Below are positions 1-64,000 of a DNA stretch of 64,000 bases, in pieces (the stretch's first letter is position 1; every line of letters starts with the position of its first letter). Location: positions 4,650,001 through 4,714,000 of the forward strand of contig OZ231126.1 of NCBI GenBank assembly GCA_965153355.1, in the 5' to 3' direction. The position numbers and the translations under genes were made by a program. Origin of the DNA: Flaccisagitta enflata. Taxonomy: Eukaryota. The notes beneath the pieces were generated by a model. It saw nothing but the letters and a program-made list of their open reading frames with translations. It ran no database searches and had not been told where the DNA came from.

Positions 1-310
1 AGAATGCAGGCAGTGATTAGCTAGGAGGGACACCATACCAACTATTGAGAACCATTTGGACATAGTCATATAGGGAATAGAGGAGGTCATGGACTTCGGG
101 CCGGAAGCGGAAGCATTCCGACCCGACGGTCTCATAACAATCCTCTTCCAATTATAACACGATCTCTCTCTCTTCCTCTCCAACCATCGGATATAAATAG
201 CCTCAGTAAGAGAGGAATCCAGAATTATTACACCGGCTATCGCGTTGATCATTCCTGCGTCCGAGGGAATAAAATCCCTCCAGTCAGTCAGCATACAACA
301 CAGTTCGCCA
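1..310 (+). mobile_element. Probable 3' part of an LTR (element A), followed by a primer-binding site
   Basis: TATA-like ATATAAATAG at 191-200 and AATAAA at 268-273, ending ...GCCA at 310. TGGTGGCAGC follows at 313-322, a 10-nt complement to the 3' end of tRNA-Leu and a PBS type common in Gypsy elements. No second LTR copy is in the window. Confidence 0.55.
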
Positions 311-393
311 CTTGGTGGCAGCTTTGGACACACAACCACGACAAGCTGACATCCCTCGCTACGTTACCACGCGAAGAACATCAGCCACGATCA

Positions 394-580
394 GCTCAAG
401 TCAAAGCTCAAGTCGCCAAAGCTCAAGTCAAAGCTCAAGTCGCCAAAGCTCAAGTCAAAGCTCAAGTCGCCAAAGCTCAAGTCAAAGCTCAAGTCGCCAA
501 AGCTCAAGTCAAAGCTCAAGTCGCCAAAGCTCAAGTCGCCAAAGCTCAAGTCGCCAAAGCTCAAGTCGCCAAAGCTCAAC
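394..580. repeat. Tandem repeat of 12/15-bp units (AAAGCTCAAGTC[GCC]) in the leader of element A
   Basis: Directly visible tandem array. It produces the spurious SSSQ/SSSRQ ORF 312-770. Confidence 0.9.
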
Positions 581-1549
581 AACGCGGAGTCGAAAAGAAG
601 AACGGCAAGCTTACTTGGCCTCATCGGAGTCGCCCAAAATCAATAACTTCACGCTTGAGTTGCGAAATACAGTAACGGCTCGATCCGAAAATGGACAGAA
701 GCGTGAAAAAGATCAACCCTCAATCACCAAGTCTACGCATCTTCATCACATTCGATTCGAAGTCATCTAGACTAACAATCTATCTGTTGATCATCATCGG
801 GCGATTGAGGCTACGACTGACTTTCTCAAGCTGATCGAATAACACTGGCTGCCTATAAGAAGATAGGGACGCATAAGAGGAAAATATCATCGCAAGCCAA
901 ATTCTCAACAAAGAATATTAAAGATACGAAAGTGAAATTCAAAAACATCAAAACGACTTCAAGAATTTGAAGAACAACAACGAAAGTGTTACTACTACAT
1001 ATATCAAAGCCTCGAAACGTCAACACAACCATTAACTCGGGATATTCAACCCTAAGAAAACACTCAAGAGCGAAGCGGCCTCGACGAAAATAACTCCCAA
1101 TTCATTCGAAGCGAAAAAGTCCGACCGACCAGGGAGAAGATGGCGAAGAAGTAAAAATGCGCCTCAACCGTCTTCACGTATGATTGAACGATGCGTCAAC
1201 GATCTTCGGACCACGAAAAAGCATCTTCATAATCAACGCGTATCCCGCATCAGAGTGGACGGATCATCGCACCACATCCAAGGGCATACCCTGACAATGA
1301 ATAAAAGAAACAATCAAAAATATTAGGCGGAATACAGACGAACCAACCGTAATACGGGCGCTATGACTCTAAGGAAAAGGAGTTAGGATCAGGGTCCAAA
1401 TCTAACCCAAAATAATTCGCGCGAGTCGCGGTGAGAGGGGCGAAGAAGAGGAAGAAGAATGGGAAATATTAAAGATGAGGAGGTGATTTGGAGGCGAGAC
1501 CGAAAGTATCTCGCTCTCCTTCACTCGAGTCTCAGTTAAGAAGCTAAAT

Positions 1550-3496
1550 ATGAAAACTCCAATAACTGAGTCACAAACAAATATCGGGATTAATTCCCGG
1601 ATTATCACAGAGAAATCACCATCACATACTAACATTGCCACACCACTGCCCTTCATCACACCATATTTCACCATCCCTGACACACCATCCAGCGACGACT
1701 TGACAGTCAGTCCAGCATTATCATCACTGTCATGTATGATAGAAAACCTGGACGAAGAAGAGGCGAATACGCATCAAAGCAAGCCCATCGAAGAAAGCAA
1801 CGCGCTACACTTCGGCGCATGGCCCACGATTGATCCAGTCGCGCACGCAAATAAAGTCGCCGCCATTAGGAAGATCTTTGGGTCATCAATCCACGAAAAG
1901 TCAAGTCTCGTCAGACGGCACCTGGAGGAAGAAGGAAGAGAAAAATTAGAAGATCCAACATCATCGTGGAGATTGGATTACGCGGACCGACCGACCGACC
2001 CTCCAAATCAAGCACCAAAGAATAAAGCCGCGCTAAAGCAAGTTATCTTCCCGGACTCTTCAGCCCCAAGAAGCCAAAAGTCAAAGAGACCAAAGCCAGT
2101 ATACACCGCAGAAGAATTAAAGAAAAGACAAGAACAAGCCGCCTACGCACGGACAGCAAAAAAGCTCAAGAGGCAAAAACTCGCGCAAACACCCATCTCA
2201 CCGACAATTCGAATCGAGAAGCTCAGCAAGAACACAGCCAGGGAGAAGACGAAGACGGCGGACGCTTCTACTTCTACGAGGATCGACCAAGAAGTACAAA
2301 CGAAGATCGAAGACGTCGGTGACGACCAAGAAATCATCGAAATCAGCGACGACGACGGCGAAAGCGACGTGAAGATCGAGAACGAAGACGTCGGAGACGA
2401 CCATCGCGACGGCGAAAAAGAAAGGGCACCAACGGCGCAGCGTCACGTCATACAAGACTTCCCCAATATACCGTCTTGTGCCTGCGAAATCAACGTACAG
2501 ACCGAACAGCCGACAGACGATCCTCCACAGATTAGTGACTCAAACGAAAATCAAGCAGTGCAAAGCGGCAGCTGCAGTAATCCGACGGTGGCGGAGCATC
2601 AGCAGCATCAGCAGTACATCCTCAGCGGCGAAGTAGCAGCGCTTCTCCTGCAGCAGCAGCAACCGTCGATATCCAGCAGCCAGGAAGCTGGACCAGCGGA
2701 TCAGCAGCAGATCGTCACCACGGTTGTAGAGAACATTCAATGGGCAGATAATCTTTCCTTCGCCATGGATCCAAGTCAAGTGCCAGCAACACCCTTAAGA
2801 CAAGGAACGAGCAGCATGAATAATGGAAGCATCGTGCAGCAAGCGGCAGCAGCAAGCAATATCCCCACCGGAAACACACCGGAAACAATCTTCACGCCGG
2901 CGATGCAAACAACAACAAACATTCCAAACCAAAGTATCACCCCGGCGATACAAACAACAAACATTCCAAGCCAAAATATCAACATCCAACAACAACAAAA
3001 TGTAACTTCCGTCTCGATCGGTCAACAAAATCAACACCCGGCCGGGCAAAATCAACAACAACAACTTCCGGCCATAGCAAACCAAAACAATCACGCATTC
3101 GGAATGCCAATCTTGCCAACACACCACGCATTTCCGTTCATGACTGCGGCCATTCAAAACAATAATCCAAATAGGCCGACATTCGCCATTCAAGGATCAC
3201 ATCAACAACAAATAAACGATCAACCGGAAAATTATGCGACAAGCAAATACCCTCCACCCGGGTACGATTGCGAGGTCACCACCACCGGCGCACAGACATT
3301 CAAAACAATCAGAAATACCCGGAAGAATGTCAGGGCCGCTCCCAAGAACTCCAACTCCGTCCATCGCGATCCCGCCGAATTCCAACCACGGAGGAATAAT
3401 TCGCGCCCCGACCATTCCAATGAGACCGCACTGCCCTTGGTGTCAACAAGTCGCACAATGGGAACATCACGCGAGAATGACGGCGCACCAAGCTAA
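1550..3496 (+). CDS. 648-aa low-complexity ORF (Q/N/P/S-rich, acidic and basic blocks) inside element A; function unknown
   Basis: Long ATG-initiated open frame with a basic NLS-like helix (EELKKRQEQAAYARTAKKLKRQK). No Gag zinc knuckle, protease, RT or integrase motif. An in-frame upstream extension is broken by a TGA near 1484. Confidence 0.55.
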   Translation: MKTPITESQTNIGINSRIITEKSPSHTNIATPLPFITPYFTIPDTPSSDDLTVSPALSSLSCMIENLDEEEANTHQSKPIEESNALHFGAWPTIDPVAHANKVAAIRKIFGSSIHEKSSLVRRHLEEEGREKLEDPTSSWRLDYADRPTDPPNQAPKNKAALKQVIFPDSSAPRSQKSKRPKPVYTAEELKKRQEQAAYARTAKKLKRQKLAQTPISPTIRIEKLSKNTAREKTKTADASTSTRIDQEVQTKIEDVGDDQEIIEISDDDGESDVKIENEDVGDDHRDGEKERAPTAQRHVIQDFPNIPSCACEINVQTEQPTDDPPQISDSNENQAVQSGSCSNPTVAEHQQHQQYILSGEVAALLLQQQQPSISSSQEAGPADQQQIVTTVVENIQWADNLSFAMDPSQVPATPLRQGTSSMNNGSIVQQAAAASNIPTGNTPETIFTPAMQTTTNIPNQSITPAIQTTNIPSQNINIQQQQNVTSVSIGQQNQHPAGQNQQQQLPAIANQNNHAFGMPILPTHHAFPFMTAAIQNNNPNRPTFAIQGSHQQQINDQPENYATSKYPPPGYDCEVTTTGAQTFKTIRNTRKNVRAAPKNSNSVHRDPAEFQPRRNNSRPDHSNETALPLVSTSRTMGTSRENDGAPS

Positions 3497-3929
3497 AGAA
3501 ATGACAGACATATCAAAGAGTGCTAAATACCACGCAGAAAAATTGAGGGATCACGGATGCCCACCACCCCCTCCCCCACTTCCACCTCAGTGAGGGCCGA
3601 TGAGAATAAACAATGTACATAGGACCTTGATCGTGAGAACGAAAATTAGAATGTAGAACGTAAATATTGTTAGCAAATTATTGGCAGCATAATTCGTTGT
3701 TGTTGTTAGAAATTCCGCATATTCTTTATTTTCATTAGAAAATTAAAATTTGAATTCCAGGTTTTTTTAAGCAAACCGAAATTCTGAAGTTGGCTTTAAT
3801 TCAAAATCGAGTAAAAACATTGCATCTATACAATAACAAACAATTGGCACTTTCGAATGCAAAACAATCGCAAGTAGCAGAATTGAATGAAAACAAAGAG
3901 GAAAAACATTTCAAAGTCGAACGAATGGC

Positions 3930-4056
3930 GTGATGGATTCCAGCCAAAACTTTTCCAATTCGACGGAAATAAACTCGGCTGCAGACATCGACGCTTCATT
4001 AATGCCACCGCCGCCACCGCTGCAACATAAATCCTACGCAACGGCGGCGATATCGG

Positions 4057-4087
<31 letters not shown>

Positions 4088-4560
4088 CAGCGATAATCAA
4101 TCGGAAGACTCACCATTGAGAAGGTTGATAAACAATTACGATCCAAGAGTTCCAGCTTTCATCCAACTGGACTCAGAAGACACGTTCCCTCCATATCAAT
4201 CTTCACTCATCGACAAGAAGACACCACCTAAAGGCAACAAAAAGAAAAAAGATCAATTACAGGAGGAAGAGTCGACGTCAACCGAGAAGCCAAAAGGGAG
4301 GCGTAAAACAACACCAAAAAGAGTAGCATCAACAATCAACAAACCCGGCGACGCCGACTCAACATCATCACCACCAACATATCAGCAACCGGGCATTCAC
4401 ATTAACTTTCAACCTTCAACTCTACAATATCCGGGTCCACAACCACGCCCACCCACAAGTCAATTGAATCAAAATTCATCGACATCCGACAAACCGGCAA
4501 CCCTACATCACCATCCAAGCAACAATCAAGGACCATCATCAGAAACGTCAACCGTCAACA
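3930..4560 (+). CDS. Second low-complexity ORF or exon of element A, truncated where AT-rich host sequence begins
   Basis: Same P/Q/S/K-rich composition as 1550-3496. It is separated from that ORF by an AT-rich spacer with a TTCCAG acceptor-like site at 3760. Composition switches abruptly near 4565. Confidence 0.35.
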
Positions 4561-5624
4561 CTGTCACGCTTTATTTTTATTTGAAATTAGTTTATTTTTT
4601 TTAACATAGTTTATTAGTTATATTTTTGAGTTATGTTGTAACTCTAAATATCGCTCTGGTGGACACATTTATTGAAAGAAATATTCTTATTTCAAAGTCT
4701 AAGTTATTTATGTGGTGCCATGTTTTTGTGGTGCCCACTGGTTTAGCACTTCTGTATAAATTAAAAGTAATCTGTTATAATTATCTTTGGGGTATGATCG
4801 TGACTCCACATATGGCAAGTTTTAGTATAAGTAATGTTATCCACTCAAAAATGATTTCAAGATGACTCTGTTAGACTAAGAAATGTTCATCCAACATAAA
4901 ATCACCAGATTTCCAAACCATTAGTAATTTCAATCAAAGAATATAGTTCATTCTCCATTGAATCGTGACGCTGAAACACGTTCCATTCATTCTTCCATCG
5001 TTCTTATATCAGAACTTACAGAAAGACATAAATACTTATTTCACAAGATTACAGTTTTATTGACGCAAAGGAAATATGTATTAAAAAGTTATCTATTATA
5101 ACTGAGTTATGTCAAATATGACATAAACTAAATGCGTGACATTAAATATAGTGTATCAGTAAGTAACTGCTTGTAATTTTAGAAACAGTTTATTGTATTT
5201 TGAACAGACATCATCATCACGTTCGCGTTCGCTATTAAAATGGAGATAAGATACGCGGTTTCATTGATACAATGTTCAACATACTTTCATCCAAGATACG
5301 ATTGGTTCTGAAGAACATATTCATCTTCACTGTTGGCAATGGCATTGATACCGGATTGAATGCCTCGCCGTGTTATAGTGCCTGACTTGTCCTATTTCGT
5401 AAGCTCCAGCAATACGTTGTTGTATCTCTGAATCGCTGCAGTTTCGCTGGTTCGACGCCATCAAACGTCACAAATTTCGCGAGTTCAGTATTCAACGATT
5501 TCTCATAACACGATAAAGACAATCATTTAAATACGTCGTCATGATTAATAGCAAGAATATAGGCCTACTTCTTTAAGAAACAAAGGTCGATACGGTTGAT
5601 GAGTGTTGATCATTAACAGCATCT

Positions 5625-7095
5625 TAAATTCCATCAGATATCCTTAGCCCCATCAGAGCCCTTTGTCGAGGCCAGAAATTTATCATCGCGTTATAGTTAG
5701 TTCCCAGTTCCATCAGACGATCCTCTGTTTACCATGATCATTTCCTAGCTCTAGTTAGCAGGATGAACTTCCGATTTGCCAAATATCGACATTTTCACGT
5801 GAGATAACACCTGAAATAGTAGCTAAAATGTAATGTTGGCTACTCATGGGAAAATGCCATTATTGAAACATTCATAATCAGTACTGGTATGTTTAATGGG
5901 ACAGTACCATCAGTGCCATAATTTTCACAACGTTTCTGATGAATCTTTGAATGATTCAAATGAGTGTTGATTATTTAAAAAAAGATACATGACAACCAAC
6001 ACATAGACGGAATTTAATTTGCAATTTGTAATTAAAAAATAATCATGACCAAATATACTTTTTGTTTCAGAGGAGTAACTGATTTTCAAGACTAAGTTAT
6101 TTTATGTTATGTATAAAAATAATCAAATTTATCTGGCTCATATTTCAAAATAACAGACAATAAATTGGTAAAGGAAATACATGAACATGTTTTGGTCATT
6201 TTTCTGTTTCATTATATAAATTTGTTATCAACAGTCATCATTAATTAGATATGAAACAGTACCTGGAGACTTTTTAAACTACTGTCATTGTTCTATATAC
6301 AAGACAATAGTGTCTTGACATGTAAATTTACCCTTCTCTGATAACAATGAAGCAGAAAAAATGACCAAAAAAACATGTTCCATGTCAATTTCAGCTTTGC
6401 CAGTATTGTCTATTTGATTTTTTTGAAGCCTGTAGGCCCCTGGGATAGGGTCCCCAGATTATCCTTACCTTTTATACTGCTACTCAACACCAAATAACAG
6501 TATCTTGAAATCAAATTTACTCCTCCAATCATAATGAAGAAGAAACAAAAAAAAAAATTGTAATTTTGGTCATATTTGGCTTTTTTAGCCAATTTGGGCC
6601 CCACTGGGGCCCCTTGCAGGTTCTTTCAGGGGCTCCCGTCCCCTATATCTTAGTTATCATACTCTACTTTAAAATATCTTTCAAACAAGATCATTTCAAA
6701 GATTTTCTATCAAACCGTTATCAAGTTATGAAGACTTTTCGATGGTACTTTAATCCCATTAAGCATACCAGGATTACTGATTATGAATGATTTTCAATAG
6801 CCGGCATTTTCCCATGAAATGTAGCATTACATTTTTTTTAGCTTCACCCCCTTCAGATGTTAACTCTCCATGAGAAAATGCATCGGTGGGCTAACAATCA
6901 GATAATTCATCCCCTACTTATAGAGCTAGGAATGGTCTGATAGAGCTAGGGATAGGTCTGATGGAGCTAGGGATAGCTGCGGATTAATAACGCCCGGCGG
7001 GATAGGTCTGATAGAGCTAGGAATGATCTGATAGAGCTAGGGATAGGTCTGATGGAGCTAGGGATATCTCTGATGGAGCTAGGGATAGCTAATTA
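5625..7095. mobile_element. Degenerate foldback/MITE-like element with long inverted arms
   Basis: CATTCATAATCAGTACTGGTATGTTTAATGGG (about 5870-5900) is the approximate reverse complement of CCCATTAAGCATACCAGGATTACTGATTATGAATG (about 6755-6790). The right arm carries 20-bp TCTGATAGAGCTAGGGATAGG repeats. Boundaries are approximate. Confidence 0.55.
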
Positions 7096-7227
7096 ATGAC
7101 GCTCGGCGCACCATCTTGGCCCGTGTATCCGGCCTTGTTTTTTTCTTAAGGCGAAATTTTATGACTGGCGCATTGGTCATAGCGTTATTTGACTGTATTT
7201 AAATGATTGTCTTTATCATTATTGTAG

Positions 7228-15111
<7,884 letters not shown>

Positions 15112-15893
15112 GTTAAGACGAATATGAATAAAGATGTAACCAATACTGTAATTCAATAGAATTTAAAGAAACATGAATACAGTAAAGCAATTTAAATAAC
15201 GTGTATAATTCGCTTGAAAAGCGCATGTCGCTTGCATTGTGAGTAAAATTGAGGTAATAGTTGAAATCTGCGAAAGGTTTGTTTCTACCCCTGACAATCG
15301 CGTTTTATATGGGCCATTTGGTCGCTCGGTCGCTGATTGCTTGCACCTATCACTCCGCTCACTCGCCCCGCTGCGGTCTGCTCGCTCGTTACGATCACAG
15401 GCATCTTTGTCTTGCTCTTTGACCATTAGCGATGTGCGAAAATTGATTATATATAAGTAACAGTTCATTACCAGAAGCAATTATATTTCGACGCTTGCCA
15501 ATAACTTTGCTGAGGCCTTTACCCGATTACTTACAACAATCAGTTTCGTTCCGTAGTTAGCAAATAGTTTCGTGAGTGCCCCAACAACGCTTTTCGTATT
15601 CCATTATAAATAGCTCAATCGTAAAAAAAAAATAAAGAAAAAAAAAAGACCTTCATGTCTCTGATTCGTCAATGTAAGGTAGAGTTGGGATTAAAGCCGC
15701 ATTAGTAACGACTTTCTCCAGATGTGTACTGATGCAATAAGTAATGGGATAAATGATAATTGATAAAACATCACCTAGCGTATTCATCCTTTTAAATCAA
15801 ATGTAACCATGCTTTGAAAGATGAAACTTAATCACTCATCTCATTGTCATCAATGTCACCGCATTTGCGAGTCTAAGTCTAACCTTTGGTCGA

Positions 15894-15986
<93 letters not shown>

Positions 15987-16096
15987 CACACGCACGCACG
16001 CACACAACCAAAGTAAGAAACATGTTTTTTTTTCAAGTTGGATGTTTTACGGAAAGCGAAAACAGAAGTCAAAACAGCTTTTTTTTTCAATACCAT

Positions 16097-16968
16097 TACA
16101 CTTTTTTTCTTTTATAAGCACGCACCTTTTTCAGCTGAGGCTGAGCGTGCTTAGCAAAATCTCATTTTCGAGGCTAAAATGTGCTTAAATATGTGCTTAT
16201 CAATTATCGGTAAGTAATTATCCTATTCAGTATAAAACTAAAGGTGTGTCTGCATTATTCAGCTTATTCGGATATTTCATTTTATATTAACATCCGGATA
16301 TTTCATGTAGTAAATTTTGTAAATTTACTATGTAGAATATCCGGATATTGATATCCAGATAAATTATCCAAATAATATGGTGAATGCAGACGCACCCTTA
16401 GTACGGAGTAGGGTATAGAAACAGTATAGCATAGAGTACTATATAGTATAGAATGAGGTATAGTATAAAATAGAGTAATAAATGTATTTTGTATAAAAAT
16501 ATGATATCTTTAACTGACGTTGTCCTACTTTCATATAAACCATGGGATAAAATTAGTATCTTGATTTAATATGAATTTTTTTTAGATTTGTATTTTATAC
16601 TATATCATGATATATTATTTGTTTTAGGTGGTCCTTAATATTGTGTTATAGTAGTAAAGTCTTAGTAACAATAATATTTTAACAATGATATTCTTGAACA
16701 TTATAAAAAATTTAATTATTTCTATCCTGAACATACTGACAGATTGATAATATGGTCAATTTCAAATTCTATCAAAGTTTCTTTTGGTTTTTTGCGAAAT
16801 TTCAACTGAAAATATCTAAAAATTGGCATATTTTTATAGATTCGCCAAAAATTTTTTTCAAATCAGAAATCTCAGCCTGGAGCGTGCTTAGCAATGTGCT
16901 TAAATTTTCTCAATATTTGAGGCTGGGCGTGCTTATAAACGAGGTGCTTATAAAAAGAAAAAAGTGTA
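16097..16968. mobile_element. Tc1/mariner-type MITE with a nested ~160-bp MITE at about 16241-16398
   Basis: TIRs TACACTTTTTTTCTTTTATAAGCAC / GTGCTTATAAAAGAAAAAAAGTGTA with TA at both ends. The inner TIR pair is AGGTGTGTCTGCATT / AATGCAGACGCACCC. Confidence 0.75.
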
Positions 16969-18430
16969 TTCTAGGAAATAATCGATCAAACAATAAAATC
17001 AATATGTCTGTCAATCTACCGATCTATTTATCTTTCTCTTTTTAGATGCGTCCGTCAGGAACGCATCTCTATAAGAGGGTCTGTCCGTCCGTCCGTCCGT
17101 CCGTCCGTCCGTCGGTCCGTCGGTCCGTCCATGACACCTGTGCGAAAACCGCGTTTCTCAGCTGATTTAGGCCATGGTGAGATCCTATACTGAATCTAGT
17201 GATCAACAAACGCGTTTTGGGAGTCTCCTTCACAACTCGCTTCATCTGTCTTAGAGACCGATCTAGAGAAATGCGACTTTCAACCGCAGTCGAAAACGCC
17301 TTTTGTTCAAAACTCAACTACCTGTAAGAAGCGCCCCTTGTGACCGCTAATCTTCACGGATTGACGTCATTCTTTTTTTTACGAGTAGCAGACGTCCTAC
17401 GCTTTCTGACTTTTTAGGTTTCGGAAATTGTTTTAATTTTTTTTAATGTTTACGGTACTGTTTTATTGAACTCTCTGTTAAACTTTCGCCTCCTCTCCAA
17501 AACTTGGAAGCTGTCTGATTTCGGACGTGATCGAAAGCAGTTTCGAAGTAAAGAAAGAAGTTCCGTCTGAGAATTTGTAATGGTTTGTTTTTAATCGCAC
17601 AACATCGTTGAATTTTTATCTATATTTGTTGTTTTTCTTCCCTTCTTAGTTGCGGACACGCAACTCTATAAGAGGCTTTGTCCGTTGGTCCGTCTGTTCG
17701 TCGGTCCGTCAGTCTGTGATGATCGAGTCGAAAAGTGGGAAAACGCGCATTTCCGCCTCTGCCCACCCGTCCGCAACTGTTGGCCGTGTTTCCGGCCGTG
17801 TATCCGGCCGTGTATCCGGCCGTGTATCCGGCCTTGTTACAGAATTTTTAGTCTCGGGGTGGGGTGGGTTGTGTCCCTGCGCAACGATATCGTAACCTTG
17901 TATTTGCACGTAGTAGTATTGAAATCGATATTTTCTTATCAATATTAGAAATTTCGTAAATGCAATAGTCTATAAACTAGCCCTCCCCCATGTAATTCGT
18001 AATTTTAAGTCAGGGATACGCGAGACTCTGAGCAGACGTTACGCGCTTTCTGACTTTTTAAAAATTATTATAGAATAATGTCTCTCTTCTGCATATGAGA
18101 CGGTTTAATTGATACCTCTCCTGCTACGCCGCAGACTTCTATTCCTCTATTCCTAATGAAGAACTAGCGGAGAAATAGTCAGTTGAAAATGTAAAAAGAA
18201 AATCCCAAAGCGCATTTGCTTTAAGACTGTCGGACGGACGGACAAAGCGGGGTGGAGTCGCGTAGCTTAGAACTAAAACAAGGCCAGATACACGGCTACC
18301 CCAGTCGCTTGGGGTGGGCAGGAGCAGCGCTTGAGAAGTTCACCAGAGCATTTGGGCAGGTGCAGTAGGCCCAAAAAGCTAAAAGACGCCGAAAAAGTTA
18401 AAAGGGGAACGACCGACCTACCGACCAATG

Positions 18431-19375
18431 CACTAAGGGCCATGGATTGCGCTAGATGGCTCCTTGGGTATTTGGGTGAAAATTTTCATCTCTGCTATTT
18501 GGCTCAAACTAAGTAGAATGGTCATGGTAGCATTTGAGCATATATTATCGGTCCATATGACAGGGTTTATGGCAATTTAGAGTGAAAAAAGGCGACCTTA
18601 ATGGACATTAATATAAAAAATGCTAAATTTCAAGAAAAATCAATGAATTTTTTGGATTTTCTGTTAAGATTACAAAAAGCTCATGATATCTTCAATATTG
18701 GATTAGATTCCTTCATCAATGTCTAAATGTCTGGAAAAATTTTAAAAATCATTATTTTTTACATTATTAGCACTTTTAAATCAGTCTACTATTACTACAT
18801 ATCTGACCTAATTTGCATGGTTTTATTATCCTATGAATGTAAAAAATCGCACAAGGACGCACAATGAGCGACCTATGCCAAAATGTAGTTCAAGGGGTCC
18901 TGAATCCAGAATGCTATGGCTTAAGTGGGCCTTTGACGTCCAAATTGCGATTTTTTTGGCCTAAAATGGACAAGTGATTATGTGGATGAAAGTAAAAATC
19001 TATATTTGATTGGAAGAAAAATGAGCAAAATGAGCAAAAAAATGATTTTTTTGAGCACCTTATTAAGGAATCTTATTGAGCAAATACAAAAATTTAATTG
19101 ATTTGGTCAAAACATTAGACAATTTGAATACCAAATGTAAGTGAGTTTAGCAGTATTTTTCACTTTTTCTCAAATTTCTTTCTTTTGTACCCTAAACTCA
19201 TAAAGCTCTTAATCCAATAGAATTGAGTCAATATTGGATATAAATAGTTTCATAACATCTGAAAATATGCAGAAAAATGTTTTTCACTCTGTTTATTTCA
19301 TAAGGAACAATGAAATGGAAAAGATGTAATGTTAATCCCCAATGAGCCACCTAGCGCACAATGCAGCCCACAGTG
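18431..19375. mobile_element. Non-autonomous Transib (RAG-like superfamily) element
   Basis: Termini CACTAAG.../...CACAGTG with roughly 38-bp imperfect TIRs. Exact 5-bp target-site duplication CAATG at 18426-18430 and 19376-19380. Confidence 0.75.
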
Positions 19376-19580
19376 CAATGGTATTTGATAGAAATGATGT
19401 AACAGTTATATTGATTTGCCAATAGTAGAGAAAGTATAGTCGCGAATTGTTTCCATGGCTAATAAGGAATTGCTAATTGTTGGGGGAGCCGGGTGTAGAG
19501 TCGCGTAGCACGCGACTAAAAAACATTATTTGCAAAACTTTTTCCGTCAGTTGGTTGGTCAATAACGCATTTGTCCGATG

Positions 19581-20660
19581 CGGCCAGGAATCTCGATGGA
19601 GAAAATCTCAGTTTTAAGGGTTATGAAAAAAAAAAATGGACCCATCCCAGATTTTTGCACAGGGGACCTAAAAAGGCTGTAGAACAAGATTCTGATGTTC
19701 ATTTTGACCTAACTTGAGCCAAAAAAAAAAGAAACGGGTTTTAGTGCAAAAAACAGCTATTTTTCCTAAAAAAATGGCATTAAATGAAATATTTTGGCCC
19801 TTTTTTTTGCAGAAACATAAAGTACCAATAGTAATTGATATTTGAGTGAATGTAGAACAATTTTTGATCGGTCTATGAGGTTCAAAAATAGCATTAAAAT
19901 GCTCAAAAATGAAGAAATGACCTAAGAATTAAAAAATCGTCAAAACTGATGATTTGGAACAGTTTCTTAGGGAAAAATATGCTGTCAGTATGAATTTCAT
20001 TGATTTACTTAAAAAAACATGGCCGTGATAAGTGAAAAACGCAAAACCGCAATATGCAAATGAGATCAAAGTGCGATTTTTGCAAAAAATGGCAAAACAT
20101 GTTTTTTCTTTTTATAGAAGCTAAACACAATAAAATATTGAGTACTTACCTTTCCAAAGCCATTTTTTGCAAAAACCGCACTTTGACCTCATTTGCATAT
20201 TGCGGTTTTGCGTTTTTCGCTTATCACGGCTATGTTTTTTTAAGTAAATGGATGAAATTCATACTGACAGCATATTTTACCCTTAGAAACTGTTCCAAAA
20301 CATCAGTTTTGACAATTTCTTGATTTTTAGGTCATTTCTTCATTTTTGAGCATTTTAATGCTATTTTTGAACCTCATAGACCGATTCAAAATTGTTCTAG
20401 AGTCACTCAAATATCAATTACTATTGGGACTTTATGTTTCTGTAAAAAAAAAGTCAAAAAAATTTCATTTAATACTATTTTTTTAGGAAAAATAGCCGTT
20501 TTTTGCAATAAAAACCGTTTCTTTTTTTTTTGGCTCAAGTCAGGTCAAAATGAACATCAGAATCTTGTTCTACAGCCTTTTTAGGTCCCCTGTGCAAAAA
20601 TCTGGGATGGGTCCATTTTTTTTTTTTTTTGGGGGATTTTGCAAGTGAGACTTCTGGCCG
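19581..20660. mobile_element. ~1.1-kb palindromic foldback DNA element
   Basis: Arms at about 19627-20095 and 20160-20630 are near-perfect reverse complements. Termini CGGCCAGGAATCTC / GAGACTTCTGGCCG, with a 4-bp flanking duplication GATG. Confidence 0.85.
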
Positions 20661-21511
20661 GATGTTTCACATGTCGCACACATTGGCCAACTTTGATTAG
20701 TTTTTCAGAAATGTTTTAAAAGAGGAAGCAATAGCTAACAGTAAAATAACTGTATCGTTCTTGATTATATCGCTTAAATGTTTGCTCATTAACCAGGTTC
20801 TTATGAGAAAAAAAATTGTCTGATTGTTCTCATGTTCAAATTCCCCCATTTCAAATATCTCAATTTTACAGGATACAAAATAAAAAAAGTTAATCTATTA
20901 TAAATTCTATGATAAAGATTTTAAAAAATATAGGATTAAAATATATTGATTTTGGAAAACTGGAGCTCATAGAATTTGGTAAAAAATTTCTTATTAAAAA
21001 TATTTTGTTTAAGAAATTATCAATTTATAAGTTTTGAAGAAATCATAATTTAGATTTGCTTATTCATATACTTATCTTGTTTCAAAGAACATCATTTTTT
21101 TAGCAAGCCTTTAATGTTCTCAAATTTTGGGCAGTCATCAGGTTTGAAAGTTTTAAAATAGTTGTTAATGTAAATGTGATTTTTATTCTTTATTTATAAA
21201 CATTTTTAACTGGTTTAAACAAGGTTGTCTTTTAAAAGAAAATGAAGGAAAATGTCAATGAAACTACAAAGCAGCAGGTTAAAATGTTTTTAATAAATAA
21301 AAAAAAAATAAAACTTGCTTTAAAAAAATATATATATATTTTATCTAGGATTATTGTCTTTATTGAAGAATAAACTCTAAGATTTTTAGTATATTTTTTA
21401 TTTATTTTGAATTTTAAAAAGATTTCAAGCTTGATATTTCAAAATTATTAAAAAAATAGTTTTCCAATATTTTTAGCTAATTTTAAAATTTTTGCAATTT
21501 TTAAACGTAAT

Positions 21512-22717
21512 TGTCGTGAAGCATGGTCTTGCACCAATTCTATCATTTCTTACGGATTATCTGGTTGGTATTTAGGCTTTAGATTTGGATTTATTAATTG
21601 ATATTTTTGATTATATTTAGATATTTTACTTAGATTTGACCGTTTTATTTAGATTGGTTTTTATCGTTTGCATTTATTACAGGTTTGATTTATTCTGATC
21701 GCATTTATTGACATCGTTTAGATTTATTGATTGATTTATTGACTCATTTATTCGTTTATTTCATGCATTTATTGATTTGTCCGTCTGATTTGTCCTTATT
21801 TCTGTCCAAATTGCTCATGTTTGTCCGTATGATATTTTCTTGCCTTGCATTTCGTTCCTGTTATGAATTCATTGCGCCTTTTGTCATTTGGGCTATTTTA
21901 GACCGATTTCGTAGCGCCCTCAATTGACCGATATTGGCATTTTTACTGGCTGACGCAATCGAACCTCGAAGGGAAATTGAAGATTTCCATAGAATTCTAT
22001 GATTTTCTAGAACCTTTCGTTGCTTAGTTACCGCCATTTTGCCGACGATATTTCCTTACAGAATCTAGAAAAGACGCTCATATTGCCAAAAACTACTCTT
22101 TCGCCTATTAAATAGACGCTTTTCACCATATTTTGCACTGATACGAGCCTTATTAGGACGCCTATTTGACTTCCCTGAGCGCCAAACAAAGGTGAGAGCT
22201 TGATTTGGGTTCATATTTCGTATTATTTTTCCCGTACTTAGCCATATTTTTCCCGTTTACGGCTTATTTTTCCCGTATTTTTGTCATTATTCCGTCATTA
22301 TTCCGTCATTATTCCGTCATTATTCGTTCAGTATTTGGTCACTTTCAGTATTATTGAGTATTTCTGGCTAGATATCTGTATATTCAGCTGCATTTTCATT
22401 AGCTCCTTTCATTTTTCACTGTCTTGCAGCTTTAACTGCTTCGCCTACGTTCAAATAAAAGAAGATCGCATTGAGATCGCTCTGTATTATTCGTGGGATT
22501 GAGGTTCAGTCACGAGCGGCGCAGCCGCATACAGGAGAGCTAGAGGCATTGGGCATTAGTTTAGTACACGACAATACAGTTAAAGCTTTTGTATCGCGTA
22601 TGCCCTGGCTCTTTTGTGTGTGTCTATTGTCGATCAGAACCGAGAAGACAAAGAACCGTTCCTAATCTTCGCTCGATTGGTGAGTATTCGACGAGAAAAG
22701 AATCAATTTGACCGACA
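21512..22717 (+). repeat. Putative 5' LTR (~1.2 kb)
   Basis: Starts TGTCG at a composition shift and ends CGACA (inverted termini). TATA-like TATTAAATAG at 22106-22115. Boundaries are unverified because there is no 3' LTR and no canonical TGG PBS. Confidence 0.55.
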
Positions 22718-22829
22718 GTCCCCCGTAAAACGGTGACCCTCGGAAGCACCCGCATTCGCACCCGTTATAATTGCACCATTTAGAAAGCTAGAAATACCAT
22801 TTCAAGGGTCTTCGTTCGCGAAGAAACTT

Positions 22830-23052
22830 GACTATTAGTCAGCCAGTCCAACTAGAATCTAGAAACTCGAAGAACCCTTCACCGGGTAATTCGGTCGCCT
22901 GTTAGTCAGTCAGCCCAACTAGAATCTAGAAACTCGAAGAACCCCTCACCGGGTAATTCGTCCCTCTGTTAGTCAGTCAGTTCACCTAGAATCTAGAAAC
23001 GACTATTTTCATCGAAGAACCCTTCACCGGGTAATTCGGGTCAGTCAGTCAG
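22830..23052 (+). repeat. Three ~67-bp tandem repeats in the retrotransposon 5' UTR
   Basis: TTAGTCAGTCAG..CTAGAATCTAGAAAC..TCGAAGAACCCTTCACCGGGTAATTCG occurs three times. Confidence 0.85.
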
Positions 23053-23242
23053 TATATCAGGTCAAGGGTATCAGCTGATTATACCTCGGTTACCGAGGGC
23101 TATCAAGCTGAGATCTTATTTGTCAAGGCAATTTTTAAAGCTCGTTTGTAGCTTTAATCTCAAAACGAATCTCGAGAGTTGGGCCTATTTTGGCACCTAA
23201 GTTCGAGTCTTTCTGCTCACCACAGAAAGCAAAACCGTCAGT

Positions 23243-26200
23243 ATGTCCGGTCTGCCGCCAGGCGCCGCGATGTACTATGACGTGCCTCCTCAGTATGACA
23301 GCCGTCATGCGAGGACGCTCGTCAAAGAGACGGCTAAGATTATTCAAGAATTTGTTCAAGCCCATGGAATGGGCCGGGATCATCCCGACGTAGAATTTAA
23401 GAAAACTGCAAATGAAGCAAGATCTCAGCTTGAAGCCAAACGCTTGGAAATGTCAGACATTTGCAATAAATTCGATAAGAAAGAAAATCAGGAAAAGATA
23501 GCTGCACAGATAGGGAAGCTTCAGATGACACTGGACGGACATCCGCCTTTCGACATACCATCACCGGTTGCTCTTGATCCCGATCTTGCACACCGTTTTC
23601 TCAACAGGATTGGTCAGCCCGTTCCGATCGATCCTCGTCCGACGTTTCCCATCGTCGTCGGACCTCCGCCGCTGCAACGTATGGCGCTGCCAATTCTTCC
23701 CGCGCTTCCGCCGCCACCGCCTCCCTCATCAGCGGTGGTGCCCGTCGCGCCTCAACAGCTCATCGCATTCAGCGACGCGTCGCGGACATCCGGTCGGTCC
23801 CGTCAAAGTGACGCCGGAAAGGAAAACGCCGGCGCTCTCGTTCCATCGAATACGGCGCCGCGACGTCTCGATTCTCTCGATCCATTACGTACCGAGTCTT
23901 CCGTCTCCAACGCTGCCGACGACGAATCTTCAGTCGCATCATCGCGCAGATCGAACAAGACTTCACATTCGGTCAAGCCCATCGACGAAGAGCCACCGGC
24001 GTCATCAGTGGCGGAAGGCGACCGAACACGGCTCAGAATTAGGTTAGAGGAATTAATGAGGAAAAAACAACAATGTGCTGAGAGGTCAAAACAGAAAGAA
24101 CAAAGATATGAACAAGAGGCCCGTCTATTGGCCCAGAGAATTCAAGCGACTTCGTTGAATACCATCGCGGGTCATGTCAATGCCGCGGTGCAAGAAGTCG
24201 AAGATCTTGTCTCAAACAATAAAACTATGGGGGCGGGTTTGAATCGTACTGAAAATTGGGTGGATAAATCATCGGCGCAGTCACTGGTCAAGTCCTCAGA
24301 TTCCATTTCAGTCGTTTCATCCAACCATTCAGACCTCAACCCTCGATCCACATCGAAAAAATCTCATTCACAGAAAGGAAAATCATCTGACCATTCCAGG
24401 GCTCGATCGCGCACCCAACAGACTCAGACCGATCGATCCGAGTTTCAGTCAATCCCTCAGCAGACTCAGACCGATCAAACCGAGTTTCAGTCAATTCCTC
24501 AACAGACTCAGACAGAGCCAATTCCTACTCGAGTCACTCAAAATAAGATTCCCCAAAGTCATTTTGCTCACGATCCCGATCAGACTTACCCTGGCCCACC
24601 TGGTCAGACCCAATTGCCCGCTCAGATCGCTCAAAATTTGACTCGATCCGGTCAACCAGATCACCCCTCCTCTTCAGACTCTGGCAGTTCAACCCTCACC
24701 GAAAGTACAATCAGACGAAGACCAAATTCACTCACTCATAGAAACGGTTCTCAGTCAAACCACGGCAGTCATGACAACCAACAATCATCCCATCAGACAC
24801 AACAATCAAACCAACATCAGACACCACCACAGGGAAGGGGAGCGGAAAAACCTGTAGGGCTCGCATGTAGCCACTCAGTAAATCGCGACCCTACCCCTGC
24901 TCAAACCCCAGCTCAATCAGATGCAGTCAGACCAAAAACTCATGTCTCCAGACCCCAACCGCCTACTTACCATGACCCAAAATTTCAGCTTCCTCCTCCA
25001 AAGCCTAGGTCACCACCCCGTCAGAATGTCAGTACATCCAGGGACCAAATTAATGTCGATTCATCTCAAACCTCACAGGCTGTTGGAGCGGGCGCTGCAT
25101 CTTACGCTCACACGGCTACGAGAAATTCAAATTCGCAATTGGCGGGTTCGTCGGTGCAAGAGGAAAGGATCGAATCCAATGGAGAAGATCTGCTCGACGA
25201 ATTCCCCATCGTAGTCGGCCTCAGCAATGGAAATACCATCACTCCAGCTGTAGGTAAGACCTCAGAGACTAGCGCCTTTGGGCGTACTATGATGACATTA
25301 TGCGCAGCAACCAATTCAAGAGAGTTTCTTAAAAACAATCGTTTGCCAGAGGACCAACGTTTCAACGGACAGCACAACGTTGACTTTGAATCAGTATTGC
25401 GCAGATTTGGCAGGGTCACAGTTCAGTCAGGGGTAGATAAGCATGAGGCTGTCTATGAACTTAAGCATTATTTTAGCGGCGACGCCGCTAAAATATGCGA
25501 GTTATATGAGAGAGATGGAGATCCAGAAACTAATCTCAAGCTAGCTATTGAGCATTTGAAACGCGAATATGGTTATCAGGCCAGATCAGCTCAGTCAATC
25601 ATAGACAGATTGTTACAGGGAGGAGCAATTCACAAAGATGATTCAGTCGAGTTTAAAAAATTCAGGATCAATCTTGAGGGAGAAGTGACCAAAGCACAAA
25701 CTTCAGGCCGAGCTAGTTCTTTCAATAACTCAGACACCATCAATAAAATAATTCGCAAAAAAGTACCCTTTGTACAACAAAGATGGGCAGTTGAGAGAAC
25801 TAAAAAGATGATGGCCATGAATCCCGATAATTTTGAACCCGAACCTCAATTTTCCGAATTTCTTACCTTTCTCCGTTCCCAGAATTTAATACGGGACGAA
25901 AATTCCTTGATCAGCGGAGAAAAGGATTCGGAGAATAAGAAAACAAAGACCAATCCTCGCGTCATGAAGATCGACACCGTCTCTTCCTCGAAAGCCGCCG
26001 ACGCCGGCGGCGCCAAAGGAGGAGGAGGAGGAGGAGGAGGAGGGAAGCGAAGAGGGAAGGGAGGAGCGAAGGCGAATAACACCACCGAGTCAGCCAACAC
26101 GCCCTCACCTCAAAACAACACCTCGTCTCCTCCAACCAACACCAACAATGAGGCAGCGATCGCCGTTAACCAAAGCCACCCGGACAATTGGCGCAATTAT

Positions 26201-26659
26201 TATCAAGGCAATAAAGGGGGAGGAATGAACAACTCCAACAACCCTACACAAACTTTCGGCTTCTCGAACCGACAAAACAACAACGCCAGTCCTCAGAACA
26301 ACAATCAGGGACGCAACAACAACAACACCAACGCAGCTACTGCCAACAACGCTGCAGGTAATTGGTCATGCCCGTGTTGTATGAAGTCCAAATACCATGT
26401 GCTTAAGGATTGTAAAAAGTTTGTTGCTTTGACTCAACCGGAACGATTCTCTGTTTTGAAAGCGAATGGAATGTGTAACAAATGCCTTGAACGCGGCCAC
26501 ATGGCCCGGGACTGTGCCACGGTAGTCGGCTGTGATCTCTGCCCGGGTAAATTTCATCATACCCTTATGCATAGAGAATTCAATAATCAGAAAAAGGGCG
26601 ACAATCAGAAAGGGGACGAATCTGATGATTCGGCAGACGAAAGCGAGAGTAACGATTGA
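23243..26659 (+). CDS. gag: BEL/Pao Gag (1138 aa)
   Basis: Long disordered N-terminus, then a capsid-like region (RFNGQHNVDF...LKHYFSGDAAK...LKREYG). Triple Cys/His boxes CPCC..H....C, CNKCLERGHMARDC and CDLC....HHTLMH. Confidence 0.92.
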   Translation: MSGLPPGAAMYYDVPPQYDSRHARTLVKETAKIIQEFVQAHGMGRDHPDVEFKKTANEARSQLEAKRLEMSDICNKFDKKENQEKIAAQIGKLQMTLDGHPPFDIPSPVALDPDLAHRFLNRIGQPVPIDPRPTFPIVVGPPPLQRMALPILPALPPPPPPSSAVVPVAPQQLIAFSDASRTSGRSRQSDAGKENAGALVPSNTAPRRLDSLDPLRTESSVSNAADDESSVASSRRSNKTSHSVKPIDEEPPASSVAEGDRTRLRIRLEELMRKKQQCAERSKQKEQRYEQEARLLAQRIQATSLNTIAGHVNAAVQEVEDLVSNNKTMGAGLNRTENWVDKSSAQSLVKSSDSISVVSSNHSDLNPRSTSKKSHSQKGKSSDHSRARSRTQQTQTDRSEFQSIPQQTQTDQTEFQSIPQQTQTEPIPTRVTQNKIPQSHFAHDPDQTYPGPPGQTQLPAQIAQNLTRSGQPDHPSSSDSGSSTLTESTIRRRPNSLTHRNGSQSNHGSHDNQQSSHQTQQSNQHQTPPQGRGAEKPVGLACSHSVNRDPTPAQTPAQSDAVRPKTHVSRPQPPTYHDPKFQLPPPKPRSPPRQNVSTSRDQINVDSSQTSQAVGAGAASYAHTATRNSNSQLAGSSVQEERIESNGEDLLDEFPIVVGLSNGNTITPAVGKTSETSAFGRTMMTLCAATNSREFLKNNRLPEDQRFNGQHNVDFESVLRRFGRVTVQSGVDKHEAVYELKHYFSGDAAKICELYERDGDPETNLKLAIEHLKREYGYQARSAQSIIDRLLQGGAIHKDDSVEFKKFRINLEGEVTKAQTSGRASSFNNSDTINKIIRKKVPFVQQRWAVERTKKMMAMNPDNFEPEPQFSEFLTFLRSQNLIRDENSLISGEKDSENKKTKTNPRVMKIDTVSSSKAADAGGAKGGGGGGGGGKRRGKGGAKANNTTESANTPSPQNNTSSPPTNTNNEAAIAVNQSHPDNWRNYYQGNKGGGMNNSNNPTQTFGFSNRQNNNASPQNNNQGRNNNNTNAATANNAAGNWSCPCCMKSKYHVLKDCKKFVALTQPERFSVLKANGMCNKCLERGHMARDCATVVGCDLCPGKFHHTLMHREFNNQKKGDNQKGDESDDSADESESND

Positions 26660-26752
26660 CTTCTTGCCGCATATGTAACCCGTCGAGGAGCAACTAGGCC
26701 TATTGTACCTGTTGTAGCTTATGTTAGTGGTAAGCGACGGGTTACATATGCG
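26657..26752 (+). promoter_or_regulatory. Stop-codon readthrough signal: UGA-C, 8-nt spacer, 18-bp stem-loop
   Basis: TGA at 26657-26659, then spacer CTTCTTGC. CGCATATGTAACCCGTCG (26668-26685) is the exact reverse complement of CGACGGGTTACATATGCG (26735-26752). Confidence 0.85.
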
Positions 26753-29700
26753 CTTCTCGATACAGGGGCGAATACCTCTGCTATCACAGAATCCCTTTGT
26801 TCAGAATTAAATGCCCCCAGAAAATTGATAAATGTTAAATTGAACACTTTTGACAATTCCTCAAATTCTAAAAGATACATAACCGATTTTAAAGTTACAA
26901 ACCTTCAAAATACCCTTGAACTGTCAGTAGAAAATGCCCTCATAGGCAGATTCTTAAGCACTGAAGGGGAGAAACCACCCTCACAGGAAGACTTAGAGCC
27001 ATTTGAACATTTGAAGGATTTGAGGATTTGTGAGCTAGAAGACAAAAGTATCAATATTTTATTAGACGCAAAATTCGCCTACTACTTTTGTACAGGTGAT
27101 AACCGCATAGGAAATTCAGATCAGCCTTTAGCCCTAGGGACCCAATTTGGCCATGCAATAATAGGACCAAAAATTACAGATGACCCCAATGAAGACGATG
27201 AAAATGACATTCAGGTTAATGATATGTTAGATATTAATGCTGAAACCATTTCCATCTCAAAATTAATAAATAGGGCCTTTAGGCAAGATTTCATCTGTAG
27301 AGATTTTGAGTTGTTTCCTCAAGAAATGACTCACAAGTCAGCAGAAGATGAAGAAAGTTTAGCTCAGATGCAGAAAACAGCCAGATTCATAGAAGAAGAA
27401 GGTAGATGGGAAATTACCATGCCCTGGCGTTTAGGCCGTCAGCCCACTGCAGATCTTTTTAGAACGATAGATTTTCTTTCCATGACAATGAACAGACATA
27501 GTAAGTTAAAAAGAAAATTTGAGCTAAACCCAACATTAAGAGAGGGCTCTTTCATTCAAATGCAAATGACATTGGACGAGGGGCATGCACGTATTATTGA
27601 TACTTTAGAAGCACCCAACGACCATGTCATTTGCTACCTCCCTAATCATGTCGTGGTTAAGCCTGACAAACCCGGAAAATTCCGGATTTGTCAGGACGCG
27701 GCAGCCAGGGTAGGTCCACATTTTTTGAACAAATATCTCTTCAACGGTCCAGATTTGTTAAATAGATTGATCAAAGTGATCCTCAGATTCCGCAGAAAAA
27801 GATACACCATTTCAGCGGATATCAAGAATTTTTTCTATCAAATTCTGTTAGACCCTAGAGATAGATCGTCCCTTAGATATCCATGGTGGAGTGATCAAAC
27901 CATGTCACGTGTAATTATGATAGAAAGTTTGCGTCACATGTTTGGAGTGACTAGCTCGCCAAATGTATCTAACTTTATCTTGAAATTACACGCAGAAAGG
28001 AACAAAGACAAAATCAGTCAGGAAGCTTATCTCGCTTTACTTGAGGCTATGTATGTTGATGATTTATTGGAGTCAATCGACGATAAAGACACAGCCCGTA
28101 GAATTAAGGCAGAGATCACAGACGTGCTTAAGAGTGGTGGGTTCGAAATCTGTAAATGGAAAGCAAACTTTCCTGATCTCGATCTTCCCTCTCTTTCTTC
28201 CCCAACTTCTCAGAATGAAACGCGCAGAGCTTCGGAACTTGCAACCCCGACATTCCATGAGACTTTGGAGGAAAATCGTCTTCAGAACACGCCAGAAAAG
28301 AACCCATCAGAAAGGAACCCATCAGAAAAGACCCCGCCAGACGAGAACCGGCAGGAGAGCGGCTGGGCCCGGCCACATTGCGCCGTCGGTGCGTCTCGCG
28401 ATCCTCGCCCTTCGCCAAACGCAGAGTACGACGAAGAGGATGAGGAAGAAGAGGGCGACGATGAATCAGAATCTCAACTCACGCCAAGCGAATTGGTGAG
28501 TTTGATGAATGACAATTATGATGAATCGTGCGCCAAACAATTCTTGAATGAATCAGACCTTGAGGATAAGGTTTTGGGCATGGGGTATAGCTTTGAGGAA
28601 GATATTATAAATGTCCGGGTTGGAAATAAAGCAGAGAGAGAAATCAAAACGAAGAAGGATCTCTTATCTTTTGTGGCTTCAGTTTATGACCCGTTGGGTC
28701 TTGTTGCGCCATGGCTTTTACCCGGCAAATTGTCTTTCCAAAAAATTAGTTCCCCTAGCATTCCCTGGAAACAAACCTTATCTAAAGAAATAAAAAGTGA
28801 GGTTGACAAATGGAAACAGACTATAGTTCACCTTAAGAAAATAAGAATATCACGCTGGACTAATCCTCTGGGTATGGAACATAGTATAACCCAATTGATT
28901 ATTTTCTGCGATGCGAGTAGATCGGGTTATGGTATGTGTTCATACTTAAGACGTCATCAAAGAGGAGCAGAGGATAAAGTCAGCGTGGTATTTCTCGTAG
29001 GAAAAGCGCATGTTGTCCCAGCCAATATGATGTTAGATCCAACTGAGGGAGCAATACCCCATAATGATTCTATACCCCGCCTTGAGTTATGCGCCGCAAA
29101 GATTGCGGCGCAATGGAGGGATACTTTGTATAGAGACTTAGGGGAAGTTTTAGATGCTGTCTTTTTGTTCTCGGACTCACTGACAGTACTCAACTGGCTC
29201 ACTAACTTTATAAAGCGCTTCAAAACTTACGAAAATTTTAGAATTAAGGGTATTAGAGCCTTGACCCCCCTTTCCGAATGGCGCCATGTGCCCAGTAAGG
29301 ACAACCCCGCCGATATATGTTCTAAAGGCCTTGGCGCAACAGACACTAAAAGGTGGTTCATATACCATAACGGTCCATCTTTTTTGTCTTTACCCATTTC
29401 CAGTTGGCCTCCCATCCGACCGAACGATCCTAACTCCAACGTGGATACTCTGGTCGCAGACGTGGGTGCCCTATCAATTCTTGCGCTGAACGGATCCACT
29501 GAAGAGCCCGAGATAATCGCCGAAAAGCATTCGTCCTCTCCTTGGCCTTTGGCCGCCACCGGTAAGATAGCCGAGTGGAGGTGGAAAGTGAGACGCATTG
29601 CTATCATTAGGCGAGTCTTATTAAAATTGAGAGAAGTGGTTAAGAATAAGAAAGAAAACCTGGTGAGTTCCAGATTGCGATCAGGAAATAATAAATCCAA

Positions 29701-31117
29701 AGAAAAATTGCGCATTCACCTAAGTGAGGAAGAAAAGGAGGCTGCTGAGTATCTTTTGATCAGATCAATCCAAAGTGAGGAATTTGAGAAAGAAACCACC
29801 AAATTAATCAAATTAGGCATTTTCTCACCTAACACTATCCACGATATGAATATCAAAGATACCAAATTAGCAAAATTATGCCCCTTCTTAGACTCACATA
29901 ATGTCATGCGAGCAGGTGGTAGAATAGCCAAAGCCGAGTATCTGCCATACAACCACAGATACCCCATCATACTTCCAAACAGCACTTCAGAACCCATTAG
30001 AGCACTTATAAGGCACTATCACCAGGCCCATTACAAAAGATTCCACTGCACCGTGCAACAAACTTACTACCTTCTGAGAACCAAATACTTCATACTTGGT
30101 GGCAAAAATTCAGTCAGAAGTGTTTTGAGTAAATGCATAGTCTGTCAGAAACTGTCAAAACGCAAGGCAGCACAAAAGGAAGGTGATCTACCACTCGAAA
30201 GGATGGCAATGGTACCCCCATTTTACCATTGTGGTTTAGATTGCCTAGGACCCTTCCATTTGAGACATACAGGCAGAAACACCCGCAAACAATTCGTGCT
30301 CATTGCATGCTGCATGTCCACTCGTGCCATTACTTTAGTGCCACTTCGCGATATGACCACCTCTAGCATCATCAATTCACTGATCAAAATCCACTCACAG
30401 TTTCCCGCCCTTAAAAATTTGTACTCTGACAATGGGTCAAATTTTAAGGGCGCAGACAGAGAAATTAGGGAAGCAGTGGCAGCTTGGAAAAAAGAGGATT
30501 TAGATGAGAGGTTAAGCGATCTGGAACTCACTTGGACCTTTGGGCCGGCCTATTGTGGTAGCGCCGGCGGTAGTTGGGAGCGTTTAATAGGATTGTCAAA
30601 GAAACTATTAAGAAGTGTAATTGGTGACAAAAACATAGATATTGAGGATTTTGAAACTTTGTTGGCAGGAGCCAGTTCTATCATGAATCGTCGTCCACTG
30701 ATGCCGGCATCGGCAGATGTAGACGACGATCAGATTTTAACTCCAAGTCATTTCCTCTATCCTTACCTATTCACTTCTGACGCTACTCATATTCTCCCTC
30801 CTCAGGCCGAACACAATCACGTCCTGAAACACGGGTGGAAGTGCTCCCAATTTCTCCTCGATCAATTTTGGCGAAGGTTCAGCACGGAATACATTCAAGA
30901 ACTGATAAAAAGAAACAAACAAAACACGACGCCTGTCAAAATAAACACGCTGGTCCTCATCGAAGACGTGGAAGCTTCGAGAGAATCATGGAAAGTCGGT
31001 CGAATAGTAGACATTCTCAACGGTGACAAAACCCACGGAAGAAGGTTTAAAATCCGATTAGCCTCTGGGAAAACTATCGATCGTCATATATCATCGTGTG
31101 TAATTCTTGAGACCTAA
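26660..31117 (+). CDS. pol: BEL/Pao Pol (aspartic protease, RT, RNase H, integrase), in frame with gag after the UGA
   Basis: The frame is open from 26660, upstream of the TTG used by the ORF track. Protease YALLDTGA (D at 26759-26761). RT YLPNHVVVKPDKPGKFRICQDAA, ADIKNFFYQI, YVDD (28052-28063). RNase H FCDAS, SIPRLEL, SDS, HVPSKDNPAD. Integrase HHCC, DCLGP, SDNGSNF, GGSWERL. C-terminal FWRRFSTEY. Confidence 0.95.
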   Translation, partial: LLAAYVTRRGATRPIVPVVAYVSGKRRVTYALLDTGANTSAITESLCSELNAPRKLINVKLNTFDNSSNSKRYITDFKVTNLQNTLELSVENALIGRFLSTEGEKPPSQEDLEPFEHLKDLRICELEDKSINILLDAKFAYYFCTGDNRIGNSDQPLALGTQFGHAIIGPKITDDPNEDDENDIQVNDMLDINAETISISKLINRAFRQDFICRDFELFPQEMTHKSAEDEESLAQMQKTARFIEEEGRWEITMPWRLGRQPTADLFRTIDFLSMTMNRHSKLKRKFELNPTLREGSFIQMQMTLDEGHARIIDTLEAPNDHVICYLPNHVVVKPDKPGKFRICQDAAARVGPHFLNKYLFNGPDLLNRLIKVILRFRRKRYTISADIKNFFYQILLDPRDRSSLRYPWWSDQTMSRVIMIESLRHMFGVTSSPNVSNFILKLHAERNKDKISQEAYLALLEAMYVDDLLESIDDKDTARRIKAEITDVLKSGGFEICKWKANFPDLDLPSLSSPTSQNETRRASELATPTFHETLEENRLQNTPEKNPSERNPSEKTPPDENRQESGWARPHCAVGASRDPRPSPNAEYDEEDEEEEGDDESESQLTPSELVSLMNDNYDESCAKQFLNESDLEDKVLGMGYSFEEDIINVRVGNKAEREIKTKKDLLSFVASVYDPLGLVAPWLLPGKLSFQKISSPSIPWKQTLSKEIKSEVDKWKQTIVHLKKIRISRWTNPLGMEHSITQLIIFCDASRSGYGMCSYLRRHQRGAEDKVSVVFLVGKAHVVPANMMLDPTEGAIPHNDSIPRLELCAAKIAAQWRDTLYRDLGEVLDAVFLFSDSLTVLNWLTNFIKRFKTYENFRIKGIRALTPLSEWRHVPSKDNPADICSKGLGATDTKRWFIYHNGPSFLSLPISSWPPIRPNDPNSNVDTLVADVGALSILALNGSTEEPEIIAEKHSSSPWPLAATGKIAEWRWKVRRIAIIRRVLLKLREVVKNKKENLVSSRLRSGNNKSKEKLRIHLSEEEKEAAEYLLIRSIQSEEFEKETTKLIKLGIFSPNTIHDMNIKDTKLAKLCPFLDSHNVMRAGGRIAKAEYLPYNHRYPIILPNSTSEPIRALIRHYHQAHYKRFHCTVQQTYYLLRTKYFILGGKNSVRSVLSKCIVCQKLSKRKAAQKEGDLPLERMAMVPPFYHCGLDCLGPFHLRHTGRNTRKQFVLIACCMSTRAITLVPLRDMTTSSIINSLIKIHSQFPALKNLYSDNGSNFKGADREIREAVAAWKKEDLDERLSDLELTWTFGPAYCGSAGGSWERLIGLSKKLLRSVIGDKNIDIEDFETLLAGASSIMNRRPLMPASADVDDDQILTPSHFLYPYLFTSDATHILPPQAEHNHVLKHGWKCSQFLLDQFWRRFSTEYIQELIKRNKQNTTPVKINTLVLIEDVEASRESWKVGRIVDILNGDKTHGRRFKIRLASGKTIDRHISSCVILET

Positions 31118-31808
31118 AGAACACAGTGGGATCGTCGACCCACAGGAGGACGCGTGTAATAGAATACTTTCATTTAGACTATGTTTTACAGTCAGTCGTG
31201 AGTTTCACATTTCAGTAATTAGTATTCCGTTAAGACCTTTTTCAAATCATAATAATTCAGTGACTTCAGTTAGAAATTTCGTTATTCATCGCTCGTCACT
31301 ATTGCCAGAACGTATTTACATACTAGGAATTCCTTATCAGTCACTTCTTGTGTCAGAATTGAATCACAGCGTTAATAAGATCAGAACGCCAAACCCAGAA
31401 AAGTCATCATCTTTACAACTTTCTGAAACTCAGTATAGCGTACTTTCGCAACTGCGAGATACTAATTCGTTAGAGCGAGATCCTACGATAGTTTATTCGC
31501 TATTACCGGTTTCTTTAGACAAAACATTTTCGGCATTCGATAATTCAAATTATACTTCTCTTATGATTCATCTTTCCATCTCGATCATTTTGTTCGAGGA
31601 GAAAGGTCGTCCATTCGATAGATACCATTCTGAAATAAAATCCTCTTTGCCTTGTCTCTCGATTCATTTTCTCTTTGTCTTCGATCGCGATTATTTTTCT
31701 CTTATTCTACTCGATTCCTTCCACTCGTGTTCAGAGAAAGTAGTCTTCCGCACTTGTGTCCTCACATGTGTTTACCGCGTTATTCATTCCGCGAAGAAAA
31801 ATAGCATC

Positions 31809-34800
31809 ATGCCTCGATCGTTTAAATCGATGCACAGTCGTCAAATTTCCGACGACGGGATCGAAGAAGAGGGTTTCGTGCCCAACACTCGATTGAGCCG
31901 ATTCGACAAAGAGCAAGAGGATAGAAAATTGAGACAGAAATATAGACTCGTCGTTGCAAGAGAACAGACGGCGAGATGGGTCGCGAAGGGAGGAGAAGAA
32001 AGTGAGGAGGAGGAGGAAGCAGTCGAAGTCGACATGGCCAATCCATCGGCCACTCGCAACGACATCATCTTCCCTACCACCGTCGACCTTGCGAACACTC
32101 ATCGCGTCGAACCTCCTCGACGACATTTTCAAATCTCTTCCATTCCCCAAGTACCTCCATTCCACTCGCGGCCAAAGTCACCGCCACCTCCTCCGCCACA
32201 TGATCCGCCGTTTGACACTTTATCGTCTCGCGCCCCTTCTCCCGTTTCCTCTATCGCTTCTTCTTCCGTCGTCTCGATGAATTCGACTCTGGTGGGCGAC
32301 GACAGTCAGTCAGGACCGGTCACTCATGTGTTCAGACCGGGGATGGCAGCCTCGGCGGTCCTGGCTGACAACGACGCTGATGATTCGAAGAAAAATGACG
32401 AGATCTCAACGAAAACCAACGACGCCGCCGCCGCCTCTCTTACTCTTCCTCCTCCTCTCAGGACGACGTCACCCCGGCCAGTCTCAAGAAAGCCGCCGAA
32501 GAAGGGCAGCCGAAGGGAAGCGGCAGTGGCAAGACCGTCTGCGTCTTCGCCCTGTCCCGCGGACCTGACGCTGACCCGAAACCAGCGGAAGAAGATTTAT
32601 CGGAAACAGAGGGAAGATGCAGAAAGAAAAGAACTGAGTGGCTTGTCGGAAGAACAGAAGAAATTAAAAGAATATCAACAGCGGATCCAACTCCAGGCCG
32701 ACAAGGACCATCTCAAGGCCAGAAGACGTCACGATCAAAGGGAAAGAGCAAGACAGAAAGCAGAAAAGGAAGGAGAAGAAAAGTTTAAGGTGGACAAGAG
32801 CGCGAAAGAAAGGCAGAAGGAAGCAGAAAAGAAAAGAAAAGAACAGCAGAAGGAAGAAGCGGAACTGAAAGAAAGGGTGGAAAAACTAAAGATGATGAAG
32901 GAAAAGTTGGTGAAAATGGGAGGAGTAGAAGAAGCGAAAGAACTAATAGAAAGAGAAATGGAAGAGGAGGAAGAGGAAGAGGAAGTAGAAATAGAAGTCG
33001 AAGACGACTGGCAAGCGATCGCCGCGGAATTCGACGTCGTTCTTCCCATGGTCAAAACCCAGTATCCAAAGCCGGGTCAACCAAAAGAAGTAAAAAGAAT
33101 AAAAGTGTCAAAGGAAAAGAAGAAAGAAAGAAAGAGAGAGGAGAGGGAAGCGCATAACGCGGCCGACCTCATCAACATTTCGGCCGAAATTTACGGAAAA
33201 CAGCCCGAAGACGACTTCAGCGAAAATGACCCGAGGGAATTGATGCGTCTCTACGATGAAGCGGACCAGGAGTGGACGAAAATCGAAGAATACCGTTCAC
33301 TCGAAGCTCATCCGACCCACACCCCACAACAACGGGCCGCCATGAGCCATGACGACCAGAATTACCTCTTTTCAGAGGTCCGTCCATGCAAGACCAAGGC
33401 CGAGGCGGAAATGCTGAAACGTCGTTGGGAGGAAGCAATCGGACCGGAAGTATATCAGTACTACCGCTCTTTCGGATGGCGCGTCCCGGATTGGCTGGAA
33501 TGGGGGAAAGTTCTCAAACTCCAAGATAAAAAGATTAGGGTAAATATCTCCGCCAATCACGCGAAAGACCTTTGTAGTCACTCAATCAACCAATCTATCT
33601 TGGTTTTCCATAGTCCCACTTTGATTTTCAATAAACTTATGTTTCTTGTTCTTGAATCCTCAATCACTTTCACAAAATTCTCATACACCCTCCAGGCGGT
33701 CTTTCGAGGCATTCTCCGTCATGCCGGGGCCACCGAGGACGAAGTGAAGGAGTTTGACGATAAATGTCATCGTGCCCTCTTCAACGATAAAACCATGATG
33801 AGTTATCCTCAAATGAACGCGCAAGAGTTGGAGTCGGCGATGCGTTACGCGTTTCGCACGGGCCACCGAACGTCTCTGGTGCTAAGCTGCAACCCTCGCC
33901 GCCGCGGTTACCAGATGAAGACGGAACTGAAATGGGACGACAAGGAGATCGACTACGATCGTCCATCGACCTATTTCGACGGCGCGACCATCCGATCGGC
34001 ACAAGCAAAGCGTCAGGCTGAAGCGGATCGGCAACGGAACGCTCGCTTCGCCCGCGATCGAGCGGCGCAAGAACGCCGCGACGCCGACGCACGAGCCGCC
34101 GAAGAAGCGCGTCGAGCCGGTTTACCAGTCATCGGTAAAAAGACTGATAATTACCAGTTGACAACTCAGCGTAAGGTTATTTTAGAAGAAGAAAAGAAAT
34201 CAAAACAGCGCATCATGAACTTGAAGAGATCGCTAGGAAAAGAACAAGAAACAAAAAAGGACATTAAAAGAAGAAAAACTAAGAACACCATCTTGAGCAA
34301 GAAAGTGAGAGAAGTGAAAGAGATAGCAGATTCACTACCTCCAGTTTTAGCTCAACAAAGAAGAGTCTTCCTCGAGGTAGTTTCAAAGGCAGATGCATCA
34401 CCCCTGGAGACCTTTGAAGAATTCCAAGAAAAATGGGAAAAAGAACAACAAAGAAAGGCAGAAGAACAAGAAAAACAAGAAAAAACAGACGAGTTAGAAC
34501 AGACCAAAGAACAAGAAGAACAAGAAAAAACAAACGAGTTAGAACAAGAAGAAACAAAGAAAACAGAACAGAGTGAAAACCAACCGAAACGAAAAGTCAA
34601 AATCAGAAGAAAAGTAGTATTACTTTCAGAACAGGTCGAGAAAGAACAACAGGCAGAAGAAGAACGAAACGAAAAAGAACAAAACGAAGAGAAACAGAAC
34701 GGAGAAGAACGAAATGGAGAAGAACAGATGGAAACAGAACAGATCGAGACAGAACAAATTGAAACAGAACAAATAGAAACAGAAAAAGAAGATACAAAAC

Positions 34801-34962
34801 AATCCGGCGAGTCAGAACAGAATGATACAGAACAAAACAATGAAGAACCAGACTTGCTAGAATTAAAAATAGGAGAGGAAGAATATGAAACATTAGATTT
34901 AGAAGAAGAGTTAGGGATTGACAGGGACATTTCCTCTCAACCTGTACAGAACAAATCGTCAC

Positions 34963-34963
<1 letters not shown>
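31809..34963 (+). CDS. Retrotransposon ORF3: large charged/coiled-coil accessory protein, not env-like; probable intron 33540-33695; C-terminus truncated
   Basis: The likely start is ATG 31809 (MPRSFKS), where composition turns coding-like. It has Pro/Ser-rich, E/K/R coiled-coil-like and acidic regions around a ~200-aa aromatic-rich core. No signal peptide or transmembrane helix once the putative intron is removed. It runs into (CT)n. Confidence 0.7.
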
Positions 34964-36270
<1,307 letters not shown>

Positions 36271-38465
36271 GTACATGGATGTGTGTTTCGTAATAAGATG
36301 AGATATGAGACCGGGCAACGATGCGTCCAGGCCGTGTCTGTGCCTGTATTGACAGATAGACAAACAGATGAAAAACAACTAAGTAGTAAAGGAGGCTCCA
36401 AAAACATGTTTGGTTGATCATTTGTTTCAGTATAGGATCTCACCGTGGCCAAAAACAGTCGAGAAACGCGGTTTTTGCACTTGCGCAACGGACATAGGGA
36501 CGGACGGACGGACGGACCAACCCTTTTATAGAGATGTGTTCCTGACGGACGCATCTAAAAAGAATGAAAAAAAGGAAGAAACAAACAAGCAAGCGAAGGG
36601 AGAAACAAAGGAAGACAGAAAAAAGAATGGAATGATGGAAGAAAATAAGAAAGAAAGATAGATATGGAGAGGGAAGAAAGAAAGAACAAGGCCGGATACA
36701 CGGCCATCAGTTGCAGACAGGTGGGCAGGGGCAGAAATGCACGTTTTACCACTTTTCGACTCAATGATTACGGACGGATTGACGGACGGACGGACCGACA
36801 GACCGACGGACCGACGGATGGACGGACAAACAAAGCCTCTTACAGAGTTGCGTGTCCGCAACTAAAAATAAGCACAAATTAAAAATGTTAAATGGTCAGC
36901 GGTACTCACTGCCTTTAACTTGGAATATGTCAGAATATGGAAGGGAGAGGGGCAATGGTTCTGAAGAGTTGAATGGCTGATCTGTTGAAGGGTTGAAAAG
37001 TGATCACAAAATTTTGTGTTCCGTCCATTCTTTTAAAGTGATTTCAAGGGAACAACTTATTGTCATGTGCACGCGACTATATAAGCCGCTATATCCATTT
37101 GTCAGTCAGTCGGTTGGTCAGTCTGTCAGACCATCGTTGACACTTTGCCTTTACAGCATTTATGGGCGTTTTTTGCTGTGCTGCTCCTGCTCAAATGCTC
37201 GATTAGCCTTTTTTATCACTGCCCCTGCTCACCCACACATTACTTGGGTAGCCTTATATCCGGCAGGGTTCAACTGTAGTCATAAAAGTGTAAATTTTAG
37301 CGTTATGATGCCCCCTTATTTAGTTGATGTAAGGATGTGATAGTAAGAGGGACGTCGGCCTTAAAGGGAACAATTGCCTGTGCGCGGCTGTGATTTGCAT
37401 TATAACCTTTAAATTCAAAATTCAAATTCATCCAGCTAGTAAAGGAAGGCAACACTGCCTGTTGACCTAGCATCAATAAGTCAAACATTCATCCTTTCAA
37501 AAAACACCCATCAAATCACAAAGGTGATGTTACCGATACAATACCATACAATACCAAAGCACAAAACCTCCGAAGAGCTCCATGGATGTCTCGTACGAAA
37601 AGATAGGCCCACGATCCAACAGAGTCCAAAGCAGGAGGTACCATTATGATAACACCAGCAATTCTACCTAAATCATCTGTGAGGGCCAGAGCGTGCGGCT
37701 CTCTCACTATTCACCAGAACCACTATCGGCTGATTTCAAATGACCTTGGTATGGGGACATAAAAGATGGCGGATTTTGGAAAACTAAATCTATCTACCTT
37801 AAATTGAGAAAAACTGTAAAAAATCGGTGACCATTTTGAAGCTCTGCGAAAGAATTTTTAAATGAGACGTTGCTGGTTGCCCTAGCTTTATCCATTTAGA
37901 AATGGCATTGGAATAAACACCGGTTGTCAGAAATTTGAGAATTCACTATAGGACTTGCGAGTTTTTTGTTTGTTGTAACATAGAAACCAAACGCATTAAG
38001 TAAAAAATTCGTTCTTGGCGCCATTTTAAAGATGATTCAAAGCTCTTTAATTTGCTCATGGATATCCGGTGGCTGTGACAATTCTATATTGCATTATTAA
38101 GAAAAACGTTGAGACAAAAATTGACAATGTTTGCCCTTTTTGGAATCGGTGATATTTTTCTTCAAACCTATGCCATTTCTAAACAAATAAAGCGTGGGGC
38201 TTTCTGGGCGTGAGGCTGAGATTTGAGCCTCAACATTGAGACTGGGATTTGGGTTTTGAGGCTGGGTTGGACCTTGAGGCGGTGATTTAGTTCTCAAAAC
38301 GGTGATATGAGCATCGTGGCCTGAATTTGACTGAAGGAAAAAAAATCTAGTCATCCAAGGATCGCAAATGGTCAGCGGTACTCGTTGCCCTGCTTGGAGT
38401 GATTTCTTTAAGTCCTGAGAAGGCACATTTGAGACCGTTGGGGCTATTTTCCATGTTATTCAATG

Positions 38466-38466
38466 C

Positions 38467-38499
<33 letters not shown>

Positions 38500-38507
38500 G
38501 TTGTTAT

Positions 38508-38542
<35 letters not shown>

Positions 38543-38605
38543 ATTTGTTTGTTCTTTTTCTTCAAATCTTCTTCTTCTTCTTCTTCTTCTTCTTCTTCTT
38601 CTTTA

Positions 38606-38636
<31 letters not shown>

Positions 38637-39090
38637 CTTCGTCTTCATCTTCTTCTTCTTCTTCTTCTTTTTTTCTTTTTCTTCTTCTTCTTCTTCTTCT
38701 TCTTCTTCTTTCTTTCTCTATTTCATTTTCATTTTCATTTCTATTATTTTCTTCTTCTTCTTCTTCTTCTTCTTCTTCTTCTTCTTCTTCTTCTTCTTCT
38801 TCTTCTTCTTCTTCTTCTTCTTCTTCGTCTTCTTCTTCTTCTTTTTCTTCTTCCTCTTCTTCTTCTTCTTCTGCTTCTTCTTTTTTTTTCCTTTTCTTCT
38901 CTTTTTCTTTCGTCTTCTCTTTTTCTTTTCTTCTTTTTCTTCCTTTTTTTTTTTTTGGCTTTCATTGTTTGTTTTTTATTTGTTTTTGTTTTTGTTTTTG
39001 TTTTTTTTGTTTTTTGTTTTGTTTTTGTTTTTGTTTTTTTTGTTTTTGTTTTTGTTTTTGTTTTTTTGTTTTTGTTTTTGTTTTTGTTTT
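38466..39090. repeat. Compound microsatellite (GTT)n / (TTC)n / (TTTTTG)n
   Basis: Directly visible. Confidence 0.95.
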
Positions 39091-39873
39091 GGTACCAAGT
39101 TGGCAAAACACTGGTCAAGTTACCTTTCTGTTTTTCTTTTACTCAGGCTGGTTGGATTGGTCGTTCATGCCCTTCATTATCATTATTTTCATGACTTGAC
39201 ATTACCAATGGAGATTCGTGTCCTTTCGCGTGCATGCATCCCTTTTCACATCAAATTAAAGCGACATATTTGTTACAGTTTTGAACACAAAAAAAAAAAG
39301 ATGTTTACTTTGGACATTGTGTCCTTATCATCGTAAAATTGGGAGGTGCATATTTAGAGTCTAGTCTACCTGCAAAATAATTTTCAACATGATCCTTGCA
39401 GAACGTCATTGTATAGAGAAAAAGTCGGTATTAAAGCGAAAAAAAAAGTTGTGTTTTTTTCGTTTTTTTCCCCACTACATCAAGTCGTGAACTGAACTGA
39501 CAATGAAGGATGAAAAAAGGTAATGATCCAGGAATTCTATCTTCTCTCAACCAATGAATACAAAATGTAGCGTGCTGGTGAGCGGGGACTGTATTTGGGC
39601 AGGAGTAGTGAGGCCAAAGAAAAAAAAACAGAAAATAGTAAAAGTGTAACTGACCAACTGAAAGTCGGATGGACGGACGGACAGACAAAGTGGGTTGTAG
39701 AGTCGCGAAACTCACACCTAAAAAGAGAAAAAATCATGACTTTCAAATCTTGAAACATTAACAATTATTGGCTATGCAAAGACTATCTTTGATCACAGGA
39801 GTCTTTTGTGCTTGTACTGCCGTATGCTATTCCGTAGGTGACTGTCTTTCTTGTTATTATCATTATTATCACT

Positions 39874-39983
<110 letters not shown>

Positions 39984-42329
39984 CGTTGTTTGTCGTTGTT
40001 AATGACCTATGCTTTCACACATAGGGGAAATTTTTCCGGTCTTTTTTCAATGTACCTTCCTACGTGTAATGCGCAGGGGTGTATGAAAATGAGCGGCCTT
40101 TGATTTCTTTTCCCCCTGGCATTGGATTTTTCTTCCCCGCCAGGTCGTAAAATTGTTTGATTTTCTATCCCATAGAATATAAATATAGTATGAATATGGT
40201 CAAAATAGTGTTGAAGTAACCAAATACTATCTTTTGGTACTGCCAAAAGTGTAAAATCTTCAAAAAAATTGTCTTTTCTTTTTATCCACCCTTTGTCCTT
40301 TCACTCCTTTGATATAGGAACGTTCGCACATCAGATTGTGAAGTGATTAGGTGGGAAAAAAAGTTGACTGATTTTTTAAACGACCAAACAGACAATGAAA
40401 ATTTTAGAAAAGAAAAGATTAATTAATCATTTTGCTTGTCTAGTATTACGTAGAAACGACCAACAGAATCAGAATGTCATTTTTCAGCGAGTAGAAATAA
40501 GTGAGGTTTAGAGGAATGATACTTGTAACAAGGCCGGATACACGGCCACCAGTTGAGGACGGATGGGCAGGGGCGGAAATGCGCGTTTTCAAACTTTTTA
40601 CCTCGATCATTACGGACTAACGGACCGACGGACAGACCGACGGAGGGACCGACGGACGGACCAATGGACAAAGCCTCTTACAGAGTTGCGTGTCCGCAAC
40701 TAAAAAGCCCTGTACTCCAACAGACATATAGTTTCAACCTTGTTGATTCTAGATCTGGTTTCATTTTTATTCCGATCTCATCCGAAGCAACGCGATCATA
40801 ATAAGAAGACAAAGCATCTCCTAACAAATCCAACACTTATAAGTCGCTTGCGAGACTAGACATTTAGAAGGCTGGTGTCATGCTAAGCCAACTGAGGACG
40901 GGTGGAATTCGTCAATTTTACATGTTGGAAAATTGAAGAAAATCATACATCATTATGTAGCCTAGCTATCATTACATATGGATCCATACTTGGATTTTCT
41001 TAAGTACGCTCATTTTTCATGCAAATTAGGCATAAAAAGGTACTATGGGCAGTTTTATTACTAAAGAATTTAGCTAAATACAATAAAGAAATCAATATGA
41101 CTGTAAAATTCTTATTGATAACGTTCAAGCAATCATGTGTGATCATTTGTTGCTAAGAAATTTTGAATTTTTTAGTTTTTTAAAAAAAATCTCTATAAGT
41201 ACCATTTCTGGCTGGGTGGGCTGTTGGAGAAAAATTGTTTTACCCAAGCGCTTATTCAAGTCAGTGATGAGGAACCTTTAAAGAAAGCTTCATGCAAAAT
41301 TTCAACCAGATCGGACAATTATTATGGAAGTTATGCCATTTTTTAATTTTTTCATCTGGTAGGCTGGTTGGTCTGGTCGGACTGCATAACATTTTTTAGG
41401 TCGCATCAGAATCTAGGCAACGGACCCTTTTGGTCTAGGTATGACAGCGTCCCCCCGAAGGCAACATTTGTGTTTCAAAGAGGGTCAAAATGGAAATTTT
41501 GAATAGATGGAAATAAAAAAGTAAGTGAATAAAAGTGATTCGGATAGCTCAGACATAATATTTAAAAGAAAAATTTGCATTCATTTAGCAAGAAGGGTCA
41601 AGTTTAACCAATGTCACTAAAAAAATTTATTGAAAATTTCTATTTTTTTTTCATTTTTGGTCACTGACAGGGGGCTGGTCTAAATTCTAATTTGCATAGA
41701 AAATGAAAATATTAAAAAACAAAGAACATAGTTCTCATCCCAAATCAATTACAGAGAGAATTATGTTTTTCAAAATGCAAAATTTCCATGTGTATGGCTT
41801 TCTTAGAATTTAGACCACTTTAAATAAAAAAAAAATCTAAGCAGAAACTTGCTAAAATTGTAGGTAAACGCCCTAATTCTTCGAGGCGCTAAAATGTCGC
41901 TAGAGAGCAGAAAAACGGAATGGAACCATTTTGGATCTTCCCTTGCAAAGCTCCAAAAACCGTTAAAAATGCTTATATGAACCAAGGAAAGTATGATTCT
42001 GAATGCTGACGACACGAGCTATTGATTGGTGTAAGTTTTTAAAGCCAACTATGAGAACAAGATATTGTTTTTCCTCTTTTCTTGCTTTCCTGACTTGTTA
42101 CTGCGATATGCGAATATGAACTTTGATGTATATGGGCTCAATAGATGCAGTTTCGTTTTTTCTTTCAAATGAGACCTTTCCGAAACTTGAGATCAGCCCC
42201 ACGCGGCCTCACGAATGATATTAAGACGACTCTTATCTGCTCGATTTTCCGTAGTTTTCTTTCGCGTTGTTTGGTTAACCGCATAAGCTACTTCACTTCA
42301 CATGAATGAAAGAATCAACTGTGGATCGT

Positions 42330-43207
42330 CTCTAGACTCGCGATTCCGTCTGTAGACTCGCAATTCTGTCTGTAGACTGGAGGATTCATCTTATGAAACC
42401 TAATTCAGCTCTATATTTCATGATTCCATCTAACCAGGCTATGATTCCATCTCTGTAGACTCTTGATTCCATCTGTAGACTCGCGATTCAATCCCACAAC
42501 ATTCCTGAGATTCCATCTATGGCTTGCGATTCCGTCTGTAGACTCGCGATTTCATCTGTAGACTCCGCGATTCCATCTTTAGACTCGCAATTCCATCTGT
42601 AGACTCATGATTCCGTCTGTAGACTCATGATCTCGTCTGTAGACTCGCGATTCCGTCTGTAGACTCCCACGATTCCGTCTGTAGAATCGCGATTCCGTCT
42701 GTAGACTCGCGATTGCGTCCTGGCGAACTCGCGGTCGATCTGTAGACTCGCGATTCCGTCTGTAGACTCGCGATTCCGTCTGTAGACTCGCGATTACGTC
42801 TGTAGACTCGCGATTACGTCTGTAGACTCGCGATTACGTCTGTAGACTCGCGATTACATCTGTAGACTCGCAATTACGTCTGTAGACTCGCGATCCGTCT
42901 GTAGACTCGCCATTCTGTCTTTAGACTCACCATTCTGTCTGTAGACTCGCGAGTTTGTCTGTAGACTCGCGGTTCCGTCTGTAGACTCGCGGTTCCGTCT
43001 GTAGACTCGCGGTTCCGTCTGTAGACTCGCGATTCCATCTGTAGACTCGCCATTCCGTCTGTAGACTCGCCATTCTGTCTGTAGACTCGCGAGTCCATCT
43101 GTAGACTCGTGATTCCGTCTGTAGACTTGCAATTCTGTCTGTAGACTCACAATTCCGTCTGTAGATTCGTCATTCCGTCTGTAGGCTCGCCATTCCATCT
43201 GTAGACA
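42330..43207. repeat. 20-bp minisatellite, consensus TCTGTAGACTCGCGATTCCG, roughly 40 copies
   Basis: Directly visible, degenerating toward the left edge. Confidence 0.95.
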
Positions 43208-43261
43208 TCAGATCTCGCTCTCTTATGCTGGTTCAGTTTTCATGATTTTTCTACAAGTGGT

Positions 43262-44433
43262 ACACATGTTCCCTTGTCTTTTCCATCCTGCCACTCTTCA
43301 CCTGTCATGTTCCCTTGTCTTTTCCATCCTGCCACTCTTCACCTGTCATGTTCCCTTGTCTTTTCCATCCTGCCACTCTTCACCTGTCATGTTCCCTTGT
43401 CTTTTCCATTCTGTCACTCTTTACACTTGTCATGTTCCCTTGTCTTTTCCATCCTGCCACTCTTCACCTGTCATGTTCCCTTGTCTTTTCCATCCTGCGT
43501 CGCATTGACAAGTTGCGTTTCCTCCATTTAAGGTACATGTTCCAAACCCACACGGATTTGGTTGGCATTCAGAAACGCATTTGAGTTGTTCAACATCAAC
43601 AGACCAAAAAGAACTACGACCTGCGGTACTGCGACACCTCACGCGCAAGGAGGAACCACTGGATGGAATGGATGGATGGTCGGTTGGATGGTTGGATGGT
43701 TGGATGAAAGGATGGATGAATAGATTGTTGATCAGATGATGGATGGATGATTGATGAAGGGGTGAATGGGAGAAGAGATTGACAGTTGTATAGATGATGG
43801 AATGAATGGATGGATGGCAGAATAGATGGTTTGCTGGGTGGATGGATCAAAAGAAGATTGATAGACGAATAGATGGATGGATGGATTGATGGATTGATGG
43901 ATGGATGGATTGATGGATGGATTGATGGATGGATTAAGGGCTGAATACTAGCTAAAAAATAGATGAGCATCATCTTTGGAAGAATGCTGCTCTCAAACGA
44001 ATAAATCCACAACAACCAGATTGGTCTCATTTCAAAGAGTTGTTGAAACTCTTTCAAATCAACCAATCTGGGGACCGTAGCTCAATTTGTTTAGGAACAG
44101 CATTCCAAAGTTGATGCCTACTTTCAGATGGGAACATTTTTATTTCTAAGATGGTAAATTGTCGGGAATATAGATGGATGTGTGGATGGATGAATGAAAC
44201 GGTCCAATGTTAGAGGGAGTGATAAAGAGATGAATAGAAGCAGAAATGAGAAAGCAGAAAGAAAATTGTCTTCAAACAGTTTTCTTGATTCTTGATGTTC
44301 AAGATGTTCTTTGGTTCAGTAAAGATGACGTCAAAGATAATCAAAATTACTTACTATGTTTGAGGAGCCCATGAGGTAGAAAGAAGCTTATTCACCAGGC
44401 GGTATCCTGTCATGCAAAGAGAAAAAGAGAGAA

Positions 44434-44516
<83 letters not shown>

Positions 44517-47500
44517 AATTATGAGACAGAGGCATAAAGCCATTGAGCCACAAAGCCGGAGAGACTGACAGATGGACACACAGACAGACAAACACCGAGA
44601 GATTCAATTTTCTCAAACCTTTTTGATCATTTTATGCATATATAGTCTTTCGATTTTAGCGTCTTTCAAGTGTCATTCCTTATCATTGTAATTCCTCACG
44701 AAAATCATTATCATAATTGAAACATGATTCATACCAGCATTACAAGTGATCGTGCATTTTGTTCCAACTGACAACGTGTCATTTGTGGGACAATCCCAAG
44801 ATCCTTCTTCGATGGTTGGAAGTAATGTCAAACATGATGAAACAGCCTGCATGAGAGTTGTCTTTTGTCATTTTTCATTTGTCTTTTGTGGTTTGTCTTT
44901 TGTCATTTGTCATTTGTCGGGCAATCCCAAGATCCTTCTTTGATGGTTGGAAGTATTGTCAAACATGATGAAACAGCCTGCATGAAATTTGTCACTAGTC
45001 AATTGTCATATGTGTTCTTTGTTTGTCTTTTGTCTTTTGTCGGGCAATCCCAAGATCTTTCTTTGATGGTTGGAAGTATTGTCAAACATGATGAAACAGC
45101 CTGCATGAAATTTGTCACTAGTCAATTGTCATTTGTATTCTTTTATTTGGCTTTTGTCATTTGTCGGGCAATTCCAAGATCCTTCTTCGATGGTTGGAAG
45201 TATTGTCATGAAATTGCATAGAATTTCATGAAATTTGTCTTTAGTCATTTGACGATTTTAATTTGTCTGTTGCTGTCATTGGTTTTTTGTCATTCATCAT
45301 TTTTCGGGCCTTCTTTGATGGCCGTAACAATAGTCAAACATGATAAAACAGCCTGCAGGAAATGATAACTAACATAAATCATACATCTAAATTTGACAAA
45401 TCATAAAACAAATGGATTGAAATTAAGGTCGTGGGAAAAGTTTAGAAGCCTTGTCTGATTTGTCTCAAATTGGTATGCTTATACACCAAATCAGTCTATC
45501 TTGGGAAAAATATAAGGTTGCTATACAGTATGTAAGCCCTTTTGATATCTAATATTCTTTAAGTAAAAACAAAAGCCCTCATATCTGTTTAAAAAACTAA
45601 TCCAAGGATTTCTGAAAATTGCTTCTTTAACAAAAAGTTAGGGGTTACCTCCTTAGATTGGATTTGTAAATATGCCAGTAATGGCGGCTGTCGCCGTGAG
45701 GAAAAAAGTTGAAAGCATTGATCACTTTTCACCAAGCTTTTATCTTCAGTCCCTGCATTTTTTTTGGTTAGATCAAATCAAGAAAAATTGTATGTATTGA
45801 TTGCACTGAAAATCAAAGCAAAATAGAACTGAGCTAGAGAAGAGAGTGACGCGGCTTTTCAATCACCACCGATTTTTGGTGATTTTCCGTTATCACCACC
45901 GTTTTTTCTGTTTTTTTTCAGTGATTTCTTAGCTGCAGCTATTCACTATTTCTATTTCTATCCCTATTTCTAAGTGATAAAAACATGATGCAAAATAAAT
46001 GACAAATATCATGGTTTTTAGCGAGTAGTTATGTATACAAATTTCTGGTATATCGTCCCTGATTTTGGCCATGGTAATTAACAGTACTTTAACGCCGTTA
46101 ATTAACACTATATAGGTATCAGGAAATTAACTAAGAAAAACATTTCTTTATTTTTGAGAAAATTACTGAAAATAGGTGCTGAAGGTTGTTGTTAATTATC
46201 AGGTACCTATATGCTGTTAATTAACATGCTGTTTTTGATGTTAATAACACCCTATTTGACCCGTGAATTAACACAAAAAAATATAGATTATTAACAAATT
46301 GAAACAGTACTTTTTTGGTGTTAATTAACATGCTGTTTTACATAAAATTTCATGCGTTAATTAACACAAAAATATAGATTATTAACAAAATATTATTTTT
46401 ATACTCTATACGCTTTAATCAACATGTTGTTTTTTTGATGCTAATTAATACCACATTTTCAACTGTTAATTAACCCAAAATATAGATTATTAACAAATTG
46501 TTAAAAATATTCAATTTTTTGTGTTAGTTAATGGGAGAACAGGCGTTAATTAACATCAAAAATAGCGTGTTAATTAACATAAAAATTTAGATTATTAACA
46601 AATTGATTTCAGATTACAAAGTTCGCACACATGTTGTGCTTTGGATGCAGTACTAACACCTACTTTCATGCATTAATTAAATATAAAAATATAGATTATT
46701 AAATAAAATATTAGCATATACAATTTTTGGGTGTTAATTAACAGCTGAAATAAAGTGCATCAATTAAAAACAGCGTGTTAATTAACACAGAAAAAATATG
46801 GATTATTAACAAATTGATTTTGTAGCTATATGCTGTTAATTTACATGTTGTTTCTGATGTTAATTGACACCACATTTCATGCGTTAATTAACATCAGAAA
46901 AATATAGATTATTAACAAATTGTAAAAAATATACTATTTTTTTGTGTTAATTAACAGCTGAAATGCGCAAAGTACTAACATAAAACAGCGTGTTAATTAA
47001 ATACGTAAAAATATAGACTATTGACAAATTGATTTTGTACTCAACGCCGTTAATTAACATGCTGTTTTGATGTTAACTAACACCCATTTCACCTGTTAAT
47101 TAACACCAAAATTTTTATATTATAATATTAATAATCTATATCTTTTGTGTTAATTAACGCATGAAATTGGGTGTTAATTACCATCAAAAACAGCATGTTG
47201 ATTAACACAGAAAAAATATAGATTATTAACAAATTGATTTTGTACTTACACGCCGTTAATTAACATGCTGTTTTTTATGTTAATTATCACCCAATTTCAT
47301 GCGTTAATCAACACAAAAAGATATAGATTATTAACAAAATATTAAGAATATACAATTTTTTTGTGTTAATTAACAGGTGAAATGCGGTGTTAGTTAACAT
47401 CAAAAACAGCATGTTAATTAACAGCGTTTAGGTACAAAATCAATTTGTTAATAATCCATATTTTTTCTGTGTTAATTAACACACTGTTTTTTATGTTAAT

Positions 47501-50500
47501 TAACACCACATTTCAACTGTTAATTAACACCAAAAAATGGTATATTTTTTACAATTTGTTAATAATCTATATTTTTCTGGTGTTAATTAACGCATGAAAT
47601 GTGGTGTTAATTAACATCAAAAACAACATGTAAATTAACAGCGTATAGCTACAAAATCAATTTGTTAATAATCTATATTTTTTCTGTGTTAATTAACACG
47701 CTGTTTTTTATGTTAATTAACACCACATTTCAACTGTTAATTAACACAAAAAAAAAGGGTATATTTTTTACAATTTGTTAATAATCTATAATTTTTTTAT
47801 TTTAATTAACTCATGAAATGTGGCGTTAATTAACAGAAAAAACAGCATGTAAATTAACAGCGTATAGCTACAAAATCAATTTGTTAATAATCTATATTTT
47901 TTCTGTGTTAATTAACACATTGTTTTTGATGTTGATTTCACCTGTTAATTAACACCAAAAAATTGTATATTCTTAATATTTTGTTAATAATCTATATTTT
48001 TTTTGTGTTAATTAACGCATGAAATTGGGTGTTAATTACCATCAAAAACAGCATGTTAATTAACAGCGTGTAAGTACAAAATCAATTTGTTAATAATCTA
48101 TATCTTTTCTGTGTTAATTAACACGCTGTTTTTGATGTTAATTAACACCACATTTCTCCCATTAACTAACACAAAAAAATTGAATATTTTTAACAATTTG
48201 TTAATAATCTATATTTTTTTGGGTTAATTAACAGTTGAAATGTGGTGTTAATTAACATCAAAAACAGCATGTTGATTAACAGCGTATAGGTACAAAATCA
48301 ATTTGTTAATAATCTATATTTTTTTTGTGTTAATTAACCCGCTGTTTTTCATGTTAATTAACACCACATTCCAACCGTTAATTAACACCAAAAAATGGTA
48401 TATTTTTAACAATTTGTTAATAATCTATATTTTTTTTGTGTTAATTAACGCCTAAAATGGGGTGTTAATTAACATCAAAAACAGCATGTTAATTAACAGC
48501 ATATAGGTACCTGATAATTAACAACAACCTTCAGCACCTATTTTCAGTAATTTTCTCAAAAATAAAAAAATGTTTTTCTTAGTTAATTTACTGGTACCTA
48601 TATAGTGTTAATTAACGACTGTTTTTTGAGTGTTAATTAACAGCAGAAAAACTACCGTTAATTAATGGTACTTTTTTGCCTTTTATTAACAATTTTGTTA
48701 ATTAGAGGCGTTAATGTGCCGTTAATTAACGCAGGGTAAATCGCTCACGATATATCTCACAAATTTGGGTGCCAAATTATTTCTTTTAAAATCATTTTAT
48801 TCAAAGCTCAAGGTTAGATGAAAAAAACATTAGCATGACACAAAAAATGGTTGGTTTCTATTTAGGGCACCAATCATCGACAGCACATTTTTTTCCTCAA
48901 GTACGATGTTGTGATGAGTTTGCAGATGATAACAAATTAAAGAGGTGGATAGTTTTTCAAATTTTTCTTGTACATTTACAACCTCTATGTGCCATCTGAA
49001 TTTCATTCACATTGCTCCTAAACAAACAAAAATCAAGAGGTCTCACCCACACAGACTCACTCTGTTATGGTATCATTGACATTGTTATGCCTTTGAATTG
49101 AAAACAAGGCCAAGTAGGCCAATAGGTGCGACATGTTGATCGTATGCGTTGATCGAATGCATTACAGACCAACAGACCAACAGACCAACAGACGGACACA
49201 GCCAGTTATAGAGGTGCTTTGTCGCACCTAATAAGGTTCTTTCATAATTTCTTCATAGAGTATAGTTTTTGATCTATTTGACTATCTATGTTCCTGATTG
49301 TTTCGTCTGCTAGTTTTACTTCAGTCTCTCTCTCTCTCTCTCTTTCTTTGTCTGCCTGCCTGTCTGACTGTCTGTCAATCTGCCTGCCATTTGTAAATGG
49401 AATTGTTGCGCACAATGAATAATTGAATATATACAAGAGGATGATACAACAAGTCAAAGATGTTGTTGCCATAATTCATGTTGGGTAAAACAAAGAGGTG
49501 CTGAGTAAAACTGGTAACCAAACTGGTCACCAAACCGACCTCAGAATTGTGGATTTTTCTCCCTTGAAATTTGATTATGGGCAAAACTGTCCTGCCATGC
49601 GTGTATTAATGAGCATCACAGCAAGTAATGCAAAGAAAAAAAAACAGCTTATGGATGAGAGAAAAACGGTGAAAAACCGAAAATCCTAATCACTGAATCA
49701 GTGATTTTTTGCAATCACTCCACCGTTTTTTTGGTTGGTGAATCACCGAATCTCAAGCCTAAACTGAGCCAAATGAGCTAGATGAGCTAAAATACTCATA
49801 ATCACTCAACCAGATATCCAGCTATGTTCACTGAAATGCTTTCATCTATTTGCATGCTTAATTAAAACTTTTATTCATCTAATTTAAGAACAGAAAAAAA
49901 TGAGCTAAATGAGCTAAATGAGCTAGAATACTTGGAAACATTCTCTCAGATGAGCAGCTCTGCTCAGTGACATGCTTTCTCACATTTGCTTGCTTAAACT
50001 TGTATCAAAATATTCATTCATCTTTTGCATTTAAAATCAGAAAAAAAAAGACTGAGCTAAATGAGCTAAATGAGCTAAAATGCTCAAAAACATCTTCACA
50101 GATGAGCAGCCATGCTCATAAATATGTTTTCCTGTATTTGCATGCTCAGAAAAACAAAAATGCACTCCTTTATTGATCCTACGTAAAATTTAAAAAAATT
50201 TAAAAAAATTCAATTTGAATTTTTTATACATAAATCTTTAAAAACTCATAACTCCGAAAATATTTGTCGTAGAGAATTCTGCTTGGCGCCAAATGAAAGA
50301 GAATTATCAAATTCACTTACCCTATCAATTTCATTGGAGGCCTCAATGGCTCGATCGAGACCCACAACTTTCGCATAAGAAAATGAAAACCTTCTTTCTC
50401 TCGAATATGTCAAAAAGTTGAAGACTGACTTCGACTTTTTTCCCGATGAGTGGAAGCATAGACTGTGCAGAGCTAAAGTAACTTTTTTTGGAGTTTTTGA

Positions 50501-51490
50501 CAAGTAATCTTTTGTACTATATTTTTCAATTTTTGTTGTACATGTCATAAAAATGTTAATTGAATTGGTTGTTGCAAGTTGTTTGTCAACAAGACTTTCT
50601 CTCTTTGTATTTGTATCAGTTTTTTCTTTTCTTAGGTTTTCCCCATTGAAATTATGCTTTGAAATAGCCATTTAAAGAGTCAGTTTCATTTATTTGACAA
50701 CATAAAAATCCACACCATATCGCAAACAGGTGGACAAGGGTGATTAGATAAGCAAGGGAAGCATTAGGGTAGGGGCAGTGATAAAAAAGAATTTACTCAA
50801 AGACGGACATATCATGTACGCGACCTAAAAATTTGCCCATATCTTAAAAATATAAGTTGTTTGTTTTGTAATCATAATTCGTTGATCAATGTTGATCTGG
50901 CAAACCTCGTTATATCTTGGTGGTACGCAGGCTTCAGTCTCTTGATTCCATTGATAATCAGCTGGAGTACAATTGACTCTGAGCCCAACTCCGTGTTGAT
51001 GGCAAAAGTAATAAGCATTTGCATCTTCGGGGTCGTCATAGAATCCTGTCACCTGCAGTTGATTGAATTTCATTTTTTCATTGTTTAATGTTCAGTAATG
51101 GGTAATCACATTGAATCTGGTGACATAAAGCTGTTACCATGAATATGATTATATGAATTCAAGCGATAAACATCGGGAAACTGAACTTCCGTCTCTATTA
51201 TCTATGAGTACGCCATAGTATGCCATAATATCTGATAACTTCGACTTCCTTTTTGAATTATATGTATGTGAACCCATAACTAATTGCATTTTGCATTTTA
51301 AGGATGATTTCCAAGTAGCATTCCCCCCTCCCCCAATCCATCTCCCGTTCCCCCCCCCCCCCTCCTGTCCTCTGACCTGAACATCTTTGCAACGATCTGG
51401 CTTCTTGCTTAATCCATTTCCTTTGATGAGGCGCAAATTGTAGCAAAGGAAAATCAAAGCCAAATATGGGCATAATGACAAAAAAGACAT
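43262..51490 (-). CDS. Secreted modular protein: signal peptide - CBM14 (peritrophin-A) - Sushi/CCP - EGF. Exons 51490-51377, 51052-50906, 44846-44735, 44406-44355, 43658-~43260; 3' end unresolved, possibly disrupted
   Basis: GT-AG exons with matching phases (0,0,1,2). MSFLSLCPYLALIFLC... is signal-like. RCKDVQ|VTGFYDDPEDANAYYFC...VNC...WNQETEAC is CBM14-like. CLTLLPTIEEGSWDC...GTKCTITCNAG|YRL...Y|GSSLRVRC...FW...KC is a six-Cys Sushi. CQPNPCGFGTC...TCQCDAGW is EGF. The CBM14-to-Sushi join is inferred from phase only. Confidence 0.7.
43265..43498. repeat. 41-bp tandem repeat (6 starts) derived from the 3' part of the EGF exon
   Basis: CATGTTCCCTTGTCTTTTCCATCCTGC begins at 43265, 43306, 43347, 43388, 43431 and 43472. 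Confidence 0.95.
44775..45360. repeat. ~125-bp tandem repeat made of the Sushi exon acceptor plus its first ~23 codons
   Basis: CAATCCCAAGATCCTTCTT.GATGGTTGGAAGTATTGTCAAACATGATGAAACAGCCTGCA recurs about 5 times, some copies partial. Confidence 0.9.
45835..49761 (+). mobile_element. Decayed hAT-like element containing nested insertions
   Basis: Exact 8-bp TSD AACTGAGC at 45827-45834 and 49762-49769. TAG.../...CTA termini and subterminal TCACC/GGTGA repeats. The remnant YGQNCPAMRVLMSITASNA (about 49575-49632) resembles the hAT C-terminal dimerisation motif. Confidence 0.7.
46049..48754. mobile_element. Foldback element with internal TTAATTAA-rich modular satellite, nested in the hAT-like element
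   Basis: About 46095-46235 is the reverse complement of about 48480-48618. Termini TATATCGT/ACGATATA. The interior has dozens of GTTAATTAAC palindromes and AATATAGATTATTAACAAA modules in both orientations. Confidence 0.85.
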
Positions 51491-53571
51491 TTTTGACCTG
51501 TAATTTGGAGAATCAGAAAGGATGATTATTTCTGCTTTTCTAGGTCGCACATGCGCGTCTTTATAAGACACGTTGTCTGTCGGTCTGTCAGTTTATCGGT
51601 CTGTCTGTCTGTAAAACTTGGTTTGTTTTTTTGTTTCTGATTCTTTTGTGGTTTTGTTTTTTTGTTTGTTTTTTTTCTTGGGGGGGCTTTTTTTTAAAGT
51701 AACTTGCGTCACTGCCCCACCCTTAATATCTGATATGCTTCGGCATAACTGTCCATCCGCATGTGTCAAGACTCTTTGACTCAAGAATTGTCATGTTTTG
51801 GGTTAGATTGTGTTGAAAAGCTGAAAAAGTTGCGAAAGCTATATCGTGATAAACATGCACAAACCATACGAGGCTCACCAGATATAGAAATGCTCTTTTT
51901 CAATTATTCACTTGACAAAAGTAGAGAAGAAAATCCTAATCAAAGATATGATTTGGGGACAGAAAGTGCTCAAGAGGAAGAAGAAGAGGAAGAGGAAGAG
52001 AAAGAGGAGGATGAAGAAGAAGGTTTGGAGGACAGGGTGGGAAAGGGACTAAATGGGGATACAGAAACATCGCGACTATTTGTTTTATTTGATAAAGCAT
52101 TTACATGAAAATATCAACTTTTAATGAAAAGTGAACATACTGAAATTGTCATTAATGTTTGCCTATCAGCGAAATAATATTGGCTGCTAATATCATCAAT
52201 TTTGAAGTTTTTTAAAAAACATGATGCCAGAGCAGACTATTTTCATGCTGTATTCACCGCTTTTGCTTCTATTTTCCTGTTTGAATACCTTTGATGGTCA
52301 TCCCTTTGATGGTCATCGCACCAAATGAGAAGCGCTTCCTTATCCTTAATCAAAACTGAACGATATAAATTTTTCATAGTAGATGATCTTATTCATTTTG
52401 AGAATAGAATAGAATAGAATAGTAAGAAACTGACATTTGGCTCTGATGTCGTGGTAGGAATAAAAACAAGGATCAGGTACGGCAGAGGCTTCCATTAGGA
52501 ATTTAGATGAAAAAATCCGATTTGTGTTTACGAATTTTTGGATCAGTTAAGTAAAGGAAGGTTAAGTAAAGAAAGGTGAATGGCCTGGACATAAAACAGA
52601 GATTAGATCATTCATACGGTTTATACCAAAGATCGATCAAATAAAGAGTATGGTATGTTTGCGAGAAAAAAAACTTCATTCATCTGGTTACACCCTGCTA
52701 TAACGGACACTAGAGTTACTGGTATCCGCCTAAAAAGGATATGAAATATTGGACCCTTGAAATGATTTTTTTTAATTTACCCTCGTTTCTTACGGGGTTC
52801 ATATGACATAAGATGTGCGACAAAAGGTAAAAATGTTTATTTGAAGAAAATTCTGTTATGAAATAGTCTTACAAACATTATTGAATTTTCTGAACTAGTA
52901 AAGTGCAAAAGACTAAATTCATTTAAAGCATATGCGTTCACTCATAACTTAGGCAATGATAGATATAATAACACCGATGCAAAGATAATTGGGATAAAAA
53001 AATGAAAAGCATACAAATCTATGTTGTAGTGTCTGAATAGCTGTGGGTAAAATCTTATTTATTTGGGTATGGGGTAAACTATTTCAAGCCAGTATAAGTT
53101 AACTTTTACAAGTTATAACCATAATTGTCACTCTTATTGCGATGATGAATGCGGAGAAATTTTCTTTCAACCTCTGTGGGGCAGCGATAATGGCAGGCAG
53201 GCAGGCATTTAAGCAGAGGCAGTGATGCAAGAACCTTTTGAAAACCTTACAGAAAATAAATGCGCGATCAACCAATCAACCAACGGACCAATGGATCGAG
53301 GGATTTATGCACGCGACTTCAACCAAATACCCAACATTTTTGTAACGATTATTGGAGTCAAGTTGATGGCAATTACTTTTCTGCATTTGAGAATCTCAAT
53401 TTGTGAAAGTTTACGGTGTAGAAAATATTATCAATAGACAGAGAATTCTGCCAATGTAAAAAAAATAAATAGAATATTGTCATTTAAATATTTTGCATTA
53501 ACCGCCTCCCAAGACTGCTAATCCTCACTTAATATTAGCTTTTATTATGATAGAGAGAGAAAAATAGTGTG

Positions 53572-55595
<2,024 letters not shown>

Positions 55596-57195
55596 AAACA
55601 AAAACAAACTATCTAAAATAGGGCCAGATATACGGCTTCCCCAGTCGCGTGCGGGGGGACAGGGGCCATATTACAAGTCACTAGAGCTCATTTGAGCTGA
55701 AGCACTGAAGCCAAAGACATTAGGAAAGTAAATAGTGACGGACCAACCAATGGATGGACGGACGGACGGACAAAGCGTTTGTAAAATGATAACAAGACAA
55801 CTCTATGGACGCCTTCATAGCGACAGGGGAGGGCAGAGGTTGGCAAGGGTGAGAAAGGGTGAGAAGGGATGGGAGAGATATCTAGATGGCTAAGGGTGAG
55901 CAGGGACAATTAAGTAAAAAGATACTACAATTGAACCTCGCAATAACGGATATCAATTGACCAACCAATCTCATCTTTTATAGGCCAATTTTTGTTATTA
56001 TCAACATAGAAAATAGAAAGGAGGAACATGGAAAGACTATGATTATGTACCCATTTCCGTTTCCGTTACTCTTAGGTCCATTATAGTAGGGTGTAACTGT
56101 ATACCATATTCATTTGAGTAAGAGAATCACCGCACCCTGCCCAACTTAACAAGGTCGAAATATATTTGACTATGGACGGACAAACGGACAGACGAATGAA
56201 CGGATGGACGGACAGATGAATAGCAGACTGATCGACCTTCAAAAAAGCGGACGTTTCCTTACAAGTCACTCAGTTGCAACACAAATAAAACCTTCTAATC
56301 GAAGAATAGAATTTCTCTTTTCCTCCTTTGCTCCGTTGTTGTTTTCCATGCAAATCATTATGTTAATTAGGAAAAATGATTTGTTTGCATATTAGATTTT
56401 CTTGCGCGTTTTGGGTTGATACTCAAGAAATACAGTTAAAAAGTTTTTTGGTGCTTGAAGAGACTTTTTTTTTCTTTTGTCACTCCAAAATTGTTTTAAA
56501 GTTAGAATGCGTTTTTCATCGGATTGTTTTAAACATATAAATTGTTTAAGCCTTTCACGCACTTCTTGCTTCGATAATTTTGTCTAGATGGAACCGTTGA
56601 TAATTTTGGATGCGAAAAAATTTGACGAAAGTTGCGTCAAAATTTTTGCGTTTTCACGATGTTCCACACTGAAGAAAATGAACAAGTCAAGGTTTGTATC
56701 AAACGCCACTGAAAATATTGATGTAAAAAGTTTTTATAAATACAAATTAGTACAGTGCGGCGCATAAAAAGAGAACACTCATTTACTGTTGTTAAATCTC
56801 TCATAGATGCAATTATAAATGTTCGTTTATAAGCACTTTGAAATTCTTGAAAAATAAAGTGAATATCATTAAGCAGAATATTTCTGGTCAATTTGTTTAG
56901 ATTTGGCAGCATTTCAAAGACAAGGCATCAAAAATTGAATTTGAAAATGAAAATGAAATTGGGTAAATGTTAGGATTTTATAGCAAAATTATGATAAAGA
57001 TTTATTCATTACAAATGGTTTTGCATTTCCCTATGCTCAGACCTACCCCTATTCATGTTACTGATATATTTTTACAATCCAATAACATGTGGCCCAAATG
57101 TCTGTCTACCTAAATTACAACTACACATTGATCACTAGTGTTTATATCTCTGAATGATAAAATATACAGATAGTTATATCATGAATCAGTTATTA

Positions 57196-57405
57196 ACAAG
57201 GCCGGATACACGGCTACCCCAGTTGCGTGCGGGTGGGCCGGGGCCATATTTGAGGTCAGTGAAGCATTTGGGCAGGAGCGGTATAGCCAGAAACCCCATA
57301 AACGCCAAAAAAGTAAAGTGTGACGGACGGACGGACGGACGGACGGACGGACGGACGGACGGACCGACAAAGCAGGGTGTAGAGTCGCGTAGCACGCGAC
57401 TAAAA
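57196..57405 (-). mobile_element. Representative copy of an abundant Helentron/DINE-1-like short interspersed family (other copies near 7590, 11245, 14798, 17647, 18230, 36686, 40527, 54322, 57948, 58903, 60438, 63114, 63338)
   Basis: Conserved layout: T-run, hairpin AGTCGCGT..ACGCGACT, (GTCC)n microsatellite, core, then terminal hairpin GCCGTGTATCCGGCC followed by TTGTT. The family is assigned from structure only. Confidence 0.65.
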
Positions 57406-57524
57406 ATGCAGTACTCTTTTTTATGCGCCGCAGTGTCTAATTATGTCATCAAACAATACTTATCGACAACGGTGTCCAACTAAATAAGGTCCTTTACCCT
57501 CTCTCTCCCCCCTCTTTCTCACTC

Positions 57525-57660
<136 letters not shown>

Positions 57661-57670
57661 CCATAAACAG

Positions 57671-59222
57671 CAACGTTCATATGGCTTCAAAGGAATCGTT
57701 AGGAACCGTGATAGCAAAGGTGTAGAAGGTGTCGGTGACAATGTTGGTGTTGGCATTGGTGGTCATGTTGGTGTTGGTGTTGATGGTCATGTTGATGTTG
57801 GCAATGGTCGTCTGTTGGTCAGCAATGGGGATTCTGTTTGCGTAGAAATCAGGAATTTTGCCAATTTCACTTCGATCGTCGGACCAGAAAGGATCGCCAA
57901 CGCTTCAAGCAGGTGAGTCTCGGTTGTTTATTCTTTCGGTGCCTTTTTTAGTCGCGTGCTACGCGACTCTACACCCCGCTTTGTCGGTCCGTCCGTCCGT
58001 CGGTCCGTCCGTCACACTTTACTTTTTTTGTACTATAACGTCAACTCTTAGGTCATTTTAAGTTGTTTTAGGTCATTTATAGTTATTCTAAGTCATTTTG
58101 AGTGATCCTAAGTCATTTTAAGTCATTCTAAGTTATTCTAAGTTATTTTAAGTCATTTTTGGTTATTAGTTTTTCTAGTCATTTTAAGTCCTTTTTGGTC
58201 ATTTTAGGTCATTCAAAGTCATGGAAAGTCATTCCAAGTCATTCTAAGTCATTCTAAGACATTCTAACTCATTCTAAGTCATTTTCAGTCTGTACGTCTC
58301 GCACGCGACTTATAGGTGTTGGCCTTGTTTTTTAATGGATTACTATCTTTTGGCAAACAAACAATTTTTGTCATTCGATCTGTCGGTCTGTCGGTCCGTT
58401 GGTCACACTTTGCTTCTCTCTAGGTATTTGGGGTTTCCGCTAATATTGTTATTTTTGTTGCATCACAGCTCCTATCGAATAATTGCAATTGCTAACTGCA
58501 CCAGTGCCCGTACCCACTGTCATGAACAATGATTAGCTAGATATTGATAACATGACATGGCTTACATGATATGATTTGATGACTAGGTCGTGAGTGGCGA
58601 AACGCAAAACATATATCGATTTCCAAATTCAGATGTACATAACTTTACAAGTAACAAAATGTAGATGATAATGTTAATGTTAATGATAATGATGATATCA
58701 GTGTTTATTTTCAGATGCATGCGTTTGATTTGGATCGTGGCTTTTCTGGTTTCGCTCTGCGCTTCCTTTGTTTATGTTCAGATGTCAGTCCAAAAATATC
58801 TCAGGTACGTCAAACTACCCAATTCAATACTTGATTACTTATTCTTGATTGAATCATTTATATGAATATATTTCCATAGCTGTTATCCAGTCTTGATTAA
58901 AACAAGGCCGGATTCACGGCCGTCAGTTGCGGACGGGTGGGCAGGGGCGGAAATGCGCGTTTTCCACTTTTTGACTCGTTGACACCGACGGACGGACGGA
59001 CGGACGGACGGACGGACGGACAAAGGCTCTTATAGAGTTGCGTGTCCGCAACTAACAAGGCCAGGTGCACGGCTGCCCATGTCGCGTGCTGGAATGACGG
59101 TATGACGGAATGACGAACAAAAGTCCCCCTGTGTTGTACAGGACTTTGTCTCCTTCAGGGACCAAAAAGGCTAACCATGCATTTGGGCGGGAGCAGTGAT
59201 GCAATAATCCAATAATCACCTC

Positions 59223-59260
<38 letters not shown>

Positions 59261-59835
59261 ACCCTGTTTCGACAGCCGTTCGATTGGTTCAGTCTCCAGA
59301 AGGGATTGATTTTCCAACTGTTACCATCTGCAATCTAAATCCATTACGGTTCCAATTTCTACTTGAGGTAAATTTAGAAAAGAAAAAAACTGTTCTTCAT
59401 CTTACTGCAGACCCATGAAGAATTTAGTTGCCTGAATGGGCTGGCCCTCTGGCCTCCCAAAAAACTTGAACACGTTCAGTATAGACATATACACATCCAA
59501 GAGCTTGATCTTTTACCCTTAGAAAATCCAAACTTTGATTCCCAGGATAACTAAAGTATAAAACCTTTAACAAATTTCTATGCACTGAGTTTACGAAACT
59601 GGTCTTTTTCCTCGTCTTTTTCCAAAAAATCTTGCCAAAAATTGAATCAGAATTTCCCAAAAATGGCCAACGTGATTTCCTTCATGGAAAATGTGACAAA
59701 TTCTTTGGGGGGAAATTCAACGGAAGAAATGGAAGCAATGGACTTTGACAGCCTCATAGCTTCGGCCAACAGAGAACTGGATGAAGCAGATGAAGAGGAA
59801 GATGAGGATGAAGATGAGGAAGTTGAAGATTGGAG
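57671..59835 (+). CDS. DEG/ENaC (amiloride-sensitive/ASIC/pickpocket family) channel, 5' part. Exons 57671-57912, 58715-58804, 59259-59367, 59651-59835; possible start exon ending ATG|GTAAGT at 54285-54287; remaining exons not found in the window
   Basis: Phase-compatible GT-AG exons encode FANFTSIVG (pre-TM1 loop), TM1 RLIWIVAFLVSLCASFVYV, KYLSYPVST and the family signature FPTVTICNLNP. Confidence 0.88.
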
Positions 59836-60342
59836 GTAGATGATGATGATGATAATTTATGATGGGATGATTGAAATGATAGTGATAATTGCATGGTGTC
59901 TATAATGACATAAATTGGCATTGGTCACAGCCACCTTTTTGAAGATGAAACATGCAGTTTGATTGTCATGTTAAGTATTCCTGGCGAGGAGGTAATTTTA
60001 CCACCCCGAATACTCTTTCAAAGATAAGTAGACTTAGACATAAGAATTATTAACTACACCAACATTTGTGTTTTGACATTTTTACATAAATGATCGAGAG
60101 GGACATGTGTCTTGTTAATTACGCTCAATCTTGCACAGGTATATGAAACAATCAACATCATTGATCTGTAAAAGTTATTCGGTTAAATATCTACTTTTTT
60201 AGATGCTCCACACCTTGATAGATAACACCTCAAGAGGTATACAAGAAAAACCATTCAGCATCATGTGAGAGCTGCAATATGCAAATATAAATCAAAATCC
60301 TTCATTGGAAGCTAAACTCAGTGGAAAACCGGTTACTCGTTG

Positions 60343-60435
<93 letters not shown>

Positions 60436-60777
60436 TTCAGTCGCGTGCTACGCGACTCTATAAGCCACTTTTTGGTCGGTCCGTCCGTCCGTCCGTCCGT
60501 CCATCCGTAATAAAACTGTTTTAAAGGCTTTTCAAAGTGTTTTTTATGTCTCGAATGGTAGAAAAGAAACTTGAGTAAACAGCCGTTTCAAATGTTTTTT
60601 TGAAAAAAATTGTTTGTCCGTCTGTCTGCCTGATTGTTTTTGAAAGTGCCGATGCACGCGACTTAGGTCTAATGACCTTGTTAAGTGGTGACAGGCCTTT
60701 TGAAAAGCGGCATTCCCCTGTAAATCAATCAAACTATTTGAAGCTGGTGAAGAAAACGATGATGATGTTGAAGATGG

Positions 60778-60858
60778 GGGATGATGATGATGATGATGAT
60801 GACGATGGTGATGACACTGATGATGATGATGGTAACAATGATGATGATGATGAAGATA

Positions 60859-60902
<44 letters not shown>

Positions 60903-60918
60903 AATGATGATGGTGATA

Positions 60919-60959
<41 letters not shown>

Positions 60960-61006
60960 CATGATTATGATTATGATGATGATGAATATGGTGATGATGA
61001 TGTTGT

Positions 61007-61064
<58 letters not shown>

Positions 61065-61485
61065 GATGAAGATAAGGAAGTTGAAGATTGGAGGTAATTT
61101 TATAATGATTGATGATGATGAAGTTGATAATGATGATGGTGATGATGACGATGATGAATATGATGATGATGATGTTGATGATGATGATGATGATGATGGT
61201 TTTAAGCCTTTCGTTTTTATTTTGATGATGATGATGATGATGATGTTCAGGCCTTAATGTAGAGCGTGCCCGCATGCCTGAGGCACTTTGTTTTACTGTC
61301 GGGCACGCTGTTTTTGGTGATGGCGTGCCCGGCTGGCACTCTCTCATCTCATCAGGCAAACTGAATTTCATAAGGATTGATATTTTTTATTTGATTGCTT
61401 AAAGAATGATTATTGATTCATTCAATCTTTCTTTCTTTCTTTCTTTCTTTCTGTCTTTCTTTCTTTCTTTCTGTCTTTCTTTCTG

Positions 61486-61517
<32 letters not shown>

Positions 61518-61561
61518 TCATTCATTCATTCATTCATTCATTCATTCATTCATTCATTCAT

Positions 61562-61605
<44 letters not shown>

Positions 61606-62133
61606 TCGTTCTTTCTTTCTTTCTTTCTTTCATTCATTCATTAATTTACTCATTTTTTTCATTCACTTATTCACTTATTTTTTCTTTACTTTTTGAAAAT
61701 GGAATCAAATCTCTTGAATTTCATCTATAAATCTAAAGACATTTTTTTAAAATAAGAATTCGATCAAATGAATGGATCAGGAATGTCCGATTCTCTGATT
61801 CATTCATTCATTCATTCACACTGAATTGATTTTTTTGTTCATGCAAAGGAGAATTCACATTTTCATTCAAAGGGGAATTCAAATTTTCTTGAATTATCAA
61901 TATTGGACTAACTCTGTGTTTTGCGTTCATTCTTTGCTGAATGAATACACATTTCCTGGTGAAATTGCTTCCATTATGTATGTTTGCATAATTGTATGAT
62001 AGAATCAAGTGTGATTAAAAAAATGAGGTGGAAAACCAGACACGCTCATTTTTTTTTTGGGCACGCTGAAATTCTGAGGAGTGTGCCCGGCGTGCACGCT
62101 CAACAGAATCACTAAATTAAGGCCTGATGATGT

Positions 62134-62227
<94 letters not shown>

Positions 62228-62334
62228 GATAAGGAAGTTGAAGATTGGAGGTAATTTTATAGTGATTGATGATGATGAAGTTGATAATGATGATGATGAT
62301 GATGATGACGATGATGATGATGATGTTGTTGATA

Positions 62335-62387
<53 letters not shown>

Positions 62388-62388
62388 A

Positions 62389-62428
<40 letters not shown>

Positions 62429-62480
62429 CGAGGATGATGATGATGATGATGATTTATGATGATGATGATGATGATGACAC
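60778..62480. repeat. (GAT)n arrays carrying two copies of the DEG/ENaC exon end, split by a hAT-like insertion
   Basis: GAAGATAAGGAAGTTGAAGATTGGAGGT at about 61068-61095 and 62225-62252 matches 59810-59837. Confidence 0.85.
61248..62126. mobile_element. Non-autonomous hAT-like element
   Basis: 11-bp TIR CAGGCCTTAAT / ATTAAGGCCTG, exact 8-bp TSD ATGATGTT, and subterminal CGTGCCCG/GGGCACG motifs. Confidence 0.85.
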
Positions 62481-63580
62481 ACTGCCTGGTGATGAAGGAA
62501 AATAATTTTCCAGATTTTGTTAAAAATGACCGACACTTGTTGAAACTAAGCTATTCCTATGGTCTCATCCATGAGAGATGCCTTCCAGAGGTGGGGTACA
62601 CCGATTTAGCCAAATCGGGATCCCGTTAAAAACCAGCCTTAGACCACTCGATTCATGACGTTATGTGGTAGATTGGGTCCCTATGCATCATGGTCACTAT
62701 GGTAAAGCGCATCAAGGTCGATGGTCAAGGGGTAGCGTCAGGAAGTCAAAATTATACCTTTCAACTTTGAACGGTTTTGAAGGTCTTCGAAGGTGGGTGG
62801 CAATGATGACGATGTGTTTTTCTCATACTGTTGGCTTTCAACTTCTTAGATCCGGGTGGCCGCTGGTGGCAACTCCGTAGTTTTGAAAAACGATAACTTT
62901 TAATTTCTCTTGAGCTTAAGATCTTGTGCTGGCTTATCCATTCATTTTCGGGATATGTGATTTCTAACACGCTTTTCTTATAAAGGAGCGATTTTTGCAT
63001 CATTTCCATGGAGGGAGAACTATGCATTGTAAAACCAATATGTCGGCCTTTTGATTCAGTGAATAACCCATCTTATCGATCGGAATTGTTTTGATTATTG
63101 ACAGGGAATTAAAACAAGGCCGGATACACGGCAAGACAATTGCGGACAGACAATCGTTTCAAAGATATTTGAAACCTATCAACGTACCGACGTACCAACC
63201 AACCGACATGGCAAGGTGTAGAGTCGCGTGTCCGCGACTGAAAATGATATATATTTAGATTATGATTACACCTTCTTTTCCTTCCTTTTGTTTCTACTTT
63301 TTTCTTTTTTTCTTTCTTTCCTCCTTTCTTCCTTTTTCATTGCGGACACGCGGCTCTACACCTTACCGTGTCGGTCGGTCCCTCGGTTGGTTGGTCCGTC
63401 GGTCGGTCCGTCCCGTAACATTTTTGAATTCCGAGCAATTTTTGCACTACTGCTCCTGCCCAACTGTCCACGACTGTATTGCCGTGTATCCGGCCTTGTT
63501 TTTTTTTCTTTTTTTCTTTTTTCCTTTTTTCCTTTTTTCCTTTTTTCCTTTTTTCCTTTTTTCCTTTTTTTCCTTTTTTC

Positions 63581-63670
<90 letters not shown>

Positions 63671-63735
63671 TGTTTCTTTGTTTCTTTGTTTCTTTCTTTC
63701 TTTATTTCTTTATTTCTTTATTTCTTCCTTTCTTC

Positions 63736-63789
<54 letters not shown>

Positions 63790-64000
63790 GAATTTCTGAA
63801 TTTCTATTCGTAGATCCGCGACTCTATGATAGACTGAGCCCGTCAGTCTGTTTGTCCATCTATCTGTCCATGAGTGCCGCTCGAGTTGGAAAGAGTGTGA
63901 ATGCGCCTAAAGAAACTGCAGTCCGCGATGGTATTTTAACCCGACGTAAATTGTCTATCTTTTCCGACTTCATTCATTCATTCATTCATTCATTCTTTGA

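Follow-up and report, generated by a model that had tools for sequence, protein, structure and literature searches.

Stop codon readthrough as a means of setting the Gag-Pol ratio is textbook knowledge for the gammaretroviruses, and it is found in a small number of Ty3/gypsy and Ty1/copia elements as well. In MoMLV, as described in the excerpted text of a 2026 review (PMC13517186), the stop is located at residue 5 of the protease, and the stimulatory RNA codes for that enzyme's N-terminal fold. Spacers of 8 nt or more are given in the same excerpts for MoMLV, VEEV, SINV, and CTFV. The type II readthrough class was redefined by Firth et al. in 2011 and, in the excerpts of that paper (PMC3159437), includes alphavirus nsP3/nsP4, coltivirus segment 9, the tobra-, furo-, and pomoviruses, and Drosophila kelch. 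In the alphaviruses, according to the same portion of the paper, readthrough at a UGA-C is raised up to 10-fold by an extended 3' stem-loop, the long "loop" of which is itself folded, with values of 10- to 14-fold for VEEV. With respect to the retrotransposons, an in-frame TGA-CT between gag and pol is reported in the excerpted text of PMC10085805 for Tj1, Tosmo1-3, and Tcry1, all of which are Ty3/gypsy elements of the fission yeasts. Related families retain this feature, which is interpreted as programmed readthrough, and transposition of Tj1 requires the stop. Tca2 from Candida and skipper from Dictyostelium are cited there as further examples of an in-frame stop between gag and pol.

For the BEL/Pao elements, no paper describing gag-pol readthrough was found in our literature searches, outside the scope of which lay the principal survey (Gao et al. 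2003). The terms stop codon, frameshift, and readthrough do not occur in de la Chaux & Wagner 2011 (PMC3118150). Described here is an element in a 64-kb stretch of DNA from Flaccisagitta enflata, hereafter referred to as the window, in which gag and pol share one reading frame and are separated by a TGA that is followed, after 8 nt, by a long inverted repeat.

The gag-TGA-pol element

The gag open reading frame, as defined by translation and by alignment with gag relatives, lies on the plus strand at 23243..26656. It starts at the ATG at 23243, extends for 1138 codons, and ends at the TGA at 26657-26659. The encoded protein is characterized by a long N-terminal half of low complexity, a conserved capsid-like core, and an acidic tail that runs to the final residues ESND. 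It also contains three zinc-knuckle-like Cys/His motifs. The TGA (26657..26659, plus strand) is the sole in-frame stop separating gag and pol, and it is followed by CTT CTT GCC, which places it in a UGA-C context. The initial annotation had described gag and pol as sharing a single frame split by this TGA only, and the ORF map agrees: the stop-to-stop reading frames at 23201-26659 and 26660-31117 are in register. The pol open reading frame (26660..31117, plus strand), delineated from the ORF map, the translation, and the Pfam matches, consists of 1485 codons and is closed by the TAA at 31115-31117. It encodes, in addition to a protease, a reverse transcriptase, a Peptidase_A17 region, an integrase zinc domain, and a DUF5641 domain. 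The TGA is positioned in a linker at the natural border between gag and the protease, outside of any domain.

The catalytic Asp-Thr-Gly motif of the protease is formed by pol codons 34-36 (26759..26767, plus strand), and pol does not reach its first in-frame ATG until codon 189. Production of the protease would thus require ribosomes that pass the TGA. Indeed, it had been noted initially that no in-frame ATG precedes the protease motif, and this holds. The accompanying spacing of 33 codons, on the other hand, is to be corrected, in that the LLDTGA motif begins 32 codons beyond the stop and its aspartate is codon 34.

The TGA codon is avoided in frame in the same manner as a stop. There is one in-frame TGA in the 2625 codons of gag-pol versus 54 in one of the remaining frames and 79 in the other, the gag-pol frame contains 28 TGG codons, and ORF3 of the element has no in-frame TGA at all. 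By these counts, the organism does not use TGA as a sense codon.

On the basis of its pol domain set and their PR-RT-IN order, the element is assigned to the BEL/Pao type. The Pfam matches on the downstream reading frame are RVT_1 (residues 371-503), Peptidase_A17 (PF05380, residues 664-840, E-value of 7.7e-35), Integrase_H2C2 (residues 1114-1166), and DUF5641 (residues 1393-1482). Additionally, there is a weak gag-asp_proteas match, the aspartyl protease motif being at residues 29-73. The gag protein matched no Pfam family at E-values of 0.01 or less, including PF03564 (the DUF1759-type gag), which is present in distant fused relatives. Its C-terminal Cys/His region aligns to fused BEL/Pao proteins with identities of 24-46%. 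A self-BLAST of the window and a comparison of 17.0-23.4 kb with 30.9-40.0 kb revealed no pair of LTRs, and given this result the mobility of this particular copy is not evident from its sequence. The self-BLAST did turn up dispersed copies of a ~180-bp repeat. A tRNA scan of the 64 kb returned no genes.

The gag-pol boundary in relatives

In nine of the ten gag relatives checked (P0034-P0037, P0109, P0256-P0258, and P0120), the protein ends at the alignment position of the TGA. The tenth, P0038, ends earlier within gag and is uninformative as to the boundary. Those designated P0034-P0037, which display identities to the window's gag of 39-54% by BLASTP and 42-58% by alignment (42-62% when P0034-P0038 are aligned), end within one residue of it, in the acidic tail. 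The same end is observed in the nearer gag fragments P0109 and P0256-P0258, which are 86% or more identical, and P0120, which is 57% identical. Altogether, the gag relatives that end at the stop position span identities of 39-95%, and cluster members on many contigs show the same gag ends.

The pol proteins present the complementary picture. In six families (P0003, P0005/P0057, P0007, P0112, and P0181), pol starts one or two codons past the stop position, and that of P0181 begins at the very first codon. The N-termini of the relatives, MAAFVG..., MAACVG..., MMACVG..., MAAY..., and VLAAKV..., align with the LLAAYV of the window. Gag and pol proteins of the same family share contigs, as matched by size, examples being P0034 and P0048 at 11,249 nt, P0095 and P0005 at 10,460 nt, P0035 and P0064 at 9,322 nt, and P0091 and P0061 at 9,537 nt. 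The closest 14 pol relatives (P0003-P0016) are pol-only reading frames of 1448-1529 amino acids with identities of 43-79%. No fused gag-pol protein was found in close relatives in a search covering protein lengths of 1443-4592 amino acids; more distant matches, of 1660-2051 amino acids, span the gag part as well.

A junction query with an X at the stop was also run against 1.84 billion representative proteins, and the best 150 matches were parsed by BLAST. Within this set, 72 proteins are fused, with both the gag and pol parts matched, 67 are pol-only, and 11 are gag-only. None of the fused proteins in the best 150 exceeds 35.5% identity over the pol part, and every protein in that set that is 36% identical or more in the pol part is pol-only. 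The view expressed in the initial annotation that BEL/Pao elements usually have a single open reading frame fits with the 72 fused distant representatives and with the locus L004, which encodes a fused gag-pol of 1787 codons. When the junction query was compared with short proteins of near its own length, six matches were obtained, none of which spans the stop.

There is one exception among the relatives, namely P0118, a protein of 168 amino acids from a 642-nt contig that is 60% identical to the window. It contains a tryptophan at the stop position, after which the pol frame is lost. This tryptophan may reflect a TGG in a decayed copy or a TGA read under another code, and in either case its codon is one base from TGA.

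At the DNA level, a scan of metagenome contigs yielded only L001-L003, with identities of 29-32%, and a scan of genome contigs yielded only L004-L008, which are 25-29% identical and are found in MAGs. A scan of viral contigs yielded no relatives. L001, which is 30% identical and has one frame interrupted by one stop, was considered as a second case and rejected: its TAA falls inside a C-x2-C-x4-H-x4-C knuckle and represents an ordinary nonsense mutation. Stops abound in L002.

Judged from the proteins by which the relatives are known, the stop appears to be a conserved boundary of the lineage rather than a private nonsense mutation. The initial annotation had regarded a random nonsense mutation as very unlikely, and the sharing of the boundary by the relatives, together with the failure to find a fused close form, bears this out. 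Sister copies with a sense codon, which the initial annotation had listed as a refuting outcome, were not found among the relatives' proteins, which provide an indirect test. It is likewise from these proteins that we infer the identity of the stop and the frame in the relatives.

The stem-loop downstream of the stop

Immediately following the TGA is an 8-nt spacer, CTTCTTGC (26660..26667, plus strand), as defined by the sequence and by an inverted-repeat search. The 5' arm of the stem (26668..26685, plus strand) codes for (A)AYVTR(R), a segment on the N-terminal border of the protease, and the 3' arm (26735..26752, plus strand) encodes RRVTYA, the strand that directly precedes LLDTGA. Both arms were delineated by the inverted repeat, the RNA fold, codon resampling, and covariation. 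They are 18 nt in length, 100% complementary, and 49 nt apart, with the base of the stem 8 nt past the stop. As can be seen directly in the sequence, the combination of a UGA-CUU context, an 8-nt spacer, and a perfect 18-bp stem is as first annotated. The RNA fold calculated for 26650-26770 has an energy of -45.7 kcal/mol and a z-score of -3.72, and none of 200 shuffled sequences was equally stable. The stem is retained when folded in a 301-nt context, with a z-score of -4.23 and one of 100 shuffles equally stable. The additional structure that had been anticipated within the 49-nt "loop" (26686..26734, plus strand) was recovered along with the stem in the shorter fold, where it takes the form of two small hairpins at ~26690-26715 and ~26717-26735.

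Within the reading frames of the element (23.2-35.1 kb), this is the sole perfect inverted repeat of at least 14 bp in which the loop does not exceed 120 nt. The remaining such repeats of the 64-kb window lie outside of the reading frames, at 10.6, 16.5, 20.1, and 41.7 kb and in a repeat block at 46.8-48.5 kb. By our own estimate, a perfect 18-bp inverted repeat would be expected by chance ~1e-4 times per window. The arms were resampled 200,000 times with synonymous codons, holding the arm peptides constant and employing the codon usage of the element itself. All 18 Watson-Crick pairs were obtained in none of these trials, and at least 16 pairs in 0.2% of them. Note that all four arginine codons in the arms are of the CGN type although AGA is the commonest arginine codon of the element. 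Because synonymous resampling fails to reproduce it, the pairing of the stem is determined by the nucleotides and does not simply follow from the encoded peptide. A search of 26400-27000 against Rfam at E-values of 10 or less gave no matches, including none to a SECIS-like element.

Pairing in the relatives was scored from their amino acid sequences, in which third codon positions are not visible. The geometry of the stem is such that positions 1 and 2 of each codon in the 5' arm base-pair with positions 1 and 2 of a codon in the 3' arm, and 12 of the 18 pairs are predictable in this manner. The initial methionines of P0006 and P0199 were taken as GTG valine codons. On this scale, where a random pair of amino acids scores 0.71 of 2, the window scores 12/12, followed by P0003 at 10/12, P0057 and P0112 at 9.5/12, P0007 and P0118 at 9/12, and P0005 and P0181 at 8/12. 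The scores for P0006 and P0199 are 7/8 and 6/8, respectively, and that for P0167 is 6/12. The total over each 5' arm with its own partner is 94.0 versus a mean of 81.5 for shuffled partners, and the observed value was reached in none of 20,000 shuffles of the 3' arms, a count that is not to be read as a probability given that the families are related.

The substitutions themselves appear to be compensatory at the codon level. At codon pair 4, the families contain T/V (AC/GT), G/P (GG/CC), A/A (GC/GC), or G/S. At codon pair 5, the combinations R/R, Q/W, H/C, N/L, and D/L are found, and the failing ones are Q/R, P/C, H/I, and G/I. Some families have a weak stem or none, as in P0167 (6/12) and P0005 (8/12), and codon pair 5 of P0199 scores 0. 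Codon pair 6 is fully paired in the window only, and thus the conserved core of the stem appears to be ~15 bp in length, with the perfect 18 bp probably particular to the family of the window. A stem that is not conserved, which the initial annotation had set out as evidence against its own reading, was not what this indirect test revealed: the core displays apparent compensatory changes, with some families poor.

Contigs covering the junction were available from X1, a DNA run of the same organism, and from X2 and X7, both marine metagenomes. Among the differences listed for these three, none falls at the stop, the spacer, or the arms, and the only one within 26616-26884 is 26727 G>A (Ser to Asn), which lies in a hairpin loop. 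The differences listed for X2 include at least eight in 26434-26615 and at least six in 26885-27103, and five of the six differences of the X1 contig that spans the site are placed elsewhere. As drawn from the differences listed, the invariance of the stop and the arms across the runs is suggestive only. The depth in X1 is ~847, a value that is not usable as a copy number. The fragmentation into 52 pieces, 25 of which are less than 90% alike, merely fits a multi-copy family. In the poly-A RNA run X22, from the same organism, no junction reads were found in ~6% of the run; that portion contained 17 partial reads, less than 90% alike and all at 27368-27403. This result is not evidence either way as to expression of the element. 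No joints across the region were observed in any run, and the RNA coverage there is nil.

Candidate mechanism, alternatives, and known systems

We consider it probable, at roughly 0.7, that the region following gag is a cassette for programmed readthrough at UGA-C, of the kind seen in alphaviruses ("type II plus extended stem-loop"), belonging to a sublineage of BEL/Pao elements in which gag and pol would be separate and in the same frame. Most ribosomes would halt at the UGA at 26657 and yield Gag. In a minority of cases, a near-cognate tRNA would decode the UGA, and translation would continue through the protease, the reverse transcriptase, and the integrase to give Gag-Pol. The leaky UGA-C(U) context would raise the frequency of such events, as would the stem, the base of which, 8 nt past the stop, would lie at the entry channel for mRNA when the A site is occupied by the stop. 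Since the stem is predicted to form within the protease coding sequence, the protein and the RNA helix would be expected to evolve together. The initial proposal of a lineage that relies upon structure-stimulated readthrough finds support in the sequence comparisons, namely the common boundary and the covariation of the stem; readthrough, its stimulation by the stem, and the setting of the Gag:Pol ratio are what we infer.

A broader version of this scheme, for which we would give even odds, is that a sublineage of BEL/Pao elements in marine animals, comprising dozens of families and extending to ~36% identity in pol, exchanged the single open reading frame for UGA readthrough driven by a helix in the protease gene, and that this helix, through long retention, dictates the covariation between two segments of the protease (T/V, G/P, A/A at one codon pair, and R/R, Q/W, H/C at the next). 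If true, it would stand as a clear example from nature of a protein sequence molded by RNA structure.

Alternatively, the TGA could be a conserved gag terminator at which recoding depends on the UGA-C context alone, with the hairpin serving in packaging or dimerization, in a pause for Gag folding, or as a target for a host response to double-stranded RNA. In the alphavirus reporters described in the excerpts of PMC3159437, the context by itself gives ~1% readthrough; the length of the stem differs between families, being poor in P0167 and P0005, and the hairpin is without an Rfam match. This explanation is nevertheless unlikely in light of the position and history of the stem: it starts exactly 8 nt past the stop, a spacing common to the stimulators of MoMLV, VEEV, SINV, and CTFV in the excerpted text of PMC13517186, it has no equal in the reading frames of the element, and its core covaries in the relatives. 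That covariation also argues against the inverted repeat being an accident, such as an inverted duplication produced by template switching, accompanying a nonsense mutation that arose recently in a BEL/Pao element of the single-ORF type, of which this would be a dead copy. A template switch would, to be sure, generate a perfect repeat in one step, and genuine nonsense mutations occur in such elements, as in L001, where a TAA in a CCHC zinc knuckle interrupts an otherwise fused gag-pol. The lack of LTRs, the lack of junction RNA reads in the portion of X22 covered, and the tryptophan in P0118 would be in keeping with a dead copy. Such a mutation, however, does not account for gag ends and pol starts that match the site in relatives 39% to 95% identical on many contigs, for the failure to find a fused close relative, for a stop that falls in the gag/protease linker and spares the domains, or for two flanking reading frames that are intact over 2624 codons. 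It has already been largely refuted and is highly improbable.

A different mechanism could instead operate at the gag-pol boundary, the candidates being frameshifting at the stop in the relatives, a pol mRNA that is spliced or subgenomic, reinitiation, selenocysteine insertion, and a host code in which TGA is sense. The frames of the relatives are viewed through proteins, which leaves room for frameshifting there, but in the window a frameshift is needless given that pol is in frame 0. A TGA read as tryptophan would fit the residue in P0118; the in-frame counts of TGA in gag-pol and ORF3 speak against it. Reinitiation, or a start of its own for pol, conflicts with the position of the first ATG, splicing with the lack of joints in every run (the RNA coverage being nil), and selenocysteine with the lack of a SECIS-like Rfam match in 26400-27000. 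Taken together, these mechanisms are quite improbable.

Were readthrough at the UGA-C to be confirmed, BEL/Pao would become the third superfamily of LTR retroelements with gag-pol readthrough, and the element would have arrived convergently at the "UGA-C, 8-nt spacer, extended stem-loop" design of the alphaviruses. It would also provide a compact natural cassette of ~100 nt with which to study the promotion of readthrough by a long, simple helix in invertebrate ribosomes. The arm-to-arm codon coevolution inside the protease gene would serve as a teaching case for overlapping RNA and protein constraints. The finding alters no general principle.

With the typical BEL/Pao elements, the element described here shares the pol domains and their order and a Gag with Cys/His knuckles. 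It differs in having a stop between gag and pol, whereas the typical element has one gag-pol reading frame, and in that its Gag is very long (1138 amino acids) and shows no match to PF03564, a family present in the fused relatives. Like MoMLV, it has one frame for gag and pol, a single stop that falls on the protease's N-terminal edge, and an 8-nt spacer. The MoMLV stop, however, is UAG-G, which characterizes the gammaretrovirus type, and that of the element is UGA-C; the MoMLV spacer is purine-rich and that of the element pyrimidine-rich; and the MoMLV structure is a compact H-type pseudoknot, whereas a branched stem-loop is predicted here from a fold that did not include a search for pseudoknots. 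The fission yeast elements have the same TGA-CT between gag and pol. Unlike the BEL/Pao element, these and the other transposons with in-frame stops belong to Ty3/gypsy or Ty1/copia, and their signal, in the excerpted text of PMC10085805, is an 8-bp context with no mention of a downstream helix.

The type II class provides the closest likeness. In both cases there is a UGA-C, a long basal stem a few nucleotides past the stop (8 in the element), and a "loop" of tens of nucleotides that folds upon itself. In both, the 3' arm is located where the coding sequence tolerates it, and the downstream product is a replication enzyme. The type II examples are largely RNA viruses, whereas the element is a retrotransposon known from its sequence. 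Its loop, at 49 nt, is shorter than the ~140 nt spanned in VEEV, and its stem is perfect over 18 bp.

Gag length and variation within the loop

The gag of the window is unusually long at 1138 amino acid residues, with an N-terminal half (23243-25300) that is rich in proline, serine, glutamine, and asparagine. The N-terminal extension is a family trait, because the gags of relatives contain 1119-1204 residues and share with that of the window an N-terminal motif, ...YD.RH.R..., as judged by alignment. Position 26727, located in the 49-nt loop between the stem arms, is a G in the window, thus specifying a serine. In high-depth contigs from both X1, a DNA run of the same organism, and X2, a marine metagenome run, it is an A (asparagine). 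Given that asparagine also occupies this residue in relatives such as the pol relative P0003, the window copy is a minor variant at this position.

Regions surrounding gag-pol

No LTRs were found around the intact gag-pol: in its flanks (17000-23242 and 31118-40000), a sensitive BLAST search revealed no direct repeat pair. The sole matches between these flanks were copies of a dispersed repeat of ∼180 bp, which BLAST places at 17.6-17.8, 36.7-36.9, 40.5-40.7, and 58.9-59.06 kb. Near 22 kb the GC content rises abruptly from 28% to 47%. Other repeats in the window include a self-complementary stretch of 1 kb (19626-20626, 90% identical), a tandem array of a 20-nt, GTCTGTAGACTCGCGATTCC-like unit at 42.3-43.3 kb (42300-43270), and an AT-rich block of 2.5 kb with nested inverted and direct repeats at 46.1-48.6 kb (46100-48620).

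On the + strand, 31104-35057 forms a third open frame, 1317 codons long, whose first 14 nt overlap the 3' end of pol in a different frame. Its initial ∼230 codons are non-coding in appearance; a methionine follows, and thereafter the predicted protein is coiled-coil-like and very rich in lysine, glutamate, and arginine. A (TC)n tract closes the frame, which contains no in-frame TGA; a Pfam search with it yielded no matches.

The stop position in other elements

In P0118, a 60% identical metagenome protein encoded on a 642-nt contig, a tryptophan lies at the exact position of the window TGA (26657-26659), after which the sequence leaves the pol frame. Behind this tryptophan lies either a variant codon, TGG, or a TGA that the gene caller decoded with a TGA=Trp table. 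A distant BEL/Pao element (30% identical) at the metagenome-contig locus L001 carries a TAA at 2068-2070, its gag and pol otherwise forming a single frame. This TAA is an ordinary nonsense mutation. In contrast to the stop of the window, it falls within a CCHC zinc knuckle of gag.

Follow-up and report, generated by a model that had tools for sequence, protein, structure and literature searches.

The window analysed here is a 64,000-nt stretch of DNA from Flaccisagitta enflata (assembly GCA_965153355.1, contig OZ231126.1, positions 4,650,001-4,714,000, forward strand). Three stop-to-stop frames lie in series on its + strand, at 23201-26659 (1,152 codons), 26660-31117 (1,485 codons), and 31104-35057 (1,317 codons). 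The first, ORF1, is gag-like, with an ATG at 23243 and a TGA end in frame with pol; a strong stem lies downstream of this stop codon. Its N-terminal part is extended and of low complexity. Towards the C-terminus, the translation shows two Cys/His motifs, one of the form CX2CX4HX4C, the zinc knuckles of a gag protein. Pfam, the gag model DUF1759 included, gave no match to ORF1 at E ≤ 0.01. ORF2 (26660-31117) encodes protease, reverse transcriptase, an RNase H region, and integrase. In its translation (P0003), Pfam placed gag-asp_proteas at 29-73 (weak), RVT_1 at 371-503, Peptidase_A17 at 664-840 (E = 7.7e-35), Integrase_H2C2 at 1114-1166, and DUF5641 at 1393-1482 (E = 2.5e-15). ORF2 is therefore a BEL/Pao pol: Peptidase_A17 is present, DUF5641 stands at the integrase C-terminus, and the order is PR-RT-RH-IN, as in Belpaoviridae. 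The pol frame stops at the natural C-terminus of the family, since most of the full-length relatives listed end within about 10 residues of the position ...LE[LTM], and some extend 10-25 residues past it. Altogether, 67 pol relatives were found, from 98% to 24% identical. Those at least 34% identical all come from metagenome or run assemblies ("ena" or "lgn"), and no named relative exceeds about 30%. The BEL/Pao assignment of the element rests on pol, and the window copy is incomplete.

Upstream of gag lies a high-copy stretch (21800-22677, + strand; its left edge may precede 21800). The word depth of contigs from the public DNA run X1 was about 6,000 here versus about 850-1,000 over gag-pol, and the pattern was the same in runs X2 and X3. 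This 6-fold depth suggests a 5' LTR at 21800-22677. The window contains no second copy of the stretch, and self-BLAST detected no direct-repeat or LTR pair flanking 23201-35057 in the window. No 3' LTR of this copy lies within the 64 kb. No primer-binding site or LTR ends were recognised by eye, no tRNA genes were found in the window, and no Rfam family was found in 21000-37000.

The third frame, ORF3, opens 14 nt upstream of the pol stop codon on the same strand. An earlier note, made from the letters of this DNA, had reported more than 1,000 open codons after integrase, and the 1,317-codon frame following the BEL/Pao pol bears this out. The start given there, 31809, is an ATG with A at -3; the frame is open from 31104 and holds an earlier in-frame ATG at 31563, in a weak context. 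From 31809, ORF3 is best described as two putative exons. Exon 1 (31809-33539, + strand) has coding-like codon usage in frame 0. It comprises, in order, an acidic and basic N-terminus, a Pro/Ser-rich part, a Lys/Glu/Arg-rich helical part, and a conserved block A (about 33216-33539) common to the relatives P0007, P0010, P0012, P0013, and P0015. Exon 2 (33696-34964, + strand) was delimited by alignment with P0009, P0011, P0008, P0014, and P0017 and by tandem repeats. It comprises a conserved block B (33696-34028), an Arg/Ala-rich helix, a conserved helical part, Glu/Gln/Lys-rich repeats (34437-34802), and a conserved acidic Leu-rich motif (34845-34922). The strings quoted in the earlier note were all found where expected: LTRNQRKKIYRKQRE at 32571-32615, KKDIKRRKTK at 34254-34283, the EQIET repeats at 34737-34784, and, from the core, NYLFSEVRPC at 33360-33389 and WDDKEIDYDRPSTYFDG at 33933-33983. 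Neither gag nor the ORFs at 1487-3496 and 3891-4604 resemble ORF3.

In this copy, both ORF3 and the remainder of the element end abruptly at a (TC)n microsatellite (34964-35186; 111 copies by Tandem Repeats Finder), which accounts for the final 31 codons of the open frame (34965-35054), read as Leu-Ser. Another copy, P0017, extends 69 residues beyond the sequence QNKSSR; hence, the ORF3 of the window is 3'-truncated at 34964. These 69 residues have no counterpart in the window by tblastn and show neither a signal peptide nor a membrane anchor by eye.

When the core of ORF3 was used as a query against 1.84 billion representative proteins, 10 relatives with 32-80% identity were returned, seven of them at E ≤ 1e-10. 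The three whose source is shown are unnamed metagenome proteins (source "ena"), and none of the relatives is named. P0009 and P0011 are open frames of 287 and 500 residues whose alignment covers block B as well as the C-terminal half; their identities are 53% and 43%, respectively, to the exon-2 stretch of the window, and 59% and 46% when the core is the query. Beyond these relatives, Pfam assigned no family to ORF3 at E ≤ 0.01. A sequence search of the PDB gave no match and a profile search one chance match (E = 5.1). In the ESM Atlas, the best score of the core was 0.78, which is no match, and P0009 gave no usable match. A word-index search with the core among proteins of 595-1,894 residues found nothing. 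No relatives occur in JGI metagenome contigs or in viral contigs, and the pol clade of the window is likewise absent among viral contigs. At the level of the gene, the case is strong: ORF3 is conserved as a protein down to 32% identity and is present in several slightly different copies.

We propose a phase-0 intron of 156 nt at 33540-33695 (+ strand, GTAAAT...CTCCAG), from composition and from the points at which the relatives break off. Its donor reads AGG|GTAAAT and its acceptor CTCCAG|, and its GC content is 0.37 versus 0.55-0.61 in the flanks. In three of the four distant block-A relatives (P0010, P0012, and P0013), likeness is lost directly after the residues KIR; in the fourth, P0015, it persists for roughly 10 further residues. 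At the other side, four block-B relatives start at the 3' end of the interval or later. Since the similarity of the relatives breaks at this GT...AG interval, a conserved intron between the two blocks is supported, and the splice guessed in the earlier note (33539/33696) falls where likeness stops and starts. Identity to P0006 was 132/154 in the exons versus 23/42 in the remainder of the intron (Fisher, 5.6e-5), and identity to P0007 was 87/108 versus 20/34 (p = 0.02). The first 30 nt of the intron are unusually conserved, the first 10 codons scoring 10/10, 9/10, and 7/10; no stable RNA fold was predicted in these 30 nt (z = -0.67). On alignment grounds, a GT...AG interval that is conserved in position and evolves faster than its flanks is directly supported. 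The intron is retained in DNA copies, as a metagenome contig of X3 (record 24) is gapless over 33541-33907. A joint from 33570 to 33689 was considered as an intron-less copy and rejected; it lies inside the intron and its ends do not coincide with those of the intron. DNA-contig joints with GT..AG ends (32782 to 34462, side of 21 nt) sit in the Glu/Lys-rich repeats and were discarded as repeat artefacts. In the RNA run X8, about 12 million reads (6% of the run) yielded three matching reads, all partial and at repeats.

The earlier note had pictured a globular core of about 200 residues. The core is conserved, but it consists of two blocks split by the proposed intron, and its AlphaFold2 models are of low confidence: overall pLDDT was 48 for the core with the intron-coded insert and 64 for a second model, with blocks A and B mostly at 35-74. 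Foldseek with the low-confidence second model gave a best E of 1.8, and the confident part of that model is two long helices. For a conserved helix at 34146-34307 (+ strand), which AlphaFold2 places at construct residues 152-213 with a pLDDT of about 90, the model is an antiparallel homodimeric coiled coil. A pair of chains spanning residues 90-220 of the exon-2 construct reached an ipSAE of 0.60 versus 0.00 for the best of three controls; 77% or more of the contacts recurred across three runs, the partner pLDDT did not fall below 74, and the contacts were antiparallel with 3-4 spacing. When the complex tool was calibrated on microbes, 21 of 30 one-chain pairs and 0 of 23 single chains reached the mark; on eukaryotes, 17 of 29 pairs (7 of 16 in animals) and 0 of 30 single chains did; among eukaryotic pairs without an older solved relative, the calibration is weak, with only one of seven reaching the mark. 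Coiled coils are readily modelled as pairs.

These features are best explained, in our view, by ORF3 being a genuine lineage-specific accessory gene of one BEL/Pao clade in a marine animal, which would produce a spliced, soluble, dimeric intracellular protein. We hold this with moderate confidence. Four other explanations were weighed against it.

The most serious of these, which we regard as unlikely although it keeps some weight, puts ORF3 outside the replicating unit. ORF3 would then be a multi-copy host gene, or the gene of another repeat, beside or fused to a 3'-truncated BEL/Pao copy, or else a recently captured host gene fragment with a genomic intron. Introns are unusual in genes that pass through an RNA intermediate, and the missing 3' LTR fits this explanation as well. 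ORF3 relatives were also missing from all 80 BEL/Pao loci at a larger distance (pol identity of 27-37%), and in typical members (L003 and L058) the 3' LTR follows 170-260 nt downstream of pol. Sequencing depth points the same way. When ORF3 and pol were compared at 90% likeness in the three public DNA runs, their depths were about 240-800 versus about 850-1,000 in X1, 112-480 versus about 800 in X2, and 3.7-12 versus about 25-60 in X3; in the latter two runs, ORF3 reaches only about 10-50% of the depth of pol. Either ORF3 is missing from many copies, or it diverges in them by more than 10%. Against an outside origin, the ORF3 frame begins ahead of the pol stop and then runs free of stops for 705 nt, unlike a chance neighbour. 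A contig of X1 (record 7) runs from pol (30659) through to 31459, crossing the end of pol at pol-like depth, and the DNA-contig joints listed include none that links about 31500 with the LTR-like stretch. The 1.84 billion representatives contain no named host-like homologue, and the identity of the ORF3 relatives declines (80 to 32%) much like that of the pol relatives. In DNA contigs of X1, X2, and X3, the ORF3 region occurs as several variants, 0.3-4.4% different and free of gaps. We infer that ORF3 lies inside the element, and do not put it more firmly because the window copy is cut at 34964 and is without a 3' LTR.

A second explanation, which we consider improbable, has ORF3 read as an extension at the C-terminus of Pol. 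Through a +1 shift within the 14-nt overlap (31104-31117), a rare Gag-Pol-ORF3 fusion would arise, with a tail that steers integrase or the particle. Both the open frame from the pol stop onwards and the lack of in-frame stops in the intron of this subfamily would then be accounted for. From the end of pol to the ATG at 31809 runs a leader (31104-31808, + strand, 705 nt) that is stop-free in the ORF3 frame and lacks a well-placed ATG, its single in-frame ATG being that at 31563. With no stops versus 11.2 expected, the frame is open far beyond chance; none of 20,000 Markov simulations was stop-free, and the other five frames hold 12-22 stops. A depletion of ATGs in the leader (3 observed versus 5.9 expected, P = 0.16) was dropped. 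The intron is likewise without a stop in its frame in the window, P0006, and P0007. However, 52 open codons arise by chance about 4 times in 100, and in all four distant block-A relatives the frame ends 2-23 residues beyond the KIR at the donor. Unlike the stop of gag, that of pol is followed by no stable RNA fold (z = +0.27; 116 of 200 shuffles were equally stable). Codon usage is not coding-like over 31104-31562 and only weakly coding-like over 31563-31808. Among the variants listed (40 of 658 differences), nine fall in the ORF3 frame, and those in the leader alter a residue in six of seven cases, which also speaks against a translated leader; nine variants are too few for measuring selection.

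A third, very improbable explanation is that ORF3 is an env-like or membrane-fusion gene diverged beyond recognition. In BEL/Pao elements, env usually follows pol, and the extra ORFs of Roo, Tas, Cer7, and Anakin are env-like glycoproteins taken from viruses or Gypsy (PMC7642597); the earlier note, naming roo, Tas, and Cer7, had likewise called such ORFs mostly env-like. The ORF3 of the window would share with them its place as a third ORF, downstream of pol in the same orientation, and a spliced message as its probable source. It differs from them in being highly charged, Cys-poor, and without a signal peptide, an anchor, or a glycoprotein match. The highest 19-residue Kyte-Doolittle mean of the exon-coded protein is 0.89, and the relatives are equally non-hydrophobic (0.28-0.61); this agrees with the claim of the earlier note that signal peptide and membrane anchor are absent. 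The sole hydrophobic stretches are intron-coded (1.74) or belong to the microsatellite-coded Leu-Ser run, and no fusion peptide was found. Glu, Lys, Arg, and Asp make up 40.6% of the 1,000 exon-coded residues, among which there are 4 Cys. Lacking a membrane-type segment and being 41% charged, ORF3 is therefore not env-like, and Pfam, PDB, and Foldseek searches gave no likeness to known viral glycoproteins. A conserved non-env ORF3 after a BEL/Pao integrase is thus real, matching no known env or host family.

That the frame is non-coding and open by chance is scarcely credible: the Glu/Lys/Gln/Pro/Ser-rich low-complexity sequence is abundant and stop-poor in one frame, but the two blocks and the C-terminal half are kept in relatives at 32-65% identity, the exons are more conserved than the intron, and codon usage is frame-specific, coding-like in frame 0 of every exon segment (0.09-0.23 per codon) versus at most 0.005 in the other frames. 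By these measures, ORF3 reads as a coding gene and not a chance frame.

Plant Ogre elements carry a spliced intron. Non-env third ORFs are known from other LTR retrotransposons. Those of bdelloid rotifers belong to GDSL, DEDDy, coiled-coil, and TM types and, per the authors, are typically separate transcription units with spliced messages (PMC5408684, in the part available). Like the ORF3 of the window, these are family-specific, non-envelope ORFs located after pol, with a "CC" type among them, as far as the same part of that source goes (PMC5408684). They have no sequence relation to the ORF3 described here, whose relatives are unnamed metagenome proteins only; the word "intron" does not occur in the available part of the bdelloid account (PMC5408684), whereas an intron is proposed within the ORF of the window. 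In plants, the additional ORFs (aORFs) of LTR retrotransposons lie in sense between pol and the 3' LTR, and roles like those of retroviral accessory genes have been proposed in the available part of their description (PMC7264820). The ORF3 of the window, too, is a sense ORF that follows pol immediately and is conserved in relatives, in a copy without a 3' LTR; the plant aORFs occur in Ty1/copia and Ty3/gypsy elements and have no homology to it. No account of a non-env third ORF in a BEL/Pao element turned up in word searches restricted to open-access texts. Two metagenome BEL/Pao loci, L017 (2510-4804) and L009 (9031-10560), have comparable third ORFs that are long, open from or just past the end of pol, Pro/Ser/Gln-rich, charged, and without a Pfam match. 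They are unlike the ORF3 of the window (best E = 0.018, compositional) and unlike each other (E = 0.063), and their pol is only 29-30% identical to that of the window.

The earlier note had likened the element to a complex retrovirus. As with Rev, Rex, and Tat, the gene lies 3' of pol and would have an internal intron to be spliced while the genome stays unspliced, and ORF3 has basic clusters (residues 429-443 and 806-823) and a conserved acidic Leu-rich C-terminal motif that may be compared with theirs. ORF3 is ten times larger, however, and has no homology to these proteins, and neither P0009 nor P0011 retains its basic clusters. The acidic Leu-rich motif of the window lacks a strict export-signal pattern, which fits once in P0011. 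The likeness to Rev, Rex, and Tat, drawn by analogy, is one of layout only. Of the roles suggested in the earlier note, namely trans-activation, RNA export, and anti-silencing, none gained support from the analysis. The comparison with complex retroviruses thus stands for the gene layout but goes no further, and non-env ORF3s are known in other LTR retrotransposons, as the part available of the bdelloid account describes (PMC5408684).

With ORF3 as an accessory gene of the element, a full-length unspliced transcript would serve as genomic RNA and as the gag-pol message. With 33540-33695 spliced out, the message would encode some 1,000-1,100 residues of a protein that is soluble, highly charged, and for the most part helical, and that would pair through the antiparallel coiled coil (34146-34307) and act inside the cell. 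A tentative extension, which we rate as possible but well short of likely, is that it is an oligomeric adaptor binding the RNA or particle of the element or a host nuclear factor. The contacts of such an adaptor would be made by blocks A and B, both conserved, together with the charged flanks, and it may help to balance spliced and unspliced RNA. A further reading is a Rev-like circuit, in which a dimeric RNA-binding ORF3 protein, made from spliced RNA only, recognises the intron start (33540-33569) and restrains splicing or promotes the export of unspliced genomic RNA. We consider this doubtful, and less probable than the adaptor. If true, it would constitute an autoregulated intron-retention switch in a retrotransposon family without known accessory regulators.

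Extra genes are a route to new lifestyles for retrotransposons, and those described in BEL/Pao elements are envelopes. ORF3 is a conserved orphan gene without membrane features and may represent a new kind of helper protein for BEL/Pao. The position of its proposed intron appears to have been kept through deep divergence although the element copies via RNA; hence, the element would have to control its own splicing. Complex retroviruses handle the control of spliced and unspliced RNA with Rev-type proteins. If ORF3 is element-borne and spliced, it would offer a simple invertebrate system for intron retention and non-env accessory function, and it would define a new protein family, so far found only in metagenome-derived proteins.

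The element was laid out from a stop-to-stop listing of 24000-38000, which gave three long plus-strand frames in succession. ORF1 (gag) occupies 23201-26659 (1,152 codons), ORF2 (pol) 26660-31117 (1,485 codons), and ORF3 31104-35057 (1,317 codons). Zinc knuckles lie near the C-terminal end of ORF1. In pol, Pfam domains are found in BEL/Pao order, namely Peptidase_A17 (7.7e-35), DUF5641, Integrase_H2C2, and RVT_1, and the C-terminus falls at the same position as in most full-length relatives. An earlier note had reported a large open frame after the integrase; the frame is present, with all of the quoted strings in place. Its extent was revised on three points: the frame is open from 31104, an earlier in-frame ATG in weak context exists at 31563, and the final 31 codons, translated as Leu-Ser, are a (TC)n microsatellite. 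The ATG at 31809, with A at -3, gives a product of 1,082 residues (P0004).

ORF1 terminates at a TGA that lies in the pol frame. A perfect 16-bp stem begins 9 nt past it, 26669-26684 pairing with 26736-26751. The fold of 26657-26776 has a minimum free energy of -45.7 kcal/mol (z -3.71), and 0 of 200 shuffles were equally stable. The TGA and the stem look like a candidate stop-codon readthrough signal for gag-pol, which we take to be comparable with those of murine leukaemia virus and alphaviruses. Because pol relatives of at least six lineages start at the same M-A-A-x-V-G position, a stop just upstream of pol seems to be conserved. Gag in contigs of the public DNA run X2 carries 4-nt insertions at 25167 and 26156 (GATC and CGAT), which would shift the frame there. 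Among 12 of the 22 insertions and deletions against the window, 10 are in non-coding 21800-23200 and none is in pol or ORF3.

ORF3 is a real gene. With a codon-usage model trained on pol, frame 0 was preferred in every exon segment of ORF3 by 0.09-0.23 per codon, compared with at most 0.005 in the other frames, a preference at least equal to that of gag. A HMMER search of 1.84 billion representative proteins with a core query (33246-34010, intron-coded part included) returned 10 matches, seven at E <= 1e-10 and three at E <= 1e-30. A word-index search with a post-intron query returned three matches, each on an ENA assembly contig (814-4,694 nt). No named protein was among the relatives from either search. 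Two relatives, P0009 and P0011, are 59% and 46% identical to the window over the core query and 53% and 43% over the exon-2 stretch. Their alignments span the conserved start of exon 2 (block B, 33696-34028), the helix after it, and a conserved NYQL-to-FEE stretch; in P0011, an acidic Leu-rich motif near the ORF3 end is also aligned.

The splice proposed previously, 33539/33696, is backed by where the likeness of relatives breaks, a comparison of sequences that points to a putative intron at 33540-33695. This interval is 156 nt long, starts AGG|GTAAAT, ends CTCCAG|, and has a GC content of 0.37 vs 0.55-0.61 in its flanks. It encodes the sole hydrophobic stretch of the whole ORF3 frame (hydropathy 1.74). 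Four distant relatives match block A, the conserved end of exon 1 (about 33216-33539), which closes with the residues KIR. Likeness to the window is lost directly past KIR in three of them (P0010, P0012, and P0013) and about 10 residues past it in P0015; the frame stops 2-23 residues past KIR in all four. All four block-B relatives (P0008, P0009, P0014, and P0011) start no earlier than the 3' end of the interval. In the close relative P0006, identity is 132/154 in the exons vs 23/42 in the interval interior (Fisher 5.6e-5); the values for P0007 are 87/108 and 20/34 (p 0.02). DNA copies keep the intron, since a marine-metagenome contig covers 33541-33907 without gaps.

The first 30 nt of the intron (33540-33569) are better kept than the exons. 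Their translated identity is 10/10 and 9/10 in close copies and 7/10 in P0015, the most distant relative, vs 30/104 for block A of P0015 (Fisher p 0.013). No stable local fold was found at 33540-33569 (z -0.67). On conservation, the segment is a candidate splicing-control element.

The 705 nt upstream of 31809 (31104-31808) contain no stop in the ORF3 frame vs 11.2 expected, and none of 20,000 simulations was stop-free; the remaining five frames contain 12-22 stops each. A Pol-ORF3 fusion made by a +1 shift would account for this open leader. However, no structure follows the pol stop (z +0.27), codon usage of 31104-31562 is not coding-like, and the early stops past the donor in the four distant relatives also speak against it, so the fusion is weakened. 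Six of the seven variants listed in 31104-31808 change the residue. The leader may be an exon joined by splicing from upstream, or may be translated free of sequence constraint.

The window copy is incomplete. P0017, about 88% identical to the window over aligned parts, continues for 69 residues after QNKSSR, where the window has a microsatellite; this stretch has no counterpart in the window. No pair of direct repeats flanking the element emerged from self-BLAST of the window. Thus, the copy is cut at 34964 and lacks a 3' LTR here. A 5' LTR is suggested at 21800-22677, where contig depth in three runs was about 6 times that of gag-pol. The window has very long microsatellites (34964-36266, 38442-40000, 54637-55378, and others). 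Among them are two (TC)n tracts of 110 copies each, a (TG)n tract of 87 copies, and repeats of (TTG)n and (CTT)n; the element breaks off at one of these microsatellites. Elsewhere in the window, the open frame 12502-13146 matches the fibrinogen C-terminal domain (PF00147, 1.1e-08); it probably belongs to a host gene as one of its exons and indicates an animal genome. Two further open frames, 1487-3496 (669 codons) and 3891-4604 (237 codons), lie where the sequence is GC-richer and A-skewed; both are Gln/Pro/Ser-rich, with no Pfam match and no similarity to gag or ORF3.

ORF3 is likely to be a member of the BEL/Pao element. In favor of membership, its frame opens 14 nt before the pol stop on the same strand, the leader is stop-free, and a contig at pol-like depth covers 30659-31459. 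Across three runs of two studies, ORF3 pieces align to the window gap-free at 0.3-4.4% difference; hence, several copies exist. The identity of ORF3 relatives declines much like that of the 67 pol relatives, which range from 98% to 24%; every one at 34% or above stems from a metagenome or run assembly ('ena' or 'lgn'), and about 30% is the highest value among named ones. Against membership, the 3' LTR is missing from this copy, and ORF3 depth at 90% likeness is only between about a tenth and a half that of pol in runs X2 and X3. No ORF3 relative was found in 80 more distant metagenome BEL/Pao loci (27-37% pol identity), which typically have the 3' LTR 170-260 nt past pol (L003, L058). Of the 24 metagenome loci with at least 900 nt past pol, 10 have a frame open for at least 150 codons in that region. 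Eight of the 10 were scanned, and five resemble the gag or protease of the next copy (DUF1759 in L011, L046, L051, and L065; Asp protease in L038). The other three, L009, L017, and L054, gave no Pfam match. The frames in L017 (2510-4804) and L009 (9031-10560) are long, directly past pol, Pro/Ser/Gln-rich, and charged, with no similarity to the window ORF3.

ORF3 is not an envelope and is of no known family, as the earlier note held for the envelope. Over the exon-coded part of ORF3, 19-residue hydropathy peaks at 0.89, Glu + Lys + Arg + Asp make up 40.6%, and 4 Cys occur in 1,000 residues. Neither ORF3 of the window nor any of 11 aligned members has a Pfam match at a meaningful level, PDB sequence and profile searches gave no match, and the ESM Atlas gave no usable one. 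AlphaFold2 modeled the core, intron-coded insert included, at pLDDT 48 and 33696-34430 at pLDDT 64; in the latter, confidence is confined to two long helices (about 78-88 over residues 95-141, about 90 over 152-213). Foldseek of the latter model (pLDDT 64) against the PDB gave a best E-value of 1.8. Two copies of residues 90-220 of this construct were modeled as an antiparallel coiled coil via residues 151-204 (window 34146-34307). The dimer score was 0.60 vs 0.00 for the best of three controls, with contact agreement of at least 77% and partner pLDDT of at least 74 across runs. The dimer mark was reached by 21/30 one-chain pairs and 0/23 single chains in a microbe calibration. In a eukaryote calibration, it was reached by 17/29 pairs (animals 7/16; 1/7 without an older solved relative) and 0/30 single chains. 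The model supports, but does not show, that helix 34146-34307 pairs with itself.

Two RNA forms would be needed, because the intron sits in a gene of an element copied through RNA. Unspliced RNA would be copied and would also serve as gag-pol message, and spliced RNA would be required for the ORF3 protein. The product would be soluble, very charged, largely helical, and probably dimeric, with two conserved blocks (A and B) and a conserved acidic Leu-rich end. Given this anatomy, an intracellular adaptor that binds the RNA or particle of the element, or a host nuclear factor, is favored, though only as a rather doubtful proposal. Even less likely is a Rev-like loop, in which ORF3 would control splicing or export by binding its own intron at the conserved start. 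The earlier proposal of a nuclear accessory factor is partly supported, in that the gene is real, conserved, and non-env, with a splice backed by comparison.

Sense-strand ORFs added downstream of pol are already known as a kind. The bdelloid rotifer LTR retrotransposon clades with non-env ORF3s are of the Ty3/gypsy type. Those ORF3s are said to be expressed from spliced messages (PMC5408684), and plant aORFs of unknown function have been reviewed (PMC7264820). In passages of PMC7642597, the extra BEL/Pao ORFs of Roo, Tas, Cer7, and Anakin are described as envelope glycoproteins, in contrast to the window ORF3. Word searches of open-access texts turned up no account of a BEL/Pao ORF like this one. 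The evidence for the ORF3 gene and its intron is solid, and both are unusual; new here are the likely BEL/Pao host element, the orphan protein family, and the position-conserved intron inside the ORF.
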